Positions 1-64,000 of a stretch of DNA of 64,000 nt are shown in pieces (positions within the stretch are counted from its first letter, which is position 1; the number at the start of each line of letters is the position of its first letter). The DNA is from an uncultured Pseudomonadota bacterium (GTDB lineage Bacteria > Vulcanimicrobiota > Vulcanimicrobiia > Eremiobacterales > Eremiobacteraceae): assembly GCA_963781145.1 (NCBI GenBank), contig CAWADW010000005.1:504423-568422 (forward strand), given 5' to 3'. The translations under genes and the position numbers were made by a program. The notes under the pieces are model-generated. The model searched no databases. It worked only from the letters and a program-made list of their open reading frames with translations, and was not told the DNA's origin.

Positions 1-758
1 ATAACGTTTGCATGGCACAACGTCACCGCCGTGTCTTCAGCGGTGTACAAATCGGTGCTGCTCTCGCTCGCGGCTTCTAGCAACACGACGTGACAGTTGG
101 GACAAATTGCCGACACCATGTCGAGATCGAGTGATTCCTCTGCCTCCCAGCCTCCCGTTGCGTCGGTACCCGGCAAGGGTGATATACTCCCAGATTCATT
201 GATCTTCAAGAAGCAGCCGTTGGCGGTCGTGCAAGCCGGTAGCGCGAAGGTTGTTCGGTAGACACTTAAGTCGCTCTCTGCTTTGGGATCATCGAAGGCG
301 TCGACAACGGCCACGGTTTGCGAGCCGCCGTTTGCGCTTGCAGCCGAAGTCAGATTGTAGGCCGACTGCAGGTCCGCCGGAGCATAACCCGCGGGACCGG
401 AGATCAACGGCCGTGCAATGTCAGTGCGGATCCAAGCCATGCAGCGCATTCGACCGGTTGCCAAACTTGGGCATACGCGTGCTGCAGGGCCGTTCCCGAT
501 GCGTGCGGGGATGCGAGCCACCGCGCGCACCAGCGCGGCACCCAAGAATGTCGCGCTGTGCCGCGCGGCTGAGCAGGCGGCTGGCGAAGGTGACGGAGCT
601 ACTGTCGGTGTCTGTGTGGGCGTCGGCGATGCTTGCGCGCCCTGCGGCGGCGCCGGCATTGCTGCCCCGCTCCCACCGCCTCCGCCGCACGCGACCGCGG
701 TCGCCGAGAGCAATGCAGCGAGCCAAAGCATGCAGACGATACGGTGCCGATGGAGCAC
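1..758 (-). CDS. peptidase S53 (sedolisin/kumamolisin-like) family protein, N-terminal part; the gene runs off the window start and is not in the ORF track
   Basis: A minus-strand frame open from about 758 to position 1 encodes a signal peptide (..HRHRIVCMLWLAALLSATAVAC), a Pro/Thr/Ala linker, then YAPADLQSAYNL, GGSQTVAVVDAFDDP, FALPACTTANGCF and GGWEAEESLDLDMVSAICPNCHVVLLEAAS. These are typical of the start of the S53/S8 catalytic domain. The start is either GTG near 758 or ATG at 731. Confidence 0.5.
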   Translation of the reverse strand, partial: MLHRHRIVCMLWLAALLSATAVACGGGGGSGAAMPAPPQGAQASPTPTQTPTVAPSPSPAACSAARHSATFLGAALVRAVARIPARIGNGPAARVCPSLATGRMRCMAWIRTDIARPLISGPAGYAPADLQSAYNLTSAASANGGSQTVAVVDAFDDPKAESDLSVYRTTFALPACTTANGCFLKINESGSISPLPGTDATGGWEAEESLDLDMVSAICPNCHVVLLEAASESSTDLYTAEDTAVTLCHANV

Positions 759-900
759 GTTTCCACAACTGCGATAAAGCACGATTCTCACCCGATCCCT
801 GTTTCAACATTATCGGGTGATTATCGCCTCAGTGTTTTGTGTTTGAACTCACAAAAGCGTTGCTCGTTGTTCCCACGGCACAAAGGCTCTTTGGTCGGTC

Positions 901-1449
901 CTATTTTTGAACGCGACCCAGCATAAATTCGTAGACATTCAGACAGCAAGGGCGCCGCTTTCCCGAGGAAAGCTGTTCGACGGTCCGTCTGACCCGGCGG
1001 GCTCTTGTCTGCGGCGTCTTTGCCGAATCGATCCAGCGGATGAAATCCCGACGACCCATGGGCGTGAGGTCCTGCCACAACGTCTTCGCCTCGTGGGAAG
1101 CGGTCAGGGCGACCCGAAGATCGGCGGGGACTGTCGGTGCAGGCTCTGGCCCCAAAATAGCCAGTTTCACCGTGTCGCCCGCGTCGGCGTCAGCGCCGTA
1201 GCGCATGGCGTTGTTCACACGCAGTGAGTGGCCTCCGAGCGTGTTGGATTCGAGTGCCGATCGAAAAGGATGACCATTTATGGTGCCTTCGACCTTGGTC
1301 AGGCCGCGCAGTTTCTTACTGACCACTTTCGGGACGTTGAGTAGACCCCAGGAATCCGTCTTCGCCGCTCTGGAATGTCGAACGAGCCGGGCCTTGAAGC
1401 GAAAGACTAATGGACCGCCGCCCTTGTTCTTATGGTTTGGCAGCAGCAA
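901..1449 (-). CDS. YdeI/OmpD-associated family protein (DUF1905 + OmdA-type C-terminal domain)
   Basis: DUF1905-like N-terminus (VFRFKA..W..L.VP..V..KL...G..KVEGTINGHPF...L....GG) and a C-terminal DFIRWIDSAKTPQTRARRV motif. Confidence 0.6.
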   Translation of the reverse strand: MLLPNHKNKGGGPLVFRFKARLVRHSRAAKTDSWGLLNVPKVVSKKLRGLTKVEGTINGHPFRSALESNTLGGHSLRVNNAMRYGADADAGDTVKLAILGPEPAPTVPADLRVALTASHEAKTLWQDLTPMGRRDFIRWIDSAKTPQTRARRVRRTVEQLSSGKRRPCCLNVYEFMLGRVQK

Positions 1450-2203
1450 GCATCACCTCGTCGGCGTCTCGGAGAAGCACGTCAATGGACTCAAAACCGG
1501 CATTTCTCAAAACCCGGACCCAACCCGATACCGGCATCTCATCGTCTATCAAATGCGAATCTCGCGAGCCCAAGAGCTTCGTGTGATCGTAACCAAGAAT
1601 TTCGTTCGCCCGGCTCCAGAACCGTTCCCAGTTCTCTCGGCTGTAACGGCTCGGCTGCCGCGACTTCCACTCGGCGAATCCGGCGGCGAACGTCGGCTCG
1701 CTGCTGGTAGGCTCGACGAACAAAAACACACCGCCGGGGCGGAGCAGTCGGAACACATCTTCGAATACTTCACAAACGCGTCGCGCGTCGAGCCAATGAA
1801 ATGCGTTCGCCGTAGCGACCACATCGTAGTCACGTTGCAAGCCGCTGCACCAATCAGCGTCCCACAAGTCGCGTACGAAACTCTGACCTGAAACGCCTTC
1901 GCGCCGATTCGTCGCTATGCATATCGAGATCAGGAACACGTCGCGATCGACGCAATCGATCCGTGACTTAGGATAGCGCGCGTGAACGGCTCGCCCGACG
2001 TCCCCAGGACCGCAACACAAATCCAGAACACGAAGAGTCGCGTCTTTGGAAAAGGGAATCGCCGCGGCCATGAGGTCGAGGTCACGGCGCTTCTCGGCGC
2101 CTTGCTCGGTCCGCCACAGGTCCAACAACTCGTCGAGATTCTCATTGCTGAGCTTCTTCTCGATCTGACTCTGCGTAAGCGACATCGAAACACCCTTATT
2201 CAT
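1430..2203 (-). CDS. class I SAM-dependent methyltransferase
   Basis: Motif I VLDLCCGPGD and post-I/II motifs (DYDVVATANAFHWL, LLRPGGVFLF). Confidence 0.7.
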   Translation of the reverse strand: MNKGVSMSLTQSQIEKKLSNENLDELLDLWRTEQGAEKRRDLDLMAAAIPFSKDATLRVLDLCCGPGDVGRAVHARYPKSRIDCVDRDVFLISICIATNRREGVSGQSFVRDLWDADWCSGLQRDYDVVATANAFHWLDARRVCEVFEDVFRLLRPGGVFLFVEPTSSEPTFAAGFAEWKSRQPSRYSRENWERFWSRANEILGYDHTKLLGSRDSHLIDDEMPVSGWVRVLRNAGFESIDVLLRDADEVMLAAAKP

Positions 2204-2319
2204 GCGAGGCGTGAAATCTCGGTCCGATCATCTCTCAGTATTTGTTAAGACAAATCACGCGTAATATGGTTGCTGAACTCGAGCGAGCTGCGCTTCGGTG
2301 TTCGAAGTCGTGCGCCATG

Positions 2320-3369
2320 CTACGGGTGAACAGTAGGTGAACCAACCGGAGAAGGACTTTGGATTTCTTTTACATGCATCTGCACGCCGGCAAGCATGTC
2401 GTTCCATGCTCGCGCAAGCGCGGGCTCGAGACTATCAAGAGAGTGTACCCCGCCGCGCTGTTCGTAATAGTGTGCCTCGACACCACTCGAGTTTAAGTAC
2501 GACACTGTGCCTTGGACATACTGGGCGTTGACCAGCGGATCGTCGCTCCCGATCACGAGGAATGCAGGCTTCATTTGCATAGCTCGGACATATGCGTCTT
2601 TATCGTCATTTCTGAGCGACCCGGCCACGCTGAGCACCGCGGCCCACGCCTGCGAGTTTGATGGCGCAAACGCGAAGGCGTTGAACGCTCCCATCGAAAC
2701 CCCGCCAAGGTACGTATGGCGACGATCGATTCGATAGTTTGCTTGTGCGAATGCGAGCGCATCGGCCAGATCGCTCGTGCTGAGAGAGTTGACGGGCGAG
2801 TCGCCGCGCAGCCAGGGCGCTACAATAACCACGCCGCTCGCATCCGCAAGCTTTCGAAGCACGGGCTGAGAAAGCAACTCCGTCTCCGTTTGCTGTAAAC
2901 CGTGAAGCATGACGATCAATGGGGCTGATTTCTCAAAAGCGTAGCTGGGCGGCAAATAGATTGCGAGCGGTTGTAGCGTTTTATCGGAGCTTGAACCCAC
3001 CAAATCCAATCCAGCGCTGCCGGCCTGTTGAAACGCTTGTAGCGCTTTCGTGCTAATCAGCTGGTCGACGAGGTTAGTGTCCAGCGCAACTCGGACGTCG
3101 AGCCGCTCCATTTCGGCCGCATCTGAACGATCGGCCTGCGTCACTTCCGCCTGATCGGAATCCAGTCGCGCGACGATCTGATCCGCAAAACCCGTTTGCG
3201 ACGCAATGCGGGCAAAGTTTGACAAGGCGCGCGCGCGCGCGGCGGAGAGCTGCGCTTGCAGTGCTGCAACGCCGGCGGCGGGCGGATTTGCAGCCGCGCA
3301 CAGGGCCGTGATGGCGATCGCCGCCAAGGCTATTCGAGCGATCCATAATTTCGGCCAGTGTTTTAACAT
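2320..3369 (-). CDS. secreted alpha/beta-hydrolase esterase (PHB-depolymerase/esterase-like)
   Basis: N-terminal signal peptide (MLKHWPKLWIARIALAAIAITALCAA) starting at an internal ATG of ORF 2320..3696. GGVSMGA nucleophile elbow (GxSxG) and LHGLQQTE / VIGSDDPLV blocks. Confidence 0.6.
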   Translation of the reverse strand: MLKHWPKLWIARIALAAIAITALCAAANPPAAGVAALQAQLSAARARALSNFARIASQTGFADQIVARLDSDQAEVTQADRSDAAEMERLDVRVALDTNLVDQLISTKALQAFQQAGSAGLDLVGSSSDKTLQPLAIYLPPSYAFEKSAPLIVMLHGLQQTETELLSQPVLRKLADASGVVIVAPWLRGDSPVNSLSTSDLADALAFAQANYRIDRRHTYLGGVSMGAFNAFAFAPSNSQAWAAVLSVAGSLRNDDKDAYVRAMQMKPAFLVIGSDDPLVNAQYVQGTVSYLNSSGVEAHYYEQRGGVHSLDSLEPALARAWNDMLAGVQMHVKEIQSPSPVGSPTVHP

Positions 3370-3498
3370 GAAATGTGTCGTGCTTATGGACCGTCTGCAC
3401 ACGGACCTGTGTTGTAACAACAAGAAGTTTGCAATAGCGGTAAGCACCGCTGCTTTAGGAACCGTGCGTTTGTGCAATTTCCAAGAGGACCAATAAGA

Positions 3499-3852
3499 AT
3501 GATTCATACTACGAAGCTCGACCTGTTCGCAGGAATCCCACTCACCGACTACGCGGCCGCGCTGAAGTGGTTCGAACGGCTGCTGGGCTCCCCACCCACA
3601 TTCTTTCGACGCGACACAGAGGCAGTGTGGGAGCTTGCAGAGCATCGGTATGTGTACATTGTGCAGCAGCCGGAGCACGCCGGCCACGCCATGCACACGA
3701 TCTTCGTCGATGACCTCGACGCGGTCGCCGCGCTGATAGCCGATCGGGAACTCGACTCTGTGAAGCGGGAAACTTACTCGAACAGCGCGCGCAAAACCAC
3801 GTACCGCGATCCCGACGGAAACGAGATCGGGTTCGGAGGCGCTCCGCTATGA
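3499..3852 (+). CDS. VOC (glyoxalase/bleomycin-resistance fold) family protein
   Basis: ORF 3472..3852 with a likely start at MIHTTK, preceded by AAGAGGA. VOC-like beta-alpha-beta content. Confidence 0.55.
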   Translation: MIHTTKLDLFAGIPLTDYAAALKWFERLLGSPPTFFRRDTEAVWELAEHRYVYIVQQPEHAGHAMHTIFVDDLDAVAALIADRELDSVKRETYSNSARKTTYRDPDGNEIGFGGAPL

Positions 3853-4226
3853 TAGACCACGTTATTCTCACAGTCACTGATTTCGAGCGTTCAGTCGCTT
3901 TTTACGCCATGGCCCTGAAGCCACTTGGGATCACAAACTTTATAGATTACGAAGGCCAAGACGGACACCCAGATTTGAAGGGTTTTGGTGACGGCAAAAG
4001 AGCTTTTTTCTGGCTCAAAGAAGGAAAGCCCGATCCCCAAGCGGTGCATGTTGGATTTGTGGCGAAAGACCATGCTGAGGTAGATGCATTCTACAAAGCG
4101 GCTGTGAACGCCGGAGGCAAGAGCAAAGAATCACCTCAAGCTCGGCCCGAATACTATCCTGGCTATTATGCGACGTGGGTGTTCGATCCCGACGGCCACG
4201 ATATCGAGGTCGTTCATAAAAGCTAA
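3849..4226 (+). CDS. VOC family protein (glyoxalase-like)
   Basis: MIDHVILTVTDFERSVAFY... and ...YYATWVFDPDGHDIEVV, typical of VOC/glyoxalase I-like proteins. Overlaps the upstream VOC gene by ATGA. Confidence 0.7.
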   Translation: MIDHVILTVTDFERSVAFYAMALKPLGITNFIDYEGQDGHPDLKGFGDGKRAFFWLKEGKPDPQAVHVGFVAKDHAEVDAFYKAAVNAGGKSKESPQARPEYYPGYYATWVFDPDGHDIEVVHKS

Positions 4227-4345
4227 ATTGGTCCGTCTCTCTTAGCCACCATAAAAACAGGTGATCAACATCAGCGGACGTTTGAGGCACCGTTTTTCCG
4301 TTGTTGAGATCGTAATCATACCATGCGTGGGCGCAAAAAACAGTG

Positions 4346-5053
4346 CTAGCGTGTCGCGGCTGCGACCTTCGGAGACTTCGCCGCCGTTTCGATGAGGTTT
4401 GCCACCGCGCGCGGATTGGATACGTAGATCGCGTGGTTCCCGCCGACTTGAGTCGACGTCGAGCCCGCGCGTGTGCACATAAATTGTTGCGCGGGCAGCG
4501 GGATCATTTTGTCGTCTGAGACGAGCAGGTACCAACTTGGTTTGTGCTTCCAGGCCGGGTCGGTGATCTCAGCGCTGAGCGCGTCCACACCCCACGGGAC
4601 CTGCGAATTGGCCATGAAGTTGGCGAGCTCTGGATCTACATCGCCTGCGAACGAAGCGGCGAATTTGCTCTTGTCGAGGAAAAGAAATCCGTTCTCGGGC
4701 GGCAAGAGCGGCGGCACTGGTGCGCCGGGCGGCGGATTTGCAATCAGCGTGTTCACCGACTCACCTTTGTCCGGCGCGAATGCCGTTATGTAGACGAGAG
4801 CATCGACCTTCGGATGGGTGCCCACTTGGGTGATGATCGCGCCTCCGTAGGAGTGACCGACCAGTACCACAGGACCCGGCTGCTCATCGAGCACAATATT
4901 TGTTGCGTCGACGTCGCCTGCAAGGGAAATCGTAGGATTCTGTACGACGCTTACGTTGTAGCCACTTTGTTTCAGTATTTTGTAGACGCCGAGCCAGCCG
5001 GAACCGTCTACAAACCCGCCGTGGACCAGGACGATGTTGTTGATCTTGTCCAT
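4346..5053 (-). CDS. alpha/beta fold hydrolase
   Basis: IVLVHGGF, the nucleophile elbow LVGHSYGG, and a downstream His-containing C-terminus. About 235 aa, typical of small esterases. Confidence 0.7.
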   Translation of the reverse strand: MDKINNIVLVHGGFVDGSGWLGVYKILKQSGYNVSVVQNPTISLAGDVDATNIVLDEQPGPVVLVGHSYGGAIITQVGTHPKVDALVYITAFAPDKGESVNTLIANPPPGAPVPPLLPPENGFLFLDKSKFAASFAGDVDPELANFMANSQVPWGVDALSAEITDPAWKHKPSWYLLVSDDKMIPLPAQQFMCTRAGSTSTQVGGNHAIYVSNPRAVANLIETAAKSPKVAAATR

Positions 5054-5501
5054 TGCTAACTCCAGTCTGCGCTACTGCGCGAGGATGTTCGCGCACGCCC
5101 ATTTTCCTGCTTGAATCGGAGCTGATACGGATCGTGTACGTGGGTCTTAGCTATCCCAGCCACACCTTTGAAAGCCTGGGAGAATAGAATAATACGCCCT
5201 GCGCCGGGAGCCGTCAAGACGAACGTCAATGTGATGATTGCGCGCCAGGTTTAGGGTTCAGGTGTCAAAACCGAATGATTTCATTAGGCGGACGCTCGCG
5301 CTGCGAGATTTCGAACTGGTGTGTGCGGTTCGATTGAGAATCTACTGTTCGCGCACTCAAAGGTGAATTATCCACCCAGCAGCGCTCTCTGATTGGTGGG
5401 AACGGTCCGGCAACAATCATTCTTGCGTCACTTAGTCGCCGCGACGACGACGTCGCGATAAAGACATAAGAGCGACCTCCTCGTCCATTTGAGGATGTGT
5501 C

Positions 5502-5872
5502 GTGATTGAAGCAATCTCTCGTAAGTGGTGGCTGTTCTTGCTACGTGGCTTGTTGGCCATCGGCTTCGCGGTCATCGCGTTCTTACACCCCAGCTCGGCG
5601 CTTCTCACGTTGGTGCTTGTGCTAGGCGCGCATTCTTTTCTAGTTGGCATACTTGCAATTGCCGCGTCCGCAACTGGTATTGCCGGCGAGTTTGGTTCCT
5701 TCTTCAGCTCTTCAGCATCGGCTCCATCACGACGGCCCCGGCGCAGACGGGCGGCGTCGCGTACTTGGCTCATGTTGGCGGCTTCATATTCGGAGCTGTG
5801 ACTTGTCGCCTATTTGAGGATCCCAGACGAATCGCGCGCCAGCCAGTTACTGAAGGTGATTCGCTTCTATGA
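5502..5872 (+). pseudogene. gene remnant: DUF308/HdeD-like membrane N-terminus, frameshifted into a rhomboid-like C-terminal segment
   Basis: Frame 0 gives MIEAISRKWWLFLLRGLLAIGFAVIAF..., which is DUF308/HdeD-like. It turns nonsensical near 5700. Frame +2 then reads ...TGGVAYLAHVGGFIFGAV..., which resembles the catalytic-His helix of rhomboid proteases. Confidence 0.3.
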
Positions 5873-5875
5873 TTA

Positions 5876-6700
5876 TCAGAGAGCTGGCCGGCGCGCCCAT
5901 GTTTCGATGATACGGGGCCCGCTTAGCACTGTATTTGGATCGCGAGCAAAATCGTACAACTCGACCAGGATCCCCTCGACGTCGGCGCGCGACGCGACGC
6001 CTTCAGCGATCACCGCCTCCGCTATGTTCTCCAGCGTGATTGGGCTGATCAGCTTTGTGTCGCCGCTCATTCCCGCGTGCTGAACGACGCTCAGGTGGAT
6101 GTTCTCGAAGCCTGCCTCGGACAGTAGTTCCGCCAAGCGCAGACCTATGTCAGCGTCGCCGTTTCGTCGCTTAAGCGTTTCCGTGTAGAGCTTGACGTAG
6201 CGCTGGACAGCCGGGCTTTCGGGGTGAGAAAATAGTCCGTGAAAGTTTGTGTCGGCAACAACGACGATTCCACCGGGCTTGAGGGCCCCTCGGATCTTTG
6301 TCAGCGCTTCTTTTGGGTTCCGCAGATGCGTGAGAACAAACCTCGCGTGGGCGACGTCGAATTCCTCACCGAGTACGCAATTCTCGAGGTTAGCGACTCG
6401 AAAATCCACGTTTGAGACGTGCTGAGTTGCGGCTTCGTCGCGCGCGATGTCGATCTTGACTTCGTCGAGATCGATTGCGACGACCCTTCCGTTCGGCGCC
6501 ACGAGGCGCGCGAGCTCGACTGATACATCGCCGCCTCCACAACCAACGTCTAAGCATATCATCCCGGGCCTAATGCCAGCACGTCGGAGCAGGTTCAACG
6601 TCGAAAGCTGGTGGATGCCGGCGAGGACGCGCAGCCTTTCTCTTCCTGCAGCTCCGCCGCGGATGATATATGAGGTCTCGCTGGTTTCTGACCTATGCAA
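5876..6700 (-). CDS. class I SAM-dependent methyltransferase
   Basis: MICLDVGCGGGDVSVELA motif I, VVAIDLD, and LKPGGIVVVAD. The probable start is TTG at 6698-6700, preceded by AAGGA and avoiding overlap with the S10 peptidase gene. The ORF-track start is 6778. Confidence 0.65.
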   Translation of the reverse strand: MHRSETSETSYIIRGGAAGRERLRVLAGIHQLSTLNLLRRAGIRPGMICLDVGCGGGDVSVELARLVAPNGRVVAIDLDEVKIDIARDEAATQHVSNVDFRVANLENCVLGEEFDVAHARFVLTHLRNPKEALTKIRGALKPGGIVVVADTNFHGLFSHPESPAVQRYVKLYTETLKRRNGDADIGLRLAELLSEAGFENIHLSVVQHAGMSGDTKLISPITLENIAEAVIAEGVASRADVEGILVELYDFARDPNTVLSGPRIIETWARRPAL

Positions 6701-6735
6701 CGCCGCATCCTTCTGACGACTTGAGCAAGCGCCCG

Positions 6736-8304
6736 CTAACTTTTTGTCGGCACCCGAGTGAGAACGGAGTCGTACCACCGTTCGAGGTCACTTCGGAAAA
6801 CGGCAAGCGCCTCTGCGTGCGCGTAGACCATGTGGCCCGATTGGTAGAATCCGTACGTGATGTGCGACTGCAACGCCGACGGCAAGTTTAGGTGGTTGAG
6901 TGTGTACACAGTGGCAAAATATGGTGTAGCAAAATCGAAGTAACCGTTGGCCGAGAACACTCGCAGGTACGGGTTCTTCGTCATCGCATCCGCGAGATCG
7001 GGGGCGACATTGGTTGGTTCCACTCCATTGTGCTTCCAGTCCCACGGCCTCGTCGCGCTGTAGTTCGTTGGTAAGTAGGGAATCCCGGCATTGTAGTGCA
7101 GATCCGCGCTGATATATTGATTGAAGGTTGCGGTGTATGCATCTCCAATCGCGACATCGGCTGGGTCCCAATTCGGCGACTCGCTCACAATATCCAGGCT
7201 GTACGAATAGTAGCGGCTGTCAAGTCTACCGATGATCTTCCCACTCGTGCGCAAGAGCTCGGCCTGGAAGCGATCGTATGGAATGCGAAGGTTCGATTCA
7301 CTAATATACTGCTCGGAGAGCCCAGTGTACGCGTGCAATTTTCGGATGACGTCGTTGCGCTCGGCGCTGCCGAGCATCGCGCCTTTAGTAAGTGCATCGA
7401 GATATTCACCCATTGCGAAGTGCTCGACCTCGGGGAGAAAGCTAGCAAGATCGCGCGTTGCAACCTGATGGTGATACCAGGCAGTGGCCGCTTCAGTAGG
7501 CAGATATAATGGATATGCCCAGTCTCCTCCGCCAATCGACTCGGGCGCATCTTCGATCTGCCAGTCGAGATTAAAATTGAGGATGGTGGACAGCAGCACG
7601 ACGCCGTTGAAGCCAATGCCCTTGTCTTGCAAATAGTCGACCAGCGCCGCCGAACGAGTCGTGCCATAACTCTCGCCGAAGAGGAATTTTGGTGAATTCC
7701 AGCGCTGGTTTTGCGTGATATAGGTCTGAATAAATTGTCCGAAGGCTGCGATGTCTCCATCGACACCAAAGAAGTCCTTCGGCTTCCCGACGCCGATGAT
7801 GCGGCTAAAGCCCGTGGCCGGAGCGTCGACAAAGACTTCGTCTGTCTTGTCGAGCAACGAGAATTGGTTGTCCCCGTAGCGATAGGGCGCCGGCGGAGTG
7901 ACCTGTGCGTCACTCGTTATCACGCGCACGGGGCCAAACGAACCCATGCGCAGCCATACGGTCGAACTGCCCGGTCCCCCGTTGTAAAAGAACGTTACGG
8001 GTCGTGTCGATGCATCCGCATTATCGAGCGTATAGGCGGTGTAAAACATCCTTGCGGTGGGTTCACCCGTCTCGGTCTTTATCGTAATGGTTCCCGCGAG
8101 CGCAGTATACGCAAGGGTCTTACCGTCGAGCACCAGTGCGTGATGGGTGACCGCATCGGCAACCTGAGGAAGCGGGGCGGAGGCCTTCGCTAACCTCTCC
8201 GGTTGTGAAACTGCATCGCTATTGTTGGCGAATGCTGGAGTTAAGGTGTAGCCTATGAGGAGAAGGCCGATCAGCAAAAATATCCGCTTCAATGTCAACT
8301 CCAT
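6736..8304 (-). CDS. peptidase S10 family (serine carboxypeptidase-like), secreted
   Basis: Signal peptide MELTLKRIFLLIGLLLIGYTLTPAFA. S10 hallmarks FFYNGGPGSST, FLFGESYGT (catalytic Ser) and a 520-aa length. Confidence 0.7.
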   Translation of the reverse strand: MELTLKRIFLLIGLLLIGYTLTPAFANNSDAVSQPERLAKASAPLPQVADAVTHHALVLDGKTLAYTALAGTITIKTETGEPTARMFYTAYTLDNADASTRPVTFFYNGGPGSSTVWLRMGSFGPVRVITSDAQVTPPAPYRYGDNQFSLLDKTDEVFVDAPATGFSRIIGVGKPKDFFGVDGDIAAFGQFIQTYITQNQRWNSPKFLFGESYGTTRSAALVDYLQDKGIGFNGVVLLSTILNFNLDWQIEDAPESIGGGDWAYPLYLPTEAATAWYHHQVATRDLASFLPEVEHFAMGEYLDALTKGAMLGSAERNDVIRKLHAYTGLSEQYISESNLRIPYDRFQAELLRTSGKIIGRLDSRYYSYSLDIVSESPNWDPADVAIGDAYTATFNQYISADLHYNAGIPYLPTNYSATRPWDWKHNGVEPTNVAPDLADAMTKNPYLRVFSANGYFDFATPYFATVYTLNHLNLPSALQSHITYGFYQSGHMVYAHAEALAVFRSDLERWYDSVLTRVPTKS

Positions 8305-8618
8305 GCTTCAGCGCATACCACTGAACTCTGACCTGCGGCCCTAAAGCGCGATTCGAAAACGTCCGGTGCGAAATTGGAAACGTCCGGCGTTTATTCACGT
8401 ACGCCTCGATCCCATACCTGTTAATTGTTGAAGTGGATCGCGCGATAAGGTGTATCAATTTGTGTGCTTTTTACGCGGTTCCGCCGAGAGCCACGGGCCA
8501 AGGGAACGAACGCAGAAATGATATTTAAGCGATCAAGTACGCGAAAAGCATTTTTTGGCATATTGGATGCTGGACGCAGATCGCCGGCGTGCGCCGCGGT
8601 GACGTGGGTGAGGCGAGC

Positions 8619-9512
8619 CTATCGCGTGCCGGTAGTTCGCGGGGGAACGGATCGCAGATATTTGATCAGCGCGGCCATCTCGGTGTCCGTCATTGTGGCT
8701 GTATACTCCCACGGCATGAATTTGTTGATCGTCGTGCCGCCGGGCCGCTTGCCCACACGAAGGGCCCGCACGATGTCCGCGTCGCTCCATTGGCCGATGC
8801 CCGTCGGCGTTATGTTCTGGGGAGACGGGAAGTCCGGTGGTACGCCTGGCAGGGGCCCTCCGGAAAGCCCGGCGCCATGACAGCCGATGCATCCCCCAAC
8901 CTGGGCCATGTAGTGGCCGTAATCTACCGTGTCGGCGGGGGGCATCGCTGCGACTCGCGTCATCGAGTGGTCGATGGATGCCGCATCTGGCATCGGTAGC
9001 TGACCTAGCGCCAGAAGGATGCGACCTAATGGGCGGAGATCGTTCCCCGGCAAGTGGCTGTCTACGGGCGGGAGGCTCTTGATGTAGGCGATGATGTCAG
9101 ACAGATCGGCATTAGAGAGGTAGGTGAAAGCTGCCGACGGCATTACAAGCAGTGCGTGGCCGTCAGGTGCAACACCATCACGGATCGCACGCGCGTAATC
9201 AGCGTCGCTGAACGTCGAGCCAACACCGCCCCTGCCGCGCGTCAGATTCGGTGCGACGAGCCGGAATGGCGGCACATCAAGGAAGACCTTTCCGTTGAGC
9301 CCTTGGCCATGGCACTCGAGACACTTGGTGATCGAAAACGCCAGGTGTTCGCCGCGGGCGATGCTTGCCGGGTCACTCGGAATCACCAGCGCAGGCGTGG
9401 CAATGGTGTACTTCTGGTTCAGCTTCATCGTGCCGATCAGATACAACCCGCCAATACTGACGCCAACGATAATGACCAGCGCTAGCACGATCCGTAACGC
9501 CCAACGCATCAA
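8619..9512 (-). CDS. diheme c-type cytochrome (membrane-anchored)
   Basis: Two CxxCH heme-binding motifs (CLECH, CIGCH) and an N-terminal transmembrane anchor. Confidence 0.7.
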   Translation of the reverse strand: MMRWALRIVLALVIIVGVSIGGLYLIGTMKLNQKYTIATPALVIPSDPASIARGEHLAFSITKCLECHGQGLNGKVFLDVPPFRLVAPNLTRGRGGVGSTFSDADYARAIRDGVAPDGHALLVMPSAAFTYLSNADLSDIIAYIKSLPPVDSHLPGNDLRPLGRILLALGQLPMPDAASIDHSMTRVAAMPPADTVDYGHYMAQVGGCIGCHGAGLSGGPLPGVPPDFPSPQNITPTGIGQWSDADIVRALRVGKRPGGTTINKFMPWEYTATMTDTEMAALIKYLRSVPPRTTGTR

Positions 9513-9812
9513 AACCCCTCACGCGCCGGCAAGACGGTGCATGCCGGCGGTCTTGCCGCAGCCTTGGTGGCCGCGTGCGCATCGTCCTTGTAACGAACGG
9601 GCAGCGAGCGGTGTGACTCGTGCGGCTGCGAACCTGTCCTGCCAACTCGCCCGTTGTGTCGGGACTTTCGTGCCGCAAGAACGTCTGGCGACCGTGTGAA
9701 ATAGGGGAACGTAGCCCAAACCGCGCAAACAAGTCCCCCGGTGCATAGCTACTTCTACGGCGTCGGCTTTAGCCCGTCGCTTGCGCCGCACTCAAGAGCG
9801 AACCCGGCGAGA

Positions 9813-10094
9813 ATGGAAAAACAGACAGTCGTTCCTCAGGTCGCTGACGTCATCTACGTCGACACGCAGCTGTACCTGGGGCGCGGCAAGGACGATTTTT
9901 GCGGCGGTAAGGCGACCGTCACGGCGGTCTCCGCCGGAACCAACCCCTTTATCGAGATCGCTCAGAAACCCGGCATATCGTACAACTGGAAGTACTTGGC
10001 GGACAAGCAGGTAGCGCTCGCGGAGAAGTTCGGCGACGAGTGGGCGCGACCCGATCCAGACGCGCGTCCCGAGTTCAACGAAGACTGGCACTGA
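9813..10094 (+). CDS. hypothetical small protein
   Basis: ORF 9741..10094 with a likely start at MEKQTVVPQ. No recognised domain. Sits immediately upstream of a secreted protein gene. Confidence 0.35.
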   Translation: MEKQTVVPQVADVIYVDTQLYLGRGKDDFCGGKATVTAVSAGTNPFIEIAQKPGISYNWKYLADKQVALAEKFGDEWARPDPDARPEFNEDWH

Positions 10095-10114
10095 CCGTGC
10101 CCGACGGAGGCGCC

Positions 10115-10933
10115 ATGCGCACTCGTGGTTGGAAATCTCTCGCGATCACCAGCCTGTTGTTGGTCTCGTCGCTGCCCGCGCTCGCGCAACCGGGCGACAT
10201 CTACAATAGCGGGTCCGGTCAAAATCAGAATAGCCAAACGTTCAAGCTTGAGATCTCGCAAGCCGCGGCCGACTTGCATCACGGTCTCGCGATCGAGATC
10301 GAGGCCGAGCGCATCACCTCCGGCGCCGAAGACATTTGGAAACGGTCATCGCCGACGGTCGCGAAATACGAGCCGCCGTGCTACACCTACTACAATTCTT
10401 CGCACAATCTCATTCCCGAGCTCAACGCTGAGTTTCTCGCCCACGACTACGCCGGCGCCAACGAGACCGCGAAAAAGGCTGCCGAATTTCTCAACCAAGC
10501 CGACAAGTGCTCCAACAAACCACAAATCGCTCAAAATAGACCCGACAACCCAGCCTGGGGACCGTACTACGTACCACGCCCGGGCGAAAGCCCACCACAG
10601 GATGCGCAGCCCACTAACAATACGACCGCTGCCGATCCGAACCGGGAACCGCTGCCGCCATCGAAGTCGGCGGGGGGACACCCTTACAAAAAGATTCTGG
10701 GCAAGCCCACATGGCTAACACCCTATTCGACATCCGACGGAACTATCTACCCTTACCGCTTTGACAACGGCGACATCGGTGAGTTTCCAGCATATCATGC
10801 GGGTTATGCACTCAACGGCAGGTTCACGCCGCAACTCAAATACGTTAGTGGCAGCGTGGCCCAGGCGATGGCGCAGTATTACAGTAAAATTGAATATCGA
10901 CTTTACGCAGGCACGCTTATCATCCCGAAGTAG
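10115..10933 (+). CDS. secreted hypothetical protein
   Basis: Start at MRTRGWKSLAITSLLLVSSLPALA (signal peptide), preceded by GGAGG. No recognised domain. GC is lower than the surroundings. Confidence 0.5.
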   Translation: MRTRGWKSLAITSLLLVSSLPALAQPGDIYNSGSGQNQNSQTFKLEISQAAADLHHGLAIEIEAERITSGAEDIWKRSSPTVAKYEPPCYTYYNSSHNLIPELNAEFLAHDYAGANETAKKAAEFLNQADKCSNKPQIAQNRPDNPAWGPYYVPRPGESPPQDAQPTNNTTAADPNREPLPPSKSAGGHPYKKILGKPTWLTPYSTSDGTIYPYRFDNGDIGEFPAYHAGYALNGRFTPQLKYVSGSVAQAMAQYYSKIEYRLYAGTLIIPK

Positions 10934-10982
10934 GCAGCGCGCCCTATCTCGCGCACGCGCTCAAGGGTATCCGTGCGTGGTG

Positions 10983-11002
10983 CTTTTTTACACGGTCGCG
11001 AG
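10983..11002. repeat. 20-bp direct repeat, copy 1 (CTTTTTTACACGGTCGCGAG), identical to the secA 3' end
   Basis: Exact 20/20 match to 12232..12251. On the minus strand it encodes ...LATV* like the secA tail. Confidence 0.6.
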
Positions 11003-11021
11003 CGTTCGACCACAAGCCCCA

Positions 11022-12086
11022 CTAGTATGTCAACTGAACCAAGAACTCTCCGCTCCATTTGGTTTCAAGGTTAGCTTGACCCCAGGCGCTCTGTCCGACA
11101 TACATGTCTGTGATTTGCCAGTCTGAAGGGTGTGTATCCATCTTCCCATCGGGAGAGCCCCCACTGATGAGAGCTCTTAGGCGAGGGGCGATGTTAATGC
11201 CATCCATCGTGATCGAGTCCCCTGGATTGAGGAGACTATATCCATAGCTGGTGATGGGGTCGCCAATATCGTACGGATTTGAGCCGTTGCTAAAGTATTC
11301 ACCACGAGTGCCATTGTAACAGCCTGCTCCCGTGTCAGTGCCTGGGTAGCATTCTAAACCGAGTTCCAGTTGGTAAAAAATGGTTTGGCCTGTTCGATAC
11401 GAGCTGAGAATGAGAGACGCTATGACCTGACTTTGATTGACCCCGCATTCAACGCCCGACGTGGGTTGGGATGCTGTCACCACTGTCACGGTTCCTTGGA
11501 AGTTAAGGGCTGTAATCTTTTCTAAAGTAGGAATGCTTCCCGTAGGATAGCCGCTTGCCGACAAAATACCACTTGGGTTTGTCCGGACGAAATTTGTTTG
11601 ATCGTTTGGCTGAAGAAAGAAATCAAACTCTTGGGGGCTTGAGCCGCAGTAAGTTGTTGCGGTTTGACCTAAGGTGGTTGAAGTCCATGCTCCTGTAGCG
11701 GGATTGCTTTGAAAAGACACTGACATTGGATCATAGGCCGTTGCTAAAGTGGATGAGGTGTTTAGTTCCTCAGTCGTCGAAGGATTTGTGATAGTAAAGG
11801 GTTCCCAATTTACTCCGGGCTGCTGACCCCACGATAAGACATTCCAATCAGCTTCAGCGCCCGTTGAATATACGGCTGGATAAGGGGGCTGGGTTTCAAG
11901 GAGAGCAAAGTTGTTTGTGACTTTGAATGGTTCTACAGTACAATTCTTTGTGCAATCCTTTACGGGAGGCGGTGCTGAACTTTCTGATCCGCCGCCACCA
12001 CATGCCGACAGTTGAAAAAGCAAGCATAGGGTTAGAACTTCAGATAATAACAGAGAGAAGCGAACAGCGGCATCCTTCCGGTTCAT
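11022..12086 (-). CDS. hypothetical lipoprotein encoded in a low-GC (about 48%) insert
   Basis: Lipobox LFQLSAC followed by GGGGSES. Ser/Thr/Gly-rich beta-type composition with no known domain. GC is far below the flanks (62-65%). Confidence 0.55.
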   Translation of the reverse strand: MNRKDAAVRFSLLLSEVLTLCLLFQLSACGGGGSESSAPPPVKDCTKNCTVEPFKVTNNFALLETQPPYPAVYSTGAEADWNVLSWGQQPGVNWEPFTITNPSTTEELNTSSTLATAYDPMSVSFQSNPATGAWTSTTLGQTATTYCGSSPQEFDFFLQPNDQTNFVRTNPSGILSASGYPTGSIPTLEKITALNFQGTVTVVTASQPTSGVECGVNQSQVIASLILSSYRTGQTIFYQLELGLECYPGTDTGAGCYNGTRGEYFSNGSNPYDIGDPITSYGYSLLNPGDSITMDGINIAPRLRALISGGSPDGKMDTHPSDWQITDMYVGQSAWGQANLETKWSGEFLVQLTY

Positions 12087-12231
12087 CGGGAAACCTCCGT
12101 AGGGAGCACCACTAGCCGGTCAAGCGGCGCCGTGATAGCGTCGTTGTGTTGAATGCAAAGATGATGTCCAGGCGACGCGGGAAGTTTTCAGCGCCGCGGT
12201 CAAAATCGCTTTCAAAAAGCACGTCGGAAGT

Positions 12232-12251
12232 CTTTTTTACACGGTCGCGAG
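12232..12251. repeat. 20-bp direct repeat, copy 2 (overlaps the secA stop codon and last 4 codons)
   Basis: Identical to 10983..11002. Contains the hairpin CACGGTC-GCGA-GACCGTG. Confidence 0.6.
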
Positions 12252-14909
12252 ACCGTGGCACTTCTTGTATTTCTTGCCAGAACCGCACGGGCAGGGGTCG
12301 TTTCGTCCAACCTTCTTGTCCGCGTGGCGCACCGGTTGTTGCGGCCCCGATGATTCATCGCGATTGGAGCGCAGCCGGTCGAAGCGGCGCAGTGCTGCCG
12401 AATCTGGCTGGGGCATGGTAGAGCTCGGCGTGGGCGCTGGTTGCCCGTCACCCGGTAATGACTGTTGCGGCGGTGGCGGCTGCTGCACGACGATGTGAAA
12501 GTCATCGCCTTGGAACATGCCCGCAAGAAATTCTTCCTGAATCGCAACCTTGAGATCTTCGAAGAGCTCAAACGCTTCTTTTTCGTACTCGACGCGCGGG
12601 TCTTTTTGCCCCCAGCCGCGCAGGCCGATTCCCTGGCGCAGGCTATCCATCGTGTAGAGATGATCGATCCACAAACGATCGATGATCTGCAGCATCGTTG
12701 CGCGTTCGAGGTTGCGGAGTGCCTCGCGTAGGCCCTCCGAATCGAGTTCGGTGTATCGCGCAATCATGCGCTCTTCTTTTGCCGTATACATTGCGTCGGC
12801 TTCGCGTGCCAACAAGTCCACTGCCTCTTCTTTCGACAGCGGCTCTAGTTGCTCGGCGGTCACCCGCTTGCTAATGCCCCTGATGGTTGCTTCCAAGTCC
12901 ACAAGAATCTGCGCGCGATCCCATTCGTGGGGATGCACGTTGTCGGCGCAATTAGCATCCACGGCTTGTTGAGCTTTTTCGCGCAAGATCTCCGTCAAGC
13001 TTGGTCGCAGGTTGTGCCCTTCCAAAACGCGTCTGCGTTCCGCATAGATCACTGCGCGCTGCTTATTCATGACGTCATCGTACTCGAGGACGTGCTTGCG
13101 CTGCTCGTAATTGTGCGCTTCGACTTTCTTTTGCGCGTTCTCGATGCTCTTCGTGAGAATACCGGCCTCGATCGGCGTATCGTCGTCGAGTTTGAACAGC
13201 TCCATCGTCGAGCGAATTCGCTCCCCACCAAAAATGCGCATGAGCTCGTCATCGAGGGCAACGTAGAAACGCGACGAACCTGGGTCTCCTTGTCGGCCCG
13301 AACGCCCGCGCAGTTGATTGTCGATGCGGCGTGACTCGTGGCGCTCGGTACCTAGGATATGCAAACCACCGAGCGTCGTGACGCCCTCACCAAGCTTGAT
13401 GTCGACGCCCCGGCCGGCCATATTCGTGGCGATCGTTACCTTGCCGCGAAGTCCAGCGTCTTTGATGATCTCGGCTTCTTTTTCGTGATACTTCGCGTTG
13501 AGGACGTTGTGCTCGATCCCACGCTTGGAGAGCAGCCCCGAGAGACGCTCTGATTTCTCGATCGAGCGCGTTCCGACGAGCACCGGTTGACCGGCGTTAT
13601 GCCTCTCGACGATCTCGTTGATGACTGCCCGAAACTTGCCTTCTTCATTTTTGTACACGACGTCGTCGTTGTCGGTGCGCCGCACTCCCACGTTGGTGGG
13701 AATCGCAATAACGTCCAACCCATAGATATCGCGGAATTCGCGCTCTTCGGTCTTCGCGGTGCCGGTCATGCCCGCGAGCTTCTTGTAGAGGCGAAAGTAG
13801 TTTTGGAAGGTGATCGTCGCGAGCGTTTGGTCTTCGCTCTTGACTTTGATGCCTTCTTTTGCCTCGATGGCTTGGTGAATACCATCCGAGTAGCGGCGCC
13901 CATACATCAAGCGCCCCGTGAACTCGTCGACGATGATGATCTCGCCGTCTTTGACCACGTACTGCTCGTCTTTGCGGAACAGCTCTTTGGCCTTGAGCGC
14001 GGCTTGCAATTGGTGCGTGAGTTCAAGGTTTGACTGATCGTACAGATTTTGAACGCCGAGGATTTTCTCGACCTTGGCCACGCCAGCTTCGGTGATCGGT
14101 ACCGCGTGCATTTTCTCGTCGACTGTGTAATCTTGTTCTTTGCGCAATTGCGGCATGACGTTTCGTGCAAAGTGTTCGTATAGGTGCGAAGCGTCCTTGT
14201 AATTCGGCCCAAGGACGGCCTCGGGCGAACCGCTGATGATGAGCGGAGTGCGCGCCTCATCAATCAGAATCGAGTCTACTTCGTCAACGATCGCATAGTT
14301 GAGCTCGCGCTGCACGCAGTAGGAAAGATGCGGCGCCATGTTGTCGCGCAAGTAGTCGAAGCCTGCCTCGTTGTTCGTCACGTAAGTGACGTCGCTTGCG
14401 TACGCCGCCCGGCGCTCGGGGGGTGGCATGAAGTGCTGAATGACGCCCACCGATAGGCCAAGGAATCGGTAGATGGGGCCCATCCAGTCGGCGTCTCGTT
14501 TCGCTAGATAGTCGTTGACGGTGACCAGATGCACGCCTTTCCCCAGGAGTGCATTGAGGTACACAGGCAGCGTCGCAACGAGCGTTTTGCCCTCGCCCGT
14601 GCGCATCTCGGCAACTTTGCCATCGTGCAGCACCATGCCACCGATCAGCTGCACGTCAAAGTGGCGCATCGAAAGCGTGCGGCGCGCGGCTTCACGACAA
14701 ACGGCAAACGCCTCGACAAGCAAATCATCGAGGCTTGCGCCGGCGGCAATCCGCTCGCGGAAGAGCACCGTCTTCGCTGCGAGCGCCTCGTCGCTCAGTG
14801 CGATCATGCTGGGCTCGAGCTCGTTGATCTGTACTGCGATCTTGCGCAGGCGGGCGACCTCGCGGTCGTTCCCGTCAACCCACGAGCGTATGTTCTGAAT
14901 CAGGGACAA
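12237..14909 (-). CDS. secA: preprotein translocase ATPase SecA
   Basis: 890 aa. DEAD-like motor motifs, the SecA N-terminus [10 protein letters not shown]... and the C-terminal zinc-binding [14 protein letters not shown]. Confidence 0.95.
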
Positions 14910-14925
14910 GGGTTATTGTTTTCCT

Positions 14926-15486
14926 TTATTGCGAGATTGTTTCGATAAGGCCGAGCTGACCTCCGCGCCTCTTATAAAGAACGTTGACCGCCCCAGTAAG
15001 GTTGTTGACAAACAGGAAGAAGTCGTGCCCGAGCAGGTCCATTTGCAGCACGGCCTCCTGCGGGTCCATTTTCCTGATCTCGATACGCTTTTGGCGAACG
15101 ATATGCAGCTCTTTGTCAGAGCCGTCCGAATCGGGCGCCAGCTCTCGCGCTTGCCGTGTCTGGCGGGCGGGGGGTTTCAGCTTGCCGTTGGTCTTTAAAT
15201 GGTGCGCCCAGTGCTTGGTCTTGAACTTGCGGATTTGCTGCTCCAAGCGGTCGCGCACGAGATCGATTGAAGCATGCATGTCCGGCGAGCGTTCTTCAGC
15301 CTTGATGACGTGGTGCTTGAGGTTCAGCACGACATCCACGATCTGAACCGAGCGCTCCGTTCGCAACGTAACGTGCGCGTCCAAAATCTGATCGAGGTAG
15401 TGGGTGAGGTGGCCGACTTTTTCTTCAACGTAGCCCCGCAGTGCGGAGGTGACCTTTAGGTTGCGGCCTTTGATGTAGATATTCAT
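14926..15486 (-). CDS. hpf: ribosome hibernation promoting factor (long HPF)
   Basis: MNIYIKGRNLKVTSALRGYVEEKV... S30AE-family N-terminus plus a C-terminal dimerisation domain. Confidence 0.9.
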   Translation of the reverse strand: MNIYIKGRNLKVTSALRGYVEEKVGHLTHYLDQILDAHVTLRTERSVQIVDVVLNLKHHVIKAEERSPDMHASIDLVRDRLEQQIRKFKTKHWAHHLKTNGKLKPPARQTRQARELAPDSDGSDKELHIVRQKRIEIRKMDPQEAVLQMDLLGHDFFLFVNNLTGAVNVLYKRRGGQLGLIETISQ

Positions 15487-15731
15487 GAGCCCGATGCTCC
15501 GTTAATGTTAGGATTGGCGCTGTTCGTGCGGCGGGAGGAGCCTCCTGCACCTGGACCGGTAAAGTCGACAGCGGCGCGCCATGGGCCGCATGCGGCTTCA
15601 CGAGCAAGAGCATCGCAACCAAAAGTGCGACCAGCGCGATGATCACAAGCACAATGCGCGCGACGATGTACGGTCGTTGCGATCGAGTCTTGATAATCTG
15701 CCGTTTGGGCGGCTGCATGCTCTTCCCCATT

Positions 15732-16574
15732 TTAGGGTGGGCTCGCAATCGCAACGCGAATTGGATCGTTGATGCTCGCGAGCGGCAAGCGCTGCGTTAA
15801 TTGCGTGAGCGTGACAAACTCGAAGCCTGCGTCGCGATACGCACGAACGATGCGCGGAAGCGCTTCGATGGTCGATTCCTTTCCGTTATGCAGCAAAATG
15901 ACGGCCGGCGAGCGAGCGCGGCTCGTGACAAGGGCGACGATCTCGTCGGCGCTGATCGTGCGCCAGTCTCCTGGGTCCACATCCCAGAGCACCGTGATGG
16001 CGCCTTCCGCGCGAGCAGCGTCGATGGTCGCCTCATCATAGTTGCCATGAGGCGGGCGAAAGAATCGAGGATGCTCGCCGGTCAACGCCTCAATTGCCCC
16101 CGCTCCCGCTGCGATCTCTTGGCGCTGCCCTGCCATGCTCAGCGTCGACAACTCGGGATGCGTATTCGTATGGTTGCCAATTTCGATGCCTGCTGCGCGG
16201 GCGCGTATAGTGATCGCCGGCTGCATCGTTGCGTCGCGACCGATAAGGAAGAACACGGCCGGAACCTTGAGCGCCTGGAGTTGCGCCAGCAACAGCGGCG
16301 TCAGCACGGGGAAGGGTCCATCGTCGAACGTGAGAACGGCGAGCCGCGGCCGTTGTGGAGGACGCACGCTTTCGTTTGCCTCGAGCAGCATGCGCTGCGC
16401 GATCTGTACTGCCGACGGCGCAATGACCTGGGCCGCGGCGACGTCCGGGGGAACGATCACCGGTACTAATTCGAGCTGCGCATGGTGGATCCAGCGGCGC
16501 ATGCCAATGACGCCTAGCACCAAGAGGACAAGAAGCGCCCACGAGAGCGGGCGCTTCCACCAAGGGACCTTCAC
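15732..16574 (-). CDS. polysaccharide deacetylase family protein (NodB domain)
   Basis: TFDDGP, NHTNTHP motifs and an N-terminal transmembrane anchor. Confidence 0.8.
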   Translation of the reverse strand: MKVPWWKRPLSWALLVLLVLGVIGMRRWIHHAQLELVPVIVPPDVAAAQVIAPSAVQIAQRMLLEANESVRPPQRPRLAVLTFDDGPFPVLTPLLLAQLQALKVPAVFFLIGRDATMQPAITIRARAAGIEIGNHTNTHPELSTLSMAGQRQEIAAGAGAIEALTGEHPRFFRPPHGNYDEATIDAARAEGAITVLWDVDPGDWRTISADEIVALVTSRARSPAVILLHNGKESTIEALPRIVRAYRDAGFEFVTLTQLTQRLPLASINDPIRVAIASPP

Positions 16575-16580
16575 GTTTGC

Positions 16581-17861
16581 TTAAATGCGGTAATCGCGGC
16601 CGACGACAATGACGACGTCGACGCCATCCACGGGCGCGACATTGATGTGCGGATTCTTGACCGGCAGCGCCTTTGCAACTTCGCCCGCAACTTTCTGGTC
16701 CGAGGTTTCGATGGTCGTCGTTTGATAGCCGAAGCTTGCGGCGTTGCTGGTGTCGACGACGTCGAAGCCGCGCTGTCGCAGGAAATCGGCCATCGCCGAC
16801 GCTGCACCGGGCGTACCCGAACCATTCTCAATGCGCACGTGGACATTCGACGGGTCGAACTTCGAGCCGAAGCCCACAACGAGATACTGATGCACGGTCT
16901 TGCTGGCATCGCTTGACGCGAAGAGGACGGACTCGCCGTTCGTCCAGCCGATTTCTACCGGGAGCACCGAACTGTGCACCGATTGCGGCGAGACGCCGCG
17001 CATGCCGAGTGCTAAATCGTAGAGTTTGCCGAAGGTCATGTCGCTGCGAATGTTATCTTTCACGACCGCCAGCAGCGCCGGGAGATGAAGCGCGATGTTT
17101 GGATCGCGGAAGCGCTTGGCGAGAATTTGTACGACCTGGCGCTGTCGTCGCATCCGTCCGAAGTCCCCTTCGGGATCGTGGCGGAAACGAATGTAGCCAA
17201 CAACCTGGTCGCCATTCAGATGCTGCATGCCTTTGCGCAGATGAATATGCAGTTGACCCCACGTGTCATCGTAGTCCATGTCTTTCTCGACGCTCACATC
17301 CAGACCACCAATCGCATTGATAATGTTTTTGGTCGCGTCAAGCCGCAAGACCACATAATAATCGAAGGGAGGCACACCGAGATTTTTTTGAACCGTTGTT
17401 TCCGTCCGCTCGGGCCCGCCGTCCCCATACGCCTCGTTGATCTTGCCGTAACCACTTTTTGGAATGTAGACCCAGAGGTCGCGGGGGATCGAGAGGACGC
17501 TGATCTGCTTGGTCGCAAGGTCGATGTTGACCCCGATCAGCGTGTCGGTTCGCGCTCCGGCCGTGTAGGCGACATCGCTGTCAGTCCAGTTTTCGTCAAG
17601 ACCCATGACGAGCACGCGCAAGTTTGGTTTGCCGAACACTTGCACAAGATCCGGCGCAGGCAGGAACGGAGCGAGCGCGCTACCGACGCCCCCCTTATAC
17701 TTGACATAGCCGGTTGCTGCAATCAGGGCGATGAAAAGAATTGCCGCGATAAACACAAAGCGCCGGCCCCATCCCGGTGTGGGCGGCAGGGTGGGCGGCT
17801 GGCCCGGTCCTGGCTGCGCTGCTGTCTTTGGGGCATTGCCGGTGTAATCGAGATCAGCCAA
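16581..17861 (-). CDS. LCP family protein (LytR-CpsA-Psr) with LytR_C domain
   Basis: Transmembrane anchor, an LCP catalytic core (RTDTLI..., GGLDV...) and a C-terminal LytR_C-like domain. Confidence 0.8.
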   Translation of the reverse strand: MADLDYTGNAPKTAAQPGPGQPPTLPPTPGWGRRFVFIAAILFIALIAATGYVKYKGGVGSALAPFLPAPDLVQVFGKPNLRVLVMGLDENWTDSDVAYTAGARTDTLIGVNIDLATKQISVLSIPRDLWVYIPKSGYGKINEAYGDGGPERTETTVQKNLGVPPFDYYVVLRLDATKNIINAIGGLDVSVEKDMDYDDTWGQLHIHLRKGMQHLNGDQVVGYIRFRHDPEGDFGRMRRQRQVVQILAKRFRDPNIALHLPALLAVVKDNIRSDMTFGKLYDLALGMRGVSPQSVHSSVLPVEIGWTNGESVLFASSDASKTVHQYLVVGFGSKFDPSNVHVRIENGSGTPGAASAMADFLRQRGFDVVDTSNAASFGYQTTTIETSDQKVAGEVAKALPVKNPHINVAPVDGVDVVIVVGRDYRI

Positions 17862-17935
17862 CGGATGTAACCTCTCGGTGGTTGGAGGGCGACTTGACCG
17901 CCCACTACATGAATTTATCGGTCGTTTATCGGCGG

Positions 17936-18424
17936 CTATCGGTAATTAACGAACTGTACTGGAAAGTCTAGGGGCATTTCCTTCACAATCGTAATGGCTT
18001 TTTGCAGTTCGTCCTTCGATCTGCTGGACACCCTGACTTGCTCGTCCTGGACTTGGCTCGCGACCTTTAGCTTAGAATTCTTTAGCGCCTCGGTGATTTT
18101 CTTGGCCCGGTCGCGGTCGATGCCCTGCGCAGCGGTTACCGTTTGTCGCAGCGTGCCGCCCGCAGCCGGTTCCGCTTTTTCGAATCGCAGGGCTTTGAGG
18201 GCAACTTGGCGCTTGACGCACCGGCTCTGCAAAATGTCAACGACGTTGCGCAGCTTGAGATCGTCGTCAGCGACGATCGTGATCGTCAAATCGGCGAGTT
18301 CGATCGACGATTTAGAGTTCTTCAAATCAAAGCGCGTGGCAATTTCTCGCTGCGCTTGATTGACTGCGTCCGCAAGATTTTGTCGATCGATGCGTGAGAC
18401 GATATCGAACGAGAAATCACTCAT
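17936..18424 (-). CDS. yajQ: YajQ family cyclic di-GMP-binding protein (UPF0234)
   Basis: MSDFSFDIVSRIDRQNL... a 162-aa YajQ signature. Confidence 0.85.
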   Translation of the reverse strand: MSDFSFDIVSRIDRQNLADAVNQAQREIATRFDLKNSKSSIELADLTITIVADDDLKLRNVVDILQSRCVKRQVALKALRFEKAEPAAGGTLRQTVTAAQGIDRDRAKKITEALKNSKLKVASQVQDEQVRVSSRSKDELQKAITIVKEMPLDFPVQFVNYR

Positions 18425-19208
18425 GCGGGCCGGTCAGCTGGCTGGAAGAAGTCTTCGCTGCAAAGACACGATCTTCCACTTGGCCGGCCGTCCCGAGCCT
18501 GCCGAGGTCCTTGCCGTCGAAATTTGCGACGACACCCCCTGCATTGCCCGCGCGCATCGAGATTTCGCGCGCACCATGGAACTCGCGGACCGTGCCTGCG
18601 GGCAATGTTTCATACACGACGCGTTTGCCGTCAACCGTGATAGAGAGCCAACTCGGCTCGGTCAATTGCAGACGCAAGTTGACGCCACCCTGACTTTGCG
18701 CATCCGCCGCCGCTTGCAGCGTATTCGAAGTGCCCGGCCCTCCCGCGGAGAAAATGTGGGGAGCTTGCGCGACGTTCATTTGCGCATTTTGATTTGACGG
18801 CGGGTGCAAAACGCCGAACAAACCAACCGCAACGTTGATGACTAAAATTCCCGCAATGACGGTAAGCGCTCCGAGCAACCATGGATACCAGGGTGCCGAT
18901 CGTAGCATTCGATCGGAGCGCGTAAGAAAAATGCTGTTGCCGACAAACGCGTCATCCGACTGCGTCGGCGCCGGAGTGTCTTCGGGAAGCTGTGCGACGA
19001 GTGCAACAGGATCGAGGCCCAACAATCGCGCGTAGTTGCGCAGGAAGCCGCGGACATACACGGGTTCGCCCACCGCCGACCAATCCTCGCGTTCCATTGC
19101 TTCGACGAACATAGTGCGGATGCGCAGGCGTGCTGCCGCCTCACCAGCGGTGAGCCCGAGTTGTTTGCGTGCAGTTGTGAGTTGTTCGCCTAGAGCTTCC
19201 ATGGCCAA
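18417..19208 (-). CDS. rodZ: RodZ-like helix-turn-helix domain protein (DUF4115)
   Basis: N-terminal HTH (LGEQLTTARKQLGLTAGEAAARLRIRTMFVEAME), a transmembrane segment and a C-terminal DUF4115-like region. Confidence 0.7.
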   Translation of the reverse strand: MAMEALGEQLTTARKQLGLTAGEAAARLRIRTMFVEAMEREDWSAVGEPVYVRGFLRNYARLLGLDPVALVAQLPEDTPAPTQSDDAFVGNSIFLTRSDRMLRSAPWYPWLLGALTVIAGILVINVAVGLFGVLHPPSNQNAQMNVAQAPHIFSAGGPGTSNTLQAAADAQSQGGVNLRLQLTEPSWLSITVDGKRVVYETLPAGTVREFHGAREISMRAGNAGGVVANFDGKDLGRLGTAGQVEDRVFAAKTSSSQLTGPHE

Positions 19209-19283
19209 TTCGCTCTTCGAAGTCTAAAAGAAGGGAAGGGAAACTGGGCCCGCGCACGGTGCGCGCGGCCGGCTCCCAATAGG

Positions 19284-20504
19284 ATGAACGGGGTACTCAT
19301 GAAAGGAATTGGGAATGTTCGCACACAGTCCTTTCCTGGACCGTTTGCCCCAACCAAAGCTGTGCAGCCTGTGATAACGGACAACCGACTAAGGGCCAGA
19401 CCCCACAATCGTCCCTCGGGGCGCGCCGCGGCCTGCCTCGCCGCCATGAGCGGGGGCGTCGACAGCTCGGTGGCGGCCGCCCTGCTTGCTCGTGACGGCG
19501 AAAATCTGCTGGGCATGACCATGCGTTTGTGGAGCCCCGGGCCCGGTTTGTTGAGCGAAAAGGTTCGCCAATGCTGCGGACCGACCGCTTATGAGGACGC
19601 AAAGAGCGCCGCTGAAGTAGCCGGCATACCTCACTATATCGTCAATTTTGAAGCGGCGTTCAGCCGCGCCGTCATCGAGTACTTTTGCGCAGAATATCTA
19701 GCCGGGCGCACGCCCAATCCGTGCGTGGCCTGCAACAATTTCGTCAAGTTCGGAGCGCTCCTTGATTTCGCGCGAGCGCTCGGGATCGTGACTCTGGTCA
19801 CCGGGCACTACGCGAAGGTGATCGTTGACGACGACGGCCCTCACTTGTATCGGGCGGACGATCGTTCCAAGGATCAATCGTACATGCTCGCAGGACTGCG
19901 ACGCGATCAACTCACCTCCATCATCATGCCACTCGGCACGTACACGAAGGAGCACACGCGAACTGCCGCGCGCGAACTTGGCTTGAGCGTTGCGGACAAG
20001 CCTGACTCGGTGGATTTATGTTTTGTCGACGGCGATTATCGCTCGTTCATCGCGGAGCGTTTTCCCGACAGCGCGACGCCCGGTCCGGTTCTCACGCTGG
20101 ACGGGCACATCGTCGGCACGCACGATGGATTGCTCGGGTACACGGTCGGTCAGCGGCGAGGATTGCCCGCGGATCTCCTCGACGGGCCCTGGTACGTCGT
20201 GGGCATCGACCGCTCGGCCAACGCCGTGGTGATTGGTCATCGTGACGAGCTTGCCAAACATTCCGCGTCATGCAGTACGACAAATATTCTTCGCCCCGAC
20301 TTCTTCGAGCGCGAACCCGTGCGTGGCGTCGCGGTTGCCCGCTACAGAAGCCGCGGCATCCCTGCGCTCGCGCGCACCACGTCTCGTGGCGATCTTGTGG
20401 TTGATTTCGATGAGCCGGTGCCGATGCTGACACCCGGGCAGCTTCTCGTGCTGTACGATCCAGACGACTGCGAAGTGCTTGCGTCGGGCATCATCGAGTC
20501 ATGA
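19284..20504 (+). CDS. mnmA: tRNA 2-thiouridine(34) synthase MnmA
   Basis: PP-loop AMSGGVDSSV, CCGPTAYEDA, NPCVACNNFVKFGALLDFA. The start is uncertain; the conserved core begins near 19446. Confidence 0.85.
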   Translation: MNGVLMKGIGNVRTQSFPGPFAPTKAVQPVITDNRLRARPHNRPSGRAAACLAAMSGGVDSSVAAALLARDGENLLGMTMRLWSPGPGLLSEKVRQCCGPTAYEDAKSAAEVAGIPHYIVNFEAAFSRAVIEYFCAEYLAGRTPNPCVACNNFVKFGALLDFARALGIVTLVTGHYAKVIVDDDGPHLYRADDRSKDQSYMLAGLRRDQLTSIIMPLGTYTKEHTRTAARELGLSVADKPDSVDLCFVDGDYRSFIAERFPDSATPGPVLTLDGHIVGTHDGLLGYTVGQRRGLPADLLDGPWYVVGIDRSANAVVIGHRDELAKHSASCSTTNILRPDFFEREPVRGVAVARYRSRGIPALARTTSRGDLVVDFDEPVPMLTPGQLLVLYDPDDCEVLASGIIES

Positions 20505-20598
20505 CGTGTGCAAGATAGATCACGCATTGCGAGGGATTTCCGGCTTGAGGCCCGCGACGAACAAGCCGATGACTTCTAGCGAGGATGGGAAGGTTAGC

Positions 20599-21210
20599 AT
20601 GAAGCTTGCTCCGCTGATTGCCATTCTGCTTGTCCTCGGCGCGTGCGCGCCACATGTCGTGCCATCGTTCGGCTACAAACCAGAAGCCGTGCCAGGCATC
20701 ACGCGTGCGCGCTGCATCGAGATTCTAGGTAAGCCGCAAGATTCACAGCCTTTCTCCATGCCGGGCACGAATCTGGCGGCGGAGGCGATGACGTATCAGT
20801 TTGGACAGGTGTTGGTGGAAGATGGCATCGTTGTGGCTGTCTCCGTGAACAACGACCCTGCGTTTGTCGGACCGTTTGGGATCAAAATCGGCATGTCCGA
20901 AGATGATCTTCGCTCGGCGCTCGCTCATCATGCCCACCACGCCGGCCATATCGAGTTGTACGACGCGATCGGACGCCAAAGCGATACTCGCACGAAAGAC
21001 ATTTACGACGATACGGACCACCTGATGATCGAATTGACCGCCGCCAACGCGAACGACCCGCTGGCACCTTTTAATGTCGCCCAAGTGACCCTCGCAAACC
21101 ACGCCGGGATGATCCTCATCGACGCCTTCACGAAGGCCAGAATCGCCGGACTCTACCCTGACGTGCACGTTGACAACTTTGTTTCAAATACTTGGCAGAT
21201 CGGACGCTGA
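20599..21210 (+). CDS. hypothetical lipoprotein
   Basis: Start MKLAPLIAILLVLGAC (lipobox), preceded by GGGAAGG. No known domain. Confidence 0.5.
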   Translation: MKLAPLIAILLVLGACAPHVVPSFGYKPEAVPGITRARCIEILGKPQDSQPFSMPGTNLAAEAMTYQFGQVLVEDGIVVAVSVNNDPAFVGPFGIKIGMSEDDLRSALAHHAHHAGHIELYDAIGRQSDTRTKDIYDDTDHLMIELTAANANDPLAPFNVAQVTLANHAGMILIDAFTKARIAGLYPDVHVDNFVSNTWQIGR

Positions 21211-21213
21211 CGA

Positions 21214-21801
21214 ATGACCGACGAACCGCTTCACCAGCAGTCAGATGAGGATTTCGGCGTCACCATGCCGCCGAACGCCCGTATCGGCACCTTGGTCTTC
21301 GAAAAGCCATCGCGCACGGTGCACGTGCAATTAGCAGATGGCGGGGAGGAGAGAGTTATCGCAGCCCACGACCTGCGCTCGCTCTATGGCGCCCGCATCC
21401 GGCATGTCTCAGTGTCGCGCGTGCCGCCGAAATCTCAAGGCATCGCCTTGAGTTCAACTGCATTGAAAGCGACAGGTCACTTGCCGCAGGCCGCGCTTGA
21501 CCCGAGTCACCGAACCGGCACGGAGGTGGTGCGCGAAGATCTGTATTACGCGATTGCCATGCGTATTGAGAAGCTGCCCGAGCTGTGGTACCTCAATGCC
21601 AGTTCGTTTAATTTTCGCAAGGCGCTCGGTGCCGATGCAACCTACTCGACTGAAATCAACTTGCGCGAGTTCGTGCGCCGGCTCGCTCAATTCTCCCCAG
21701 ATGCCGTTCGCGACGGTTTCTTTACGGCGATCCTCCAGAGTTCGCCGCTGCCGCCTCCGCTCGAAAGTCTGCTTGAGTTCTTCCGTATCGTCGCGCGCTA
21801 A
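21214..21801 (+). CDS. hypothetical protein
   Basis: 195-aa ORF, good coding composition, no recognised domain. Confidence 0.45.
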   Translation: MTDEPLHQQSDEDFGVTMPPNARIGTLVFEKPSRTVHVQLADGGEERVIAAHDLRSLYGARIRHVSVSRVPPKSQGIALSSTALKATGHLPQAALDPSHRTGTEVVREDLYYAIAMRIEKLPELWYLNASSFNFRKALGADATYSTEINLREFVRRLAQFSPDAVRDGFFTAILQSSPLPPPLESLLEFFRIVAR

Positions 21802-21803
21802 CG

Positions 21804-22889
21804 TTACGCCGAGGTTGCGAGCGGGTAATCGCGGCGCTGGAAATACGTGTCGCGGACAACCGGAACGTAACCAGCTTGCCGAATAGCGCGCTCGAGATCC
21901 GCGCGCGTTGCGTGGTTGGTGCTGCCGGCCAGGGTGACGACACGCTCCTCTAAGATCGTGCCGCCCATATCGTCGGCTCCGTGGAGGAGGGCGAGTTGCC
22001 CGAGTTTGAGTCCGGGCGTTAGCCACGAGGACTGAACGTGCGGGAAATTATCGAGGTAGAGCCGGCTGATCGCGATGACCCTCAAGTAGTCAATTCCTGA
22101 AGCCTCGCGCCCCCGCAGCGGGGTCTTGTGCGGCACGTAATACCAAGGGATGAAGGCCAAGAACCCATTGGTTTCGTCCTGCAGTTCTCGCAAAACTTCC
22201 AGATGAGTGATTCGTTCGGCTTCGGTTTCCACCGACCCGAACATCATCGTTGCCGTCGTAGGCATGCCAAGTCGTTGCGCGACACGCATGACCTCGAGCC
22301 AGCGGTCGTCGTTGATCTTCCGTGCCGAAATTCTCTTGCGCACGCGCTCCACCAAAATTTCGGCACCCGCCCCGGGCAACGATTTGAGGCCCGCCGCGCG
22401 CAAGGTAGAAAGCACATCTTCAACGCTCATGTTCTCGCGTTTGGCGATGCCGCAGATCTCGCTTGTCGAAAGCGAATGGATGTCGACCCCGGGAAATTGC
22501 TCGCCGATCCGCTGGAACAGCTCCACGTAATATTGGATCGCGAGATCTGGATTTACGCCACCCTGAACCATGATTTGCGTTGCGCCTTGATCGACCGCCC
22601 ACTTCACCCGAGCGAGCACCTCGTCATGGGTCATCGTGTAGCCTTCGGCGTGACCCTCGGGACGGAAAAACGCGCAAAACGAGCAGTGGACGTTGCAAAT
22701 GTTCGTATAGTTGATCGTGGTATCGATGACGTAGGAAACTTCGCGCCCGGGATGCATGGCACAGCGTCGGCGGTGGGCCGCAGCTCCCAAGTCGTGCAGC
22801 GAGGCTTCGCGATACACAGCGAGCCCTTCGTCATACCTGAGACGCTCGCCGCGCGCGGCGCGCTCGAGAAGTTCGTCGACGTCAAACAC
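21804..22889 (-). CDS. mqnC: radical SAM menaquinone-biosynthesis enzyme, MqnC/MqnE family (futalosine pathway)
   Basis: CNVHCSFCAF radical-SAM motif and a CofH/MqnC-like body. GTG start at 22889 (VFDVDELLER...) overlaps the mqnA stop (GTGTTTGA). The ORF-track start at 23201 is not coding-like. Confidence 0.8.
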   Translation of the reverse strand: MFDVDELLERAARGERLRYDEGLAVYREASLHDLGAAAHRRRCAMHPGREVSYVIDTTINYTNICNVHCSFCAFFRPEGHAEGYTMTHDEVLARVKWAVDQGATQIMVQGGVNPDLAIQYYVELFQRIGEQFPGVDIHSLSTSEICGIAKRENMSVEDVLSTLRAAGLKSLPGAGAEILVERVRKRISARKINDDRWLEVMRVAQRLGMPTTATMMFGSVETEAERITHLEVLRELQDETNGFLAFIPWYYVPHKTPLRGREASGIDYLRVIAISRLYLDNFPHVQSSWLTPGLKLGQLALLHGADDMGGTILEERVVTLAGSTNHATRADLERAIRQAGYVPVVRDTYFQRRDYPLATSA

Positions 22890-23730
22890 GCTGGGGCACC
22901 TTCTCAAAGAAGCGCATCGGAGGTGCCTCACGCAACACGCCCGCTTCCTTTGCGCTGGCAAAAAAAGTCGCGAGTGCGGCGAGAGCTTCCTCGTCGAGGC
23001 GGAAGTTGAGCGCGCGATAGTACTCAGCGTAGAAGCCAGCGCGGCGCGGATGAACCCTTTGGGCCTTGCGAATGACGTGTTCGATGTTCTCCAAGCCCCA
23101 CGCCAGGGATGCGGCGAGCGCGCTTGCGACTGCACGAGTCGCGTCCGGCGCCGTACGGGCGTACTCGGCGCGGACCGCCCAAACGGCAAACACCATGCCA
23201 CTCCCAGACAGGGCGCGCCACAGCGTGCCGAGATCGAAGAGGCTTGCCTCTGGCAGCATCTCAGATGCGTCGACGGCCTTGTCTCCGATCAGAAGACAGG
23301 GCGAACCGTCTTTGAGATACGATGCCAGCGGATCGTCGCTTTCCGTCATGACCGGATCAAAACCGTACCATGTCCGACAAATCACTCGCAGGAGCGTCCG
23401 CGCCGTGAGCGATTCCTTGGTCACCGCAATGGTCGTGCCGGCGAGCGTTGCGGGTTCGCGCGCGGAAATGCAGTAGATACTGCGCACCGCATCGCGTGCG
23501 CCGACGCAGATGTCGGGTAAGAGCAACAGCTCATCCGCGTGCGCGGCGTACAGCGCGGATGAGATCGGGCTGATGTCGAGCTGGCCTTCGAGCAGCGCGC
23601 GGTTCAATTCGGACGGCACATCTGCCACGAGCGTGCCGGGAAAGGCCAATACGTCGTCGTCGATCGCCGCGTAGACTGGAAGATCGTTTGTGTACGAAAT
23701 TCGACCGCAGCGCGGGGGGGCGAATGACAT
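22882..23730 (-). CDS. mqnA: chorismate dehydratase MqnA (futalosine pathway)
   Basis: Start MSFAPPRCGRISYTNDLPVY..., the MqnA family (about 280 aa, periplasmic-binding-protein-like fold). Confidence 0.8.
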   Translation of the reverse strand: MSFAPPRCGRISYTNDLPVYAAIDDDVLAFPGTLVADVPSELNRALLEGQLDISPISSALYAAHADELLLLPDICVGARDAVRSIYCISAREPATLAGTTIAVTKESLTARTLLRVICRTWYGFDPVMTESDDPLASYLKDGSPCLLIGDKAVDASEMLPEASLFDLGTLWRALSGSGMVFAVWAVRAEYARTAPDATRAVASALAASLAWGLENIEHVIRKAQRVHPRRAGFYAEYYRALNFRLDEEALAALATFFASAKEAGVLREAPPMRFFEKVPQRV

Positions 23731-23735
23731 GCTCT

Positions 23736-24848
23736 TTAGACCGGTTCGAGAACTTTGTAAAGTAAGTTGCGGCGTGTGGGCTCGAAGCCTGCCTCCGCGA
23801 TCGCGCGTTTGAGTTCGACGATTGGCGTACTTTGATCGGTCGTGCTGCCCGCGTCGCGATAAATCTGTTGCTCGTTGTGCACCGTGCCGTCGATGTCGTC
23901 GGCACCGTAATGCAGCCCAAGCTGCGCCATCTTGATGCCGTACGATATCCAATACGCTTTGATGTGGTCGATGTTGTCGAGCATGAGGCGCGAGACCGCG
24001 ATGGTTTTGAGGTCGTCGATGCCGCCCGTCCAGCCGCACGCTTCCAACTCGTTGCCATCAGGATGAAAAGCAAGCGGAACGAAACATTTGAAGCCGCCTG
24101 TTTCCGCTTGCAGGGCGCGCAAAAGGATCAGATGCTCCACCCGCTCTTGGATCGTTTCGATGTGACCGTAGAGCATGGTGCAATTGGTTCGGATGCCAAG
24201 CCCGTGGGCCACGCGGTGCACGGCGAGCCACTCTTCAACGTTGGCTTTGTGAGGGCAGAGAATGTCGCGAACACGCTTGACGAGAATTTCCGCGCCGCCG
24301 CCGTTGAGGGAAGTGAGACCGGCGTCGCGCAGCTGGCGCAGACCTTCTTCGTACGTGCAGCGCGCTCGCTTGCACATGTAGTCAATTTCGGCCGCTGTGA
24401 AGAGGGCGAGTTGGACGTGGGGGATGCGCTCGTGCAGCTCCGCAATGGCGGGAATCCAAAACTCGAGGCTCGTCTGCTTGGGGTCGTGACCACCAACGAT
24501 GTGGAGCTCGTCGTAGTCATTGGGCTCGGCGCACGCCTTCTCCAAGATCGTCTCGAGCGACATCCGGTACGATCGCGGCTCCTTCTCGTGCGCAGCGAAC
24601 GAACAAAATTTGCAGCCTGCGTAGCAGACGTTGGTGGTGTTTAGGTAGCGCTTGACGACGTAATATGCGCGCTTGCCGTTCTTTTTGGTTCGCAGGCCCT
24701 GCGCGAGTTTGCCCACGGCGTGAAACGGGGCTTCGGTATAAAGAAAAACACCGTCGGGGAGGGTCAAAGGAACGCCGGCATCCACCTTTTCCGCAATCGC
24801 GTCGAACCGGGTCTGGGCGCTCATGATGTGCGCGGGTTCGTCAGGCAT
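23736..24848 (-). CDS. mqnE: radical SAM menaquinone-biosynthesis enzyme, MqnE/MqnC family (aminofutalosine synthase-like)
   Basis: CYAGCKFCSF radical-SAM motif, paralogous to the downstream gene. Confidence 0.8.
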   Translation of the reverse strand: MPDEPAHIMSAQTRFDAIAEKVDAGVPLTLPDGVFLYTEAPFHAVGKLAQGLRTKKNGKRAYYVVKRYLNTTNVCYAGCKFCSFAAHEKEPRSYRMSLETILEKACAEPNDYDELHIVGGHDPKQTSLEFWIPAIAELHERIPHVQLALFTAAEIDYMCKRARCTYEEGLRQLRDAGLTSLNGGGAEILVKRVRDILCPHKANVEEWLAVHRVAHGLGIRTNCTMLYGHIETIQERVEHLILLRALQAETGGFKCFVPLAFHPDGNELEACGWTGGIDDLKTIAVSRLMLDNIDHIKAYWISYGIKMAQLGLHYGADDIDGTVHNEQQIYRDAGSTTDQSTPIVELKRAIAEAGFEPTRRNLLYKVLEPV

Positions 24849-24890
24849 TTGAGGCCGGCCTGTACCAGTCGTACTTATGTAGCAGCCCGT

Positions 24891-27110
24891 CTACATATCC
24901 GTCGTTCCGTCAGATGGCGCGAGCATGTCGGCTAACTGATCGATATCGGCGACGCCAACAAGAATCTTGCGCGGCTTCGTTCCCTCGGTGGGTCCCACGA
25001 CGCGATATTCCTCGAGAATCTTCATGAGGCGCACGGCGCGGGGATGGCCGACTTTCAACTCGGCTTGCAGCAGCGCAACCGATGCCATCTGTCGCTCGAT
25101 GATGATCCGCGCAGCCTCAAAGGCAAGCTCGTCTTGCGGAGCACGGCCATCCTCTTCCACTTCACTGAGCGTCATCTCGATGCGGTTGGCCGGATCTTCT
25201 TGATCACGCCAGAACTCGCACAGGCGCTCGAGCTCGTCACCGGTCACCAGCGCCCCCTGCACGCGAATAGGTTTGGGCGCGTCGATCGGGAGAAACAGCA
25301 TGTCGCCGCGCCCAAGCAAGCGCTCCGCCCCCGCCATGTCGATGATCGTTCGCGAATCGACTTGCGATGAGACGGCGAAGGCAATGCGTGAGGGAATGTT
25401 GGCTTTGATCAACCCGGTGATCACGTCAACGGACGGTCGCTGCGTGGCGACGACTAAGTGGATGCCGGTCGCCCGGGCGAGTTGCGCGATGCGGCAAATG
25501 CTGGTCTCAACGCGCGTGGGCGCCACCAGCATGAGATCGGCGAGCTCGTCGATGACGACGACGATATAGGGCAACGGCTCCTCGCGATAATTCGCGTTGT
25601 ATTCTTCGATCTTGCGCACGCCGGCTTTGGCAAACACTTCATAGCGCGCATCCATCTCTCTCGTGAGTTCGAACAGTGCCCCCGCAGCAAGCTTGGGGTC
25701 GGTGATGCATTCACGGATAAGGTGCGGTATGCCGTTGTATGAGGTCAGCTCAACCCGTTTTGGGTCGATGAGCATCAACTGCATTTGATCGGGCGTGCAG
25801 GTGGCCAGCAGCGACGTGATAATTACGTTGAGACACACGCTCTTGCCCGCACCGGTTGCGCCCGCAACGAGTAAATGCGGCATGCGCGTGAGGTCGCCGA
25901 TGATCGGGCGTCCGGTAATATCTTTACCAAGCGCAAAAAAGAGCTTGCCCTCGCCGCGAGGCAAATAATCCAAAATCTCCCGAACGCTCACGTTCGCAAC
26001 CGCGCTGTTCGGCACCTCAATGCCAACGGCGGCTTTTCCGGGAATGGGTGCCTCAATACGAACGCTCTGTGCTGCAAGCGTGAGTTGAATATTGTCCGCG
26101 AGCGATTTGATGGCGCTGACCTTGACGCCCTTGGCCGGCGTGATTTCGTACCGCGTGACGCTGGGTCCGCGCTCGATATGCGTGACCTTGGCTATGACGC
26201 CGAACGACGCAAGTGTTTCCTCCAAAATCAGCGCAGCGCTCGCCTGGTCTTGGACGCGTTTCTCGGGCGGATTAAATAAGGCGTAGTCAGGCAATCGGTA
26301 TTCCGCGGAACCGAGTGCGCGTTGTTCAGACGGAGTCGCGGTGATTCGTCTTGGCTCGCGGTGACGCTCCGGCTGCGGGCCGACAACCTTTGGGCCTTCT
26401 TGAACTGGCGATCGAAACGATGCTTCAACCTGCGGTTGCGCAAGCATTGGATCTGTGATCGCGACGTCGCTTGCAACCGTTGGTGGCACAAAGAGTGTGG
26501 GAGCTTGCGTCGGTTCGAGGGCCTGTTGTACCTCCGAAGCACTCGGCGTGCGCCGGACAAACGTTGACCTCGACCACGGAGCGAGCATAGCCGCAACGCG
26601 ATTCCAAACATTCACCGCGAAGCCGCTGATGGTGGCGACGAGCGACTTGAGTGATATTCTTGTCGGGGCAACAATAAACGCCAATGCACCAAACGCGAAG
26701 ACGACGCGGGCGCCGGCAGGTCCAAGAAGCCAGACGCAACCATGCCCAATGGCGTTGCCAATGTAGCCACCGTGCTGGCTGAGTCCAAGCCAGCCGGCGA
26801 CGACAAGAAATTCCCCCACGGCGCACAGCGCAAAAAGTGCCAGCCTTCGCATCGCGTGCAGCTCGAGAAAAACAATCGCCGCCACTGCCGCGAGGAGCGC
26901 GATGGCAAGCCAGGCGGCTGCCCCAAATCCACCACGGAGCATATCGGCGACAATCGGGCCGAGCGAGCCCGTGCGACCGGCTGGCAATACGAGAGCAAGC
27001 GCGAGCAACACCGCGAGAGACAGCAGGGCGACGCCCACGATTTCTAAGTTGAGCGTTAACCCGGGGAGTGGATCGACTCGCCGGGAACGCGCCGCCTTCG
27101 TTTGTTTCAT
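24891..27110 (-). CDS. ftsK: DNA translocase FtsK (SpoIIIE family)
   Basis: N-terminal transmembrane helices, Walker A AGATGAGKSV, Walker B VVVIDELAD, and a C-terminal gamma winged-helix. Confidence 0.9.
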   Translation of the reverse strand: MKQTKAARSRRVDPLPGLTLNLEIVGVALLSLAVLLALALVLPAGRTGSLGPIVADMLRGGFGAAAWLAIALLAAVAAIVFLELHAMRRLALFALCAVGEFLVVAGWLGLSQHGGYIGNAIGHGCVWLLGPAGARVVFAFGALAFIVAPTRISLKSLVATISGFAVNVWNRVAAMLAPWSRSTFVRRTPSASEVQQALEPTQAPTLFVPPTVASDVAITDPMLAQPQVEASFRSPVQEGPKVVGPQPERHREPRRITATPSEQRALGSAEYRLPDYALFNPPEKRVQDQASAALILEETLASFGVIAKVTHIERGPSVTRYEITPAKGVKVSAIKSLADNIQLTLAAQSVRIEAPIPGKAAVGIEVPNSAVANVSVREILDYLPRGEGKLFFALGKDITGRPIIGDLTRMPHLLVAGATGAGKSVCLNVIITSLLATCTPDQMQLMLIDPKRVELTSYNGIPHLIRECITDPKLAAGALFELTREMDARYEVFAKAGVRKIEEYNANYREEPLPYIVVVIDELADLMLVAPTRVETSICRIAQLARATGIHLVVATQRPSVDVITGLIKANIPSRIAFAVSSQVDSRTIIDMAGAERLLGRGDMLFLPIDAPKPIRVQGALVTGDELERLCEFWRDQEDPANRIEMTLSEVEEDGRAPQDELAFEAARIIIERQMASVALLQAELKVGHPRAVRLMKILEEYRVVGPTEGTKPRKILVGVADIDQLADMLAPSDGTTDM

Positions 27111-27166
27111 GTCTTAGCGTACAAGCGTTCGATGCAAGTGTAGCAACGGACCTTTAGACCGCTGCG

Positions 27167-28096
27167 CTAGTGAATGGATTTTGGGTCGAGCGCATCGCGC
27201 AATCCATCACCCAATAAGTTGAATCCCAAAACGGTGATGGAGATGGCAAGTCCGGGGAAGAGCAGCGCCCAAGGTGCGTTCAACCAATAATCTCTTGCAT
27301 CGTTGAGCATCGAGCCCCATTCGGGCGTTGGCGGTTGGATTCCCAAGCCCAGATAGGAAAGGCCAGCGGAATCGAGTTCGGCAGTGCCGATGCCGAGAGT
27401 CGCTTGCACGATGAGGGGCGCGAGAATATTCGGCAAGATATGTTTCGAGAGCAGGCTGAGGGTGTTGTTGCCGACCGCCCTTGCGGATTCGACGAACTCT
27501 TGTTCCTTGACAGCGAGTACCGACGATCTCGCGATGCGCGCGTAGATGGGTATCGCAACGATACCAATCGCAAAAAAAAGTTTGACGACGTCGCTCACTC
27601 GCTGGTCGAGAATTGCTGAAATCGCGATGGCCAAAATGATGGTGGGGAAGGCGAGCATGACGTCCACCAGCCCCATCAGGGCAACGTCAAGCGAGCCGCC
27701 CCAGAATCCGGAGACAATGCCGATCAGGGTGCCAATGGCGAGTGCGATACCTACCGAAACGAATCCGATCTCGAGCGACAGTCGCGCTCCAAAGAGCAAA
27801 CGCGTAAAGATATCGCGACCGAGTTTATCGGTGCCAGCCAAGTGTTCAAAAGAGGGAGGCAAGACGGTCGTTCCAAGATTTGTGAACAGCGGGTCAGTGT
27901 GTCCGGAGACGATCGGCGCAAAGATCGCCGCGACGCCAAGCACTGCAATGATCACCATCCCGATCACTGCAGATGGACTGCGGCGGAAACTGCGCCAGGC
28001 TCTCGCGCCGACCGAAGCGTAGGGTCCGATAGCCGTAACGTCGGAAACCGCCACGCTGTCTATAAGGAAGGGACTTGCAGCCGTAGGCTCGGGCAT
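27167..28096 (-). CDS. ABC transporter permease (DppC/OppC-type peptide/nickel permease), orphan
   Basis: BPD-transport signature around LEIGFVSVGIALAIGTLIGIVSGFWGG...ILAIAIS. No adjacent DppB/A/D/F genes. Confidence 0.8.
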   Translation of the reverse strand: MPEPTAASPFLIDSVAVSDVTAIGPYASVGARAWRSFRRSPSAVIGMVIIAVLGVAAIFAPIVSGHTDPLFTNLGTTVLPPSFEHLAGTDKLGRDIFTRLLFGARLSLEIGFVSVGIALAIGTLIGIVSGFWGGSLDVALMGLVDVMLAFPTIILAIAISAILDQRVSDVVKLFFAIGIVAIPIYARIARSSVLAVKEQEFVESARAVGNNTLSLLSKHILPNILAPLIVQATLGIGTAELDSAGLSYLGLGIQPPTPEWGSMLNDARDYWLNAPWALLFPGLAISITVLGFNLLGDGLRDALDPKSIH

Positions 28097-28266
28097 CGCC
28101 GCTGGTTCACCGGTTAGCCCGGAAATTCCGGGTGCGGGGGATCAACCTTTTTCATAGTGCCACTATGATCCCCAACTAGCACTGGGGAAACCACTGGTCC
28201 ATAAGATCACGTCGCCTGGTACAATATCACCAAGGCCTGGAGCTATCGTCAAGGAGGTAACTGATC

Positions 28267-28560
28267 ATGGCAGCGTACGCAGTGGCTAAAATGAAGTGGA
28301 CCGAGATGCAAGGTCCTGAACGTTACCTGAAGCTTGTGCAGAACACGCTGAAGTTATTTGGTGGAAAATATCTTGCTTTCGGGCCCGTCACTGTTATGGA
28401 GGGCAGTGACGCCCCGCTTGACTTAGCAATCGTAGAATTTCCTTCGCTCGATGCGGCGAAACAGTTTTACGAATCGGAGGACTACAGTCTCCCGCGCAAG
28501 ATTCGGGCGGTCTCCGCAAAAACGGATTGGGTTGTTTTTGTCGACGGCCTGAAAATCTAG
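28267..28560 (+). CDS. DUF1330 domain protein
   Basis: MAAYAVAKMKW...YLK...FGGKYLA.G..VMEG.....LAIVEFPSLDAAKQFYES.DY. Preceded by AAGGAGG. Confidence 0.6.
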   Translation: MAAYAVAKMKWTEMQGPERYLKLVQNTLKLFGGKYLAFGPVTVMEGSDAPLDLAIVEFPSLDAAKQFYESEDYSLPRKIRAVSAKTDWVVFVDGLKI

Positions 28561-28562
28561 CA

Positions 28563-30137
28563 TTAGACTTCCATCACCACGGGCACGATCATGGGGCGCC
28601 GCTTCGTCCGATCGTAAATGAATTTTTGCAATTCTTTATGCACGTGCTCGCGAATGGTGGTCCATTCGGTGAGTCCTTCCTTGGCGCCGCGCTCCATGAT
28701 GCTAACTGCTTCACGCCGCACTTCCTCTAAGACCCCGTCTCCGTCCGACGATCCATACGTGAATCCGCGTGAGGTAATATCCGGACCGGCTAATACTTTG
28801 CCGTCCTCGCTATCGACGGTAACGGTTACCACGATCATGCCATCGCCCGATAGATGTCGCCGATCCCGTAATACGACGTTGCCAACATCGCCCACGCCCA
28901 GACCATCGACGTACACGGGCGCGCCTGAGATCCTCCCGCCAAATCGCGCACCGGAACTTGTGATTTCAAGCGCGTCGCCGTTTTCGCTCACAAATATATT
29001 TTTCGGAGAGATGCCGATACGCTCGGCTAAACGCGCGTGCTGCACGAGCATGCGATACTCACCGTGGACTGGCAAGAAATATTTCGGACGCGTTAGATTG
29101 AGCATGAGGAGCAGTTCTTCTTGGCGACCGTGACCTGAAACGTGCGCCAGGCGCTGCTGCCCGTAGATAACGTTGATCCCGAGCTTGAAGAGGTTGTTGA
29201 TCGTTCGGCCGACGCTCCGCTCGTTGCCGGGGATCGGCGTCGCCGAAATGATCACCGTGTCGCCGCGTTTGAGCTTCACTCGCTTGTAGTCGTTGGACGC
29301 CATGCGCACGAGCGCAGACATGGGCTCGCCTTGCGAGCCGGTCGTGCAGATGACAAGTTGATCGTCACGGTAGTTTTCCAGTTCGTGATCGCGAATTTGT
29401 ACGCCAGGAGCAATCTCCAGATACCCGTGCTCTAGGGCAATCGAGCTGACGTTTTGCATGCTGCGCCCTACAAAACACACTTTGCGGCCGTAGCGGCTTG
29501 CCGCATCAACCGTTTGCTGCAGCCGCGGCACGTTCGAGGCAAACATCGTGATAATGATGCGGCCCGCACATTGCGCAAAGATGTCGTTGAAGGTCTCCCC
29601 TACGACTCGCTCGGAGAGCGTGTGCCCGGGCAATTCGGCATTGGTCGAGTCCGACGCGAGCAGCAGCACGCCTTCGCGTCCATGAGCCGCAAGCGTGGCC
29701 ATGTCTGTTGGCTGGCCGTCGATTGGCGTTTGATCGAACTTGAAGTCACCCGTGTGAATCACCGTCCCCAGTGGGGTGCGAAGCGAGATGCAGCACGAGC
29801 CCGACACGCTATGGGTGACGGCGATGAAGCCAACATCGAAAGCGCCAAGCATCACCCGTTCGCCTGGGTCGACAATACGGAGATCCGCGCGCTCCAGCAA
29901 TTTGTGCTCTTTCAGCTTGCCGCGCAGTAAGGCGAGGGTGACGTCGGTGCCATACACAGGCACGTTGAGTTGAGCCAAGAAAAATGGCACGCCGCCAATA
30001 TGATCCTCGTGCGCATGGGTCAGCACGAGGCCTCGAACTTTGTTGCGCCGCTCGATAAGGTATGAGATATCGTTGATGACGAGGTCGACGCCCAGCATCT
30101 CTTCTTCTGGAAATTGGACGCCGGCATCGACGATCAC
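28563..30137 (-). CDS. rnj: ribonuclease J (metallo-beta-lactamase/beta-CASP RNase)
   Basis: HAHEDHIGG, the beta-CASP and C-terminal domains, and the C-terminal RRPMIVPVVMEV. The conserved N-terminus (SRSSIQKRPFLRVIPLGGCGEIGRNTTVY...) continues in frame up to 30242, upstream of the ORF-track GTG start. Confidence 0.85.
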   Translation of the reverse strand: MIVDAGVQFPEEEMLGVDLVINDISYLIERRNKVRGLVLTHAHEDHIGGVPFFLAQLNVPVYGTDVTLALLRGKLKEHKLLERADLRIVDPGERVMLGAFDVGFIAVTHSVSGSCCISLRTPLGTVIHTGDFKFDQTPIDGQPTDMATLAAHGREGVLLLASDSTNAELPGHTLSERVVGETFNDIFAQCAGRIIITMFASNVPRLQQTVDAASRYGRKVCFVGRSMQNVSSIALEHGYLEIAPGVQIRDHELENYRDDQLVICTTGSQGEPMSALVRMASNDYKRVKLKRGDTVIISATPIPGNERSVGRTINNLFKLGINVIYGQQRLAHVSGHGRQEELLLMLNLTRPKYFLPVHGEYRMLVQHARLAERIGISPKNIFVSENGDALEITSSGARFGGRISGAPVYVDGLGVGDVGNVVLRDRRHLSGDGMIVVTVTVDSEDGKVLAGPDITSRGFTYGSSDGDGVLEEVRREAVSIMERGAKEGLTEWTTIREHVHKELQKFIYDRTKRRPMIVPVVMEV

Positions 30138-30370
30138 GATATCGTCGGCAGTCTCATAGACGGTCGTGTTGCGCCCGATTTCCCCGCAGCCGCCAAGCGG
30201 GATGACTCGGAGAAACGGTCGTTTTTGGATCGACGAGCGGCTCTAGACTTGCCCCCTGTTGGGAGGCTGGGAAAAATTCGTGCAGCATGCACGATGCATT
30301 TAGGCGGCCCCCGCATTTGGCCTGCTGCTTACGTGTCCATGGGCGACTTGACACTCGCCCGCTACGGGTC

Positions 30371-30400
30371 GTAGGGGGCGATTTTCCAATCGCCCCCTAC
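30371..30400. repeat. REP-like palindromic element, family A (GTAGGGGGCGATT-TTCC-AATCGCCCCCTAC), copy 1
   Basis: Perfect 13-bp inverted arms in an intergenic position. Confidence 0.7.
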
Positions 30401-30408
30401 AGAGCGTA

Positions 30409-30966
30409 TTAGAGCGGCAGCGTACTCCATGTGAGCGCTCGAGGCGTAATGCTCTCTGGGCATAACAGTTCGATCGTCCGCGTTTCAAATGCGTGCAAGA
30501 GCACGACCGTGCTCGCACCACTTTGCGCGCCGCGGTCCGACGCGATGCTCGCCGAAAGCAAGAACGAAACCTCGACGCCCCTTTGGTTGCTGACCTTTGC
30601 GCGGATGATGGGACTTCCCACGAAATCCTTTGTGACGACGACTGGCCCGATCGTGACGCCCACGCCCAACGGGTAGGCACGCGCATCGACAAACTCCGGA
30701 GTTTCCGTTCGCGCCCGAACGAGAAAGTCGTGGAGCAACGCTTCGCGGCGCTGCAGCACCGCGTAGCGAATGCACCGAGAGATAGCCGCGCTTGAGTTGC
30801 GCCGACCCACCTTTCGCCGCTTTCTCTTGTAGCCAGGCAGGGACGGAGTGGGAGCGGCCTGGGTGTTCTCTGCGAATCCCGGCGCGCCGGAAATACCGTC
30901 GCAGACTTTTTGAGGTGATGGAAACGCAAGGGCGGCGAGAAGCGGAAGAATCACCAAAGGCATCAA
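30409..30966 (-). CDS. hypothetical secreted protein (weak call)
   Basis: Signal-like N-terminus MMPLVILPLLAALAFP. Overlapping alternative ORFs exist in this GC-rich region. Confidence 0.3.
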   Translation of the reverse strand: MMPLVILPLLAALAFPSPQKVCDGISGAPGFAENTQAAPTPSLPGYKRKRRKVGRRNSSAAISRCIRYAVLQRREALLHDFLVRARTETPEFVDARAYPLGVGVTIGPVVVTKDFVGSPIIRAKVSNQRGVEVSFLLSASIASDRGAQSGASTVVLLHAFETRTIELLCPESITPRALTWSTLPL

Positions 30967-31005
30967 GGCCTCTATCCCGCATCAGCTTGTGGAGTCAAGG
31001 GCGGC

Positions 31006-31034
31006 TTGACAGACGGTCAGAGCCTCAGTATAAT
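31006..31034 (+). promoter_or_regulatory. sigma70-type consensus promoter TTGACA-N17-TATAAT upstream of the GntR gene
   Basis: Exact consensus hexamers with 17-bp spacing. Confidence 0.55.
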
Positions 31035-31054
31035 TGTCTTAAAACATTAAGACA
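31035..31054 (+). promoter_or_regulatory. palindromic operator candidate TGTCTTAA-AACA-TTAAGACA spanning the predicted transcription start site
   Basis: 8-bp perfect inverted arms immediately downstream of the -10 element. Likely a GntR autoregulation site. Confidence 0.45.
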
Positions 31055-31138
31055 ATAGGACAACAACCAACGGCCACACGATTTCACCTCAACGACTCAA
31101 GCGGCATACCGGTCTACCTGCAGTTAAGGGAGCAAATC

Positions 31139-31441
31139 TTGCACGCCATCTCAAGCGGCCTACTGCATCCGGGCGACCAGCTGCCGACGGTTCGCGAAGT
31201 AGCCATTGACCTGTCCATTAATCCCAACACCGTGAATCGGGCGTACGCGGAGCTCGAGCGCGACGGCACCCTGACCAGTCGTCGAGGAAAGGGCACCTTT
31301 ATCGCAGAGCCCACTGCCAGCAGTGCGCCAAAGCGAGACCGGCTCGTGGACATCGGGCGGCGCGCGCTGGCCGAGTGCCGGATGTTCGGGTTCACGACGG
31401 ACGATTTGCTCAGCGCAATAAAACGCTTAAAGGAGGTCTGA
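31139..31441 (+). CDS. GntR family transcriptional regulator (short, HTH only)
   Basis: LPTVREVAIDLSINPNTVNRAYAELERDG HTH. The in-frame upstream sequence (from 31043) encodes a conserved helix 1 (SGIPVYLQLREQI), so the true start is probably upstream of the TTG at 31139. Confidence 0.8.
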   Translation: MHAISSGLLHPGDQLPTVREVAIDLSINPNTVNRAYAELERDGTLTSRRGKGTFIAEPTASSAPKRDRLVDIGRRALAECRMFGFTTDDLLSAIKRLKEV

Positions 31442-31585
31442 CAAACCCATGCCGACTGTCACCGATCGCAAACCCCACCGAGTGGACCCTCTGGCGCCGT
31501 CATCGCCGGCGGTCAGTCCGTTCACTTCGGCAATGCGATCTCGTGGCTGCTCGCGTTCCTGCTCTTCATCGCCGGCGTCTGGCTC

Positions 31586-32459
31586 TTGGCGTCAACGGGA
31601 TCGATTATTTATGCCATTGTTGGGATCATTTTGGCCTTGCTTTCGCTCGCGTCGATTCAAGTCGCCAAAGCGTGGGAGAAGGCAATCGTGCTGCGGCTCG
31701 GTCGATTCCATCGCCTCGCCGGCCCAGGCATCTTCTTCATCATTCCGGCGTTCGACGCCGTTGCGTCGTGGATCGATCAACGCGTGCAGACGAGCACCTT
31801 CGTCGCCGAGCAAACGCTGACCAAAGATACCGTTCCGGTGGACGTCGACGCCGTGCTTTTCTGGGTCGTTTGGGACGCCAAGAAAGCCGCCTTGGAAGTG
31901 GCATCGTATCGCGATGCAATCGGTTGGGCCTCCCAAACAGCGCTGCGCGACATTATCGGCACCACGTTTCTCGCCGACTTGCTCTCCAATCGCCAGGCAA
32001 TTGACAGCAACCTTCAACAAGCAATCGATGGCCGCACGACTCCATGGGGCATAACGGTACAGTCGGTTGAGATTCGCGACATCAAGATTCCTGAGAACTT
32101 GCAAGACGCGATGTCGCGCCAGGCCCAGGCGGAGCGCGAGCGCCAGGCTCGCGTCGATTTTGGGCGATGCCGAGCGGCAAATCGCGGAATCCTTCCTCGA
32201 GGCCGCGAAGTCATACGCCGGGAATCCAGTCGCGCTTCATCTGCGCGCCATGAACATGCTCTACGAAGGACTCAAGGAAAGAGGAGCGATGATCATCGTG
32301 CCGAGTACGGCGGTCGAAACAATGGGGCTAGGCACGATCACTGGATTAGCTTCGCTGGGGACGGCGCAAGGCATCGCTTCACCCCTGTCCGGCGCGAGCG
32401 CCCCAGGCGGGGCTGACGCCGGCGCAGCTAACACCTCATCCACTACTGGAGGGTCGTAA
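31586..32459 (+). pseudogene. SPFH/band-7 (stomatin-like) protein, disrupted by a +1 frameshift near 32156
   Basis: The N-terminal frame gives ...KAIVLRLGRFHRLAGPGIFFIIP...QAQAERERQARV. The C-terminus continues in frame 32067..32459 (ILGDAERQIAESFLEAAKSYAGNPVALHLRAMNMLYEGLKE...). There is one extra G after ...CGCGTC. Confidence 0.75.
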
Positions 32460-33173
32460 ATGTTTCTTGTTGCAGTCGTTGTTGCGCCGCTGTGAGCGCT
32501 GCAGGGTCTTCCGGAGGCCGGGTACTCCGCCCGATGGCACGTACAATTATTCGATCACGCAAGCCGGCGCCCGATCGGAACGAGCACAGTCACGATCAAG
32601 AGAAGTCCTGACAATATCTCGCTCCACGAAACCGAGACGCTCGGACAGTTGAGCTACGTCGTAGACGAAACACTCGATACAAATACGCTGAATCCAAAAA
32701 CATACGTCGCAACCTATACCAAGGGGACCGGATCGCAAACCGCGCGCGTTGCGTTTGACCGACACGGGTGCGACCGTCACTTTTGATGGCGTTGCAGGCA
32801 ACGAATTTTTCGCTTTCCCGGCAGGCAACAAGAATGCGTACGTCCTCGAGTCGTCAATCATGACGGGTTTTCTCATGCTCCCAGCCCAGCTCCACGCGAG
32901 CAGGGCGAACCAATTCCTCCAAGTCATGCCGAGTGAGGTTGCCCGCCTCACCGGCCGCGTGAGCGGGCAACCGCTGGCCCGCGACCGGCTGGCCTGCCCT
33001 CAAATGACGTGTCCCTCTCGATCGGCGGGCGAGTCAGTTTCGACGAATGGTACGATCCCAATACGTACGTCTTGCACGCGGTTTCCGTGCCCATCGAAGA
33101 CGTGCTCATCCAAGCTAACAAAATAGCCCATCGGGGTCAAGGGTATGGCCGCTACATTGGTTCTGCAGGTTGA
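32460..33173 (+). pseudogene. degraded secreted-protein gene (signal peptide + beta-rich domain) with at least 4 frameshifts; lower GC
   Basis: GGAGGG-N6-ATG start encoding MFLVAVVVAPL followed by a stop. Protein-like segments then alternate between three frames (PIGTSTVTIKRSPDNISLHETETLGQLSYVVDE..., TDTGATVTFDGVAGNEFFAFPAGNKNAYVLESS..., VSLSIGGRVSFDEWYDPNTYVLHAVSVPIEDVLIQANKIAHRGQGYGRYIGSAG*). Confidence 0.35.
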
Positions 33174-33204
33174 CGCGTTAGCACTCTCGATGCTATAGTG
33201 CTAA
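33170..33204 (+). promoter_or_regulatory. heat-shock promoter: TTGACG-N18-TATAGT overlapped by a CIRCE inverted repeat TTAGCACTC-N9-TAGTGCTAA
   Basis: Matches the CIRCE consensus TTAGCACTC-N9-GAGTGCTAA at 17/18 positions. The -10 element lies inside the element, 175 bp upstream of htrA. Confidence 0.7.
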
Positions 33205-33378
33205 GGTAGCATGGATTTCGGTTCCCGACCGCATCTCGGGACATAGGGGCGGCCAGGCCAGCCCCGGCAACAATTCCGTCTATCGATCAGGTAGAAATTT
33301 TAGGCGGTCGTTCTCGCCATGGCCCTCGTGCGGGACTTCCGCGCCTTTAAGCAAGTTCATAGGAGTAGAGTAAACAAG

Positions 33379-34587
33379 ATGAGTTCGCAAACCCGCACGT
33401 CGCTCGGCTTCCTTCTTATAGGAGTGCTCGGCGTGCTCATCGGTGCAGTCGTGATCACCCTTCTCGCCCCCAAATTCTGGCCCGCGCAACAGGCGTCGCT
33501 CAGCTCGAATGTCGCGTCGGCAGAGCCCCTTGCGCCCATCGGTACGGACAATCTCGAACAGCGCATCATTAAAGTCGTCAAGCAGAGCGAGCCCTCGGTC
33601 GTGTTGATCAAGACCACCGTGCACGGGGTCCAGCAAATTTACAACCCCTTCCAAAATGATCCGTTCTTCCGCCAGTTTTTTGGCGACCAAGGCCCCCAAA
33701 GCCAATCATTTACCGTCCAAGCGTCTGGGTCTGGGTTCGTGATCAAGCGCGAAGGCGACACAGCGTACGTGGCGACCAATGCCCACGTCGTTTATCATGC
33801 GGACAAAGTCCAAGTCTTGCTCTCAACCGGGCGCCAAGTCGACGCCGAGGTCGTGGGATCGGACGATGACGCGGACCTCGCGATTTTGAAGATTCGCGGT
33901 TCGAACTTACCATCCGCGCTGCCGCTTGGTAATTCCAGCGCTTTGCAGCAGGGCCAATTCGTGCTCGCGATTGGTGAACCGGAATCATTTCAGAACTCGG
34001 TGAGTTTGGGAATCGTTTCTGCGATCCACCGCAGCGGCATCGACGCCGGCGGTGGTGCGGGCTTCCCGACGTTCCACTACAGCGACATGATCCAAATTAC
34101 GACGCCGATTAACCCGGGCAACTCCGGTGGACCGCTCATCACAACCGGCGGCCAAGTGGTCGGCATTAATGCAGTCGTCGCCGAAGAGGCGCAGGCGATC
34201 GGGTTCTCGATTCCGATCAACGCTGCCGCGCCGGTGCTGGCGGAAATCGAAACGACCGGACATGGCATTCACGTGCAGCACCCGTTCATCGGCATTCAGA
34301 TGCGCGCACTCAATACGCAGATCGCCAACTACCTAGGTTACAATGGAGCGCAGGGCGTCGTCGTCACGGACGTCGTCGCGCAGAGCCCGGCCGACAAAGC
34401 CGGCCTGCAAGCCAGCGACATCATTTTGGAACTCAATCACCAAAAGGTCGCAAGCGCGGATCAAATCCGCAATGCCATTGCCAAGATGAAGGTGGGAGAC
34501 AAAATCACCTTGCTGGTCTGGAGAAATGGCAGCCTGCAGCCCGTCAACGTCACCCTGGGTGACCGGCCCGAGACAGTCCAAGGCTAA
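33379..34587 (+). CDS. htrA: HtrA/DegP family serine protease (S1C, trypsin-like domain + PDZ)
   Basis: N-terminal transmembrane/signal segment, TNAHVV (His), D, GNSGGPL (Ser) and a C-terminal PDZ domain. Start at MSSQTRTSLGF, preceded by AGGAG. Confidence 0.85.
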   Translation: MSSQTRTSLGFLLIGVLGVLIGAVVITLLAPKFWPAQQASLSSNVASAEPLAPIGTDNLEQRIIKVVKQSEPSVVLIKTTVHGVQQIYNPFQNDPFFRQFFGDQGPQSQSFTVQASGSGFVIKREGDTAYVATNAHVVYHADKVQVLLSTGRQVDAEVVGSDDDADLAILKIRGSNLPSALPLGNSSALQQGQFVLAIGEPESFQNSVSLGIVSAIHRSGIDAGGGAGFPTFHYSDMIQITTPINPGNSGGPLITTGGQVVGINAVVAEEAQAIGFSIPINAAAPVLAEIETTGHGIHVQHPFIGIQMRALNTQIANYLGYNGAQGVVVTDVVAQSPADKAGLQASDIILELNHQKVASADQIRNAIAKMKVGDKITLLVWRNGSLQPVNVTLGDRPETVQG

Positions 34588-34599
34588 GACGATCCCGCC

Positions 34600-34628
34600 A
34601 AGGGGCGATTTTCCAATCGCCCCCTACA
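34600..34628. repeat. REP-like element, family A, copy 2 (between htrA and dnaK)
   Basis: AAGGGGCGATTTTCCAATCGCCCCCTACA. Confidence 0.65.
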
Positions 34629-34724
34629 AACAGGTGGCCCGGGGGTCCCGGCCACTGCCAATAGAAGCACATCAGGCCGGGATACACGATATGCCCGGCC
34701 TGGTCATCAGAGGAGTAAACAAAA

Positions 34725-36588
34725 ATGGCTAAAGTTGTCGGCATTGACCTCGGGACGACCAATTCGGTTGTCGCCTACATGGAAGGCGCGACGCCAACGG
34801 TCATCACGAACGCAGAGGGAAGCCGGCTCACCCCATCCGTTGTTGCGTTCACGAAGAGCGGCGAGCGGCTCGTTGGCCAACTCGCGAAGCGGCAAGCGAT
34901 CACCAATCCCGATCGCACGATTTCGTCGATCAAGCGCTATATGGGGACCGACCACAAGGTGACAATCGACGGCAAAGCCTACACGCCGCAAGAAATTTCT
35001 GCGATGATTCTCCAGAAGCTCGCCGCAGATGCGAGTACCTACCTTGGTGAAAAAGTCACACGAGCCGTGATCACGGTGCCCGCGTACTTCAATGATGCGC
35101 AGCGCCAAGCCACGAAGGATGCCGGCCGCATCGCAGGCCTCGACGTCCTGCGCATCATCAACGAGCCGACGGCTGCCGCGCTCGCGTACGGCCTGGACAA
35201 AAAGGGCAATGAAACGATTTTGGTCTGGGATCTCGGCGGCGGAACCTTCGACGTTTCCATCCTGGAAGTTGGCGACGGTGTTTTCGAAGTTAAATCCACC
35301 AACGGCGACACGCATCTCGGTGGTGACGACTATGACAAGCGCATCGTCGATTGGCTCGTGACCGAATTCAAGAAAGATCAAGCTATCGATCTTGCCAACG
35401 ATCGCCAAGCGTTGCAGCGCCTTACCGAAGCCGCTGAGAAAGCAAAAATCGAACTCTCGTCTATGGTGCAGACCTCCATCAATTTGCCCTTCATCACGGC
35501 AGATCAGAATGGACCGAAGCATCTGGACTATACGCTGACGCGCGCTAAATTCGAACAATTGACGGCGGATCTCACGGAGCGCTGCATCAAACCTTTCGAA
35601 AACGCGATTCGCGATGCCAAACTGTCAGTCGAGGACATAAAAGAGGTCGTCTTGGTCGGCGGTGCAACGCGCATGCCCGTGGTTGTGGAACTGGTCAAGC
35701 GCCTCACCAAGAAAGATCCAAACCAAAGCGTCAATCCCGACGAAGTGGTGGCGGTGGGTGCTGCCATTCAGGCCGGCGTACTCGCAGGCGAAGTCAAAGA
35801 CGTTGTCCTGCTCGACGTTACGCCGCTCACGCTCGGACTTGAGACCCTCGGCGGCGTTCGCACGCCGCTCATCGAGCGCAATACGACGATCCCAACGCGC
35901 AAGTCGCAGACCTTTACCACGGCGGATGACGGTCAAACCTCGGTCGATATCCACGTGCTCCAGGGCGAGCGCGACATGGCGGCCGACAATAAGACGCTCG
36001 GGTCGGTTCAGACTCGAGGGCATTCCCCCGGCACCGCGCGGCGTACCGCAAGTCGAAGTGACGTTCGATATCGACGCGAACGGCATCACGCACGTTGCCG
36101 CGAAAGATCTCGGAACCGGCAAAGAGCAGCGCATCACCATCACGGCATCAAGCAACCTCAACAAAGATGAGGTCGATCGCATGGTCAAAGACGCGCAATC
36201 CCATGCTGATGAGGACAAGCGCAAGCGTGCTGAAGCAGAGATCCGCAACCAGGCGCAAACCCTCGAGTATTCGGTCGAAAGGACGCTCAAAGATCTCGGC
36301 GACAAAGTGCCGGCGTCTGACAAAGCTGACGTCGAGAAAGCGCTCGATAACGTCCGCGCGCTGCTCAAGAGCGGCAGCTCGGACGAACTCAAGCGTGCTG
36401 CCGATCGCCTGCAAGAACTCTCGTATAAGCTCGCGCAAAACGTCTATCAAAGCACGGGGCAGTCGGCCGGTGACGGGCAGCCCAATGGCGCTGCCGGCGA
36501 GCCGCAAGGAGCGCCGAGCGGCGCGACCAGCTCCGGTGGCTCGGGTCCGCAAGGCGATGTCATCGACGCTGAGTATAAAGAAACATAA
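34725..36588 (+). pseudogene. dnaK: molecular chaperone DnaK, interrupted by a single-base insertion near 36003 (probably a sequence error)
   Basis: Full DnaK N-terminus ([17 protein letters not shown]...) runs to ...ADNKTLG. The C-terminus ([28 protein letters not shown]...EYKET*) is in the +1 frame. An extra T follows CTCGGG. Confidence 0.9.
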
Positions 36589-36605
36589 AGGCGCGAGACT
36601 GACGC

Positions 36606-37169
36606 ATGGCTGGTAGCGACGAGTTCGACTCGCTCTCGAGCGCAGCAGTTCCCGGAATCGATGAGGCGCCGGCCGATGGCCAGGCGCCTGTCGATCCGGC
36701 GAGCTCGCTGCGCGCGCAGCTCGACCGGGCCAAAGCAGAGGTGGAAGAACAGCGCAACCTGTACTTGCGCGCTCTTGCCGACTTCGAAAACTTCAAGCGA
36801 AGAACAGAGCGAGAGAGCCTCGCGCGATCCGATAGCGCTCGGCGCAAACTGCTGCTGCGCGTGCTTGACGTCTTGGATAACTTCGAGCGCGCCGCGTCCT
36901 ATCGACAGGCCGGAACGCCTCCCGATCAACTGGTGGATGGCGTCCTCGCGACGGTCAAGCAACTGGGGTCGTTGCTCGACGCCGAAGGCGTGCGGCCAAT
37001 CGAGGTTGCGGGCAAACCTTTTAACCCAACCATTTCAGAAGCAGTGGGCACGCGTTCGCAACCCGGTAAGCCCGCGAATATCGTGCTCGATGAAGCGCGC
37101 AAGGGTTATACGATCGGGGACGACTTGCTTCGCCCCGCGCAGGTTATTGTCTCGACGGCATCCGAATGA
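36606..37169 (+). CDS. grpE: nucleotide exchange factor GrpE
   Basis: The GrpE coiled-coil and beta-domain motifs (RALADFENFKRR..., GKPFNP..., GYTIGDDLLRPAQVIV). Confidence 0.9.
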   Translation: MAGSDEFDSLSSAAVPGIDEAPADGQAPVDPASSLRAQLDRAKAEVEEQRNLYLRALADFENFKRRTERESLARSDSARRKLLLRVLDVLDNFERAASYRQAGTPPDQLVDGVLATVKQLGSLLDAEGVRPIEVAGKPFNPTISEAVGTRSQPGKPANIVLDEARKGYTIGDDLLRPAQVIVSTASE

Positions 37170-37181
37170 CGGGCCGCCACT

Positions 37182-38102
37182 ATGCCCGTACAATATAAGG
37201 ACTACTACAAGACGCTTGGCGTCCCTAAGACTGCGTCGACGAAAGAGATCAAGTCGGCGTATCGCAAGCTAGCGCGTCAATGGCATCCGGATGTCAATCC
37301 AACCAAAAAGAAAGAGGCCGAGGAGAAATTCAAAGAGATCTCTGAGGCCTACGAAGTTCTAAGCGACGCCCAAAAGCGCAAGACCTACGATTCGCTCGGC
37401 AGCGACTGGCAACAGCGCGCGAGAGACTTCCAGGGCGGCGGCGTCCGTTATGGCGCACCGCCTGGTGACGGCGGCGTTCAATTCGATTTTGGCGATCTCG
37501 GCGAAGGCGGATTTTCGGAATTCTTTCAAAGCATCTTTGGAGGGATGGGCCGTCAGGGCGGTGGCTTCACCGCACGTGCGCGCCGCAGTCGCGGCTCCGA
37601 CCTAGAGAGCGAGATCGAACTCGCTCTTCGCGATGCATACTCGGGTGGCAAGCGTCATTTGAGTTTACCGAACGGGAAATCGCTCGAAGTCCAAATACCG
37701 GCCGGCGTTCGAGACGGACAGCGCATAAGGCTTGCGGGGCAAGGCGAGCCAGGTTCCGGCGGCGGCCCAAATGGCGACCTGTTTCTTGTCGTACGGATCG
37801 CCCCGGATGCAACGTTTCGGCGTGAGGGTGACGATTTGTACGTCGAGCAACCCACTAGCGTGTACACGCTGGTGCTCGGTGGCGAGGTGACGGTGCCGAC
37901 CGTGACGGGTCGAATCAAGGTCAAAGTTCCAGCCGGTTCGCAAAACGGGCGCAAGCTGCGCATTCCCGGCAAAGGGATGCCGAAGCTGCGGGGGACCGGT
38001 CACGGCGACTTGTACGTGACGCTCGTCGCCCAGGTGCCCACAAGCCTCAGCGAGCGCGAGCGCGAACTTTTCCGCGAACTCGCCGACCTCAACAAATCAT
38101 AG
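37182..38102 (+). CDS. cbpA: J-domain co-chaperone, DnaJ class II / CbpA-like (no zinc-finger domain)
   Basis: J domain with HPD ([13 protein letters not shown]), a Gly-rich linker and DnaJ C-terminal domains. No CxxCxGxG repeats. Confidence 0.8.
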
Positions 38103-38166
38103 CTCAAGGGCGCGCCCGAAACAGAAACGAACCTTAGCGATGAACATCAGGAGGGAGCATTATAAC

Positions 38167-39321
38167 ATGCTCGCACCAGAGCGCAGTCCCGAAGTCATCG
38201 AAGCCGAGAAAATGGTCCTGGACACCGTGCGGCAGCTCGTGCAGGAAAAAGTTGCCCCGCGGGCTGCAGCGATCGATGCAACAGGCGAGTATCCACGCGA
38301 CATCCGAGAGTTGTTCGCCAAGAACGACCTGCTGGGCATCCCCTTTCCTGAGGAGTATGGAGGCCTGGGCAGCTTCCTCACCTACGTCAAAGTCGTTGAG
38401 GAAGTTTCAAAGGCCTGCGCCACCAGCGCGCTCATCATCGCAGTGCAAGAGTTGGGCGCCCTCCCGATCATGATTGCTGGAAGCGCCGAACAAAAAACGA
38501 AATATCTCCCGAAACTCGCTAGCGGCGAAATAATGACGTCGTACGCGTTGAGTGAATCGACGTCAGGATCGGATGCCGCCAACATGCGAACGACTGCGGT
38601 GCGCGATGGCGATTCGTACGTGTTGAACGGGACCAAAGTGTTCATCACCAATGTAGCGGTCGCCGATCTTTGCATCGTTTTTGCCGCTACCGATCCGTCG
38701 GCTGGACCGAAGGGCATTTCTGCGTTCATCTGCCACACCGACGATCCGGGCTTTCGTTTGGGCAAGGTCGAGCACAAAATGGGTATACGGGGATCGCCGA
38801 CCAACGAGGTCGTGCTCGAGGGTTGTCGCATACCCGCCGACCGCTTGCTCGGAAGCGAAGGCGAAGGGTTCAAGATTGCCATGGCAACCTTGGATAAGTC
38901 GCGACCAGGCATCGCAGCGCAAGCGCTCGGGTTGGCACAAGGTGCGCTCGATTTTGCGGGGCGCTATCTTCAAGAGCGAGTTGCCTTCGGCAAACCACTC
39001 GCGAAGCAGCAAGGCCTGCAATGGATGATTGCGGACATGGACCTCGAGACGCAAGCGGCGCGCCTGCTGCTCTACGAGTCAGCACACCGATGCGATATCG
39101 GCGCCGAAGATGTCACCTACTGGGGTGCGCTGTGCAAACTCAAGTGTGGCGACGTGGCCATGCGCGTGACGACCGACGCTGTGCAGTTGCTCGGCGGATA
39201 CGGATACATGACCGAGTATCCAGTAGAACGCATGATGCGCGACGCAAAGATCACGCAGATCTACGAGGGCACGCAACAGATCCAGCGAATCGTCATTGCT
39301 CGCAAGATTCTCGGTAAATAA
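38167..39321 (+). CDS. acyl-CoA dehydrogenase
   Basis: ACAD N/M/C domains with the C-terminal YEGTQQIQRIVIAR. Start at MLAPERSPEV, preceded by CAGGAGGGA. Confidence 0.85.
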   Translation: MLAPERSPEVIEAEKMVLDTVRQLVQEKVAPRAAAIDATGEYPRDIRELFAKNDLLGIPFPEEYGGLGSFLTYVKVVEEVSKACATSALIIAVQELGALPIMIAGSAEQKTKYLPKLASGEIMTSYALSESTSGSDAANMRTTAVRDGDSYVLNGTKVFITNVAVADLCIVFAATDPSAGPKGISAFICHTDDPGFRLGKVEHKMGIRGSPTNEVVLEGCRIPADRLLGSEGEGFKIAMATLDKSRPGIAAQALGLAQGALDFAGRYLQERVAFGKPLAKQQGLQWMIADMDLETQAARLLLYESAHRCDIGAEDVTYWGALCKLKCGDVAMRVTTDAVQLLGGYGYMTEYPVERMMRDAKITQIYEGTQQIQRIVIARKILGK

Positions 39322-39336
39322 GGGGTCGAAAGCATC

Positions 39337-41620
39337 TTGGCAATCGCACATACTCTTGGATTTCCCCGCATAGGCCACAAGCGAGAGCTCAAGCGCGCTC
39401 TCGAATCTTATTGGAAAGGCGACATCGGCGCAGACGATCTCAAAGCGGTGGGGCGCCAGCTCCGTAGCCGCCATTGGCAGCTGCAGCGTGATGCCGGCTT
39501 GGACAACGTTGCTGTCGGTGATTTTTCGTTTTACGACCAGATGCTCGACACGAGCGCCATGGTCGGCGCGATCCCCGCGCGTTACGGTTTCTCCGGCGAA
39601 ACCGTCGATTTCGATACATATTTTGCGATGGCACGTGGCTCAGCCGCATCGCCTGCCATGGAAATGACCAAATGGTTCGATACGAACTACCACTATATCG
39701 TTCCCGAGTTTACCCCAGAGATGTCCTTCGCGCTCCGCAGCGCAAAGATGATCGCCCAAACGCGCGAGGCGATCGACGCCGGCTTTGTCCCCAAGCCCGT
39801 GCTCATCGGTCCAGTTACCTATCTGTGGCTTGGCAAAGAGCGCGCGACAAATGGCAAGCCATTCTCGCGCTTGTCGCTTCTCGAGCGCCTGCTCCCCGTG
39901 TACCAAGAAGTGCTGCGGCAGTTGAAAGGCCTTGGCGTTCGCTTGGTTCAGATGGACGAGCCTGCGCTGGTCGCGGACTTGCCCGCTCCCTGGCAACAAG
40001 CGTATCAGAGCGCGTACGAGGTGCTTGGTGCAGCTTCGGTAGACATCTTGCTCGCCACGTACTTCGGTGCCGTTGACGAGCACATCACTTTACTTGGGTC
40101 GCTGCCGGTGGCGGGCATCCATCTGGATCTCGTGCGTTCACCCGAACAACTCGATGCTGTGCTCGGAAGCTGGCGGCCGGGCAGGTCCCTCTCGCTCGGC
40201 GTTGTTGATGGACGCAATGTCTGGCGCACCGATCTTCGGCGCGCGCTCACGCTGCTCGAACGCGCACACGACGTTGTCGACGATGTTTGGGTTGGACCGT
40301 CCTGCAGCCTTATGCACGCCCCGGTCGATCTTACCCTCGAGTCGAAACTCGATGTCGAACTGCGTTCTTGGCTTGCCTTCGCTGTGCAAAAGCTGCACGA
40401 GCTCGCGATCCTCAAACGCGGCGTCGAGCACGGCAGCGAAGCGATCGAAGACGAGCTGCAACTATCGGATATCGTGCAACGCAGCCGCGAACAATCCAAA
40501 CTTATTCACAACAAAGCTGTCGCCGAGCGGGTCGCGCATCTGACCCAAGACGACGAGCGGCGACGCGAGCGATTTTCGGACTCGGCAGCGGCGGCAGCGC
40601 GAACAGCTCAACCTGCCTGCTTTTCCCACGACCACTATCGGAAGCTTCCCACAGACGCCGGCAATTCGCGAAGCGCGAGCCAAGTTCAAGAAAACCGAAC
40701 TTGACGAGAAAGCCTACGAGAAGGCGATGCAAGCGGAGATCGAGCACGCGATTCGCGAGCAGGAAAAACTTGGCATTGACGTCCTCGTTCACGGCGAAGC
40801 TGAACGCAACGACATGGTAGAGTACTTCGGAGAGCAGCTGTCAGGCTTTGCCTTCACGCAACACGGCTGGGTGCAAAGCTATGGTTCGCGCTATGTCAAG
40901 CCGCCGATCATCTACGGGGATGTCGAACGACCGACGCCGATGACCGTTCGCTGGATCGAGTACGCCCAATCCCTGACCGACAAGCCGATGAAGGGGATGC
41001 TCACTGGACCTGTGACTATTTTGCAGTGGTCTTTTGTGCGCGACGATCAGCCCCGTTCGGAAACCGCCACGCAAATCGCTCTGGCCATCCGGGACGAGGT
41101 TCGCGATCTCGAGCACGCCGGCATCCGCATCATTCAAATCGACGAGCCCGCGTTTCGTGAAGGCTTGCCGCTCAAACGCAAAGACTGGAAATCGTACATC
41201 GAATGGGCATCGCGCGTGTTTCGGATTGCCTCCTCGCCGGTGGACGACGCTACTCAGATCCACACCCATATGTGCTACTCGGAGTTTAACGATGTCTTCG
41301 AGGTTTTGGCACTGCTTGACGCCGACGTCATTACGATCGAATCGTCGCGCAGCGGCATGGAGTTGCTCGACGCATTCAAGAAGTTTCGTTATCCAAACGA
41401 AATTGGTCCAGGCGTATACGACATCCACTCGCCGCGCATCCCGAGCTCCGAAGAAATGCACGCTCTCTTAGAGAAGGCCGCAAACTTCCTTTCGCCCGAT
41501 CAACTCTGGGTCAATCCGGATTGTGGTTTGAAGACGCGGCGCTGGGAAGAGGTTTTGCCTGCCTTGCGCAACATGGTCGCCGCGGCGAAGCGCATGCGCG
41601 GAAAAGTTGCGGCGGTTTAA
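39337..41620 (+). pseudogene. metE: cobalamin-independent methionine synthase MetE, frameshifted near 40600 (probably a sequence error)
   Basis: The N-terminal Meth_synt_1 domain runs to ...DSAAAAAR. The C-terminal domain ([19 protein letters not shown]...[13 protein letters not shown]...) is in another frame (ORF 40727..41620). The lesion is one extra base, or 2 missing, within a GCGCG run. Confidence 0.9.
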
Positions 41621-42156
41621 GGTCGCGGGCGGGGCTCCTCGAAGAGCATTCTCGCCTGAAACGTAAAACCGGGCAAGGCCGGATCTCGAATTTCGTCGCC
41701 GCGGGCAAACGTTTGCCCGCCGTTTTTCCGCCGCGCAGTCACCGTTTGCAAATCTGTGTCGACGAGAAACACGACGGTCGTTCCAGCAGCCAGATAGGCG
41801 CGGACCTTCTCCTCAATGTCTTTAACCGCGTCCCCAGATGATAGGATTTCGACGACCACATCGGGCGCAACGCGAGGAATGTCGGCGTCTGTCGCATTCT
41901 CATACGGTATTCGCCCGTAGGAAAGGTATGCAACGTCCGGGACGAGCGGACGGCGCGCTTGGCCCGGTGGTTGGATGCGAAATTCCCACTCGGTGCCGAC
42001 TCGACCCGAACCTTGTCGGTTCGCCCAGTCGAGAAGCCTGCTGACAAAAACGCTTTGCGCCAGCGCGTGCTTGCGCTGCGGACTCACCTTTTGCAGTGCG
42101 CGTCCGTTGACCCATTCTGTCGCGGGCTTGGTTTCCGGCAAAACGATCTCAAACAT
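41617..42156 (-). CDS. Uma2 family endonuclease (DUF820, restriction-endonuclease-like fold)
   Basis: About 180 aa with conserved acidic/Lys residues (..PDVAY.., ..DVVVEILS..). Confidence 0.7.
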
Positions 42157-42201
42157 GGCACTCAGATTATATCACGCGAATGCGCTTGGCGGCTAGCAGG
42201 T

Positions 42202-42226
42202 CACGCGCGAATAAAATTCGCGCGTG
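42202..42226. repeat. REP-like element, family B variant (CACGCGCGAATAAAATTCGCGCGTG)
   Basis: Palindrome related to CGCGCGAAT-TTA-TTCGCGCG, abutting two family-A copies. Confidence 0.55.
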
Positions 42227-42252
42227 GGGCGATTTTCCAATCGCCCCCTACA
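42224..42252. repeat. REP-like element, family A, copy 3
   Basis: GTGGGGCGATTTTCCAATCGCCCCCTACA. Confidence 0.7.
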
Positions 42253-42257
42253 TGATC

Positions 42258-42286
42258 GTGGGGCGATTTTCCAATCGCCCCCTACA
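42258..42286. repeat. REP-like element, family A, copy 4 (its CTAC/GTAG tetramer supplies the acs TAG stop codon)
   Basis: Identical to copy 3 and directly repeated 34 bp downstream. Overlaps the acs stop at 42282-42284. Confidence 0.7.
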
Positions 42287-44237
42287 GGGCGTTGTCGATC
42301 GCTTCGAGCGACGCGGGATTTTCCAAAGCAGTCAAGTCGCCTAAATCGAGCTTGAGGTAGCGCGCTCGCGCTACCCGGCGCATCAGTTTTGCGTTGCGCG
42401 TTCGGGGCAGATCGGTCACAAAGAGAATGGCCTTAGGCGCGAGCGCCTTCCCCATCGCCGCGACGACCGCGTCCATCAACGCAAAGCGAAGCTCGTCACT
42501 GCCTTGCCAACCTGGGCGCAAGACCGCGAGGCAGACAACGGCATCACCTTTGATTTGGTCGGGAACGGCGATGGCCGCCGCTTCGCGGACCGACCCGTGG
42601 CCAACGAGTGCGCTCTCATACTCCGCTGGCCCAACTCGCTTGCCTGCAACGTTGATTGTGTCGTCCGAGCGCCCATGGATGAACCAGAAATTGTCATCAG
42701 AGATGCTGGCCCAGTCGCCGTGCACCCAAACATTTTCAAACTTCGACCAGTAGGTCTGCACATAGCGCTCGTCGTCGTGCCAAAAGCCGAGCGTCATGCC
42801 TGGCCACGGTTGCCGGACAACGAGCTCTCCCACCTGTCCGCGCACACTGTTGCCCTGCTCGTCAACGACGTCGGCATCCATGCCCGGCACCGGTCCGTGG
42901 AAGGCACACGGTACCAGCGGACGGATCGGGAAACACCCAAGAATGCCACCGCTGATTTCGGTGCCGCCGGAGTAGTTGATGATCGGCAGCTTCCCGTTGC
43001 CCACGTTGATCGAGAACCACCGGTACGGCTCGGGATTCCACGCTTCACCGGTCGATCCCAAGATGCGCAGCGCCGACAGGTCGTGTTTGCGCGGCACCTC
43101 ATCGCCGTGCACCATCAGAGAGCGAATGGCTGTCGGGGCGATGCCAAGATGCGTTACCTTGTGACGTCCACACACTTCCCAAAGCCGGCCAGGGTGCGGG
43201 AAATCAGGCGTACCGTCATAGAGCACTGCGGTTGCGCCAAGGCCCAGCGCCCCAAGCACCAAAAACGGCCCCATCATCCAGCCCATATCCGTGAACCAAA
43301 GCATTCGATCATTCGGCTTGACGTCAAAGCACAAATATTGATCGATGATCACCTTCACTGGGAAGCCGGCGTGTCCGTGAACGGCTCCCTTGGGCTTACC
43401 CGTGGAGCCTGATGTATAGAGCAGAAGGTAGGGGTCGTTCGCGTCCGTTGGTTCGGGAGCGAAATAGTTTGGCTGCGACCACGTCGACTGGTGCCAATCC
43501 ACGTCGCGATGCTCGTGCCAGTCGATCGGTGCGTCGTTGTGGCGCAGCACCACCGCGTGTTTGATGCTCGCGACCATATCGCACGCAGCGTCGGCAACGC
43601 TCTTCATGTTCACAAATTTGCCCCGCCGAAGCGCGCCGTCCACCGTGAGCAAGACTTTCGCTTTCGCATCATCCAAGCGCGTCGCGAGCGCTTGAGCCCC
43701 ATATCCTGAGAAGGCCGGTACGGCGATCGCCCCCATGCGCCCAATGGCAAGCAGCGCAATCGCGGTCTCTGGAATGAGCGGCATGAACATGCCCACGGTC
43801 TCGCCCCGGCGAACCCCGAGATCGCTCAACGCTCCACACAGCTTTGAAACCTGCACAAGCAATTGCTCGAACGTCAGCGTGCGGGTGGCGCCGTTTTCAG
43901 ATTCCGAGATGATCGCCGGCGCGTGCGCTCGGCCCTCTTCAATGTGGCGATCGATGCAGTTATACGATGCGTTGTATCGCCCGCCCACAAACCAGCGTGC
44001 GAACGGCGTTCCGCGCGAGAGATCCAACGCTTGGCGATAAGGGGTCAGCCACGCGAGCTGCAGATGCAAAACAAGCCGATCGTAAAACGAGGCGATATCG
44101 CGGTGCGCAAGCTCCCAGAGCTCGTCTAACGAAGCAACGCCAGCCTCGCGCATGAACTGCGTGATGTTGGCGTTTTCTTTTGTCTGGGAGGTCGGCTCCC
44201 AAGTGAATGCGGCGCCGACGTCGTTGCGGATCGCCAT
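42282..44237 (-). CDS. acs: acetate--CoA ligase (AMP-forming acetyl-CoA synthetase family)
   Basis: 650 aa, AMP-binding motif YTSGSTGKPKG, Acs-like N- and C-terminal regions. Confidence 0.85.
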   Translation of the reverse strand: MAIRNDVGAAFTWEPTSQTKENANITQFMREAGVASLDELWELAHRDIASFYDRLVLHLQLAWLTPYRQALDLSRGTPFARWFVGGRYNASYNCIDRHIEEGRAHAPAIISESENGATRTLTFEQLLVQVSKLCGALSDLGVRRGETVGMFMPLIPETAIALLAIGRMGAIAVPAFSGYGAQALATRLDDAKAKVLLTVDGALRRGKFVNMKSVADAACDMVASIKHAVVLRHNDAPIDWHEHRDVDWHQSTWSQPNYFAPEPTDANDPYLLLYTSGSTGKPKGAVHGHAGFPVKVIIDQYLCFDVKPNDRMLWFTDMGWMMGPFLVLGALGLGATAVLYDGTPDFPHPGRLWEVCGRHKVTHLGIAPTAIRSLMVHGDEVPRKHDLSALRILGSTGEAWNPEPYRWFSINVGNGKLPIINYSGGTEISGGILGCFPIRPLVPCAFHGPVPGMDADVVDEQGNSVRGQVGELVVRQPWPGMTLGFWHDDERYVQTYWSKFENVWVHGDWASISDDNFWFIHGRSDDTINVAGKRVGPAEYESALVGHGSVREAAAIAVPDQIKGDAVVCLAVLRPGWQGSDELRFALMDAVVAAMGKALAPKAILFVTDLPRTRNAKLMRRVARARYLKLDLGDLTALENPASLEAIDNAL

Positions 44238-44250
44238 GCGCCGCGCTTAT

Positions 44251-45711
44251 CTACTGAGGGGTGGTTCCCTGCGTCTGCGGTGCGGGGCTGCTCGAGCCTG
44301 TTGCGCCAGCCGTGTTGCCTGTGCCAGTGGTGGTCGGCGGCACCGTGCCATCGTGCACCGTGGCGGCTGCAATCCGGTCCGCAATGTACGACATTGCTCG
44401 CTGCAGCTGCGTATCGGTTTCTGGTCTACCAAAATCCGCAGGTTTCACATCGTCGACCGCAATGTCCGGCGCGATGCCAACAGAGTTGATATCGCGGCCG
44501 CTTGGCGTGAGATACCGAGCTGTGGTGATCTTAATGGCGCTACCGTCCGGCAACGGATAGATGGTCTGCACGACCCCTTTGCCAAACGTTCGCGTTCCGA
44601 TGAGCACGCCAGCCCCTGAGTCTTGAATCGCGCCTGACGTAATCTCAGAAGCGCTGGCTGTGTATTCATTGACGAGCACCGCAAGCGGGAGTTGGGGAGC
44701 TGCGATGTTCTCCGCATCGTAGGTAGTCAAGGGTTTCGTGCGCGCATCGATGGACACGATCGGCCCTTCCGGGATGAAGAGCGAAGACACATCGATGGCC
44801 GCGTTGAGGTAACCACCACCGTTGTTGCGCAGATCCAAGATCACGCCTTTGACGCCTTGCTTGTCCAGCTTCTCAATCGCGCTGGCGAGCTCTTGGCCGG
44901 TCGTGAGACCGAAGACGAGCACCTGAACATACCCGATGTCGTTATCGATAACCCGCTCGCGCACGCTTGGCGCATGAATGGTTTCGCGAGTGATCATGAA
45001 GGTCATCGGCTTGGGTTCGTCTTTGCGCTGCACGGTCAGTTGCACCGTCGTGCCTGCTTTGCCGCGAATCAGCGAACTGTCTTGTTCGATGGAGAGGCCC
45101 GCGGTCGACTTGGCATCGACGTTGAGAATCACATCGCCTGCCTGAAGTCCGGCCTTGTCCGCCGGGCCGCCGTCGATCGTTTGCACGACGAGGAGCGATT
45201 TCGAAATCGGATCAACATCGAGCACGATCCCGACGCCAGCGAAGTTTCCGCCGTCCAAGCCTTCATTGAGGCTGCGAAAATCCTTGGGTGACATGAAGAC
45301 GGTCCACCGATCGTGGAGCGAGTCCATCATGCCGGCGATAGCTGCGTAGGCGAGGTTGCGGTTGCCCAAGGTCGAGCCAAACTTTTGGTCGGCAAGGGCG
45401 AGCGTGTTGTTCAGCACGGCAATGTCTGACTCGTCGCTGCCCGAACCGTGCGCGGTCGGGATTTTGTTCGGATCGCCGCCGTGGCTCTTGATGTAGTCGC
45501 GCAAGCCCGTGATGGCGCCGCTGAGGAGCGTTTGATCGGTGGTCGACTTGTAAAACTCAGAAATTGCTTGCTCGAAGGAGTAGTCCAGCATGGACCGCCC
45601 GACTTCATCGGACGACGCACGCGAGGGACTCGCGAACACACCGAAGGTCAGGCTGAATGCGAACGCCGCAGCGACGAGCCTTGCGGCGATTCTACGAATG
45701 GGTTGGGTCAT
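44251..45711 (-). CDS. S41 family C-terminal processing peptidase (CtpA-like), paralog 1
   Basis: PDZ domain (GGPADKAGLQAGDVIL) and S41 catalytic core (TASASEITSGAIQD...GKGVVQT). Pro/Thr/Gly-rich C-terminal tail. Confidence 0.85.
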   Translation of the reverse strand: MTQPIRRIAARLVAAAFAFSLTFGVFASPSRASSDEVGRSMLDYSFEQAISEFYKSTTDQTLLSGAITGLRDYIKSHGGDPNKIPTAHGSGSDESDIAVLNNTLALADQKFGSTLGNRNLAYAAIAGMMDSLHDRWTVFMSPKDFRSLNEGLDGGNFAGVGIVLDVDPISKSLLVVQTIDGGPADKAGLQAGDVILNVDAKSTAGLSIEQDSSLIRGKAGTTVQLTVQRKDEPKPMTFMITRETIHAPSVRERVIDNDIGYVQVLVFGLTTGQELASAIEKLDKQGVKGVILDLRNNGGGYLNAAIDVSSLFIPEGPIVSIDARTKPLTTYDAENIAAPQLPLAVLVNEYTASASEITSGAIQDSGAGVLIGTRTFGKGVVQTIYPLPDGSAIKITTARYLTPSGRDINSVGIAPDIAVDDVKPADFGRPETDTQLQRAMSYIADRIAAATVHDGTVPPTTTGTGNTAGATGSSSPAPQTQGTTPQ

Positions 45712-45747
45712 GCTGTTCCTCTCTTTTTATGGGGCGAGTTTTCTACG

Positions 45748-47178
45748 TTAGACGCTGGGATTTGTGAGGGCGATCTGGCGCTTCAGGTAGCGCAGGGCTG
45801 CTTGCAGCTGAGTATCTTTGCCAGTGACGCCGACGTCTCTGTAGTCCATCGGCACTACGATGTTAGGCTCGATGCCCTTTTTATTGATGTCGCGGCCGTC
45901 CGGCGTCACGTACCGCTGGGTCGTGACTTTGATTGCGCTGCCCCCCGGCAAGTCATAGATCGTCTGCACGACTCCCTTGCCAAAGGTCTTGACACCCACG
46001 AGAATCCCAATCTTTGAATCCTGGATCGCGCCGGCAGTGATCTCAGAAGCGCTGGCCGAGTATTGATTCACGAGAACGACCAGCGGGTGTGGCGGAATCG
46101 CATCTTGGTTGGCGTCATCCGTTTCCACATGCCCGTCGCGGTCGATCCGCGAAACAATTGGTCCATCCGCGATGAATTTCGACGAGATGTCCACCGCGGC
46201 ATCAAGTAGTCCTCCGCCGTTGTCGCGCAGATCCAAGACAAAGGCTTTGGCGCCTTGCTTCAGTAGCCGATCGAGCGCGTCGGTCACTTCTTGCGCCGAG
46301 TGTTCACCGAAATCGTAGAGTTGAATGTATCCGACGTTCCCGTCAATCATGTGTGACGTCATGGACGGCACTTCGATCACTTCGCGCTCGATCGCATAGT
46401 CGCGAACGTCATTCTTGCCGCGGAGAATCGTCATGTGCACCGTTGATCCCGCTTTGCCACGGATCAGGTTCATCACGAGATCGAGGTCGATGCCCTTTGT
46501 TGCTTTGCCGTCGACCGACACGATCACGTCGCCCCGCTTTAACCCTGCGCGAGCAGCCGGGGTGCCGTCAATGGGTTGGATGACGTTGACTTCGTGCGTC
46601 TTTGGATCTTTGCCGATGTACACGCCAATGCCGCCGAAATCGCCCCCTTGAATGAATTCCGAGAGTGACGTCTTGTCGCGCGGGCTCAAGAACACCGTGT
46701 ACGGATCGCGCAGCGAATCGAGCGCGCCCTCGATCGCAACGTACGTCAAATCTTGGGAGCCGGCTTGCTTGCCATAGTTGTGCAACGCCGTGGAGAGCAG
46801 GGTGTTGGCGTCTGCGTCAACTTGAGCCCCAGATGCCGAGGCGGTGATTGCCGGCAGGCTCAAGGTTCCGTTGATGTGCTTGGTCTTGAGGAACTCGAGC
46901 AAGCCTTTTCGCTCGCCACTGAGGAGCTGCGATTCATCAATGGGCTTGTAGTACACGTCGCGGACCTTATCCAGCGACATGTCGAGCATATCGAGGTCTT
47001 TTTGCTCGTCATTTCCTGCGCCCTCGCTGCCGTCAAAAGCTATGTTGCCGAGATCCCAGGCCAAAACTGCGCGCCGTTCACCCAACCGCTCGCGCAGCGG
47101 CGCGGCGTGCTGAAGCGCAAGGGTGGCTACGACCAGCGCGGCCGCAAGGGTGAAGAGAAGGAGGGCTTTACGAACCAC
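45748..47178 (-). CDS. S41 family C-terminal processing peptidase, paralog 2
   Basis: Same architecture (GTPAARAGLKRGDVIVSVDG; SASASEITAGAIQDSKIGILVGVKTFGKGVVQTI). Confidence 0.85.
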   Translation of the reverse strand: MVRKALLLFTLAAALVVATLALQHAAPLRERLGERRAVLAWDLGNIAFDGSEGAGNDEQKDLDMLDMSLDKVRDVYYKPIDESQLLSGERKGLLEFLKTKHINGTLSLPAITASASGAQVDADANTLLSTALHNYGKQAGSQDLTYVAIEGALDSLRDPYTVFLSPRDKTSLSEFIQGGDFGGIGVYIGKDPKTHEVNVIQPIDGTPAARAGLKRGDVIVSVDGKATKGIDLDLVMNLIRGKAGSTVHMTILRGKNDVRDYAIEREVIEVPSMTSHMIDGNVGYIQLYDFGEHSAQEVTDALDRLLKQGAKAFVLDLRDNGGGLLDAAVDISSKFIADGPIVSRIDRDGHVETDDANQDAIPPHPLVVLVNQYSASASEITAGAIQDSKIGILVGVKTFGKGVVQTIYDLPGGSAIKVTTQRYVTPDGRDINKKGIEPNIVVPMDYRDVGVTGKDTQLQAALRYLKRQIALTNPSV

Positions 47179-47282
47179 GGGCGGGACAGTTTCCTTTCAA
47201 TTCTGCTATTTATTTCTTCGGCGGCTGGGGTCATCATGCCCGCAATCCGCCTCCCTATCATAACGAATCGGCAGCCCGCTTG

Positions 47283-48569
47283 TTACAAGCGAGTGAGGGG
47301 GTTCACCGGTACGCCGTTCACCCGAATTTCAAAATGTAAGTGTGGTCCCGTAGCGTAGCCCGTGGCCCCGACGGCCCCGATAACCTGGCCCCGCTGAATA
47401 TGCTGATTGACCGATACGTACATTGCCGAGCAGTGAGCATAAAGCGTCGATAGTCCCGATCCGTGGTCTAGAATGATGGCATTGCCGTATCCGCCGTACC
47501 AACTTGCGTACAGGACGACGCCGTCGGCGGCTGCTTGAATCGGCGTGCCATAGTCGGCACCGATATCGATGCCCGAATGGAGCGCGTAGCGCCCGGTAAT
47601 TGGATCCACCCGCATGCCGAAAGGCGAGGTGATCGGACCTCGCACAGGCCACGCAAAGACGACCGGACCGAATTCCGAACAGACGGGCGGAGCCAGACCC
47701 GCCGCCATCGCAGCCATCCGACGAGCTTGGCAAGCCTCGTATCGGGCGCGCAGCGTGACCGCCTCGTCCTCGCGCTGTTTTTCTTGGATCAACGCCTGGA
47801 GCCGGGCCTCCTCCGCAGCGCTCAACCCTTCAAGCTCGTACACCTGTTGGGCGATGATCGAGCGCTGACTTGACGCAATAGCAAGCAAGGAGCGTCGCTG
47901 GTCGGCGAGTTGGCCAAGCTCCTGCTTGCGTGCAAGCTCGTCTTCTTGCTCTCGCACCAACGCTGCTTGCGTGCTCTCCAAGCCGAGCACGATCGTTTCG
48001 TAACGCGCTTGCTCGGAGTTCACCGTCGCGATGAGCCGCGAGTCGGAACGCAAAATAGCGCGGATGAAATCCCAGCGTTCGATAAAGTCGACGAATGAGG
48101 TCGCACTCAAAAGCACGTCGAGGTACGATGTTGCGCTCCCGTATTCATACACGTCAACAATCCGGTGATTGAGCGCATCGCGATGGCGGTCGAGACTGGC
48201 TTGCGCGGCTGCAAGTTGGCGTTTGCGAATAGCCAAGCGCAGTTGCGTCTGTGTAATGGCGCTGCCAAGCGCACCCAAATCGCCGCGCACCCGAATAATG
48301 CTGTACTGCACGGATTCGAGTTGTTGCGAGATCGTCTGCTCTTTGAAGCGCGCGACGTGGAGTTTGAGACGGCTCTCGTGCAGCTTACGCTGCGTTGCCT
48401 CGAGCAGCGCTTTCTTTTCTTGAATCTTTTCGCTGATCGGCACCGGGGTCGCGGCCAGCGCGACCGGTGCGAATGCGCTTGCAAATGGCTGGACACTAAG
48501 GATGACAACCGCGAGGACAACAAGACGTAGTCGCGCGAATTTATTCGCGCGTGCGCGCTGGATGTTCAA
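47283..48569 (-). CDS. M23 family metallopeptidase with N-terminal coiled coil (EnvC-like murein hydrolase activator)
   Basis: Signal peptide, long coiled-coil region and a C-terminal LytM/M23 domain (HSGIDIGADYGTPI...GPHLHFE). TTG start overlaps the ftsX stop. Confidence 0.8.
   Translation of the reverse strand: MNIQRARANKFARLRLVVLAVVILSVQPFASAFAPVALAATPVPISEKIQEKKALLEATQRKLHESRLKLHVARFKEQTISQQLESVQYSIIRVRGDLGALGSAITQTQLRLAIRKRQLAAAQASLDRHRDALNHRIVDVYEYGSATSYLDVLLSATSFVDFIERWDFIRAILRSDSRLIATVNSEQARYETIVLGLESTQAALVREQEDELARKQELGQLADQRRSLLAIASSQRSIIAQQVYELEGLSAAEEARLQALIQEKQREDEAVTLRARYEACQARRMAAMAAGLAPPVCSEFGPVVFAWPVRGPITSPFGMRVDPITGRYALHSGIDIGADYGTPIQAAADGVVLYASWYGGYGNAIILDHGSGLSTLYAHCSAMYVSVNQHIQRGQVIGAVGATGYATGPHLHFEIRVNGVPVNPLTRL
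48526..48550. repeat. REP-like element, family B (GTAGTCGCGCGAATTTATTCGCGCG), located inside the N-terminal coding region of the M23 gene
   Basis: Exact family-B sequence. It encodes RARANKFARL of the signal-peptide n-region. Confidence 0.6.
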
Positions 48570-49453
48570 GCGGTCTTCAGGTATCGTCCGATAGAGAGCA
48601 TGCTCGAAAGCATCCCAACAAGGACGCCGACCAAAACCAGTTCGAGCGCGAGGTGCGGCAGCGGTACGCTTGCCGGATTGAACGGAATAAACGGCAGATT
48701 GAGAATGAATTTGGGAGCCAGCGAGCGATAGCCCGCGTCCAAGACCAGCAATCCGATGGTTGCCCCGAAGAGTCCTGAGAGAATGCCTTCGAACACGAAC
48801 GGCCAGCGCACAGCCCAGCCGGTTGCGCCGACCAGTTGCATAATGCCAATCTCGCGCTGCCGCGCGAACACCGTGAGGCGAATCGTATTGTACATGATCA
48901 GCGCCGTAGCCAAGAGCAGCAGTGCCACGACGCCAAGCCCTGCCGCGCTAAAGAGCGCCTCGGCTCGGAGCAGCTTCTGGGTCACGCTGCTGCCGTAGTT
49001 AATATTGGCCACCCCAGGTTTGTGGCCCATTTCCCCGGCAAGCGGGGGAACGTCCGTCGGCGCATACGTGTGGACGACAATGGTGTTTGGCAACGGATTA
49101 GTATTGAGAAGTCCCAAATTAAATTGGCCGCGCAGCGACTGACGCAGATTGATCATGGCGCGCTTCTTGCTCACATAGCGAACTGTGTCCACCCGCGGGT
49201 CTGCTTGCAGCGACCGGATGAGCGCATCGACGTCCGGACCCTTCGCGTCATCCCGAAGATAGATCGCGATTGCGACTTGACCGACGATGTTCTTCATCAC
49301 GATGTCGAACGACGTTCGCAGGAACAAGAAAACGCCAAGCAAGATGATGGAGATAGCGATCGTGCCGATGGCGGTGAGTGCCATCGTGATGTTCCGCGTG
49401 AAGTTTTGGGCCACCTCAGCCCAAAAAAAACGAACCTTACCCCAGTCCAACAT
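48566..49453 (-). CDS. ftsX: cell division permease FtsX
   Basis: FtsX topology (TM1, large periplasmic loop, three C-terminal transmembrane helices) and the conserved C-terminus. Internal start MLDWGKVRFF chosen to limit overlap with ftsE. Confidence 0.85.
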   Translation of the reverse strand: MLDWGKVRFFWAEVAQNFTRNITMALTAIGTIAISIILLGVFLFLRTSFDIVMKNIVGQVAIAIYLRDDAKGPDVDALIRSLQADPRVDTVRYVSKKRAMINLRQSLRGQFNLGLLNTNPLPNTIVVHTYAPTDVPPLAGEMGHKPGVANINYGSSVTQKLLRAEALFSAAGLGVVALLLLATALIMYNTIRLTVFARQREIGIMQLVGATGWAVRWPFVFEGILSGLFGATIGLLVLDAGYRSLAPKFILNLPFIPFNPASVPLPHLALELVLVGVLVGMLSSMLSIGRYLKTA

Positions 49454-50127
49454 GATAACGTCCGCGCTCTTCGTCGCGCGCGATGCGGCCATTGACCAAG
49501 CGCACGACCCGGCGCCGCATGCGGTCGACGATGGCTTGATTGTGGGTGGCGACGATCGTCGTCGTGCCCTTGGCGTTGATGCGCGAGAGCAGCGCCATGA
49601 TTTCGCTCGAGGTCTCGGGGTCGAGGTTGCCGGTGGGTTCGTCGCACAAGAGAATGAGGGGATTGTTGACGAGCGAGCGCGCGATGGCTACGCGCTGCTG
49701 CTCTCCGCCGGAGAGCTCTTGGGGAAACATCTTGGCTTTGTGCGCGATGCCGACGAGCTCCAGCATGCGAGGAACGCGCCGCAGCACTTCGCGAGAGCTC
49801 GCCCCCGTCACTTGCAAAGCGTAAGCAACATTTTCCCACACCGTCTTTTGATAAAGCAGTTTGAAATCTTGAAAGACGACGCCAACCTTGCGCCGCAAGA
49901 ACGGAACGTCCCCGGGGCGCAGCGTCGTGAGACTCTGACCATCGACCTCGACGGTCGCCTTCGGTGGGCCGCACCTCGCGGATAATGCACGAAAGCAGGC
50001 TCGACTTACCCTGCCCCGTGCTGCCGACCAGGAACATGAACTCGCCGCGGGCGACCGTGAGCGAAATCTCGGTCAGCGCGTGAACGCCGTTCGGGTAGAC
50101 GAGGCTGACGTCTCGAAAAACGATCAT
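49437..50127 (-). pseudogene. ftsE: cell division ATP-binding protein FtsE, frameshifted near 49955 (probably a sequence error)
   Basis: N-terminus MIVFRDVSLVYPNGVHALTEISLTV..GSTGQGKSSLL (Walker A) in ORF 49297..50127, up to ...RPTEG. The remainder (ATVEVDGQSLTT...[15 protein letters not shown]...[11 protein letters not shown]) is in frame 49437..49898. Confidence 0.85.
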
Positions 50128-50245
50128 GCCGCGCCTTGTATGCCCACAGCGTGAGAAATGGCCATCTGTAACGATTTATTCGCCGCCTGGGGACGCGGCC
50201 CTCGCGGAGTGGGGAACCAGCGCTTGGAATGGCAAAAGGGTTGCT

Positions 50246-51397
50246 ATGGACTTCGACCTCTCGACCGAACAGCAAGACGTCGCGAATCTATGTCGCGAAT
50301 TCGCCGAGGGCGAAATCGCGCCCCACGCCCAAGAATGGGATGCAAAAGCAGAATTTCCGCTTGCCACCGTGCGCAAGATGGGTGAGCTCGGATTTTTGGG
50401 TTTGCCCTTTCCTGAGAAATATGGCGGAGCCGGATGCGGACACCGTTTCGTACGCACTAGCCGTCATGGAAATCGGAAAAGCCGACGCTTCTGTGGGCAT
50501 CACTATGGCAGCGCATGTGTCGCTTGGATCACAGCCCTTCTTTGCATTTGGCAGCGAGGCGCAAAAACAAAAATATCTCGTGCCGCTGGCGCGAGGAGAA
50601 CGCTTGTGGGCATTCGGACTTACCGAAGCACAGGCCGGTTCTGACGCGGGTGCGACGCAGACGACGGCTCAAGTGCACGATGGACGCTGGACGATCAACG
50701 GATCAAAGTGTTTCATCACCAATGCGGGTACGCCGATGACCGGAGGCGTGACGATCACCGCCGTGACGGGGCGCGGTAACGGCCGTTCGGAAATCAGCAA
50801 CATCATCGTCCCTCAAGACATCCCTGGGTACACGCAGGCGGCTCCGTATAAGAAGATGGGTTGGCGCGCATCGGATACGCGCGAACTGTCACTTCGACAA
50901 CGCAGAGGTGCCGGAGGAAAACCTGCTTAGGCGAGCGCGGACGAGGCCTTAAGCAGTTTCTCGAGATTCTCGACGGTGGACGGATCAGCGTCGGTGCACT
51001 TTCCGTGGGTCTCGCGCAAGCCTGTTATGAGGCTGCTGCGAAGTACGCGAAAGAGCGCCATCAATTCGGCCAACCCATTGCGAAGTTCCAGGCCGTGCAG
51101 TTTCAACTCGTCGACATGGCGGTGGAAATCGAACTCGCGCGCTCTGCCGTGCTCAAAGCAGCGTGGCTCAAAGACCAAGGGCGTGATTTCGCCACCGCGG
51201 CGGCAATGGCGAAGCTTTTTTCGGGCGAGGTCTCTCGGCGCTGCGCGAATGCCGCGGTGCAGATTCACGGCGGTTACGGGTTTATGGACGAGTATCCCGT
51301 GTCGCGTTACTGGCGCGACTGCAAGATCAACGAGATCGGCGAGGGCACAAACGAAGTGCAGCGCATGGTGATCGCGCGCCAACTCGGTCTGTCGTGA
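50246..51397 (+). pseudogene. acyl-CoA dehydrogenase interrupted by three +1 indels (about 50432, 50893, 50930)
   Basis: MDFDLSTEQQDV...EKYGGAG | ADTVSYALAVMEIGK...DTRELS | FDNAEVPEENLL | GERGRGLKQF...EGTNEVQRMVIARQLGLS*. The protein continues through three frames. Confidence 0.8.
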
Positions 51398-51398
51398 T

Positions 51399-51423
51399 GT
51401 AGTCGCGCGAATTTATTCGCGCG
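51399..51423. repeat. REP-like element, family B (GTAGTCGCGCGAATTTATTCGCGCG)
   Basis: Intergenic, immediately after the ACAD stop codon. Confidence 0.65.
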
Positions 51424-51446
51424 TTCATTCTACTCCGATTTAGCGG

Positions 51447-52527
51447 CTAGTGGGTCGTGTCGACTGCAATCCCGAACCCGGCGAGACCCACGCTCGAATC
51501 GCCTATCTCCCGATGATTGAGTATCGACGTCACGGGGCCGCTTGCAACCTCAGGTCCGGGGATGACGTGGATGACCGATCCGTCGTAGACGAAGAGCAGA
51601 TCGCGGACCGAATCGTAGGCCATTCCTGACGGGCCGCTCGAAAAGCCGTTGATAACTTGGCCGTGAGCGTTGGGGCCGCTCGCGGTACTCGGCTTATGGA
51701 CGACGTCGATTTGCCCGACAATGTTGCCTCCCACCTTCACGATTCTCAGCCACGAATAATTTGTCGTTCGCAGCGCTGTACGCCATGCCTTGGGGGAAGA
51801 ACAGGGCGCTCACCTCGCGGCTTGCTGCTATGGTGGGGTTCGTCATGGAAGTAACAGCTGTTTGGGCCGCCGCACCGAAATTGTCAAACGAAGCAACGAC
51901 CGCACCGAAATCGCTGACAAACAGCCGGTCGTTCACCGGATCATAGATCATTTCGACTGCGCGCGGCGTGCCGGCGATGCTCGAATCGGTGATCGTTAGG
52001 GTGATGTTCGCCGCTGGCACCGAACTGCCGGTCATCGAGTGCGCATTTGCAAACACTTGGATCGTCGAGCCATTAACGTTGGAAACATAGAGGAGATCGT
52101 GGTTGACATCGTATGCGGCCGTCCCTTGACCGTTCATGTAGGGGACGAGCGAGTTCGGGTTCATGCCGCCCTCCGCCCCGGGGTTGTTCCAAACCCTAAT
52201 CGGGGTGGAAAAGTTCCCGCCGCCTCCCATTGTAGGATAGGCGGTGGGATACCACAGCACGTTGTAAAGCGGCGAGAAGACGACATCCGGGTTGCTGAGG
52301 TCGCTCGTTGGCAGAACCACCGCAGCCGCGATGAATCCGTTGGCGGTGGAAGCATGCGTGTACACGCGTATCTGCTGCACGGTTTGAACGTAGAGCGTGT
52401 CCGGACCGGTTCCGGTTGGGGTCGGCGTGGGAGATGGGGACGTGCTTGCAGTGCTATGGCAACCGTAGCCACCTGAGGCGACAATGATGCACGCCAGAGT
52501 AAAGCAGATTCCCAGTTTGGGATTCAT
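51447..52527 (-). pseudogene. secreted repeat (beta-propeller-like) lipoprotein, one frameshift near 51720
   Basis: Signal/lipobox-like N-terminus MNPKLGICFTLAC, Thr/Pro linker, then repeated ...LYV/LFV..D.. motifs. The C-terminal part continues in ORF 51447..51740. Confidence 0.5.
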
Positions 52528-52711
52528 CGGGGTTTGGGTTCTCCTCGATTAGGGAAAGGCGCGCTTGAGAAAGCGGCAGCCATACTATTTAAGAGAGAAC
52601 TAGGCCCGCCTCTTCGCTGGTTTAGTCGCGCGCCCTGCCCCATTCTCTGGTTGGCAAGTCGAAGGCTGCCGGTTTCCCAGCAGCCTTCTCCATTGAATGT
52701 TCAGTTCGCGC

Positions 52712-55700
52712 TTACAGTTTTGTGGACAAACTGAACACGTACGTGCGTACCGGAATCGCTCCACCACCAGCTAGTGCAGCAGAGGCGCCGACGTACGGGA
52801 AGTAGTCATCGCCGTAGTAGGCGTTCGCTGGGTTAGCCGATTTCGCAGCGAAAGCGCCCATCCCAAGCGGCGACAATGCGTAGAACGGATTGTCTGCGTA
52901 GGAGATGATACCCTGACTCGCCGGCTGCTCCCAAGCATAGCCTTGATTGTGAACACCCCAGAGGAGGTTCGTTCCTAGGATCGATGCTTTCAGGTTGTGG
53001 CCGATGTCGTGAGAGATGCCCAAGTTGAGCGCCCACCACGACGGCCCTTTGAAGGCGCCTGGGGCATCGAATTGGCTTGTGTATGGATCTGGCCCCAGCG
53101 CACCCGGCAATGGGGCTGTGCAAGGACTGATCGTGCCGTGCTCGCAGGTAGCGGGCAACGGAGTGCAGCCGGGTGCATTGCCCCCAACCCCGGGCGGGCC
53201 AGCAGCAAAGCAGTGCGCGTCTGAGAAGAGTTGCGGGTCTCCGTACGGGTTGCCGGATTGATAGTTCAACGTCGGTAGAATATCAAATCCATGCTCCCGC
53301 ACATCGAGCCCCACGTTGAGTCACGAATCGCACATCGTACGACGGCGATGCTGGCACCGCCTGATCGTAAGATGGCGAGTAGTACGCGTTCGGATCGAGC
53401 GTCGCGAAGTGTGTGCCGTAGTAGTTGTTGTAGGCGGAGATCTGGCTATTAATTGTGTCGATGTACGATGCTCCGCTCGGACCCTTCCAGAACCTGATCT
53501 TGGAATTGGTGTAGGTCGCGGCTATCACGCCCCCAATGCCGTTCTCACTGGACACATTCTTGCTCAGTAAGAACTCGGCTCCCGAAACGCGCGCATTGCC
53601 GAAGTTGTATCCGGTAACGAAGCTCGGCGATGCGGGATTCACGGGCAAGTTAAGGATCTGGTTTTGCGTATCTCTATAGAACGGCGTGATCTTCATGGAC
53701 AAGCCAGCTGAAAAGTCGTGCTCGACCGATAAGTCGTAGTTCGTGCTGTTTTCGGGTTGCACGTTGTGAACCGTCAAGAACCCCAGGCCATCGTAGAATC
53801 GATTCAGCAGTTGAACCGTGTCGCCCGGTCCCCAGAACGGGGCTTCCCGGTACTCTACGAACGCAGAGTCCGGAGGCTGAACGTAGCGTCCAACTGAGAA
53901 CCGAAGGATGTTGGTTGGATCAAACGTGTACGTGAAGCCGAATCGTGGGCTTATCGCCTCATACGAGATGGAGGTCGGCGGATTGCTCCACCCCCCTGCT
54001 CCCGGTGCATCTTTTGCGCTCAAACCCACGCCGCCAGGATCAGTCCCCGGGGGACTGTTTGGCGTGCTCCCGTTGGTGAGGATCGAGAAGCAGTTCGTTC
54101 CCGCTGGATAGCCGGGGATACTCGGATCGCCTGGCGAGTATGCGAAACCATGCAGGCACTGCCCGTTTTGTTCTTCAGCCATGTATGCTAGACCGTTGAG
54201 ACCGGTGATCTGCATATCGGGCATCAGCACGAAACGGAACTCATCCCAACGCGCTCCGAAGTCGAACAACAGCTTGTCGCTGGGTTTGAACTGGTCGTCG
54301 ATGACACCATCGTAGGTTATAGGCGTCGTGCTCGACCAATATCCGAACGGCGAGCCTACGTAGGTGACGGGGCTGTCCCGCCGTGCATGCCATGCCCACA
54401 CCTCCGCAATTGGGGTGCGTTCCCCAAAAGTTGAATGCCGGCTGGTAATTGTAGCGCAGCGTCAAGTCGCGCGTCCAGTCGGTGTCGATCTTCAGAAGGT
54501 TCTGCGCGTTGAGCTGGTTTTGGTAGTTGAGCGTGACCCCTGTCGCGTTGTCGTGCAGTTGGTAGAATGTGAAACCGACCCAGCCGTTGATTGGCTGGTC
54601 GAGGCTCCAACCCGAAAACAAGTTGTACTCGTACAGGCGCAAGAACGAATTGTCGTTCAGAGCTCGAGTGTAGGACAGCTTTGTAATCGAGTACTGCGTA
54701 TTTTGGCTGTCTTGGAATGTTGGCGGGATCGGGCCGCCAAGGCTGCCACCGGACGTTGGCCAGGTGAGCGGCGTGAGCAGCGCTGGGTTGTATGGTTGCC
54801 CAGCGTTGCCTTTGTAGAACAGACCCGTCGGCCACGTGAGATTCGTCGCCGATTGAAACCGGTGTTGCTCGTGAAGGTCGACACGGTTGGGTCCGAATTG
54901 AATGTGCCTTCTGGGGCATACGGAGCCGACTGGGTCGAACCGACCACATACAGTGCTTGCAGGTCGTCGCTCAGACCATTGTGCTGGAGCGTCCAGTGCA
55001 GATTCGTCACGGTGTCGCGTTGTGCGGTCCACGGAATGTCCGAATACGCGGCCAATGACTGCGGCTGCATCAGGGAGTTGGCCACCGAGCAGTTGAGGAA
55101 ACCGCCGCCTGGCGTTAACCCTGGAATCGTAGAACCAAAGACGTCGTGAGAATTCCAGGCGCCGCAACCAGGATCGTTCGCCGGAACACTGATCGCGGTT
55201 CCCGCCAGGTTGCTCCGGTCGCCGAAGTTGTAGTCGGCGTTCAAAGCCAACGTCGAGACGTAGTAGGTAAACCGATTGTCCGGTGTGCCACCGTAGATGT
55301 CCGCTTGGACTGAGTGGTTGAAGAGCGGTGAGCCGACGATGCCCGTAAAGTCAGCACCGCCTGGATATTTTCCACGCGAAACGACTTCGTTGACATAGCC
55401 GGACATGGCGCGACCCGCATCTGCCGGAGCGCCGCCGGTGTAGACTTCCAAGCTCGAAAGGCCATTCGTCAAACCTGCTGTGGAATTGTAAAAGTCAAAT
55501 CCGCGGTTAAGCGGAATGCCTTCAAGTTCGAATCCGATTTGGTCGAACGAACCGCCGCGCATGGAGAGCGAACCCTGGCCTGCGTAGCCACCGCCCGATC
55601 CAACTTGCCGCACAACGCCCGGCATCGAGCCGACAACGCCGTTTTGGCTATACATCGTCTCTGAGCCGCCTTGCGAACCTTGCAAGTTGGCGATGGCGCG

Positions 55701-56123
55701 CGAGTTGACGGCATAGAGGTCGCCCGTCACCGTCTTACTCACGACGCTCGCAGTTGCAGTGGTCGTAACGTGGCCGATGGTCTTGATGGATTGCCGCATG
55801 TGGATATCTGCGGAGGCTGTTTGGTCAGCCGTAACTGTGATGCCGTAGATGGTTGCGGTGTCGTAACCGTCTTTGCTCCCAGTTATGCTGTAGGTGTCCG
55901 GAGAGAGGTTGAGGATCGAATAGAAACCATTCGACCCGGTCGTTGAACTTTGCGATTGGCTGGGTGACGAAGCCGTCACCTTAGTGCCAGTTAGTGGGTT
56001 GCCATTTTGATCCGTCACCTTGCCCTGAATGTTGCCAGTCGTGCCGGCCAGTGCCCATGTTCCCTGGACGAGCAAAACCGCGACCGTCAGAAGCGCGGTG
56101 CGGAGTAGGCCCTTAGTGGTCAT
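52712..56123 (-). pseudogene. TonB-dependent receptor with N-terminal carboxypeptidase-regulatory-like domain, split by at least 3 frameshifts
   Basis: Strong RBS AAGGAGG + ATG at 56123. Signal peptide, a CarboxypepD_reg-like segment (GNIQGKVTDQNGNPLTGTKVTA...GFYSILNLSPDTYSITGSKDGY), plug and beta-barrel segments spread over ORFs 54657..56198, 54241..55167, 53283..54401 and 52712..53314. Confidence 0.7.
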
Positions 56124-56311
56124 CAAGGGTTTCCTCCTTAAGTGAGTGAGAATGCTTAACCGACGAACCAGCCACTGCGGTCGGCCGAGCCGATGCACGC
56201 GCCGTCGTCCCGATTAAGGTGAGTTTAAGGTTCGAACGGTGACTTCGCACACCTGCTCGCAGCGCGTCTTGCGGGACGGATAAGGGCGACAGCGGACCTA
56301 AAGGTCCGCTG

Positions 56312-57223
56312 CTACATTGCGTTAGCGGGTGTATTTTTCAGTGGCGGGCGTGGTTGGCGGAGAATCAATCGCACGAGATCCGGAATGTGCGCCGGACTCT
56401 CGGCGACTGGTACATTAACTTTTTCAAACGCTTGAACTTTTGCTTGCGCCGTGCCGCTGCTGCCACTGACGATTGCCCCCGCGTGACCCATGCGCTTGCC
56501 TTCGGGTGCAGAACGTCCACCGATGAACGCCACCGCTGGTTTTGTGAATTCTCGACGTGCAATCATCGCGGCGGCATCTTCTTCGTCGGTACCACCGATT
56601 TCGCCGACGACAACCACGGCGTGAGTCTCAGGATCTTCCTGGAAAGCCTGCAAGCAGTCAGTGAAGACGGTGCCGATGATTGGATCGCCGCCGATACCCA
56701 CGCACGTGCTCTGGCCGATGCCCGCGCGCGTCAACTGATCGACGATCTCGTACGTTAGCGTGCCACTGCGCGATACGAGCCCGACGTTGCCCGCGGAGAA
56801 CACATGGCCCGGCATAATACCCACGAGCGACTGGCCGGGCGTGACAAGGCCAGGACAATTAGGTCCGATGAGTCGAGCGTCTGGGGGTATGACAGCAACT
56901 GCTTTGAGCATGTCGTGCACTGGAATGCCTTCTGTGATGCAAACGATCAGCTTGATCCCCGCATCGGCTGCCTCTAAAATTGCATCGGCGGCGAACGGTG
57001 GTGGAACGAATATGATGCTTACCGTCGCACCGGTTTTGGCAACCGCCTCGCTCACGGTGTTAAAGACATCGAAGCCTTCTACGGTTTGGCCGCCTTTGCC
57101 GGGCGTGACGCCGCCGGCTATGTTCGTGCCGTAAGCGCGCATGCGGTTGGCGTTGTGCAAGCCCTCGCGACCGGTGATGCCTTGAACGAGGACGACGCCT
57201 GTACGGTCGAGATAGATGGACAA
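56312..57223 (-). CDS. sucD: succinate--CoA ligase subunit alpha
   Basis: CoA-binding and CoA-ligase motifs ([17 protein letters not shown], the His-phosphorylation loop GHAGAI). TTG start. Confidence 0.9.
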
Positions 57224-57242
57224 CTGCTTCCTCCTATCGGGT

Positions 57243-57268
57243 ACGCGCGAATAAATTCGCGCGACTAC
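57243..57268. repeat. REP-like element, family B (minus-strand GTAG head provides the sucC TAG stop codon)
   Basis: On the minus strand reads GTAGTCGCGCGAATTTATTCGCGCGTAC. Overlaps the sucC stop at 57265-57267. Confidence 0.65.
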
Positions 57269-58413
57269 GTTTTGGCGATGGCGACTGCGCGCGCAGCGCC
57301 GTCGTTCATCGTTTCAACTGCCGCAATGCCGGCGGCTTCCAAGACGGCTCGCCCTTCCTTTTCATTGGTGCCTGTGAGCCGCACGACCAGTCGATCCTTT
57401 TTCCATTTGCCACCGTCAAGGGCGGCAATCAAACCGCGTGCCACTTCATCACCGCGCGTAATGCCGCCAAAAATGTTGATGAACAAAGCCTTCACTCGCG
57501 GATCAGAGGTCACAATATCCACTGCGTTCCGAACGACATCGGCCTTTGCGCCGCCACCAATGTCGCAGAAATCGGTCGCTTCGCCGCCCGCAGCTCGCAC
57601 CGCGTCCATCGTCCCCATGACAAGTCCGGCCCCGTTTCCGATCACGCCAACGCTTTCGTTCCCTTTGCCGCTTAGGTAAGCGTAGTTGAGATTGGTCTGC
57701 CGAGCGCGCTGTTCGAGCACGTGGTCTGGCAAGTCGGTTCGCCATGCCTCGAGTTCCGGGTGACGAATCAAACCGTTGTCGTCAATGTCGACCTTCGCAT
57801 CCGAGGCGACGAGCTTCCCGTCTTTGGTGATGGCGAGCGGATTGATTTCGAGCAGCATCGCGCCGATGTCAAAGAACAGCGCGTACAGCTTACCGAGAAT
57901 CCCGACGAATTGGTTGGCGATCTCGGCTGGGATGCGGGCTTCTCGAGCGACGCGCCGCCCGATGAACGGCCAATACCCACCCGCAGGATTGATGCAGTAC
58001 TTCGCGATCGCAGAGGGATTCGTGGCGGCGACTTCCTCGATGTCCATGCCTCCCATGGCCGAGGCGATGATAATGGGGCGCTTGCTCGCGCGATCGACCG
58101 TTATGGATAGGTACAGCTCGCGTTCAATGTCCATTCGCTGCTCAATCAGGATGCGTTTGGCAACCTCGCCCTTGATATTCATGCCGAGGATGGCTTGAGC
58201 CGGTTCGCGGACGTCGTCCGCGCTCGTGCAGAACTTGATCCCGCCTGCCTTGCCTCGTCCGCCGACGAGCACTTGCGCTTTCACCACGGAGGGCGCCGGA
58301 TTCTCACGCATGATCTGCACGGCTTCCTCTACCGAAGACGCGACGCGACCACGCGGCACGGGAATGCCCGCTTTGGCAAATAGTTCTTTCCCTTGGTATT
58401 CAAGTAGACGCAT
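57265..58413 (-). CDS. sucC: succinate--CoA ligase (ADP-forming) subunit beta
   Basis: Start MRLLEYQGKELFAKAGIPVP, preceded by GGAGAG. ATP-grasp and CoA-ligase domains. C-terminus ...AIAKT*. Confidence 0.9.
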   Translation of the reverse strand: MRLLEYQGKELFAKAGIPVPRGRVASSVEEAVQIMRENPAPSVVKAQVLVGGRGKAGGIKFCTSADDVREPAQAILGMNIKGEVAKRILIEQRMDIERELYLSITVDRASKRPIIIASAMGGMDIEEVAATNPSAIAKYCINPAGGYWPFIGRRVAREARIPAEIANQFVGILGKLYALFFDIGAMLLEINPLAITKDGKLVASDAKVDIDDNGLIRHPELEAWRTDLPDHVLEQRARQTNLNYAYLSGKGNESVGVIGNGAGLVMGTMDAVRAAGGEATDFCDIGGGAKADVVRNAVDIVTSDPRVKALFINIFGGITRGDEVARGLIAALDGGKWKKDRLVVRLTGTNEKEGRAVLEAAGIAAVETMNDGAARAVAIAKT

Positions 58414-58435
58414 GACGCTCTCCGGTTGATGGGCG

Positions 58436-58467
58436 CTGTGCGGGCGATTTTCCAATCGCCCTCTACA
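58436..58467. repeat. REP-like element, family A, degenerate copy 5
   Basis: GTGCGGGCGATTTTCCAATCGCCCTCTACAT. Confidence 0.55.
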
Positions 58468-58482
58468 TATCTGTTGGTGCGG

Positions 58483-59712
58483 TCAATCCTTTTCTGCGGG
58501 GTCGCGAGTCGTGCGGGCGCCGTTGCCGCTTCTGCGCGGAGAGCGTGGCGGGCGATCGTGGCCGGTCCGTTCGTCCAGCCGCCCGAGCAGTTCTCGAGCG
58601 ATGACGATGCGCTGCACCTCAGACGTTCCTTCGTAAATCTCCGTGATCTTCGCGTCGCGATAGTACCGCTCGGCTGGAAACTCGGTTGTGTACCCGTAGC
58701 CGCCCAGAATCTGGACGCACTCGTTTGCATGCCTGCGTGCCGCAGTTGAGGCAAAAAGTTTTGCCTTGGACGACGCATCGATTGAAGGTTTGCCTCGATC
58801 GCGCAACCACGCCGCGCGATACAGCAAAAGTCGCGCCGCATCGAGGTCGACGGCCATGTCGGCAATCTTAAACGAGACCGCCTGAAATGCGCCAATCGGT
58901 CGACCGAATTGAAAACGCTCGAGCGCGTAGCGCTGCGACGTTTCGAGGCAAGCGGCGAGGATCCCCACGGCCTGCGCGGCGATCCCAAGCCGGCCAGCGC
59001 CCAAGTTGGAAAGCGCGATTTTGTATCCCGCTCCCTCTTCTGCCAGTAACCGAGCTGACTCGACCCGGGCGTCCGAGAGCACGAGATCGACCGTGTTCGA
59101 CGAGTGAATGCCCAACTTGTCGGCAACGCGCCCTATGCTCAAGCCAGCGGTCTGCTTGTCCACGAGAAATGCGGAAAGGCCCTTGGGCCCCTCTGCTCCC
59201 GTTCTGCCGAAAACGATAAGCGCAGTAGCGTATCCGCCGTTTGTGACCCATTGCTTGGTACCGTTGAGCACATATTCGTTACCGCGCTTTTCTGCTCGCG
59301 TCCGCAAACTCGACGCGTCCGAGCCAGACTCGGCTTCGGTCAGAGCGAAAGCGCCCAACCACTTCCCCGCGCACATTGGAGGCAAGTAGGTGCGCTTGAG
59401 GTCATTCGACGCAAATGCCTCGATGATGCGCGATGCAAGGCCCTGCACCGACACCGTCACCCCGACCCCCGCATCTGCGCGGCTCAACTCTTCGATCGCG
59501 AGTACCGTGCTGACCGTGTCGAGCGCCGCGCCTCCATATTCGTCGGAGGTAAACATTCCCATGATCCCGAGGTCGCCGAGTTTGCGAAAGACGTCCAATG
59601 GAAACTCGCGATCGCGATCCCACCGGGCAGCGTGCGGTGCGATCTCTGCCTTGGCGAAAGCAGCAACCATCTCGCGGACGGCCTTTTGATCGTTGGTGAG
59701 CTCAAAGTTCAT
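58483..59712 (-). CDS. acyl-CoA dehydrogenase (short/branched-chain type) with a charged C-terminal extension
   Basis: MNFELTNDQKAVREMV..., ACAD domains, YEGTSEVQRIVIARELLG, then a roughly 35-aa Arg/Pro-rich tail. Confidence 0.85.
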   Translation of the reverse strand: MNFELTNDQKAVREMVAAFAKAEIAPHAARWDRDREFPLDVFRKLGDLGIMGMFTSDEYGGAALDTVSTVLAIEELSRADAGVGVTVSVQGLASRIIEAFASNDLKRTYLPPMCAGKWLGAFALTEAESGSDASSLRTRAEKRGNEYVLNGTKQWVTNGGYATALIVFGRTGAEGPKGLSAFLVDKQTAGLSIGRVADKLGIHSSNTVDLVLSDARVESARLLAEEGAGYKIALSNLGAGRLGIAAQAVGILAACLETSQRYALERFQFGRPIGAFQAVSFKIADMAVDLDAARLLLYRAAWLRDRGKPSIDASSKAKLFASTAARRHANECVQILGGYGYTTEFPAERYYRDAKITEIYEGTSEVQRIVIARELLGRLDERTGHDRPPRSPRRSGNGARTTRDPAEKD

Positions 59713-60551
59713 GAGTAGCTAAAGAACCCGCGCCCGGTCTTCTTGCCGAGATATCCAGCGGCAACCATCTTGCGAAGCAGCGGGCACGGGCGATACTTCG
59801 AATCGCCCAACCCATCGTGCAAGACTTCCATGATGGCCAAACACGTATCCAAGCCGATAAAATCGGCCAGCTCCAGGGGCCCCATTGGGTGGTTCATGCC
59901 GAGTTTCATCACCGTGTCGATGGCTTCCGCGCTGGCGACACCTTCCATGTATGCGAAAAATGCTTCGTTCAGCATCGGCATGAGAATGCGATTGCTTACA
60001 AACCCCGGGTAGTCATTGACTTCCACCGGTATTTTATCGAGCTCTTTGACGAAACGCTTGGTGGCATCGAAAGTGTGATCTGATGTGGCCAGTCCACGAA
60101 TCACTTCCACCAGCTTCATAACCGGCACGGGGTTCATGAAATGCATGCCGATGACTCGATCTGCCCGCCGGGTCGCGGCACCGAGAAGCGTGATCGAGAT
60201 CGATGAGGTGTTGCTTGCAAGAATGGCGGGGGCGGGGAGCGCGGCATCCAGGTCTGCGAACAAGCGTTGTTTCAGGCCGGTGTCTTCACTTGCGGCTTCG
60301 ATCGCTATGTCAACCTCGATCCCTTTGGAAATCAGCGGTTGTGCGCCGATGTGCGCCTCGATCGCGCGAGCTTGCGGCTCGCTGAGTCGCTTTTTCTCTA
60401 GCTGCCTCTCGAGAGTGCGCCCGATGGACGCTTTTCCTCGCTCGATCGCCGCGGCGTCAACGTCGTTGAGAAGCACCGTATGGCCGGCCGCCGCACAAAC
60501 AAAAGCGATGCCGCTGCCCATTTGGCCGGCGCCTATGACCAAAACGCGCAT
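59709..60551 (-). CDS. hbd: 3-hydroxybutyryl-CoA / 3-hydroxyacyl-CoA dehydrogenase
   Basis: Rossmann VLVIGAGQMGSGIA, plus NTSS and the C-terminal 3HCDH domain. Start at the internal MRVLVIG. Confidence 0.85.
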   Translation of the reverse strand: MRVLVIGAGQMGSGIAFVCAAAGHTVLLNDVDAAAIERGKASIGRTLERQLEKKRLSEPQARAIEAHIGAQPLISKGIEVDIAIEAASEDTGLKQRLFADLDAALPAPAILASNTSSISITLLGAATRRADRVIGMHFMNPVPVMKLVEVIRGLATSDHTFDATKRFVKELDKIPVEVNDYPGFVSNRILMPMLNEAFFAYMEGVASAEAIDTVMKLGMNHPMGPLELADFIGLDTCLAIMEVLHDGLGDSKYRPCPLLRKMVAAGYLGKKTGRGFFSYS

Positions 60552-60592
60552 AAGATATCTTTTGTTCACGCATGCACTGTGGTGGTCCCGCA

Positions 60593-60623
60593 CAAAAAAA
60601 AGGCCGCCCGATTGGGAGCGGCC
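60593..60623 (-). terminator. rho-independent terminator (minus strand): GGCCGC-loop-GCGGCC hairpin followed by U8
   Basis: Plus strand CACAAAAAAAA GGCCGC CCGATTGGGA GCGGCC. On the minus-strand RNA this is hairpin + UUUUUUUU, upstream of hbd. Confidence 0.5.
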
Positions 60624-60892
60624 TCGTCACGGATGCTCGTCGATATTGCTGATTGACGCCTTGCTCGCGGCCATATTGAAAGGTTGCGAGCCGGTCATCC
60701 CGGCGGCGGCGCTCGCCGGATCTCCGCAGAACCGGCCACCTATGCGTCGACGGCAAACCGCCTTTGAAGAATAGCATCCGGCCGCTTGACCCTTCAAGGC
60801 AACGAGTGTTCGGCTACCCTTATGGTCTCGTCCCTAGCCGTGGAATTTTTGGAGCCAACGCCAAGAATGGAGCCTTGGTCTCAGGCTTTGTC

Positions 60893-61510
60893 CTACCTGG
60901 CGGCCCGAAGTTTAACGATCACCGCCACGACCATTAGGGCAAAATAGGCGAGGGTAATGACCTCGGCACGGGCGATAACCCGCCTGTTCCATCCCCCTTG
61001 GCGCTCGTCTCGAGGCAGTGGAGCGGAAAGCGGCACGATTCGCGCGACCGCTTGGCGATAACTTTCAAACTCGCCGCCGAAAGTTTGAGCGAGATACGAT
61101 TCTTCCAGCGGGATGATGGTGGCGTACACGCCTACGATCAAGACAGCAACAACAGCAAACATGAGGAGCGACGTCGCCATCGGCACGTTGCCCGAGAACG
61201 CAAGCCAAAAACCAAGAGCGATGATCGCATTTCCAACGTAGAGTGGGTTGCGCACGAACGCGTATGGTCCGCCAGTCACGAGTTTCGGAGCCGTGACGAC
61301 GTCCGAGCGGGTGGTGACTCCTGAATATCCGACCGCCCAGATTCGGATAAGCTCGCCGAGACCCGCAACGGCAATACCGACGACCGCGCTCCGCAGCGAA
61401 GGCGAGCCGAGTAGCACGAGAACCAGTGCCACGGGAACAAGCAGTAGGCCGCGATTTTTGAAAACCCAGGTTTGCCACTCGCTGGGAGGCGGTGCGTTAA
61501 GCCGCGGCAT
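60893..61510 (-). CDS. isoprenylcysteine carboxyl methyltransferase (ICMT)/PEMT-family membrane methyltransferase
   Basis: Multi-transmembrane protein with GPYAFVRNPLYVGN and the C-terminal EE..L...FG.E...Y motif. Confidence 0.7.
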   Translation of the reverse strand: MPRLNAPPPSEWQTWVFKNRGLLLVPVALVLVLLGSPSLRSAVVGIAVAGLGELIRIWAVGYSGVTTRSDVVTAPKLVTGGPYAFVRNPLYVGNAIIALGFWLAFSGNVPMATSLLMFAVVAVLIVGVYATIIPLEESYLAQTFGGEFESYRQAVARIVPLSAPLPRDERQGGWNRRVIARAEVITLAYFALMVVAVIVKLRAAR

Positions 61511-62456
61511 GAGAAAAATACTCGAGCATATCTGCCAAAGTGCGTTCAATTGGCGTGACGGCCCTCCAGCCCACCTGTCGCTCTATTAATGAGGGGTCGC
61601 CGCGTAGCACGGGCGTTTCTACGGGCCTCACGAGCTCGGGCTTGCGCCGAACCTCAGCTTTGACGCAGGCGATGCGCATCAACTCGCGGACGATCTCCTC
61701 CATGCTCCGATCCTTGCCGCTGCACACGTTATAGACGCAGCCGGTTTCACCAGCTTGCACTAGCCGCAGATATGCATCGACAACATCGCGGACATCGGAA
61801 AAATCGCGTCGTGGCGTGAGATCGCCAACGTCGAGCACGGGTTCTTTCTGCTTCGCCTTGATGGCCGCAATCTGGCTCGCAAACGCGGGGACGGCAAAGG
61901 CCGAACTTTGACCCGGGCCTGTGTGATTGAAAGATCTTGTTGCCATGACGCGACACCAACCGGCGCGCGCGTACTGCAGCGCAATGACCTCGGCCGCGGC
62001 CTTCGACGCGGCATACGGGTTTCGGGGAGAGATCGGAGCATCTTCGCGCAACGGCAGTTGGTCGACGCTTACCGCGCCGTACGTGTCGGACGAGCCCACG
62101 ACGAGCACGGTCGCCTTGGAAGCTTCGGCGCGAACGGCTTCGAGTAAGAACGTCGTCCCCATGACATTCGTTTCGATAGTCGAGAGTGGGTGATCCTGAC
62201 TGGCCGGCACGAAGGATTGCGCGGCCAAGTGAAAGACAACATCCGGTGCGCACGAGCGCGCGAGCGATCGCAGCCCATGTGCATCGGCGATGTCACACGT
62301 GCGCCATACGACGCGCTGCGCGAGCGTTGCGTCAAGCGTCACCAGCGCAGGTTTGGGAGCGCGAATTAAGCCTGTGACCTGCGCATTGTCGCGCAGCAGT
62401 CTACGGAGCAGCCACTGCCCGACAAAGCCGTCGGCACCAGTGACAAGCGCATGCAT
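61497..62456 (-). CDS. rmd: GDP-4-dehydro-6-deoxy-D-mannose reductase (Rmd-like NAD-dependent epimerase/dehydratase)
   Basis: GxxGxxG (VTGADGFVGQWL), YxxxK (YAASKAAAE), FNHTGPGQ; overall collinear with Pseudomonas Rmd. Adjacent to gmd. Confidence 0.75.
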   Translation of the reverse strand: MHALVTGADGFVGQWLLRRLLRDNAQVTGLIRAPKPALVTLDATLAQRVVWRTCDIADAHGLRSLARSCAPDVVFHLAAQSFVPASQDHPLSTIETNVMGTTFLLEAVRAEASKATVLVVGSSDTYGAVSVDQLPLREDAPISPRNPYAASKAAAEVIALQYARAGWCRVMATRSFNHTGPGQSSAFAVPAFASQIAAIKAKQKEPVLDVGDLTPRRDFSDVRDVVDAYLRLVQAGETGCVYNVCSGKDRSMEEIVRELMRIACVKAEVRRKPELVRPVETPVLRGDPSLIERQVGWRAVTPIERTLADMLEYFSHAAA

Positions 62457-64000
62457 TAGGCAGTGTTTCGTCGATGTCGCTCGAGGTCGGCCTCGACCAT
62501 CTTTCCTATCATGTCCTCAAAACCGACGGTTGGCGCCCAACCAAGTTTGTGCTTCGCCTTCGAAGCGTCGCCGACGAGCACGTCAACCTCGGCTGGGCGA
62601 ATGAACTTCGGATCCGGCACGACGTGTGTGCGCCAATCGAGGCCCACGCATTGAAAAGCGACTTCGACAAGCTCGCGCACGGTGCGCGTCACACCTGTGG
62701 CGATCACGTAGTCGTCCGGCCGCTCTTGCTGCAGCATAAGCCACATGGCCCGCACATAGTCGGGCGCATAGCCCCAATCGCGTCGCGCGTCGAGGTTGCC
62801 CATGTGTACGTCCTTGGCTTTGCCGAGCTTGATGCGCGCAGCCGCATCGGTGATCTTGCGAGTCACAAACTCCAAACCTCGCCGCGGTGAATTGTGAATG
62901 ACCCACTCGCCCACGCCGGCATGAAATCGCCCAGAGGTGGTGGTGAGATCGTAGAGCCATCCATCATAATCAGGGAGCGGAACAACCTTTTTGACCTCAG
63001 CGCGGTCGCGCCGAAGATGCGCGCCCTTGCCTGTGATCATCGGCGTCCGAAGGTTGATGGAATAAAAGGGACCCGGTCTTTCCCGCGGGCCTATATCGAG
63101 GTTGAGGACTGGCTCTTGGCCGAGTGCTTTGCTTGCGAGCCACCAAAGCCCCATGGCAAGAACGGGAGAATTCGTTTTGAAATTCTTAAAAGGATACCGT
63201 GGGCTGCCAGCCTTGAGGCCATCGGTCGCGTTGTATCCTTCGAGGAAGTGAACCCATGTTTGCTCGTCGCCATTCAAAACTATGGTGGGCACCCGTTTGT
63301 GACCGCTGTGCGTGTAGCACATCTCGTGCAGCCACGACGTAAAAGCGGCGTTGCCGTTGAGCGCCAGCGCCCCAACGGTTGCGCCGATATGAAATCCTGA
63401 GGCGGTGGCACTTTCGGTAGCCCAACCACAAGCGACCTGACGCCATACTTCCTCGAACCGCCGGCGGAGGGCGACGTCGTTGTTGGTAAATCTGGCCGCC
63501 ACGCGCCCGCCGGACATATAAGCAGAGCCATCACCAACAAACGCGCCGAGAAGCCATGCGAGTTCAGGTCTGATTTTGGTGACGTTTGGGGAGCACGGCA
63601 GGGAGGCTTGCAGGACACGATCGCCAGGGGCAACCAGCGCCGCCGGGCGCTCGTCTTGCGCCAGGAACACGACATGATCCGCCGTTGTGGTGATCGTTCC
63701 ACAACGGGCTTCGATTCTTGTGACCCCCTTATTGCGTTTCAAAGGAGCATGATGGTAGGCAGTTCCCTGCAGCACGTCAACAAATCGCTCGCCATCCCAC
63801 ACTTCGAGATCTTCCACGTCAAAGCGCTGGTAGGCGGGTCCTTTCGGGCGAGCATGAAGAACTTCGTCGATGGAAACGACATCGATGAGGCCGCGCCGTC
63901 GAATGATGACGGGTGTACGGCCTGGGATGCTTTCGTGGTTAAACAGGATTCCGGAGCACGCAAACAAGCCGTAGGACTCGCGATAGTTGACCGTGATCCA
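62456..64000 (-). CDS. gmd: GDP-mannose 4,6-dehydratase, intein-containing, 5' end beyond the window
   Basis: Extein N-part ...[23 protein letters not shown], then a 347-aa insert, then [14 protein letters not shown]...[22 protein letters not shown]. The extein segments are collinear with E. coli Gmd (...NHESPRRGETFVTRKIT...). Confidence 0.85.
62891..63931 (-). mobile_element. intein (347 aa) with LAGLIDADG homing-endonuclease domain, inserted between NHE and SPRRG of Gmd
   Basis: Ser1 ([10 protein letters not shown] = block A), block [13 protein letters not shown] (TxxH), LAGLIDADG motifs [15 protein letters not shown] and [12 protein letters not shown], block [17 protein letters not shown], terminal VIHN followed by a +1 Ser. 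Confidence 0.8.

Follow-up and report, generated by a model that had tools for sequence, protein, structure and literature searches.

The window analysed here, a stretch of 64 kb from a metagenome-assembled genome of the Eremiobacterota, contains an htrA gene that is followed on the same strand by dnaK, grpE and a gene for a J-protein. The region upstream of htrA contains a palindrome that corresponds to the CIRCE operator and overlaps a promoter designated P1. The genes and the elements of P1 are the following.

33170-33175, plus strand: -35 hexamer TTGACG of P1, identified in a promoter scan and present in 16/16 distinct relatives
33178-33204, no strand assigned: CIRCE, TTAGCACTC-N9-TAGTGCTAA, unique in the window, arms 97% conserved
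33191-33199, plus strand: extended -10 element TGc-TATAGT of P1, identified in the promoter scan, within the spacer and right arm of CIRCE
33379-34587, plus strand: htrA, 402 aa, serine protease of the S1C type with a membrane anchor and a single PDZ domain (Pfam Trypsin_2 and PDZ_2)
34725-36588, plus strand: dnaK, split by an extra C at 35999 (HSP70 on two overlapping open reading frames)
36606-37169, plus strand: grpE (Pfam GrpE)
37182-38102, plus strand: class II J-protein, DnaJ/CbpA-like, without a zinc-finger domain (Pfam DnaJ and DnaJ_C only)

Of two possible starts of htrA, the ATG at 33379, with its ribosome-binding site AGGAG, is more probable than 33319, and the gene calls in two sister contigs (L001 and L128) use a start that matches 33379. 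The N-terminus of HtrA is a hydrophobic anchor and the protease is therefore predicted to be exported or membrane-bound. Neither its matches to the NCBIfam models for Do and for HhoA-HhoB-HtrA nor those of the J-protein to the models for DnaJ and for CbpA reach the respective cut-offs. The dnaK gene is intact in L001 and L128, where it encodes 620 aa, and unbroken in all relatives. The one-base frameshift in the window is probably an assembly error. In the window, metE, the gene for RNase J and a 222-aa gene upstream of htrA are likewise broken, and ftsK is intact in the window and broken in the sister contig. The latter, a 759-kb metagenome contig from ENA found by exact-protein look-up, shares 99.4% identity with the window, and the alignment of the two has 33 gap openings. 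The pattern of broken genes points to indel errors of long-read assembly and not to pseudogenes. The other open reading frames of the window that were scanned have housekeeping functions (secA, ftsK, mnmA and sucCD among others), and neither hrcA nor any other chaperone gene was found among them.

HrcA and CIRCE are among the most conserved repressor-operator pairs of bacteria, and their direct regulon usually consists of the groE and dnaK operons. Positions 33170-33204, read directly from the window, are TTGACG-cg-TTAGCACTC-tcgatgcta-TAGTGCTAA. Positions 33178-33204 agree with the CIRCE consensus at 17/18 positions in two arms of 9 bp that are separated by a spacer of exactly 9 bp. When the pattern TTAGCACTC-N9-GAGTGCTAA was searched with up to 3 mismatches in the whole 64-kb window, this was the only site found (1 mismatch), as compared to 0.01 sites predicted from shuffled sequences. 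The promoter scan placed TTGACG-18-TATAGT at 33170-33199, with 10/12 matches and a TG-type extended -10. The -10 hexamer (33194-33199) takes its first two bases from the end of the CIRCE spacer and the other four from the start of the right arm; operator and promoter therefore share one stretch of sequence. The sole mismatch to the CIRCE consensus is a T in place of G at 33196; it changes TAGAGT to TATAGT and thereby makes the -10 hexamer. This is a clean case of dual function, in which a single base is both the only mismatch of the operator and part of the -10 hexamer. The original prediction had described a 17/18 match to CIRCE laid over the -10 region of TTGACG-N18-TATAGT, with dnaK, grpE and cbpA downstream of htrA. 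All of this was borne out by the pattern search, the promoter scan and the Pfam matches, the last gene being more precisely a class II, DnaJ/CbpA-like J-protein gene. CIRCE is thus found on a promoter of the vegetative sigma type, upstream of a predicted operon with dnaK, grpE and dnaJ.

The conservation of this region was examined in 18 htrA loci of Eremiobacterota, which provided 16 distinct upstream sequences for comparison. Eleven loci encode HtrA proteins that are 73-100% identical to that of the window, and eight loci, found by exact-protein look-up, encode HtrA proteins with 56-64% identity. A metagenome scan with a single protein added only 3 Eremiobacterota loci, and the diverse orthologues were obtained through a protein search and exact-protein look-ups. 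The orthologue group is sharply bounded: its members are of about 400 aa with 55-100% identity, and the next matches are DegQ-like proteins of about 500 aa with at most 43% identity. The labels of the relatives from GTDB genomes are Candidatus Eremiobacteraeota or Eremiobacter antarcticus or, wrongly in some cases, names such as 'proteobacterium' or 'Acidiferrales'; the current NCBI name of the phylum, also known as Eremiobacterota or WPS-2, is Vulcanimicrobiota, in the kingdom Bacillati.

The same promoter and CIRCE were found upstream of htrA in 18/18 Eremiobacterota loci, down to an HtrA identity of 56%. All relatives have TTGACG followed after 1-3 nt by a CIRCE with at most 2 mismatches, at a distance of 193-237 nt from the ATG of htrA, and each locus contains only one copy, even if up to 4 mismatches are allowed. 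In a CIRCE-anchored comparison of the 16 sequences, the identity to the majority base was 0.97 in the arms and 0.90 in the spacer, as compared to 0.44 in the 30 nt upstream and 0.48 in the 30 nt downstream. Conversely, no CIRCE with up to 3 mismatches was found in 108 htrA/hhoA loci from outside the Eremiobacterota (0/108; 1.11 Mb, mostly HhoA-like genes of cyanobacteria). The conservation of the arms next to diverged flanks, together with the absence of the site from these other loci, shows that the CIRCE is real, under selection and specific for this orthologue group. CIRCE spacers are ordinarily free in sequence; the spacer is conserved here because the extended -10 element is located within it. 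Across the relatives, the -10 hexamers in the right arm read TATAGT, TACACT or TAAACT. The right-arm variants CACTGCTAA and AACTGCTAA depart from the CIRCE consensus, yet they retain the A at position 2 and the T at position 6 of the -10 hexamer. Judged by these alignments, this is the pattern that dual selection on operator and promoter would produce.

From the predicted start site of P1 (~33206) to the ATG of htrA, the leader has a length of ~175 nt. It contains two further conserved elements.

33237-33243, plus strand: leader block CGGGACA (YGGGACR), found in 16/16 sequences, always 30-35 nt downstream of CIRCE
33266-33295, plus strand: candidate promoter P2, ECF-sigma-like, GGCAAC-N18-GGTAGA, a conserved two-block motif

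Promoters recognised by ECF sigma factors have the general shape 'AAC ... GT', and htrA/degP is a classic ECF target in proteobacteria. The motif G[GC]AAC-N16-18-GGTA is present in 16/16 leaders, and its spacing is conserved whereas the sequence of its spacer is not. The element thus has the AAC and GT blocks of an ECF-sigma promoter at a spacing of 16-18 bp, conserved in orthologous promoters. Moreover, an ECF sigma factor (207 aa, with regions 2 and 4_2) is encoded on the sister contig about 2.2 kb past the right end of the window. A similar motif, GAAAC-N17-GGTATC, precedes its gene, at a distance of about 32 kb on that contig (one sequence, noticed post hoc). Across the window, motifs of the P2 type were observed 3 times against 3.0 expected, which is the frequency of chance; the idea of a window-wide regulon for the ECF-like motif was therefore dropped. 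On the sequence features described above, we regard P2 as a candidate second promoter of the ECF type, with the odds about evenly balanced.

The conserved blocks of the leader (YGGGACR and G[GC]AAC...GGTA) could alternatively be parts of a structured RNA that acts in cis (a thermometer, an attenuator or a protein-binding leader, for instance) instead of a second promoter. This view would fit with the GC hairpins of variable sequence that lie between and after the blocks, with a terminator-like hairpin and T run in the leaders of four distant relatives, and with the finding that the leader of one relative (L121) folds better than its shuffled versions (z = -2.37). The window has no such terminator-like hairpin, and its leader folds no better than shuffled sequences (z = +0.44). 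In addition, Rfam gave no match in the window, and RNAalifold found no consensus structure for 15 leaders (-0.09 kcal/mol, 3 pairs) and essentially none for 7 leaders. Two short blocks with a promoter-like spacing and a free spacer are the signature of a promoter rather than of a structured RNA, and the similar motif upstream of the ECF sigma factor gene argues in the same direction. A structured RNA was thus rejected as the main explanation of the window leader, in view of the Rfam, RNAalifold and shuffling results, and we consider such a role of the conserved blocks rather unlikely. A conserved small open reading frame in the leader was also rejected, since the 11-codon frame that starts with an ATG at 33211 is not kept in the relative L003.

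The spacer between htrA and dnaK contains three hairpins.

34602-34623, no strand assigned: REP-like palindrome GGGGCGATTTTCCAATCGCCCC, of which the window has five copies against 0.01 expected
34634-34655, plus strand: second GC hairpin, GTGGCCCGGG-GGT-CCCGGCCAC, common only to the closest relatives
34673-34702, plus strand: third hairpin, CAGGCCGGG...CCCGGCCTG, 8 nt before the Shine-Dalgarno sequence of dnaK and without a T tract

The order and orientation of htrA, dnaK, grpE and dnaJ are constant in every Eremiobacterota locus that is long enough to tell. The htrA-dnaK spacer measures 50-155 nt among the loci (L085, 50 nt; L120, 62 nt), and neither in the window nor in the relatives did it contain a second CIRCE, a HAIR element, a promoter motif shared across lineages or a terminator with a T tract. 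The gene upstream of htrA is divergently oriented in six relatives, and the promoter of the operon must therefore be located in the intergenic region that carries CIRCE. At the other end, the dnaJ gene of the window is followed by a gene for an acyl-CoA dehydrogenase after a gap of 37 nt and then by metE after a gap of 15 nt, and no terminator was predicted between these three genes. Judging from this arrangement, co-transcription of htrA, dnaK, grpE and dnaJ is the simplest reading.

The main alternative to co-transcription is that the CIRCE promoter drives htrA only, that the GC hairpins terminate its transcripts, and that dnaK, grpE and dnaJ are expressed from an unrecognised promoter of their own, located either in the spacer or within the 3' end of htrA. 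The spacer of the window indeed folds into three stable hairpins (z = -4.69) that could end some of the transcripts, a weak promoter-like site with 9/12 matches is present in the 3' end of htrA (34478-34505), and DnaK is normally required at a high basal level. The REP-like palindrome is present in the spacers of some close relatives and absent from others. At the position of the third hairpin, a hairpin is maintained with a changed sequence in L006, L008, L121 and L122 (GGCC/GGCC being replaced by GACC/GGTC in L006). However, the hairpins lack T tracts, the spacer of L085, of only 50 nt, has no strong hairpin, and that of L120 is of 62 nt. The absence of a conserved promoter motif from the spacers and the invariance of gene order and orientation across lineages also speak against separate transcription. 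Lastly, dnaK is an internal gene in Firmicutes as well, where it belongs to the CIRCE-controlled hrcA-grpE-dnaK-dnaJ operon. Separate transcription of dnaK is therefore improbable in our opinion. The original prediction had noted a REP element and a GC-rich hairpin between htrA and dnaK, the latter proving to be two GC hairpins after the REP, and had proposed htrA as the first gene of a heat-shock unit. The latter proposal gains support from the maintained synteny, the short spacers and the lack of a second CIRCE.

No hrcA gene was detected in the window by tblastn (E <= 5) with a B. subtilis-like HrcA probe and the HrcA of T. maritima (PDB 1STZ), in agreement with what had been noted from the sequence before. 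The B. subtilis-like probe had been validated against PDB 1STZ (E = 4.6e-28). With the same two probes, no hrcA was found in the 129 retrieved loci (1.47 Mb), nor was it found in the extension of the right flank of the window via the sister contig. A search of the literature on Eremiobacterota together with HrcA or chaperones returned nothing useful. We therefore considered the view that the palindrome is bound by a regulator other than HrcA, or that it is a relic without a partner, for which the lack of hrcA in the window and in the 129 loci would be an argument. A candidate for such a regulator is encoded in eleven relatives (L006, L007, L008 and L120-L127), in which dnaJ is followed by a gene for a protein of 87-90 aa of the MerR family. 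Among the NCBIfam models, this protein agrees best with HspR, although its 61.8 bits do not reach the cut-off of 105. Two Pfam families were matched as well, MerR_1 and MerR_2, and MerR_2 is the CbpM family. In Streptomyces and Mycobacterium, the dnaK operons end with an autoregulated HspR gene. A repressor gene at the end of the operon that regulates its own expression is the classical HspR arrangement (PMC6032397).

Several observations contradict a role of this protein at the palindrome. The sequence is the pan-bacterial consensus for HrcA and not HAIR, and a search for HAIR (CTTGAGT-N7-ACTCAAG, up to 3 mismatches) near the operon found none in the window or in any relative, for which reason control of the operon by HspR and HAIR was rejected. 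Furthermore, tblastn with the MerR-like protein of the relatives found no HspR-like gene in the window, so that the order dnaK-grpE-dnaJ-hspR does not occur there. The gene is likewise missing from the operon in L001/L128, L003 and L005, whereas CIRCE is unchanged in all of these. Since CIRCE is intact in the clade that lacks the HspR-like gene, it is independent of that protein. A relic, finally, would not have stayed 97% conserved beside flanks of ~45%. Binding by a different regulator and a relic without partner are thus both very improbable. The chance that the match to CIRCE is fortuitous is negligible, as nothing favours this except that the site is single, and it is refuted by the expectation of 0.01 per window and the conservation of the site in 18/18 orthologous loci.

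The case for HrcA is based on the fact that the operator corresponds to the pan-bacterial consensus and is under strong purifying selection. The interpretation that we favour, to which we assign a probability of about 0.72, is that an HrcA-type repressor controls the putative σA promoter P1 of a predicted htrA-dnaK-grpE-dnaJ operon, with HrcA binding, co-transcription and P2 as its inferred elements. Accepting this, the palindrome would be a CIRCE operator for an HrcA-type repressor that is built into a strong promoter of the σA type, such that the left arm adjoins the -35 hexamer, and spacer and right arm contain the extended -10 element. As long as the temperature is normal, HrcA on its operator would obstruct RNA polymerase at P1. 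Upon accumulation of unfolded proteins, GroEL would be titrated and HrcA released, and P1 would then fire to produce a polycistronic htrA-dnaK-grpE-dnaJ mRNA. An exported quality-control protease would in this way be induced along with the Hsp70 system of the cytoplasm. The GC hairpins without T tracts most likely tune the stability or the partial termination of two mRNA segments and would not separate two operons, and the ECF-type P2 in the leader probably adds an input that is independent of HrcA and responds to envelope stress. The proposal that htrA has been recruited into the HrcA regulon, which had been made from the window sequence, is supported by the conservation of CIRCE and promoter in 18/18 loci and by the synteny.

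A more far-reaching view, which we put forward as tentative, is that extracytoplasmic and cytoplasmic protein quality control are joined in one transcription unit with two tandem inputs, namely HrcA/CIRCE at a σA promoter, responding to unfolded protein in the cytoplasm, and an ECF sigma factor at the leader promoter, responding to stress of the envelope, and with the HspR-like protein as a third input in most relatives. As HAIR is absent, the latter protein would have to use a new operator or act like CbpM on the neighbouring J-protein. If true, a unit with two or three inputs would represent an architecture of heat-shock circuits that is undescribed in cultured models.

On the sequences compared, the operator itself is a typical CIRCE, but its location is not typical: it stands at the head of a predicted htrA-dnaK-grpE-dnaJ(-hspR-like) operon that characterises the Eremiobacterota. 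An almost uncultured phylum thus appears to head its dnaK operon with an exported HtrA protease under CIRCE, an arrangement that would couple proteostasis in the envelope to that in the cytoplasm. The regulatory prediction is testable, as a cultured member of the Eremiobacterota, Vulcanimicrobium, now exists. It should be noted that the result is incremental: it concerns an unusual variant of a known control system, the mechanism of which is ordinary and not new. A non-exhaustive search of the literature revealed no direct link between CIRCE and htrA, and none is made in PMC6527527 or PMC8762339, which name CIRCE, HrcA and htrA together.

One of the closest known systems is the hrcA-grpE-dnaK-dnaJ operon of Bacillus subtilis, Geobacter, Helicobacter and many other bacteria, whose operator follows the same consensus (arms of 9 bp, spacer of 9 bp) and is likewise placed over a vegetative-sigma promoter, and in which dnaK is likewise internal to a multi-gene heat-shock operon (PMC545781, PMC6032397). 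In the Eremiobacterota, however, the first gene is htrA, encoding an exported protease, and not hrcA, the order is dnaK-grpE-dnaJ and not grpE-dnaK-dnaJ, and the operator is located ~200 nt from the first start codon, with a long leader and without a neighbouring hrcA. The distance also exceeds that in delta-proteobacteria, for which CIRCE is listed at -49 to -81 from the start codon (PMC545781), a point against the interpretation favoured here. The gene order is that of actinobacteria, where, according to Bucca et al. as cited in PMC6032397, dnaK-grpE-dnaJ-hspR is controlled via HAIR. Indeed, the last gene of the operon is HspR-like in most of the Eremiobacterota relatives. Nevertheless, CIRCE replaces HAIR here and htrA is prefixed, and the HspR-like protein, with its 87-90 aa, falls below the HspR cut-off and is missing from the clade of the window.

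In H. pylori, HrcA acts over the core promoter and HspR elsewhere on the same operons, and cbpA adjoins hspR (PMC6032397). The position of CIRCE over the core promoter is shared with this dual control by HrcA and HspR in H. pylori and Campylobacter jejuni (PMC6032397, PMC7464140), and the relatives resemble these species in having a gene for a CbpA-like J-protein beside an HspR-like gene. Two repressors on one chaperone operon are thus conceivable in Eremiobacterota too, although no HspR operator was found in the window or its relatives and the window has no hspR-like gene. With the σE-type (ECF) promoters of degP/htrA in proteobacteria, the locus has in common that htrA is preceded by an 'AAC ... 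GT' two-block motif with a spacing like that of ECF promoters. Here the motif is predicted and lies downstream of a putatively CIRCE-controlled σA promoter, and the genes of the cytoplasmic Hsp70 system would be transcribed along with htrA.

[quoted passage not shown] These precedents, which favour the interpretation proposed here, share with the present case a perfect or near-perfect CIRCE, conserved within the lineage, in front of a gene outside the groE and dnaK operons. The difference is that the gene apparently recruited in Eremiobacterota encodes an extracytoplasmic protease and is joined to the dnaK operon itself.

Comparison of the window with the 759-kb sister contig revealed 8 nucleotide differences in htrA (window 33465-34542 versus the sister stretch L128). 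All 8 are synonymous, since both sequences encode 100% identical HtrA proteins. Indels are abundant between the two sequences directly 5' of the -35 hexamer (33128-33164). Taken together, the synonymous-only changes and this indel-rich DNA delineate a footprint that is sharp even between strains.

A YGGGACR block (window 33237-33243) is invariant in position, 30-35 nt 3' of CIRCE, in 16/16 Eremiobacterota lineages, and its sequence is nearly invariant across all of them; its pairing partners vary from clade to clade. In the htrA leader of distant relatives, we observed a hairpin followed by a T run, GGCGGCGAACGCCGCC-TTTTTT, that resembles an intrinsic terminator and is located ~50-70 nt 5' of the start codon (L121 9930-9951, with similar ones in L122, L125 and L127). 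This arrangement suggests that attenuation or a short leader transcript may occur, in that clade of distant relatives only.

A motif similar to the conserved htrA-leader block G[GC]AAC-N16-18-GGTA, namely GAAAC-N17-GGTATC, was found on the sister contig, in the region (L130 6239-6310) upstream of the following gene:

L130 5615-6238, - strand, ECF sigma factor gene, ~2.2 kb past the right end of the window

This gene is followed by a 154-aa gene and a 319-aa gene to which no function was assigned.

With the 99%-identical sister contig as reference, dnaK (window 34725-36588) contains one surplus C at 35999, GACGCT[C]GGGTCG, which splits it into two overlapping ORFs. In all other relatives dnaK is unbroken, at ~620 aa. 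The surplus base most likely stems from an indel error in the assembly, rather than marking a pseudogene or programmed frameshifting. Further genes are disrupted in one of the two contigs and whole in the other:

Window 28563-30137, RNase J, disrupted in the window
Window 32455-33126, 222-aa gene upstream of htrA, disrupted in the window
Window 39337-41620, metE, disrupted in the window
L128 1554-3502, ftsK, disrupted in the sister contig

Both contigs thus look like error-prone long-read assemblies.

The window also contains 5 copies, 4 of them exact, of a 22-bp REP-like palindrome, GGGGCGATTTTCCAATCGCCCC, all at or slightly past the edges of listed ORFs:

Window 30375-30396
Window 34602-34623
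Window 42226-42247
Window 42260-42281
Window 58441-58462

Some close relatives have the palindrome in the htrA-dnaK spacer and others do not, so it acts like an extragenic repeat that is mobile or unstable.

In 11 relatives the operon is closed by a MerR-family gene of 87-90 aa (HspR-like or CbpM-like), including:

L120 14835-15104
L121 14873-15142
L123 14733-15005
L008 10868-11134

No HAIR operator was found alongside it in these 11 relatives. In the window's clade the operon lacks this gene, which is absent after window 38102.

Lastly, window 44251-49492 (- strand) encodes a tandem pair of S41 C-terminal processing peptidases, adjoining both FtsX and an M23 peptidase that has a PcsB-like coiled coil. 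Beside the neighbourhood of the heat-shock operon, this cluster is an FtsEX-PcsB-like cell-wall hydrolase module.

Follow-up and report, generated by a model that had tools for sequence, protein, structure and literature searches.

The closest described relatives of the repeats analysed here belong to the GTAG superfamily, which takes in the Stenotrophomonas SMAG and Pseudomonas GTAG-1 families. Its members are 20-40 bp palindromes with a terminal GTAG and a high copy number; they lie mainly behind the 3′ ends of unidirectional or convergent genes, with both ORFs in many cases under 20 bp away, and their termini "often provide the stop codon" (Di Nocera, De Gregorio & Rocco 2013, BMC Genomics 14:522; PMC3733652). 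In E. coli, REPs and BIMEs are tied to a RAYT (TnpA-REP/YafM), a Y1 HUH transposase (Nunvar et al. 2010, PMC2817692; Messing et al. 2012, PMC3479197). According to the account given in PMC12306157, Liang, Rudd & Deutscher (2015) found that translation in E. coli is lowered by REPs lying no more than 15 nt from a stop codon.

The family B elements of the window (the whole 64-kb stretch of DNA analysed here) are ordinary REPs, short mobile hairpin repeats of the GTAG superfamily, with which they share palindrome size, terminal GTAG, high copy number and placement behind genes. The REPs of this system differ from the published members in host lineage (here likely Eremiobacterota), in comprising five hairpin families with a shared extended (A)TGTAG head, and in that adjacent copies almost always stand head-to-tail, mixed families included. 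Beyond the earlier description, stop overlap is given figures here, at ~13% of elements by the head TAG and ~3% by a TAA in the hairpin loop. As in E. coli, GTAG stands 5′ of the hairpin foot, REPs at times lie directly 3′ of a stop codon, and a Y1 HUH RAYT-family transposase lies between inverted REPs (here in the sister genome only); however, E. coli BIMEs alternate in REP orientation whereas clusters in this system consist of direct copies, the hairpins have unrelated sequences, and binding or cleavage of these REPs by the RAYT is putative. In Pseudomonas, inverted REP doublets termed REPINs, reportedly described by Bertels and Rainey in 2011, are said to be the mobile unit. Our elements likewise form many dispersed copies of a REP family tied to a RAYT, but fixed-spacing inverted doublets are rare: among neighbours within 60 nt of one another, different-family pairs included, 45 pairs are direct and 5 inverted, unlike the alternating or inverted pairs of BIMEs and REPINs.

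The REP copies of the window and the gene ends that they border are as follows.

30340..30400, minus strand: family D copy (30340-30365), then family A copy (30371-30400), of the same REP system, outside the range covered by the preliminary description
34602..34627, minus strand: family A REP of the same REP system
42202..42226, minus strand: headless family B relic, minus-strand hairpin CACGCGCGAATTTTATTCGCGCGTG; the tail of a family A element holds the head position
42226..42253, minus strand: family A REP, ATGTAG-GGGGCGATTGGAAAATCGCCCC, second element of the acs-uma2 cluster
42260..42285, minus strand: family A REP whose TAG (42284-42282, minus) is the acs stop
42282..44237, minus strand: acs (acetyl-CoA synthetase), with Pfam ACAS_N, AMP-binding and AMP-binding_C, terminating in the family A head
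48527..48552, plus strand: family B REP, GTAG-T-CGCGCGAA-TTTA-TTCGCGCG-T, between the ftsX stop and the M23-peptidase gene, tail-first to both
48566-48568, minus strand: ftsX stop TGA, neighbour of the 48527 REP
51395-51397, plus strand: ACAD stop TGA, of the flush "stop+TGTAG" class (d = 5)
51397..51424, plus strand: family B REP with a full ATGTAG head, whose A (51397) doubles as the final base of the ACAD TGA
56290..56317, minus strand: family C REP, ATGTAG-CAGCGGACC-TTTA-GGTCCGCTG, closing the sucD ORF in this window
57243..57268, minus strand: family B REP in the sucC-sucD spacer, whose TAG (57267-57265, minus) is the sucC stop
57265..58410, minus strand: sucC (succinyl-CoA synthetase beta subunit), closed by the family B head; annotations elsewhere give it 382 aa
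58441..58468, minus strand: family A variant (ATGTAGAGGGCGATTGGAAAATCGCCCG) in the ACAD-sucC spacer, 20 nt past the ACAD stop

The family B consensus reads (A)TGTAG-T-CGCGCGAA-TTTA-TTCGCGCG, and the window holds three canonical copies (48527, plus; 51399, plus; 57268, minus) together with the headless relic at 42202-42226. The 20-nt core CGCGCGAATTTATTCGCGCG has three exact matches in the 64 kb (48532-48551, plus; 51404-51423, plus; 57244-57263, minus), against an average of 0.04 in shuffles, and GTAG-T precedes each of them (heads at 48527-48530, 51399-51402 and 57265-57268, the last reading CTAC on the plus strand). These matches bear out the second GTAG-headed REP family that a preliminary description of this DNA had proposed. 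Its four copies are real, 42202-42226 being a variant, but the one placed at 48526 was set one base early, as the head starts at 48527. Among 76 exact-core copies, GTAG occupies positions −5 to −2 in 67, TGTAGT is present in 57 and ATGTAGT in 46; the same (A)TGTAG head is found on families A, C, D and E. Further upstream of the family B core, A is frequent and T nearly absent at position −8, and −7 is usually A.

Recovered as exact inverted repeats, the hairpins have a GC-rich stem of 8-9 bp and a loop of 4 nt (or 2 nt), and predicted RNA folds include them; the family A copy at 30371-30400 is a perfect 30-nt palindrome with GTAG at either end. On the forward strand of the element, the TAG of the head is the only stop, the other two frames being open, and on the reverse strand one frame meets the TAA in the loop. 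All REP copies of the window sit between called genes. An Rfam scan of the window returned no family at threshold. The hairpins do not resemble intrinsic terminators: no T-run follows them, bar a weak TTCATTCT after 51423, and terminator-like sites in the scan did not exceed shuffles (21 vs 17.7).

The sister genome, MAG CAVTNB01 (~90% DNA identity to the window's source), contains at least 73 distinct exact-core family B copies on 4 contigs; all other species representatives yielded only 8 scattered single matches. CAVTNB01 also carries a RAYT gene (locus L068, 6580-7029), which matches NCBIfam NF047646, "REP-associated tyrosine transposase", at 98.9 bits (cut-off 80) and Pfam Y1_Tnp at 34.7 bits. 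Three direct B-like ATGTAGTCGCGCGAATTCATTCGCGCG copies lie upstream of this gene and two inverted copies downstream. These REPs are associated with a RAYT, and the flanking of a RAYT by inverted family REPs is a feature of the sister genome; a regex and tblastn search of the 64-kb window found no RAYT. The closest named SucC and Acs homologs come from Eremiobacterota MAGs, and the host lineage is likely Eremiobacterota. A literature search found no paper tying REPs to that phylum.

Three hairpins form the acs-uma2 cluster (predicted fold −59 kcal/mol, z = −6.1). The hairpin at 42202-42226 is perfect, with 11-bp arms, CACGCGCGAATAAAATTCGCGCGTG, a loop 1 nt longer and no GTAG. Because the orthologous site of the sister genome (L036) holds a canonical family B copy with its head, TTGTAGTCGCGCGAATTTATTCGCGCG, this copy is a relic, its head having been overwritten by a family A element. 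At the acs end of the cluster, the family A copy at 42282 does supply the acs TAG, as had been described: the ORF (42282-44237, minus) ends ...GCC CTG TAG inside the head. The sister species has its junction in the same place, reading TTG TAG.

The corresponding claim for sucC also holds. Its ORF as opened in the window (57265-58455, minus), identified by Pfam ATP-grasp_2 and Ligase_CoA, ends ...AAA ACG TAG with the TAG inside the GTAG at 57265, and P0001, a 382-aa SucC, is 100% identical. The sucD ribosome-binding site, AGGAGG, follows 8 nt past the hairpin of the 57243..57268 REP. Three other assemblies of the strain (four assemblies in all) have the same junction, the sister species reads ATG TAG followed by three tandem copies, and the junction also appears in Illumina-era JGI contigs.

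Such overlaps could in principle be artefacts, arising from assembly indels or from over-called ORFs that run on to the first TAG in a REP. The window's source has the look of a long-read MAG, as does CAVTNB01, and the ACAD gene (50126-51397) is broken across three frames. One ORF (48165-48530, plus, 121 aa) that stops at the TAG of the 48527 REP is probably not a gene, having no Pfam match and lying antisense to the M23 gene. We also rejected sucD as a third REP-supplied stop: its 303-aa ORF ending ATG TAG arises from an extra G at ~56350 found in this assembly only, while the native stop is a TGA at 56338-56340 and SucD is 294 aa long in all relatives and in the strain's three other assemblies. 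In the window, the family C TAG halts the shifted frame after 9 codons, a back-stop effect. For sucC and acs, however, the artefact reading is already refuted, since the sucC junction recurs across the assemblies, sister species and contigs named above, the acs junction is common to two species, and both proteins equal their REP-free orthologs in length. As a general account it is very improbable: ~1 indel per 2 kb predicts only 1-2 of the 22 stop-overlap cases reported below, although a few of these could be indel artefacts of the sucD type.

The preliminary description had also raised the possibility that the ancestral stop was displaced, and held that an identical end codon in REP-free relatives, with unrelated downstream sequence, would make the overlap coincidental. 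In REP-free relatives, SucC and Acs terminate at the identical codon, with unrelated sequence downstream, so the REP took over the stop where it stood and did not displace it. SucC of the REP-free L073 also has 382 aa and ends AAA TAA followed by an 11-nt spacer. Acs of REP-free relatives ends ...IDxA[R/H/S] plus TAA or TAG, and across 80 homologs its stop position is invariant and the last residue alone varies. After takeover by a REP, the last residue is Met, Leu or Thr. Coincidence, for its part, is ruled out by the genome-wide pile-up of REPs at stops.

Two stop-like motifs were not used as evidence of an older stop. The first, CGA TAG GAGG after the sucC REP, could be read as the old last codon and stop with the insertion one codon upstream, but stop-like triplets before GGAG at sucC are equally well accounted for by the extended Shine-Dalgarno consensus TAAGGAGG. 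The second, (C/T)GC TAG CC after the acs cluster, could be read as a relic of the ancestral stop; in a MAFFT alignment of the acs 3′ region, its CTAG preferentially pairs with one that lies 10 nt past the stop of REP-free relatives, and both are spaced 16 nt from a conserved −10-like box.

To place these junctions on a genome scale, REP-to-stop distances (d) were tabulated for 186 GTAG+hairpin elements of five families, sampled from loci picked for containing family B, which cover ~20% of one nanopore MAG with genes called by a crude home-made caller. The head TAG is the stop of a co-oriented gene (d = 0) in 25 of the 186. Among co-oriented elements of families A-E within 60 nt of a stop, 22 of 98 have d = 0, where ~1.7 would be expected (binomial p ~3e-18), and flush TAA/TGA+TGTAG junctions (d = 5) occur 8 times among the 186 elements (p = 3e-4). 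REP heads fall on stops 8.4 times as often as other GTAG tetranucleotides do. The loop TAA of a REP ends six convergent genes (...RE* or ..RT*), so that in all roughly one REP in six provides a stop, and in L056 a single REP gives both stops of a convergent pair. REPs thus pile up at stops with a frame bias, and the flush junctions are strongly non-random.

Nine of ten d = 0 proteins checked have Pfam domains reaching near the C-terminus, which indicates that these genes are real; read-through into a REP is credible in only ~2 cases. Convergent pairs make up 16 of the 25 d = 0 cases, many with a total spacer of 23-54 nt, and the flush cases are mostly convergent pairs whose entire spacer is one REP. 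The ACAD junction is a flush case: the element at 51399 begins 1 nt past the TGA (51395-51397), as first noted, and the sister genome has the identical junction. The idea that REPs serve as in-frame back-up stops was rejected, as REP TAGs at d = 5-40 show no frame preference (14, 24 and 22 per phase).

The sucC-sucD operon offers a comparison of filled and empty sites. In the REP-free L073, the operon spacers are 11 nt (TAA GGAG... and TAG C GGAG...); REP-bearing spacers are stretched to as much as 122-132 nt. TGTAG-REPs sit exactly between stop and RBS at both junctions of L071 (d = 5 at both), and L076 reads ATG TAG at both (d = 0 at both). Across close relatives, the same junctions hold different families (B, C, D) or none.

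On balance, we consider it reasonably probable that GTAG-type REPs, spread by a RAYT, gather behind genes and are piled up at stops by purifying selection and compaction. A RAYT with putative activity on these REPs would spread and maintain (A)TGTAG hairpins, and in a compact genome these would build up just downstream of genes. A REP might land on a last codon or stop, or be brought there by small deletions. Survivors would either lie directly behind the stop, giving TAA/TGA+TGTAG, or end translation at once through their own in-frame TAG or, in reverse orientation, the loop TAA. Where junctions are tight, as in 11-nt operon spacers and convergent pairs, no other room would exist, and flush or overlapping junctions would accumulate. 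The REP TAG would then replace the stop at the ancestral codon position, altering only the last residue, and a hairpin 1-2 nt past the stop might, by analogy with E. coli, influence termination or mRNA stability.

Of the two mechanisms first offered, selection for compact gene-REP junctions fits best, because 11-nt spacers leave room only between stop and RBS, flush cases are mostly convergent pairs with a one-REP spacer, and the loop TAA is used in reverse. Random insertion followed by survival nevertheless meets difficulties. At a background of ~1.5 per nt, the 22 cases need ~14 tolerated in-frame positions per gene, yet SucC and Acs, the two checkable genes, were taken over at exactly the ancestral stop position. 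The uniform d = 5 of L071 and d = 0 of L076 hint at a lineage- or family-specific geometry, which a more specific mechanism would fit.

Transposases of the IS200/IS605 group insert 3′ of a fixed tetranucleotide. Targeted insertion, in which the RAYT similarly puts REPs at or beside stop-like sequence (T-A-R or a pre-existing GTAG) and flush junctions are direct insertion products, would suit the exact takeovers of SucC and Acs, the geometry shared by both junctions of L071 and of L076, and the confinement of the sharp d = 0 and d = 5 spikes to the co-oriented arrangement. The match of TAA and TGA to the upstream consensus (−8, −7) and the head-to-tail excess of neighbouring REPs (45 vs 5), which suggests directional insertion, also agree with it. 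The sole clean comparison of an empty and a filled site nevertheless speaks against a target preference for 3′ ends, the other mechanism first offered: GTAG is missing from the empty L073 site (AAA TAA GGAG), and in the filled L071 site a TGTAG of the REP's own follows the stop, so the head travels with the element. Moreover, some two thirds of elements are separated from any co-oriented stop by 7 to >60 nt, tail-first copies are as frequent as head-first ones away from the spikes, use of the loop TAA in reverse orientation is not foreseen by head targeting, and the flush position is the only one that selection permits in 11-nt spacers. At least 30 GTAG stops in the sample are free of a REP. 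We therefore regard targeted insertion as unlikely; the bases before non-REP TAG stops, among which G is not depleted (G 38, C 35, A 16, T 16), do not bear on the matter. The strictest form of targeted insertion, with (A)TGTAG-hairpin units placed by the RAYT in fixed orientation either on T-A-R stops or one codon ahead of them and native stops overwritten with TAG, seems decidedly doubtful; if true, it would explain the 33% TAG usage of the sampled genes and would imply one head-specific transposase common to five hairpin families. We infer that purifying selection and compaction, not targeted insertion, lie behind the pile-up.

Selection might instead be positive, keeping hairpins at stops because they tune expression of the upstream gene through ribosome pausing at termination, tmRNA tagging, mRNA 3′-end protection or adjustment of sucC:sucD coupling. 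Two species ~10% apart share the sucC and acs junctions as well as the copies at 48527 and 51399, with identical hairpins in flanks that are ~70-75% identical; the 48527 copy, for one, is 100% identical over the hairpin at its orthologous site in the sister genome. Placement mainly behind 3′ ends (PMC3733652) agrees with this, as does the down-regulation of translation by E. coli REPs close to stops, as recounted in PMC12306157. Like those REPs, the elements here place a stable hairpin within 15 nt of the stop, either 1-2 nt past it or with the stop inside the element, and translational down-regulation by them would be a functional analogy only. However, the occupation of the operon junctions by B, C, D or no family in close relatives indicates turnover and not a fixed regulatory device, the REP-free relative retains the same operon with 11-nt spacers, and RAYT-linked homogenisation or recent spread could also make hairpins uniform. 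Positive selection is thus an improbable driver, and survival at tolerated positions under purifying selection and compaction remains the reading we prefer.

Collectively, the use of a REP head as a stop has been known since 2013 (PMC3733652), and these data add no new class of mechanism. They add a REP/RAYT system from a poorly studied uncultured lineage, probably Eremiobacterota, and a quantified case of selfish hairpin repeats rewriting gene ends, including the last residue of the conserved enzymes SucC and Acs. For annotation, C-terminal Met or Leu followed by TAG inside repeats is to be expected. REPs can also inflate TAG usage, and their heads are ready-made back-stops behind 3′ frameshifts.

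Within the window, the 20-nt family-B core CGCGCGAATTTATTCGCGCG had exactly three matches, against a mean of 0.04 in dinucleotide-preserving shuffles, and GTAG-T precedes every one of them on the core's own strand. The preliminary description had reported a copy at 48526; a plus-strand family-B copy does lie there, but its head begins at 48527, one base later. The variant it noted at 42202-42226 was recovered as a perfect hairpin with a loop longer by one base and with GTAG absent.

REP elements of the window
48532-48551, plus strand: family-B core, copy 1, head at 48527
51404-51423, plus strand: family-B core, copy 2, head at 51399
57244-57263, minus strand: family-B core, copy 3, head at 57268-57265
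30375, 34602, 42226 and 42260: exact copies of family A, GTAG-GGGGCGATTGGAAAATCGCCCC; variant at 58441
56290-56317, minus strand: family-C element, ATGTAG-CAGCGGACCTTTAGGTCCGCTG
30340-30365: family-D element
17886-17912, 24877-24896 and 27140-27166: degenerate or orphan heads

The last three entries were absent from the preliminary description. The family-A copy at 30371-30400, which has GTAG heads on both strands, is perfectly palindromic over its 30 nt, GTAGGGGGCGATTTTCCAATCGCCCCCTAC, and adjoins the family-D copy. The element at 24877-24896, ATGTAGCAGCCCGTCTACAT, consists of two inverted ATGTAG heads just 8 nt apart, a REP with a collapsed hairpin; a 739-aa minus-strand gene (24891-27110) ends GAT ATG TAG within it, a repeat-derived stop that had been missed. 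Comparison of the window with Rfam gave zero matches, and the REP hairpins did not qualify as intrinsic terminators in a terminator scan. Elsewhere, two neighboring minus-strand genes (486 and 476 aa), probably tandem paralogs, contain a 102-nt direct repeat (74% identity; 44597-44698 and 45995-46096).

The claim that GTAG heads supply the stops of sucC and acs was borne out. The minus-strand ORF 57265-58455, a succinyl-CoA synthetase subunit (SucC; domains ATP-grasp_2 and Ligase_CoA), ends AAA ACG TAG with its TAG inside the family-B head, and the minus-strand ORF 42282-44237, acetyl-CoA synthetase (Acs; domains ACAS_N, AMP-binding and AMP-binding_C), ends GCC CTG TAG within a family-A head. 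The element at 51399 does start 1 nt past an acyl-CoA dehydrogenase (ACAD) stop, as had been stated: the TGA of the C-terminal ACAD fragment occupies 51395-51397, and its A doubles as the first base of the extended ATGTAG head.

We also considered sucD as a gene with a REP-supplied stop and rejected it: the 303-aa window ORF enters the family-C ATG TAG, whereas SucD in all relatives has 294 aa and the C-terminus ...REPAR[KRH]*. An extra G at ~56350, near the sucD 3′ end, is found only in the window and is missing from three same-strain assemblies (99.7-99.85% identity) and all relatives. In those assemblies the sucD stop is a TGA at window 56338-56340, and the extra G shifts the frame past this native stop, extending SucD from 294 to 303 aa; the sucD/REP overlap in the window is an assembly error or a private variant. 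The family-C head closes the frameshifted ORF after nine codons, illustrating the back-stop effect of a REP head. In the sister species, the sucD-side family-C REP has decayed (GTGG, broken stem). The ACAD gene (50126-51397) is split over three reading frames, with its N-terminal, middle and C-terminal Pfam domains each in a different frame, which means a pseudogene or else two frameshifts; in view of the sucD indel, errors in the assembly are the likely cause.

Scanning species-representative genomes with the 20-nt core yielded 70 loci, of which 62 belong to CAVTNB01, a four-contig MAG, and the remaining eight are isolated single matches in unrelated organisms. CAVTNB01 is a sister of the window's genome rather than the same genome (87-91% DNA identity), and four of its loci (L036, L032, L012 and L031) tile window 35744-62884. 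Among the 76 exact-core copies of the MAG and the window, 67 carry the GTAG head, 57 TGTAGT and 46 ATGTAGT. One core-scan locus, L068, contains a 150-aa ORF that matches Pfam Y1_Tnp and, with 98.9 bits (cut-off 80), NCBIfam NF047646, 'REP-associated tyrosine transposase' (RAYT). Three direct copies of ATGTAGTCGCGCGAATTCATTCGCGCG precede this gene and two inverted copies follow it, which is the defining REP/RAYT arrangement; the 64-kb window itself contains no RAYT. The REPs left of the gene (L068 6430-6545) carry the loop/arm variant AATTCATT and those to its right (7040-7110) the arms CCCGCGAA/CTCGCGAA; both differ from the dominant AATTTATT form, so the transposase-adjacent copies are not the most abundant variant. 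Because the closest named SucC and Acs homologs all come from Eremiobacterota MAGs (Candidatus Eremiobacteraceae, Tumulicola, Velthaea; ~70-77% identity), the host lineage is probably Eremiobacterota, despite the MAG label 'uncultured proteobacterium'.

To quantify stop overlap, we predicted the genes of the window and the 62 loci by simple scoring of codon usage and defined an element as a GTAG with a GC-rich hairpin no more than 3 nt behind it. The non-redundant set numbered 186 elements, comprising five families (A-E) and a few unclassified. For upstream genes in the same orientation as the element, the distance d begins at the first base of the stop codon and ends at the T of the TAG in the head.

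Distance d from gene stop to REP head
d=0: 22 elements of families A-E and 3 unclassified; the stop is the head's TAG
d=5: 8 elements; TAA or TGA followed by TGTAG
d=6: 4 elements
d=7 to 40: 1-2 elements per position, background

Chance would place 1.7 of the 98 elements within 0-60 nt at any one position (binomial p = 3e-18 at d=0, 3e-4 at d=5), and overlap with a stop is 8.4 times as frequent for REP heads as for other GTAG tetranucleotides (Fisher p = 2e-12). Indel errors at ~1 per 2 kb could explain only 1-2 of the 22 d=0 cases. Of the 25 genes with d=0, 14 terminate in ATG TAG and so take their C-terminal Met codon from the repeat, and Pfam domains extend close to the C-terminus in 9 of the 10 d=0 proteins tested. 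Genes read through into the element's other two frames, both without a stop, in only ~2 cases. In the opposite orientation, a spike lies 11 nt inside the tail: the loop TAA is the stop of a convergent gene in five family-B copies (L003, L016, L021, L030, L037) and one family-C copy (L004). In these family-B genes the REP arm contributes the final three codons, xCG CGC GAA, giving proteins with the C-terminus ...RE*. Convergent pairs make up 16 of the 25 d=0 cases, many with a total spacer of 23-54 nt, essentially one REP. One family-B REP, at L056 5171-5202, has a GTAG at either end and terminates two convergent genes with 23 nt of intergenic space between them; one gene ends ACG TAG and the other, on the opposite strand, ATG TAG. 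Called genes of the sample use TAA 148, TAG 129 and TGA 118 times; REP heads account for at least 24 of the 129 TAG stops, and degenerate REP hairpins follow several more. The TAG share in the sampled loci is unusually high for a bacterium, and at least one fifth of it consists of REP or degenerate REP heads.

We then compared gene ends at homologous junctions, using six related genomes for sucC-sucD.

Junctions in the window and relatives' loci
sucC-sucD, L073: AAG AAA TAA GGAGCAAACAT ttg; REP-free, 11-nt spacer
sucC-sucD, L071: AGC TAG, a TGTAG family-D REP directly after, then AAGGAG
sucC-sucD, L076: AAA ATG TAG, 8 nt hairpin-free (orphan head), then a C REP and a B-like REP
sucC-sucD, L074: SucC longer by 4 aa, TGA; then a degenerate head, two C REPs and a headless B hairpin
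sucC-sucD, window: ACG TAG, then the family-B hairpin
sucC-sucD, sister species: ATG TAG, then three tandem B copies
ACAD-sucC, L073: TAG C GGAG..., 11-nt spacer
ACAD-sucC, L071: TAA and TGTAG-REP
ACAD-sucC, L076: ATG TAG and a B-like hairpin
acs end, REP-free relatives: CGC TAA, AGC TAG, ATC TAA
acs end, one relative: CAC TAA, a B-like REP directly after
acs end, window and sister: CTG TAG and TTG TAG, within family A

SucC homologs (84-100% identity) have 382-383 aa and end ...A(I/L)AK plus one variable residue (T, M, G, S, K or A), and the upstream ACAD-sucC junction follows the same pattern as sucC-sucD. The 80 Acs homologs compared, with identities as low as 60%, share one stop position; the last residue alone varies, being R in most homologs and L in REP-bearing genomes. 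These comparisons show that the REP's TAG sits at the exact ancestral stop position, with protein length kept and the last codon overwritten by the head's xTG. The suggestion that the ancestral stop was displaced is thereby refuted for SucC and Acs. Although an unchanged stop position had been equated beforehand with a coincidental overlap, the genome-wide statistics rule this out. In the relatives' loci, the gene adjoining acs on its 5′ side has PDZ and Peptidase_S41 domains. JGI contig Ga0556620_0002102 (L073/L078; ~80-88% protein identity) is REP-free at all three junctions examined, with 11-nt operon spacers; its source may be a REP-free clade member and is a useful empty-site reference.

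The best-supported reading of the flush junctions is survival at tolerated positions plus compaction. Operon junctions of the REP-free relative leave a stop-to-RBS gap of 0-1 nt, so a hairpin inserted into so tight a junction would have to follow the stop exactly or carry its own in-frame stop. Stops occur in just one forward frame of the element (head TAG) and one reverse frame (loop TAA), and the frames seen are these. Insertion targeted to stops could account for the codon-exact takeover in both testable genes, for the like geometry of two junctions per genome (d=5 at both in L071, d=0 at both in L076) and for the orientation of REPs neighbouring within 60 nt in CAVTNB01 loci and the window (45 head-to-tail versus 5 inverted, the direct pairs including mixed A-B, B-D and D-A pairs), but we regard it as unlikely: in the one clean empty/filled pair, L073 versus L071, TGTAG came with the element and was not already there. 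A regulatory benefit of a hairpin at the stop is plausible by analogy with E. coli, where a hairpin ≤15 nt from the stop reduces translation, and orthologous REP copies are 100% conserved against ~70-75% identity in their flanks; it nevertheless seems improbable, as the same junction in close relatives holds different families or none, which argues for turnover. The original observation is confirmed and its interpretation partly supported, in that tight spacers and convergent pairs favor compact junctions over a target preference for gene 3′ ends.

GTAG REPs were defined as a superfamily whose members mostly lie on the 3′ side of convergent and unidirectional ORFs, <20 bp away, and whose GTAG termini frequently serve as stop codons (PMC3733652; Di Nocera, De Gregorio and Rocco 2013), and inverted REPs are known to flank RAYT genes, sometimes right after the stop codon (PMC2817692; Nunvar et al. 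2010); the window's elements therefore belong to a known kind. The literature searched contained no paper linking REPs with Eremiobacterota. In Proteobacteria, BIMEs alternate and REPIN doublets are inverted, whereas the REPs here are mostly head-to-tail. New here are the host lineage, the extended head common to five families and the direct-orientation clusters, together with the quantification of stop overlap and the use of the loop TAA as a stop.

Follow-up and report, generated by a model that had tools for sequence, protein, structure and literature searches.

In the 64-kb stretch of DNA analysed here (the window) the spacer between acs and uma2 in all likelihood carries three GTAG-type REPs, two of a family A and one headless member of a family B, which lie on the sense strand of acs and are part of a genome-wide population in which a domesticated, single-copy RAYT (TnpA-REP) has family A as its cognate substrate. 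The spacer is a genuine, variable and reproducible REP cluster of an uncultured, little-studied soil bacterium and is ordinary as a genomic feature. Both flanking ORFs are located on the minus strand, and their ends at 42156 and 42282 agree with the length of 125 bp given in an earlier note on this DNA. On the plus strand the window reads gtCACGCGCGAATAAAATTCGCGCGTGGGGCGATTTTCCAATCGCCCCCTACAtgatCGTGGGGCGATTTTCCAATCGCCCCCTACAggg from 42200 to 42290, and the region contains the following features:

42282–44237, minus strand: acs, acetyl-CoA synthetase, 651 aa, with ACAS_N, AMP-binding and AMP-binding_C domains

42257–42286, minus strand: family-A REP, the copy adjoining acs, with its T-GTAG head at 42282–42286 and the hairpin GGGGCGATT-GGAA-AATCGCCCC at 42260–42281

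42223–42252, minus strand: second family-A REP, distal to acs, with its TGTAG head at 42248–42252 and the hairpin at 42226–42247

42202–42226, minus strand: headless family-B REP, stem CACGCGCGAAT/ATTCGCGCGTG, minus-strand loop TTT

42166–42174, minus strand: putative extended −10 box of uma2, TGATATAAT, ending 9 nt before the ATG

41617–42156, minus strand: uma2, 179 aa, a putative endonuclease of the Uma2 family, downstream of the cluster

A repeat search returned CGTGGGGCGATTTTCCAATCGCCCCCTACA twice, at 42223–42252 and 42257–42286, as direct copies that are 100% identical over 30 nt and follow each other with a period of 34 nt, and each of the two hairpins inside them (42226–42247 and 42260–42281) has a perfect 9-bp stem and a 4-nt loop. 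On the strand that is sense for acs and uma2, the minus strand, the A unit is T-GTAG-GGGGCGATT-GGAA-AATCGCCCC, with 8 reliably paired bp in the family as a whole and 9 in the spacer copies. From hairpin 1 to the GTAG of the second copy runs a minus-strand linker of 8 nt, ACGATCAT (42252–42259), whose final T at 42252 doubles as the T of the second TGTAG head. The third palindrome, CACGCGCGAAT-AAA-ATTCGCGCGTG on the plus strand of 42202–42226, forms a perfect 11-bp stem (42202–42212 with 42216–42226) around a 3-nt loop and overlaps the second A copy, the GTG at 42224–42226 being common to both. It is a family-B unit fused 1 nt past the 3' end of that copy, with one T more in the loop than the canonical form. 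As its minus-strand loop is T-rich like that of canonical B it is oriented like the A copies, and all three units are thus arranged head-to-tail.

Much of what the earlier note had said about the spacer is borne out by these data: a B palindrome abuts an A copy, a second A copy follows in direct orientation, REPs of two families (A units with the GTAG layout and a headless B) share one spacer, and the A unit next to acs reaches into the acs stop, which lies inside it as CTA of the plus strand at 42282–42284. The "B variant" of that note does contain the family-B palindrome but is a headless fusion and not a free variant. The note had been made from the plus strand and therefore missed the GTAG head, the link to a RAYT, the B fusion and the fact that both the stop and the last sense codon of acs come from the REP head.

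A chance origin of these repeats can be excluded, as the family-A 29-mer with at most 3 mismatches has 4 matches in the window against 0.00 expected in shuffles, and 0.00 chance matches are expected for the B palindrome as well. The 34-nt doublet was not picked up by Tandem Repeats Finder at a minimum score of 30, and an Rfam gathering scan of the whole window gave no match. CRISPR was considered and rejected, since the spacers are only 1–8 nt long and identical units are dispersed genome-wide.

REPs are defined by a GTAG tetranucleotide directly 5' of a short palindrome, according to Corneloup 2021 (PMC8266576) and Di Nocera 2013 (PMC3733652), and the layout of the A unit is that of a canonical GTAG-tagged REP. 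Canonical family B reads GTAGT-CGCGCGAA-TTTA-TTCGCGCG and a further family C reads GTAG-CAGCGGACC-TTTA-GGTCCGCTG. Altogether the window contains 11 REP units, and those outside the spacer are:

30340–30400, minus strand: second head-to-tail doublet with a 35-nt period, family A at 30375–30400 followed by a unit of subfamily A2 at 30340–30365

34602–34627, minus strand: single family-A REP, missing at the orthologous site of the CAVTNB MAG

48527–48551, plus strand: canonical family-B REP with GTAGT head, kept at the orthologous site of the CAVTNB MAG

51399–51423, plus strand: canonical family-B REP with GTAGT head, likewise kept at the orthologous site of the CAVTNB MAG

56290–56315, minus strand: family-C REP, the TAG of its head being the stop of a 303-aa ORF (56312–57223)

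57244–57268, minus strand: canonical family-B REP, the TAG of its head being the stop of a 396-aa ORF (57265–58455)

58441–58466, minus strand: single family-A variant, GTAGAGGGCGATTGGAAAATCGCCCG

The CAVTNB MAG is the nearest sequenced relative with a RAYT and shows 90% DNA identity over the shared 8–22 kb that align; at its empty site corresponding to 34602 no clean insertion junction can be defined, the flanks having diverged too far. The GTAG head is present in 10/10 substitution-matched REPs of the window, the exception being the spacer B unit at 42202–42226, which is without GTAG because the second A copy occupies the position of the head with its 3' end. The hairpin itself is under constraint, as 90.7% of the stem-pair cells are paired and one stem pair, 12-19, differs between subfamilies in a compensatory way, with U-A in 19 sequences, C-G in 15 and no pairing in 3. 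This degree of pairing was reached by 0/500 shuffles, and sliding the partner by 1–3 columns leaves at most 53.5%. We conclude that A, B and C are probably new families of a known kind of element. They resemble the GTAG REP superfamily, of which 24 consensus families are given in PMC3733652 (Di Nocera, De Gregorio, Rocco 2013), in having GTAG at one end of a stem of 6–13 bp, sub-families with complementary stem changes, several families per genome, a position between tandem or convergent ORFs near the upstream 3' end, and clusters of variable composition with HT (head-tail) dimers. A further palindrome with GTAG/CTAC ends and a 9-bp stem, GGTAGCGCG-CT-CGCGCTACC, is found inside the acs coding region at 42356–42375; it resembles a GTAG palindrome after acs in the related locus L060 (GGTAGCGCGAGTTTACTCGCGCTAC), which may be a coincidence.

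The first A unit is placed exactly at the ancestral end of acs. The stop of the gene is the TAG of the REP head (42282–42284), and the TG at 42285–42286 is the end of the last codon CTG (Leu). Nearly all of the Acs C-termini available from 79 of the best 120 matches end at one alignment position, mostly with …EAIDxAR, and acs ends with …GCG CGC TAA in the REP-free locus L061 (79% Acs identity), with …GCC CTG TAG in the window and with …GCC TTG TAG in the CAVTNB MAG. Comparison of these homologue ends indicates that TGTAG took the place of the stop and of the two bases before it, turning the final codon into Leu and leaving the protein length unchanged, so that the end of acs reads as rewritten by the REP head from …AR-TAA to …AL-TAG. 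The same situation recurs, as three window genes, acs, the ORF at 57265–58455 and the adjacent ORF at 56312–57223, end in the TAG of a REP head, and among the matches listed this TAG terminates, in frame, an ORF at least 100 codons long for 24 of 96 REPs compared with 6 and 8 in the other frames (binomial 1.6e-4). According to Di Nocera 2013 (PMC3733652) GTAG termini often supply the TAG stop of a flanking ORF. In the window, which has 58% GC, TAG accounts for 17/53 stops of long ORFs; other TAG stops precede apparent decayed REPs, for example at 6736 (TAGCGGGCGCTTGCTCAAGTCGTC).

Copy-number variation in other assemblies, which the earlier note had proposed to look for, is indeed found, with shortened, exchanged and REP-free versions of the locus:

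Window: A-A-B (headless)

L002 (ERZ25039587), 97.1% identical, different sample: A-A-B (headless), same 125-bp spacer

L001, 99.66% identical: A-(3' half of A)-B, the second A shortened by 14+1 nt

CAVTNB MAG, 90% DNA identity: A-B (headless)-B (with head), second A copy absent

L060, 82% Acs identity: one different GTAG palindrome, 4 nt past TAA

L061 and L062, 79–80% Acs identity: no repeats

The cluster gains and loses units between relatives, and in this general sense only it may be called a hot spot for REP proliferation, as had been claimed. That the second A copy is an artefact of assembly or sequencing and the real locus is A-B seems very improbable to us. Such an artefact would fit the long assembly L001, which at 99.66% identity has no intact second copy, and the breaks of short-read contigs exactly at the A unit (the end of L003 and the start of L066), where copy number is unreadable. 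The window sequence is also not error-free, given that its metE is frameshifted and that of L001 is intact. On the other hand L002, an independent assembly from another sample, has the identical spacer, so the doublet is not the artefact of one assembly, and L001 keeps the 3' half of the second copy and hence descends from a doublet too; its shortened copy could itself be a long-read assembly error. Moreover, head-to-tail A-A doublets with periods of 34–38 nt are common elsewhere (window 30340–30400, L028, L014, L055, L059). As for metE (cobalamin-independent methionine synthase, 39337–41620, plus strand), it is split into ORFs of 455 and 297 aa by an extra C at 40567 relative to L001 (intact, 760 aa) with several substitutions nearby, which is either a real strain pseudogene or an assembly error.

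An exact scan for the 20-nt A core in one genome per species gave at least 51 loci, most of them from the MAGs CAVTNB01 (MFD02248.bin.2.139) and JAJPHJ01 (Centralia_MAG_155), and in CAVTNB01 at least 100 REP units are present in 34 8-kb loci. Among the related MAG loci in the matches listed, the GTAG head is found in 77/89 A copies with at most 1 mismatch in the body and in 87/102 with at most 3 mismatches, a T precedes GTAG in 62 of 76 copies, and the dinucleotide preceding GTAG is in most cases CT or AT. Matches to the A core in unrelated phyla have no GTAG head. Four of these loci, from Verrucomicrobiota MAGs (L011, L022, L032, L053), have conserved flanks of their own (TTAAT, 4 nt, core, TCCTTGAAGTCG), and this repeat looks like an unrelated family whose hairpin became similar by convergence. 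Of the REP positions among the matches listed, 72 are intergenic, 22 lie within an ORF and 8 at a locus edge, as assigned with a crude ORF model in which some of the cases inside ORFs may reflect spurious ORFs. The intergenic REPs lie between tandem (40), convergent (25) or divergent (7) genes and mostly at gene 3' ends, and in the tandem settings 31 heads are on the sense strand and 9 on the antisense strand. The lineage therefore harbours a high-copy, dispersed and mostly extragenic population, as is typical of GTAG-type REPs.

Among the 120 best Acs matches the closest named ones are Eremiobacterota (Eremiobacteraceae, Eremiobacter antarcticus), and nearly all other named ones belong there as well (Baltobacteraceae, Velthaea, Tumulicola), with Candidatus Binatus sp. 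and Candidatus Acidoferrales as lower-ranked exceptions. From this one protein the related MAGs probably belong to the Eremiobacterota (WPS-2), and the "proteobacterium" titles of some of them (L049/L067) are probably wrong. A literature search found no paper pairing Eremiobacter* with REPs or extragenic palindromes, and from it REP/RAYT systems appear not to have been described before in this phylum.

A RAYT is encoded by a 151-aa ORF (3015–3470) in the Centralia MAG locus L051. It scores 99.4 bits against NCBIfam NF047646 (REP-associated tyrosine transposase, equivalog; cut-off 80), matches Pfam Y1_Tnp with 5.8e-9 and the E. coli TnpA-REP structure PDB 4er8 with 6.6e-6, its HVH being aligned to HMH (HUH) and the YxxNP motif being aligned too. 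The gene is located between four plus-oriented and three minus-oriented A units. Its nearest relatives (59–63% identity) are found in L055, L056, L057/58 and L059, where direct A doublets or triplets lie upstream and inverted A units downstream of the RAYT, and in all of them as in L051 the gene is syntenic between amine-oxidase-like and thioredoxin-DsbH-like genes. A RAYT is thus flanked by inverted family A in five related contigs, of which L055 comes from the CAVTNB MAG with its 90% DNA identity to the window. In the 64-kb window itself tblastn found no RAYT, and for the genome of the window we infer the link from this nearest case. The gene between inverted REP arrays in L035 and the ORFs between inverted REP copies in L018 were rejected as RAYTs, as was L029, since tblastn gave no match in these three loci and only the query locus was recovered. 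Next to families B or C no RAYT was found.

The single-copy and syntenic RAYTs follow the REPtron pattern of PMC8266576. In that work (Corneloup 2021) the Group 3 REPtrons of S. maltophilia and Marinomonas (Mb) share with our lineage the GTAG next to short perfect palindromes and a single-copy tnpA-REP flanked by REPs and inverted REPs. The E. coli and Marinomonas enzymes are described there as cutting next to the REP at CT or CA, with GTAG as the guide, and the dinucleotide 5' of GTAG in our lineage is comparable, mostly CT or AT. The RAYT of the lineage is only ~40% identical to named RAYTs.

Among adjacent REP pairs at most 60 nt apart in the window and the related loci listed, 56/57 are direct and 1 is inverted when counted on the best-matching strand, and with a stricter match of the body 43/43 are direct. 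Junctions of A and headless B of a similar kind occur at four other loci (L049, L045, L052, L035). At L035 an (A+B) composite is repeated three times with a 63-nt period (4003–4190) upstream of a small gene, a glyoxalase/VOC-like one as guessed from its translated start, and an inverted A/headless-B lies downstream of the same gene, while L045 (700–860) contains an array of B units cut after the loop (GTAGTCGCGCGAATTTATTC-TTCTTAAAAT). The linker ACGATCAT of the spacer doublet resembles those of the RAYT-flanking A arrays (TAGATCTAT, AAGATTCAT and AGGATCCAT, from L055 2922–2931 and L059 30–38) and the linkers of other doublets are unrelated to it, a likeness that may hint at the RAYT-flanking arrays as source copies.

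The earlier note had called the spacer BIME-like and had suggested it as a candidate binding site for nucleoid proteins or gyrase. E. coli REP clusters of the mosaic type bind IHF, gyrase and Pol I. The spacer is similar to them in that more than one type of REP is present at a gene 3' end and in that the number of units varies between strains. The mosaic of two families, and GC-rich palindromes that could extrude as cruciforms, would suit a DNA-level platform for IHF, gyrase or another nucleoid protein. BIMEs, however, consist of REPs in alternating or inverse orientation (Nunvar 2010; Corneloup 2021, PMC8266576) with defined linkers and a possible IHF site, whereas the spacer units and nearly all pairs of the lineage are direct; the co-oriented units make the cluster a head-to-tail REP array, neither a BIME nor a REPIN. 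With 8 nt in the A-A linker and 1 nt at the A-B junction there is no room for an IHF site, and the IHF consensus WATCAANNNNTTR is absent from the spacer, including the sequence between the copies where a search had been recommended; its 2 matches in the whole window (0.9 expected) are located elsewhere. Furthermore, the Y/Z REPs of E. coli are bulged, and those of this lineage are short and perfectly palindromic. A role as a platform for IHF, gyrase or another nucleoid protein therefore seems unlikely, and the name BIME does not apply. With the REPINs of Pseudomonas fluorescens the cluster shares the possibility that a REP doublet is the replicative unit, accompanied by a vertically inherited single-copy RAYT, but REPINs are inverted doublets that form one long hairpin and the spacer doublet is direct and forms two separate hairpins in the minimum-free-energy fold.

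At the RNA level the fold of the spacer is very stable (−69.1 kcal/mol, z = −5.6), the hairpins folding separately. In the acs transcript the first hairpin begins 1 nt after the UAG, and the first two have GNRA-type GGAA loops. This position, the stability and the preference for sense-oriented heads in tandem gene settings (31 vs 9) would be expected if the hairpins were terminators or mRNA-end elements of acs, selected by the host and merely resembling mobile repeats. In E. coli, REP hairpins at most 15 nt from a stop reportedly affect translation and mRNA stability. A terminator scan of 42157–42281 nevertheless gave no terminator-like site, as the sequences after the hairpins, ACGAUCAU, A and GACCUGCU, include no U-tract, and the element is accordingly not an intrinsic (Rho-independent) terminator. 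Against a host-selected element also speak the identical units at many unrelated loci, convergent genes included, and the REP-free L061, where no hairpin follows acs, so that the gene does not require one. Termination would also give no role to the invariant GTAG head, which is the motif that RAYTs recognise (PMC8266576). We consider this origin very unlikely and prefer dispersed, RAYT-linked REPs, whose hairpins in the acs mRNA would most probably act as a barrier to 3'-exonucleases or as a stabiliser and would insulate acs from uma2. By analogy a hairpin so near to the stop could also impede the termination of translation.

A promoter scan of the spacer showed no canonical −35/−10 promoter; the putative extended −10 box of uma2 is not called by this consensus scan, which needs a −35 element. 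The box is kept as TGATATACT in L049 and as TGATACAAT in the REP-free L061, where ~33 nt follow the acs TAA before the conserved GTGATAcAAT box and the uma2 ATG. Together with the lack of a Shine-Dalgarno sequence at uma2 this points to a transcript that is likely separate from that of acs and leaderless or nearly so. On the other side of acs, upstream of it, two tandem paralogous S41 (CtpB-like) peptidase genes (44251–47237) account for the direct repeats D2 and D3, which are spaced by 1398 nt and ~75% identical.

With 30 identical nt and 4 differing ones on either side, the doublet matches neither a precise insertion nor a precise tandem duplication of 34 nt. We propose that the cluster grew by strand-specific gain and loss of units next to a resident REP, either through a RAYT-type reaction (single-strand cleavage with strand transfer) at the [C/A]T that immediately precedes GTAG, in analogy to the characterised enzymes, or by slippage between direct copies. 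More specifically, but only as a tentative and rather doubtful idea, the RAYT of this lineage might add units on one strand only, immediately 5' of an existing (T)GTAG, which may belong to a REP already in place or be a G/TAG where a gene ends. Such an addition would explain the nearly exclusive head-to-tail arrays, the abutting arrays with a period of 26–27 nt, the recurrent A/headless-B fusions and the rewritten terminal codons and stops with TAG at 17/53.

For the annotation of this genome the analysis means that the spacer repeats and about eight other sites in the window (one further doublet and about seven units that stand alone) are REPs, probably with a cognate RAYT, and not regulatory sites specific for acs or uma2. 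The head-to-tail dimer has been reported as absent or rare in most REP-bearing genomes, and its near-exclusive use here is hence unusual. Should one-strand addition prove true, these genomes would carry a natural footprint of the mechanism by which REPs are disseminated, and a domesticated transposase would be shaping stop-codon usage. The head-to-tail bias together with the heads that overlap stop codons could help to constrain how RAYTs place new REP copies.

What the first reader, a model, noticed from the sequence alone, without database searches (positions are those of the whole stretch)
62891..63931. LAGLIDADG intein interrupting GDP-mannose 4,6-dehydratase at the conserved NHE|S motif
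The Gmd reading frame carries a 347-aa in-frame insertion. It sits between ...GILFNHE and [14 protein letters not shown], residues that are contiguous in canonical Gmd (E. coli ...NHESPRRGETFVTRKIT). The insertion has every class-1 intein hallmark:
- an N-terminal Ser in a block A-like [10 protein letters not shown];
- a block B TxxH (TTTADH);
- two LAGLIDADG motifs ([20 protein letters not shown]);
- block F (LYDLTTT..FHAG);
- a C-terminal His-Asn followed by a +1 Ser.
Inteins in nucleotide-sugar dehydratases are uncommon, and this one lies in the substrate/cofactor-binding core. Mature Gmd, and hence GDP-D-rhamnose synthesis through the adjacent rmd, would depend on protein splicing. The homing endonuclease appears full-length and so may still be active.
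Basis: partly seen in the sequence, partly recalled or inferred. Interest (0 to 1): 0.8.

Follow-up and report, generated by a model that had tools for sequence, protein, structure and literature searches.

The report
Self-splicing intein inside a sugar-dehydratase gene
The GDP-mannose 4,6-dehydratase gene at the end of this window really is interrupted by a 347-residue self-splicing protein element (an intein with a built-in homing endonuclease); it is an ordinary kind of element in a host gene where I found no published description, and relatives are common in metagenomes and viral contigs.

Summary
On the minus strand, 62891..63931 (1041 nt, 347 codons) is an in-frame insertion in gmd between ...GILFNHE and [14 protein letters not shown]. 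The spliced flanks align without a gap to solved Gmd structures (1rpn, E 1.7e-70).

The insert is a class-1 intein carrying a two-motif LAGLIDADG homing endonuclease:
- All splicing residues are present: Ser1, T83xxH86, D328, H346-N347, and Ser+1.
- The AlphaFold model (pLDDT 91.8) matches the TliVMA intein, PI-PkoII, PI-PfuI and PI-SceI (Foldseek E 1e-17 to 1e-8).
- A profile of the intein family hits PI-PkoII and TliVMA by sequence (E 1e-10 and 1e-9).

Pfam and NCBIfam models miss it with the single sequence.

All 44 close homologues sit at the same Gmd site, mostly in Eremiobacterota MAGs. A profile search adds more than 45 further Gmd clusters at 50% identity. It also finds 41 viral contigs, Gmds with two inteins, and Rmd-like reductases hit in the homologous loop. 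Intein-free alleles are interleaved with intein-bearing ones.

Splicing and endonuclease activity are inferred, not shown. The N-terminal 156 residues of Gmd lie outside the window. No paper describing a Gmd intein was found. Verdict: a new member of a known kind, of moderate interest.

The parts
63932..64000 (-). End of the gmd N-extein ([23 protein letters not shown]). The gene continues beyond the window edge.
   Evidence: Translation. Pfam GDP_Man_Dehyd covers it. The full N-extein of 179 aa, with GITGQDG, SSSE and YGVAK, is seen in the near-identical contig L010.
62891..63931 (-). Intein: 347 aa, from Ser1 to His346-Asn347.
   Evidence: Exact boundaries. AF2 pLDDT 91.8, pTM 0.91. Foldseek hits: 7qsu TliVMA intein E 1.8e-17, 2cw7 PI-PkoII 7.7e-15, 1dq3 PI-PfuI 8.4e-13, PI-SceI 6e-9. 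Family profile against PDB sequences.
63902..63931 (-). Block A: [10 protein letters not shown], with the Ser1 nucleophile.
   Evidence: All 11 close homologues with a visible N-junction also start with Ser. Wider family members have Cys, Ser or Thr at this position.
63674..63691 (-). Block B: TTTADH (the TxxH motif is T83...H86).
   Evidence: T83 and H86 are invariant in alignment A3.
63017..63586 (-). LAGLIDADG homing-endonuclease domain, roughly residues 116-305. The boundary is approximate, taken from the model's secondary structure.
   Evidence: The secondary structure alternates helices and beta-hairpins. Fold matches to I-SceI, I-DmoI and the WhiA LAGLIDADG domains, as well as to intein endonucleases. 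pN 0.16-0.24 against saturated pS of about 0.65-0.78.
63524..63553 (-). LAGLIDADG motif 1: [10 protein letters not shown], with acidic residue D134.
   Evidence: L128, G129 and G135 are invariant. Position 134 is Asp or Glu across the family.
63218..63247 (-). LAGLIDADG motif 2: [10 protein letters not shown], with acidic residue D237.
   Evidence: F229, L230, G232, D237 and G238 are invariant.
62891..62959 (-). Blocks F and G: [15 protein letters not shown] and VGEWVIHN.
   Evidence: W325, D328, T331, F336, G339, G341, H346 and N347 are invariant. This stretch aligns to the C-termini of the TFIIB, PI-PkoII and TliVMA inteins.
62456..62890 (-). gmd C-extein (Ser+1, then [13 protein letters not shown]... 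to the end; 144 aa) plus the TAA stop at 62456..62458.
   Evidence: Pfam GDP_Man_Dehyd profile positions 173-332. Ungapped alignment to 1rpn and 1n7g across the junction.
61497..62456 (-). Downstream rmd-like gene (GDP-6-deoxy-D-lyxo-4-hexulose reductase homologue). Its ATG overlaps the gmd stop by one base (TAATG).
   Evidence: 2pk3 E 7.5e-64 and 6x3b E 6.8e-56. The same gmd-rmd arrangement occurs in L001, L003, L009 and L010.

Best explanation
A class-1 (standard four-step) intein with an embedded two-motif LAGLIDADG homing endonuclease sits in the chromosomal gmd gene of a bacterium that is probably a member of Eremiobacterota/Vulcanimicrobiota. The insertion lies between Glu179 and Ser of the conserved NHE|SPRRG loop.

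The gene is translated as a 670-aa, 74.6-kDa precursor. The inferred splicing steps are:
1. Ser1 performs an N-O acyl shift, assisted by the block-B residues T83 and H86.
2. The ester is transferred to Ser+1.
3. Asn347 cyclises, assisted by H346 and the block-F residue D328.
4. An O-N shift then gives a 36.3-kDa Gmd with a native NHESPRRG loop and a free 38.3-kDa intein.

The insertion lies three residues before the second Arg of SPRRG. A published analysis of a Burkholderia Gmd calls that residue (Arg190 in its numbering; the mapping onto this sequence is mine) essential for orienting substrate and NADP+. The unspliced precursor should therefore be inactive. Production of GDP-4-keto-6-deoxy-mannose, and of GDP-D-rhamnose through the translationally coupled rmd, should then depend on splicing.

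The free intein is inferred to act as a homing endonuclease. It would cut intein-free gmd alleles around TTTAACCACGAA|TCACCGCGGCGAGG and spread by repair-mediated copying.

What is shown: the anatomy, the fold, conservation of the catalytic residues, purifying selection, allelic occupancy of one site in several phyla and in viruses, and interleaved intein-free alleles. What is inferred: actual splicing, endonuclease activity and the target site.
For: Reading frame and boundaries:
- The frame is open and the boundaries are exact.
- The spliced flanks align without a gap to Gmd structures: 1rpn E 1.7e-70, 1n7g E 3.6e-66.

Intein identity:
- Splicing residues T83, H86, D328, H346 and N347, and the LAGLIDADG residues, are invariant in the family alignment. 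Position 1 is Ser in all close homologues with a visible N-junction, and Ser follows the terminal Asn in the aligned members that retain a C-extein.
- The AF2 model has pLDDT 91.8. The top 16 PDB matches are inteins, and LAGLIDADG enzymes follow.
- The family profile hits PI-PkoII at 1.6e-10, the TliVMA intein at 1e-9, and TFIIB mini-inteins at 1.3e-7 in both Hint halves.

Distribution:
- All 44 homologues found by sequence are Gmd proteins with the insert at the same site. Sources include Vulcanimicrobiaceae/Eremiobacteraceae, Anaeromyxobacter and Nitriliruptorales MAGs and a marine-sediment metagenome.
- Full-length precursors with intact Rossmann and catalytic motifs exist in L001, L003 and L010.
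- Closest intein-free alleles (79-81% extein identity; 79-82% by BLASTP) cluster with intein-bearing ones.
- 41 viral contigs carry the family.

Selection:
- Non-synonymous divergence is 0.16-0.24 in the Hint-N, endonuclease and Hint-C parts, against synonymous differences of about 0.6-0.85.

Host gene function:
- PMC3584063 states the role of the conserved Arg.
- The Rmd assignment rests.
Against: - No curated profile reaches threshold on this sequence. Pfam Intein_splicing is absent, LAGLIDADG_3 scores 18 bits against a cutoff of 22.5, and the NCBIfam intein-containing models give only E 1e-3 to 0.1.
- Single-sequence phmmer against PDB is not significant (E 0.1).
- There is no experimental evidence of splicing or DNA cleavage for any family member.
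- Synonymous sites are saturated, so dN/dS is only bounded, not measured.
- The presence/absence tree is neighbour-joining on about 163 residues without support values.
- The gene is truncated in the window itself.
- The intein diverges at about the same rate as the exteins within Eremiobacterota (76% against 81% identity to L001). That fits long vertical inheritance as well as it fits recent homing.
Confidence: 0.88

Rival explanations
1. The element is a splicing-competent intein, but its endonuclease is no longer a mobile-element nuclease. It may be inactive, or kept for structural reasons or for some host-beneficial role. In that case the element persists in this lineage by vertical inheritance only.
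For: - Within Eremiobacterota the intein and the exteins have diverged by similar amounts: 76% against 81% identity to L001, with pN 0.165 against 0.124.
- GC content is close to that of the host gene, 0.582 against 0.599.
- All clade members keep the same 346-348 aa length.
Against: - The metal-binding acidic residue is kept in both LAGLIDADG motifs, and D237 is invariant.
- The endonuclease domain is constrained as strongly as the Hint domain.
- Intein-free alleles are interleaved with intein-bearing ones.
- The same site is occupied in distant phyla and in viruses. This is the pattern expected from ongoing homing.
Confidence: 0.3
2. The intein is a conditional, regulatory splicing switch. 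Splicing is tuned by an environmental signal, so that Gmd activity and GDP-rhamnose supply are controlled after translation.
For: - The insertion lies next to the substrate/cofactor-orienting Arg, so the precursor should be inactive.
- The element is retained for a long time under purifying selection.
Against: - The junction nucleophiles are Ser1 and Ser+1, so the known redox (disulfide) switches do not apply.
- Nothing in the sequence or its neighbourhood points to a sensor.
- Insertion at a conserved active-site loop is the general rule for selfish inteins (review PMC7765530) and needs no regulatory explanation.
Confidence: 0.08
3. The insert is non-splicing, or the gene is dead. This would be a decayed intein or a fixed domain insertion that leaves gmd non-functional, or two separate genes fused by chance in frame.
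For: - Some relatives look frameshifted: P0008 on a 101-kb contig and P0014 on a 2.3-Mb contig.
- Curated intein HMMs do not reach threshold.
Against: - The frame is uninterrupted for 515 codons.
- Every catalytic splicing residue is conserved.
- The exteins are under strong purifying selection, with pN 0.12-0.19 against saturated pS.
- gmd remains translationally coupled to rmd.
- The flanks are the two halves of a single Gmd domain, contiguous to the residue. Neither half could fold alone.
Confidence: 0.03

Closest known systems
Archaeal intein homing endonucleases: Thermococcus litoralis VMA intein (7qss/7qsu), PI-PkoII (2cw7), PI-PfuI (1dq3)
   Same: - A Hint splicing domain split by a two-motif LAGLIDADG endonuclease.
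- These are the best fold matches (E 1.8e-17 to 8e-13) and the best profile-sequence matches (1.6e-10 and 1e-9).
- Same block B, F and G residues, with a terminal His-Asn.
   Different: - The hosts are a V-ATPase subunit, DNA polymerase and ribonucleotide reductase in hyperthermophilic archaea. Here the host is a bacterial NADP-dependent sugar-nucleotide dehydratase.
- Sequence identity is only 11-18%.
- This intein is smaller (347 aa) and shows no separate DNA-recognition region or stirrup domain in the model.
- The nucleophiles are Ser1/Ser+1, whereas the TliVMA intein has Cys1 (its crystal structures are C1A mutants).
PI-SceI (yeast VMA1 intein)
   Same: It is the paradigm intein with an embedded LAGLIDADG endonuclease, shown experimentally to splice and to home. 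There is a significant fold match (E 6e-9).
   Different: - Eukaryotic host gene.
- 454 aa, with an extra DNA-recognition region.
- Cys1/Cys+1.
- The sequence-profile match is not significant (E 0.27).
Archaeal UDP-glucose/GDP-mannose dehydrogenase (UDP-GlcDH) inteins listed by Novikova et al. 2016 (PMC4760082)
   Same: An intein in a nucleotide-sugar-modifying, dinucleotide-binding enzyme. This is the nearest published precedent by host function that I found.
   Different: - The host enzyme family is different (a COG1004 dehydrogenase, not an extended-SDR 4,6-dehydratase).
- The domain of life is different (Euryarchaeota).
- No sequence relationship to this intein was tested.
Other members of the same, apparently undescribed, intein family found here
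   Same: - Same insertion point, NHE|X...N|S(P/E/A)RRG, in Gmd of several bacterial phyla, phage-sized viral contigs and giant-virus MAGs.
- Related inteins occupy the homologous loop FNH|S...HN|TGPRRG of Rmd-like reductases.
   Different: - Most wider members use Cys1, and many viral ones use Thr1, rather than Ser1.
- Some have Gly, Ala or Ser instead of the penultimate His.
- Some carry an extra insert of about 45 aa that looks like a helix-turn-helix (P0027, P0032, P0037).
- Some Gmds carry a second intein in the catalytic YQAS|SSEMFG motif.

Membership tests
Class 1 intein (Hint-domain protein-splicing element) | An in-frame insertion at a conserved site of a host protein, with flanks that are contiguous in intein-free homologues. 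| tested here: met
   The spliced flanks align without a gap to 1rpn, 1n7g and 2z1m across the E|S junction. Intein-free alleles at 79-82% identity read NHES(P/A/E/K)RRG.
Class 1 intein (Hint-domain protein-splicing element) | A nucleophile (Cys or Ser) at intein position 1 and Cys, Ser or Thr at +1. | tested here: met
   Ser1 (AGC at 63929..63931) and Ser+1 (TCA at 62888..62890). Ser1 is present in 11 of 11 close homologues with a visible N-junction.
Class 1 intein (Hint-domain protein-splicing element) | Block B TxxH, a block F Asp, and block G His-Asn at the C-terminus. | tested here: met
   T83, H86, D328, H346 and N347 are invariant in the 12-sequence intein-only alignment A3.
Class 1 intein (Hint-domain protein-splicing element) | The Hint (horseshoe beta) fold. 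| tested here: met
   AF2 model with pLDDT 91.8. Foldseek matches full inteins and also mini-inteins: TFIIB 5o9i E 5e-7, VidaL 6vgv, Ssp DnaB 6frg, Npu DnaB 4o1r.
Class 1 intein (Hint-domain protein-splicing element) | A match to curated intein profiles above threshold (Pfam Intein_splicing PF14890, or NCBIfam intein-containing models). | tested here: not met
   There is no PF14890 hit. NCBIfam intein-containing RFC, DnaB and RecA models give E 1e-3 to 0.02, far below their cutoffs. This is a sensitivity limit of the models rather than a defining biological feature. The family's own profile reaches solved inteins at E 1e-10.
Class 1 intein (Hint-domain protein-splicing element) | Autocatalytic excision with ligation of the exteins. 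| not testable with these tools
   This needs expression and mass analysis. The expected species are 74.6 kDa converting to 36.3 kDa plus 38.3 kDa.
LAGLIDADG homing endonuclease (single-chain, two-motif) | Two LAGLIDADG helices, each ending in an acidic residue followed by Gly. | tested here: met
   LLGAFVGD134G and FLEGYNATD237G. D237 and G238 are invariant, and position 134 is Asp or Glu. Pfam LAGLIDADG_3 is sub-threshold here at 18 bits, but above threshold in the family members P0165 and P0172.
LAGLIDADG homing endonuclease (single-chain, two-motif) | A pseudo-symmetric alpha-beta-beta-alpha-beta-beta-alpha fold, present twice. | tested here: met
   The order of secondary-structure elements in the model. 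Foldseek matches to I-SceI (3oor, E 1e-5), I-DmoI (1b24, E 6e-5) and the WhiA LAGLIDADG domain.
LAGLIDADG homing endonuclease (single-chain, two-motif) | Site-specific cleavage of the intein-free allele, and homing. | not testable with these tools
   There are only indirect signs: interleaved intein-bearing and intein-free alleles, the same site occupied across phyla and viruses, and purifying selection on the domain.
GDP-mannose 4,6-dehydratase (Gmd, TIGR01472 / PF16363) | A full-length extended-SDR with GxxGxxG, catalytic S/T..E and YxxxK, and the NHESPRRG loop. | tested here: met
   In the window: PF16363 E 5e-57, and TIGR01472 at 220.6 bits. That is below the 415-bit cutoff because the gene is truncated and interrupted. 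In near-identical L010, the spliced protein is 323 aa with GITGQDG at 9, SSSE at 123 and YGVAK at 148.
Class 3 intein (WCT triplet, block-F Cys nucleophile) | No position-1 nucleophile; Trp in block B, Cys at F:4 and Thr at G:5. | tested here: not met
   Position 1 is Ser and F:4 is Asp328, not Cys. The definition is taken from PMC2807308.

The most novel reading that the evidence does not exclude
This may be the chromosomal, Ser1 branch of a large intein family that has not been described and is specific to GDP-sugar extended-SDR enzymes. The family:
- occupies the NHE|S loop of Gmd in several bacterial phyla;
- occupies the homologous loop of Rmd-like reductases;
- co-occurs in some Gmds with a second intein in the catalytic SSE motif;
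- is abundant in phage-sized and giant-virus contigs, which would be its vectors between phyla.

Many viral members appear to start with Thr. In 2010 that position-1 nucleophile was reported as never seen in natural inteins (PMC2807308).
Probability: 0.5. Interest if true: 0.5.

Novelty: new member of a known kind. Interest (0 to 1): 0.4.

Why it matters
Published intein surveys stress replication, recombination and ATP-binding proteins (PMC4760082). A well-conserved intein allele in a cell-envelope sugar-nucleotide enzyme widens the list of known hosts. It also makes a surface-glycan pathway (GDP-D-rhamnose, and probably other 6-deoxyhexoses) depend on protein splicing.

The family is missed by the Pfam and NCBIfam models tested here. 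The source annotations on the hits call them plain GDP-mannose 4,6-dehydratase or hypothetical protein, with no mention of an intein. A family profile would therefore improve annotation.

The family's presence in both cellular and viral gmd genes gives a concrete system for studying virus-mediated intein transfer. The Ser1/Ser+1 form, and the apparent Thr1 forms, offer cysteine-free splicing domains of possible use in protein engineering.

For this particular window, however, the element is a standard intein doing what inteins normally do.

Tried and rejected
1. Single-sequence profile scans (Pfam, NCBIfam) and phmmer against PDB gave only sub-threshold hints. I replaced them with a family profile and fold comparison.

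2. I considered that the Pro-to-Ala/Glu/Lys changes at extein position +2 mark endonuclease-resistant alleles or footprints of intein loss. They occur in three of the four closest intein-free alleles. I rejected this because SERRG and SARRG also occur in intein-bearing Gmds. The variation is therefore ordinary.

3. Base composition as a sign of recent import is weak. Intein GC is 0.582 and GC3 0.617; extein GC is 0.599 and GC3 0.719. No conclusion was drawn.

4. Precise dN/dS could not be obtained. Synonymous sites are saturated in every available pair, so only pN against pS is reported.

5. The Foldseek search against afdb50 was unavailable.

6. Nine literature searches found no description of a Gmd intein or of an intein in Eremiobacterota (intein with GDP-mannose, Gmd, dehydratase, Eremiobacterota, giant viruses). 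The supplements of Novikova et al. were not held. InBase could not be consulted. 'Undescribed' is therefore provisional.

7. A class 3 intein was excluded on defining residues. A bacterial intein-like (BIL) domain was considered only briefly: the insert has a +1 nucleophile and an embedded endonuclease, and the BIL structure 2lwy is only a weak fold match (E 0.03). A group I intron or two adjacent genes are excluded by the continuous reading frame.
Full report
**1. What is in the sequence**

The finding's coordinates are exact, but the gene lies on the minus strand and runs off the window. Translating 64000..62456 on the minus strand gives an open frame of 514 codons plus a TAA stop.
- It begins [23 protein letters not shown].
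- It continues with a 347-residue insert, [10 protein letters not shown]...GVGEWVIHN.
- It ends [14 protein letters not shown]...RRNTA.

The insert is 62891..63931, 1041 nt.

Pfam GDP_Man_Dehyd matches both flanks (E 5e-57, two stretches). The stretch after the insert resumes at profile position 173. Joining the flanks gives a 167-aa sequence that aligns without any gap across the E|S junction to:
- P. aeruginosa Gmd 1rpn (E 1.7e-70),
- A. thaliana MUR1 1n7g (3.6e-66),
- and other Gmd structures.

The window holds only the last 23 residues of the N-extein. An exact-protein look-up of the downstream gene retrieved a 759-kb metagenomic contig, ENA ERZ25039506 contig_25187 (L010). Across the gmd gene L010 is nearly identical to the window. 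The precursor differs by a single residue, an L-to-Q change inside the intein. L010 supplies the complete gene: a 670-aa precursor with a 179-aa N-extein, the 347-aa intein and a 144-aa C-extein. The spliced 323-aa protein has the Rossmann motif GITGQDG, the catalytic SSSE and YGVAK.

**2. What the insert is**

Curated models do not settle the question:
- Pfam gives only LAGLIDADG_3 at 18 bits (cutoff 22.5) and no Intein_splicing hit.
- NCBIfam gives weak hits (E 1e-3 to 0.1), all to intein-containing RFC, DnaB, RecA and RpoA'' models.
- phmmer against PDB gives E 0.1 to PI-PkoII.

Stronger evidence came from three directions.

(a) Close homologues. A search of the 5.8-billion-protein collection found 44 homologues of the insert. 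Every one is a Gmd carrying the insert at the same point. An intein-only alignment of 12 members (A3) has these invariant residues: T83 and H86 (block B TxxH), D328 (block F), H346-N347 (block G), and the core of both LAGLIDADG motifs including D237-G238. Position 134 is Asp or Glu.

(b) Family profile. A profile built from A3 hits solved inteins by sequence:
- PI-PkoII at 1.6e-10,
- the T. litoralis VMA intein at 1e-9,
- the TFIIB mini-inteins at 1.3e-7 and 6e-6, the former matching in both Hint halves.

(c) Fold. AlphaFold2 with the family alignment gives a confident model (pLDDT 91.8, pTM 0.91). Foldseek against the PDB returns intein homing endonucleases first: 7qsu at 1.8e-17, 7qss, 2cw7, 1dq3, then PI-SceI. 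Mini-inteins and free LAGLIDADG enzymes (I-SceI, I-DmoI) and WhiA follow.

The element is therefore a class-1 intein with an embedded single-chain LAGLIDADG endonuclease. Class 3 is excluded because position 1 is Ser and F:4 is Asp.

**3. Context**

The gmd stop overlaps the ATG of the next gene (TAATG at 62454..62458). That gene's best solved relatives are GDP-6-deoxy-D-lyxo-4-hexulose reductase, Rmd (2pk3, E 7.5e-64), and GDP-6-deoxy-D-mannose reductase (6x3b). A PEMT/ICMT-like membrane methyltransferase follows. Beyond it are housekeeping genes: 3-hydroxyacyl-CoA dehydrogenase, acyl-CoA dehydrogenase, sucCD and a TonB-dependent receptor. This is a chromosomal setting.

The gmd(intein)-rmd arrangement recurs in MAGs labelled Vulcanimicrobiota and Eremiobacteraceae, and in one labelled 'Proteobacteria' (L001-L004). 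The window's organism is therefore probably an Eremiobacterota member. This is an inference.

**4. Position in the enzyme**

The insertion is between Glu and Ser of NHE|SPRRG. A study of Burkholderia Gmd (PMC3584063) lists a conserved Arg (Arg190 in its numbering). It describes this residue as fundamental for orienting GDP-mannose and NADP+. Counting from the YxxxK motif, I map it to the second Arg of SPRRG, three residues after the splice site. A 38-kDa domain in this loop should prevent formation of the active site, so activity should require splicing. This is an inference.

**5. Is it maintained, and is it mobile?**

I compared the window with L001 and L003.
- Synonymous differences are saturated (pS 0.58-0.85).
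- Non-synonymous differences are 0.16-0.24 in the intein as a whole. Values are similar in the Hint-N, endonuclease and Hint-C parts, and compare with 0.12-0.19 in the exteins.
- All parts, including the endonuclease, are therefore under purifying selection.

The closest intein-free Gmds (P0045-P0048, 79-81% extein identity) are as close to the window as the closest intein-bearing one (L001, 81%). They cluster with the window and L001 in a crude neighbour-joining tree. Their contigs have the same overlapping downstream gene. This presence/absence pattern among close alleles is what a homing element produces. However, the tree is short and has no support values.

The DNA of the empty sites gives a predicted target of about TTYAACCACGAR|TCNCCNCGNCGNGG.

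**6. The wider family**

A profile search of 1.84 billion cluster representatives found 5436 proteins at E <= 1e-3 and 245 at E <= 1e-30. Among the best 150:
- At least 45 to 60 are Gmds with an intein at this same point, NHE|[C/S/T]...[H/G/A/S]N|S[P/E/A]RRG.
- Two (P0172, P0202) are Gmds with two inteins. The second lies in the catalytic YQAS|SSEMFG motif and is recognised by Pfam Intein_splicing.
- Four are Rmd-like reductases with a related intein in the homologous loop, FNH|S...HN|TGPRRG. The spliced P0207 matches 2pk3 at E 4.6e-82 and is contiguous across the junction.
- More distant relatives sit in a family B DNA polymerase and a subtilase.

A scan of IMG/VR found 41 viral contigs with the family, including giant-virus MAGs and contigs of 50-470 kb. 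Most are in viral gmd at the same site, and four are in the Rmd-like gene.

The position-1 residue varies by group:
- Ser in all 11 close Eremiobacterota-type homologues.
- Cys 24, Ser 9, Thr 8 among the cluster representatives.
- Thr 17, Cys 12, Ser 3 among the viral loci.

Tori et al. (PMC2807308) wrote that Thr1 had not been observed in natural inteins as of InBase 2009, although an S1T mutant splices.

**7. Comparison with what is known, and novelty**

In mechanism and architecture this is a standard intein homing endonuclease of the PI-PkoII, TliVMA or PI-SceI type. What differs is the host gene and the insertion site.

Nine full-text searches found no description of a Gmd intein. The nearest published host by function is the archaeal UDP-glucose/GDP-mannose dehydrogenase intein listed by Novikova et al.. 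No NCBIfam model tested here represents an intein-containing Gmd, and source annotations call these proteins plain Gmd or hypothetical. I could not consult InBase or the paper's supplements, so 'undescribed' is provisional.

I class this as a new member (a new allele and host) of a known kind, of moderate interest. Its claim that such inteins are uncommon holds for the literature I could search, but not for raw sequence data.

**8. Shown versus inferred**

Shown:
- boundaries,
- contiguity of the exteins,
- the intein/LAGLIDADG fold and residues,
- family-wide conservation,
- purifying selection,
- distribution.

Inferred:
- that the precursor splices,
- that the precursor is inactive,
- that the endonuclease cuts the empty site,
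- that viruses move the element between hosts.

Noticed in passing
Related proteins P0166, P0173-P0176, P0195, P0205, P0288; viral loci L012, L016, L018, L019, L022-L026, L030-L035, L040, L044 (intein N-junction): Many family members, and the largest group of the viral ones (17 of 34 visible N-junctions across the 41 loci), have Thr at intein position 1 (NHE|T...), in register with Ser1/Cys1 of the others. A 2010 paper (PMC2807308) said Thr1 had not been seen in natural inteins.
   Followed up: partly
P0172 (1087 aa) and P0202 (1043 aa): These Gmd proteins carry two inteins. One is at the NHE|S site. The second is inside the catalytic motif (YQAS|S...HN|SSEMFG), so Gmd has at least two intein insertion sites.
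   Followed up: partly
P0207, P0211, P0223, P0239; viral loci L038, L045, L047, L048: A related intein (E about 1e-64 to the Gmd-intein profile) sits in the homologous loop (FNH|S...HN|TGPRRG) of an Rmd-like GDP-sugar reductase. The family has therefore colonised two paralogous SDR genes of the same pathway.
   Followed up: partly
L012-L052 (IMG/VR contigs, including GVMAG giant-virus bins and contigs up to 473 kb); H1 = LR756508.1, an uncultured phage of 484 kb: The intein family is common in viral contigs, mostly in viral gmd. Viruses are candidate vectors for its spread between phyla. The flanking viral genes were not examined.
   Followed up: partly
P0027, P0032, P0037 (alignment A1, columns about 517-562): These members carry an extra insert of about 45 residues between the endonuclease domain and block F (...GLSQRGIHRETGISRGFIRKV...). 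It looks like a helix-turn-helix and may add DNA binding.
   Followed up: no
P0046, P0047, P0048 (loci L008, L006, L009), extein position +2: Three of the four closest intein-free Gmd alleles have SARRG, SERRG or SKRRG instead of the usual SPRRG (108 of the 120 nearest have Pro). L006 also uses AGC rather than TCN for the Ser codon. The same substitutions occur in intein-bearing alleles, so they are probably ordinary variation.
   Followed up: yes
P0008 (101-kb contig) and P0014 (2.29-Mb contig): Two gmd-intein homologues look frameshifted near the N-junction and near block F. They could be decaying copies or indel errors from long-read assembly.
   Followed up: no
window 53283..56198 (-): A TonB-dependent receptor appears as two overlapping ORFs: a CarboxypepD_reg N-terminal part at 54657..56198 and a beta-barrel part at 53283..54401. 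L010 also has two gene calls there (444 aa and 703 aa). This may be a frameshift or a genuinely split arrangement.
   Followed up: no
window 63636..63638 (-), intein residue 99, compared with L010: There is a single amino-acid difference (Leu in the window, Gln in L010) inside the intein between two otherwise near-identical assemblies. Further downstream the two sequences differ by an indel about 3 kb from the window end. They represent closely related strains or populations.
   Followed up: partly
L001 (JAJPHJ010000055.1): The closest genome hit (76% intein identity, same gmd-rmd synteny) is labelled 'Proteobacteria bacterium'. All other close hits are Vulcanimicrobiota or Eremiobacteraceae, so the MAG may be mislabelled.
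   Followed up: no
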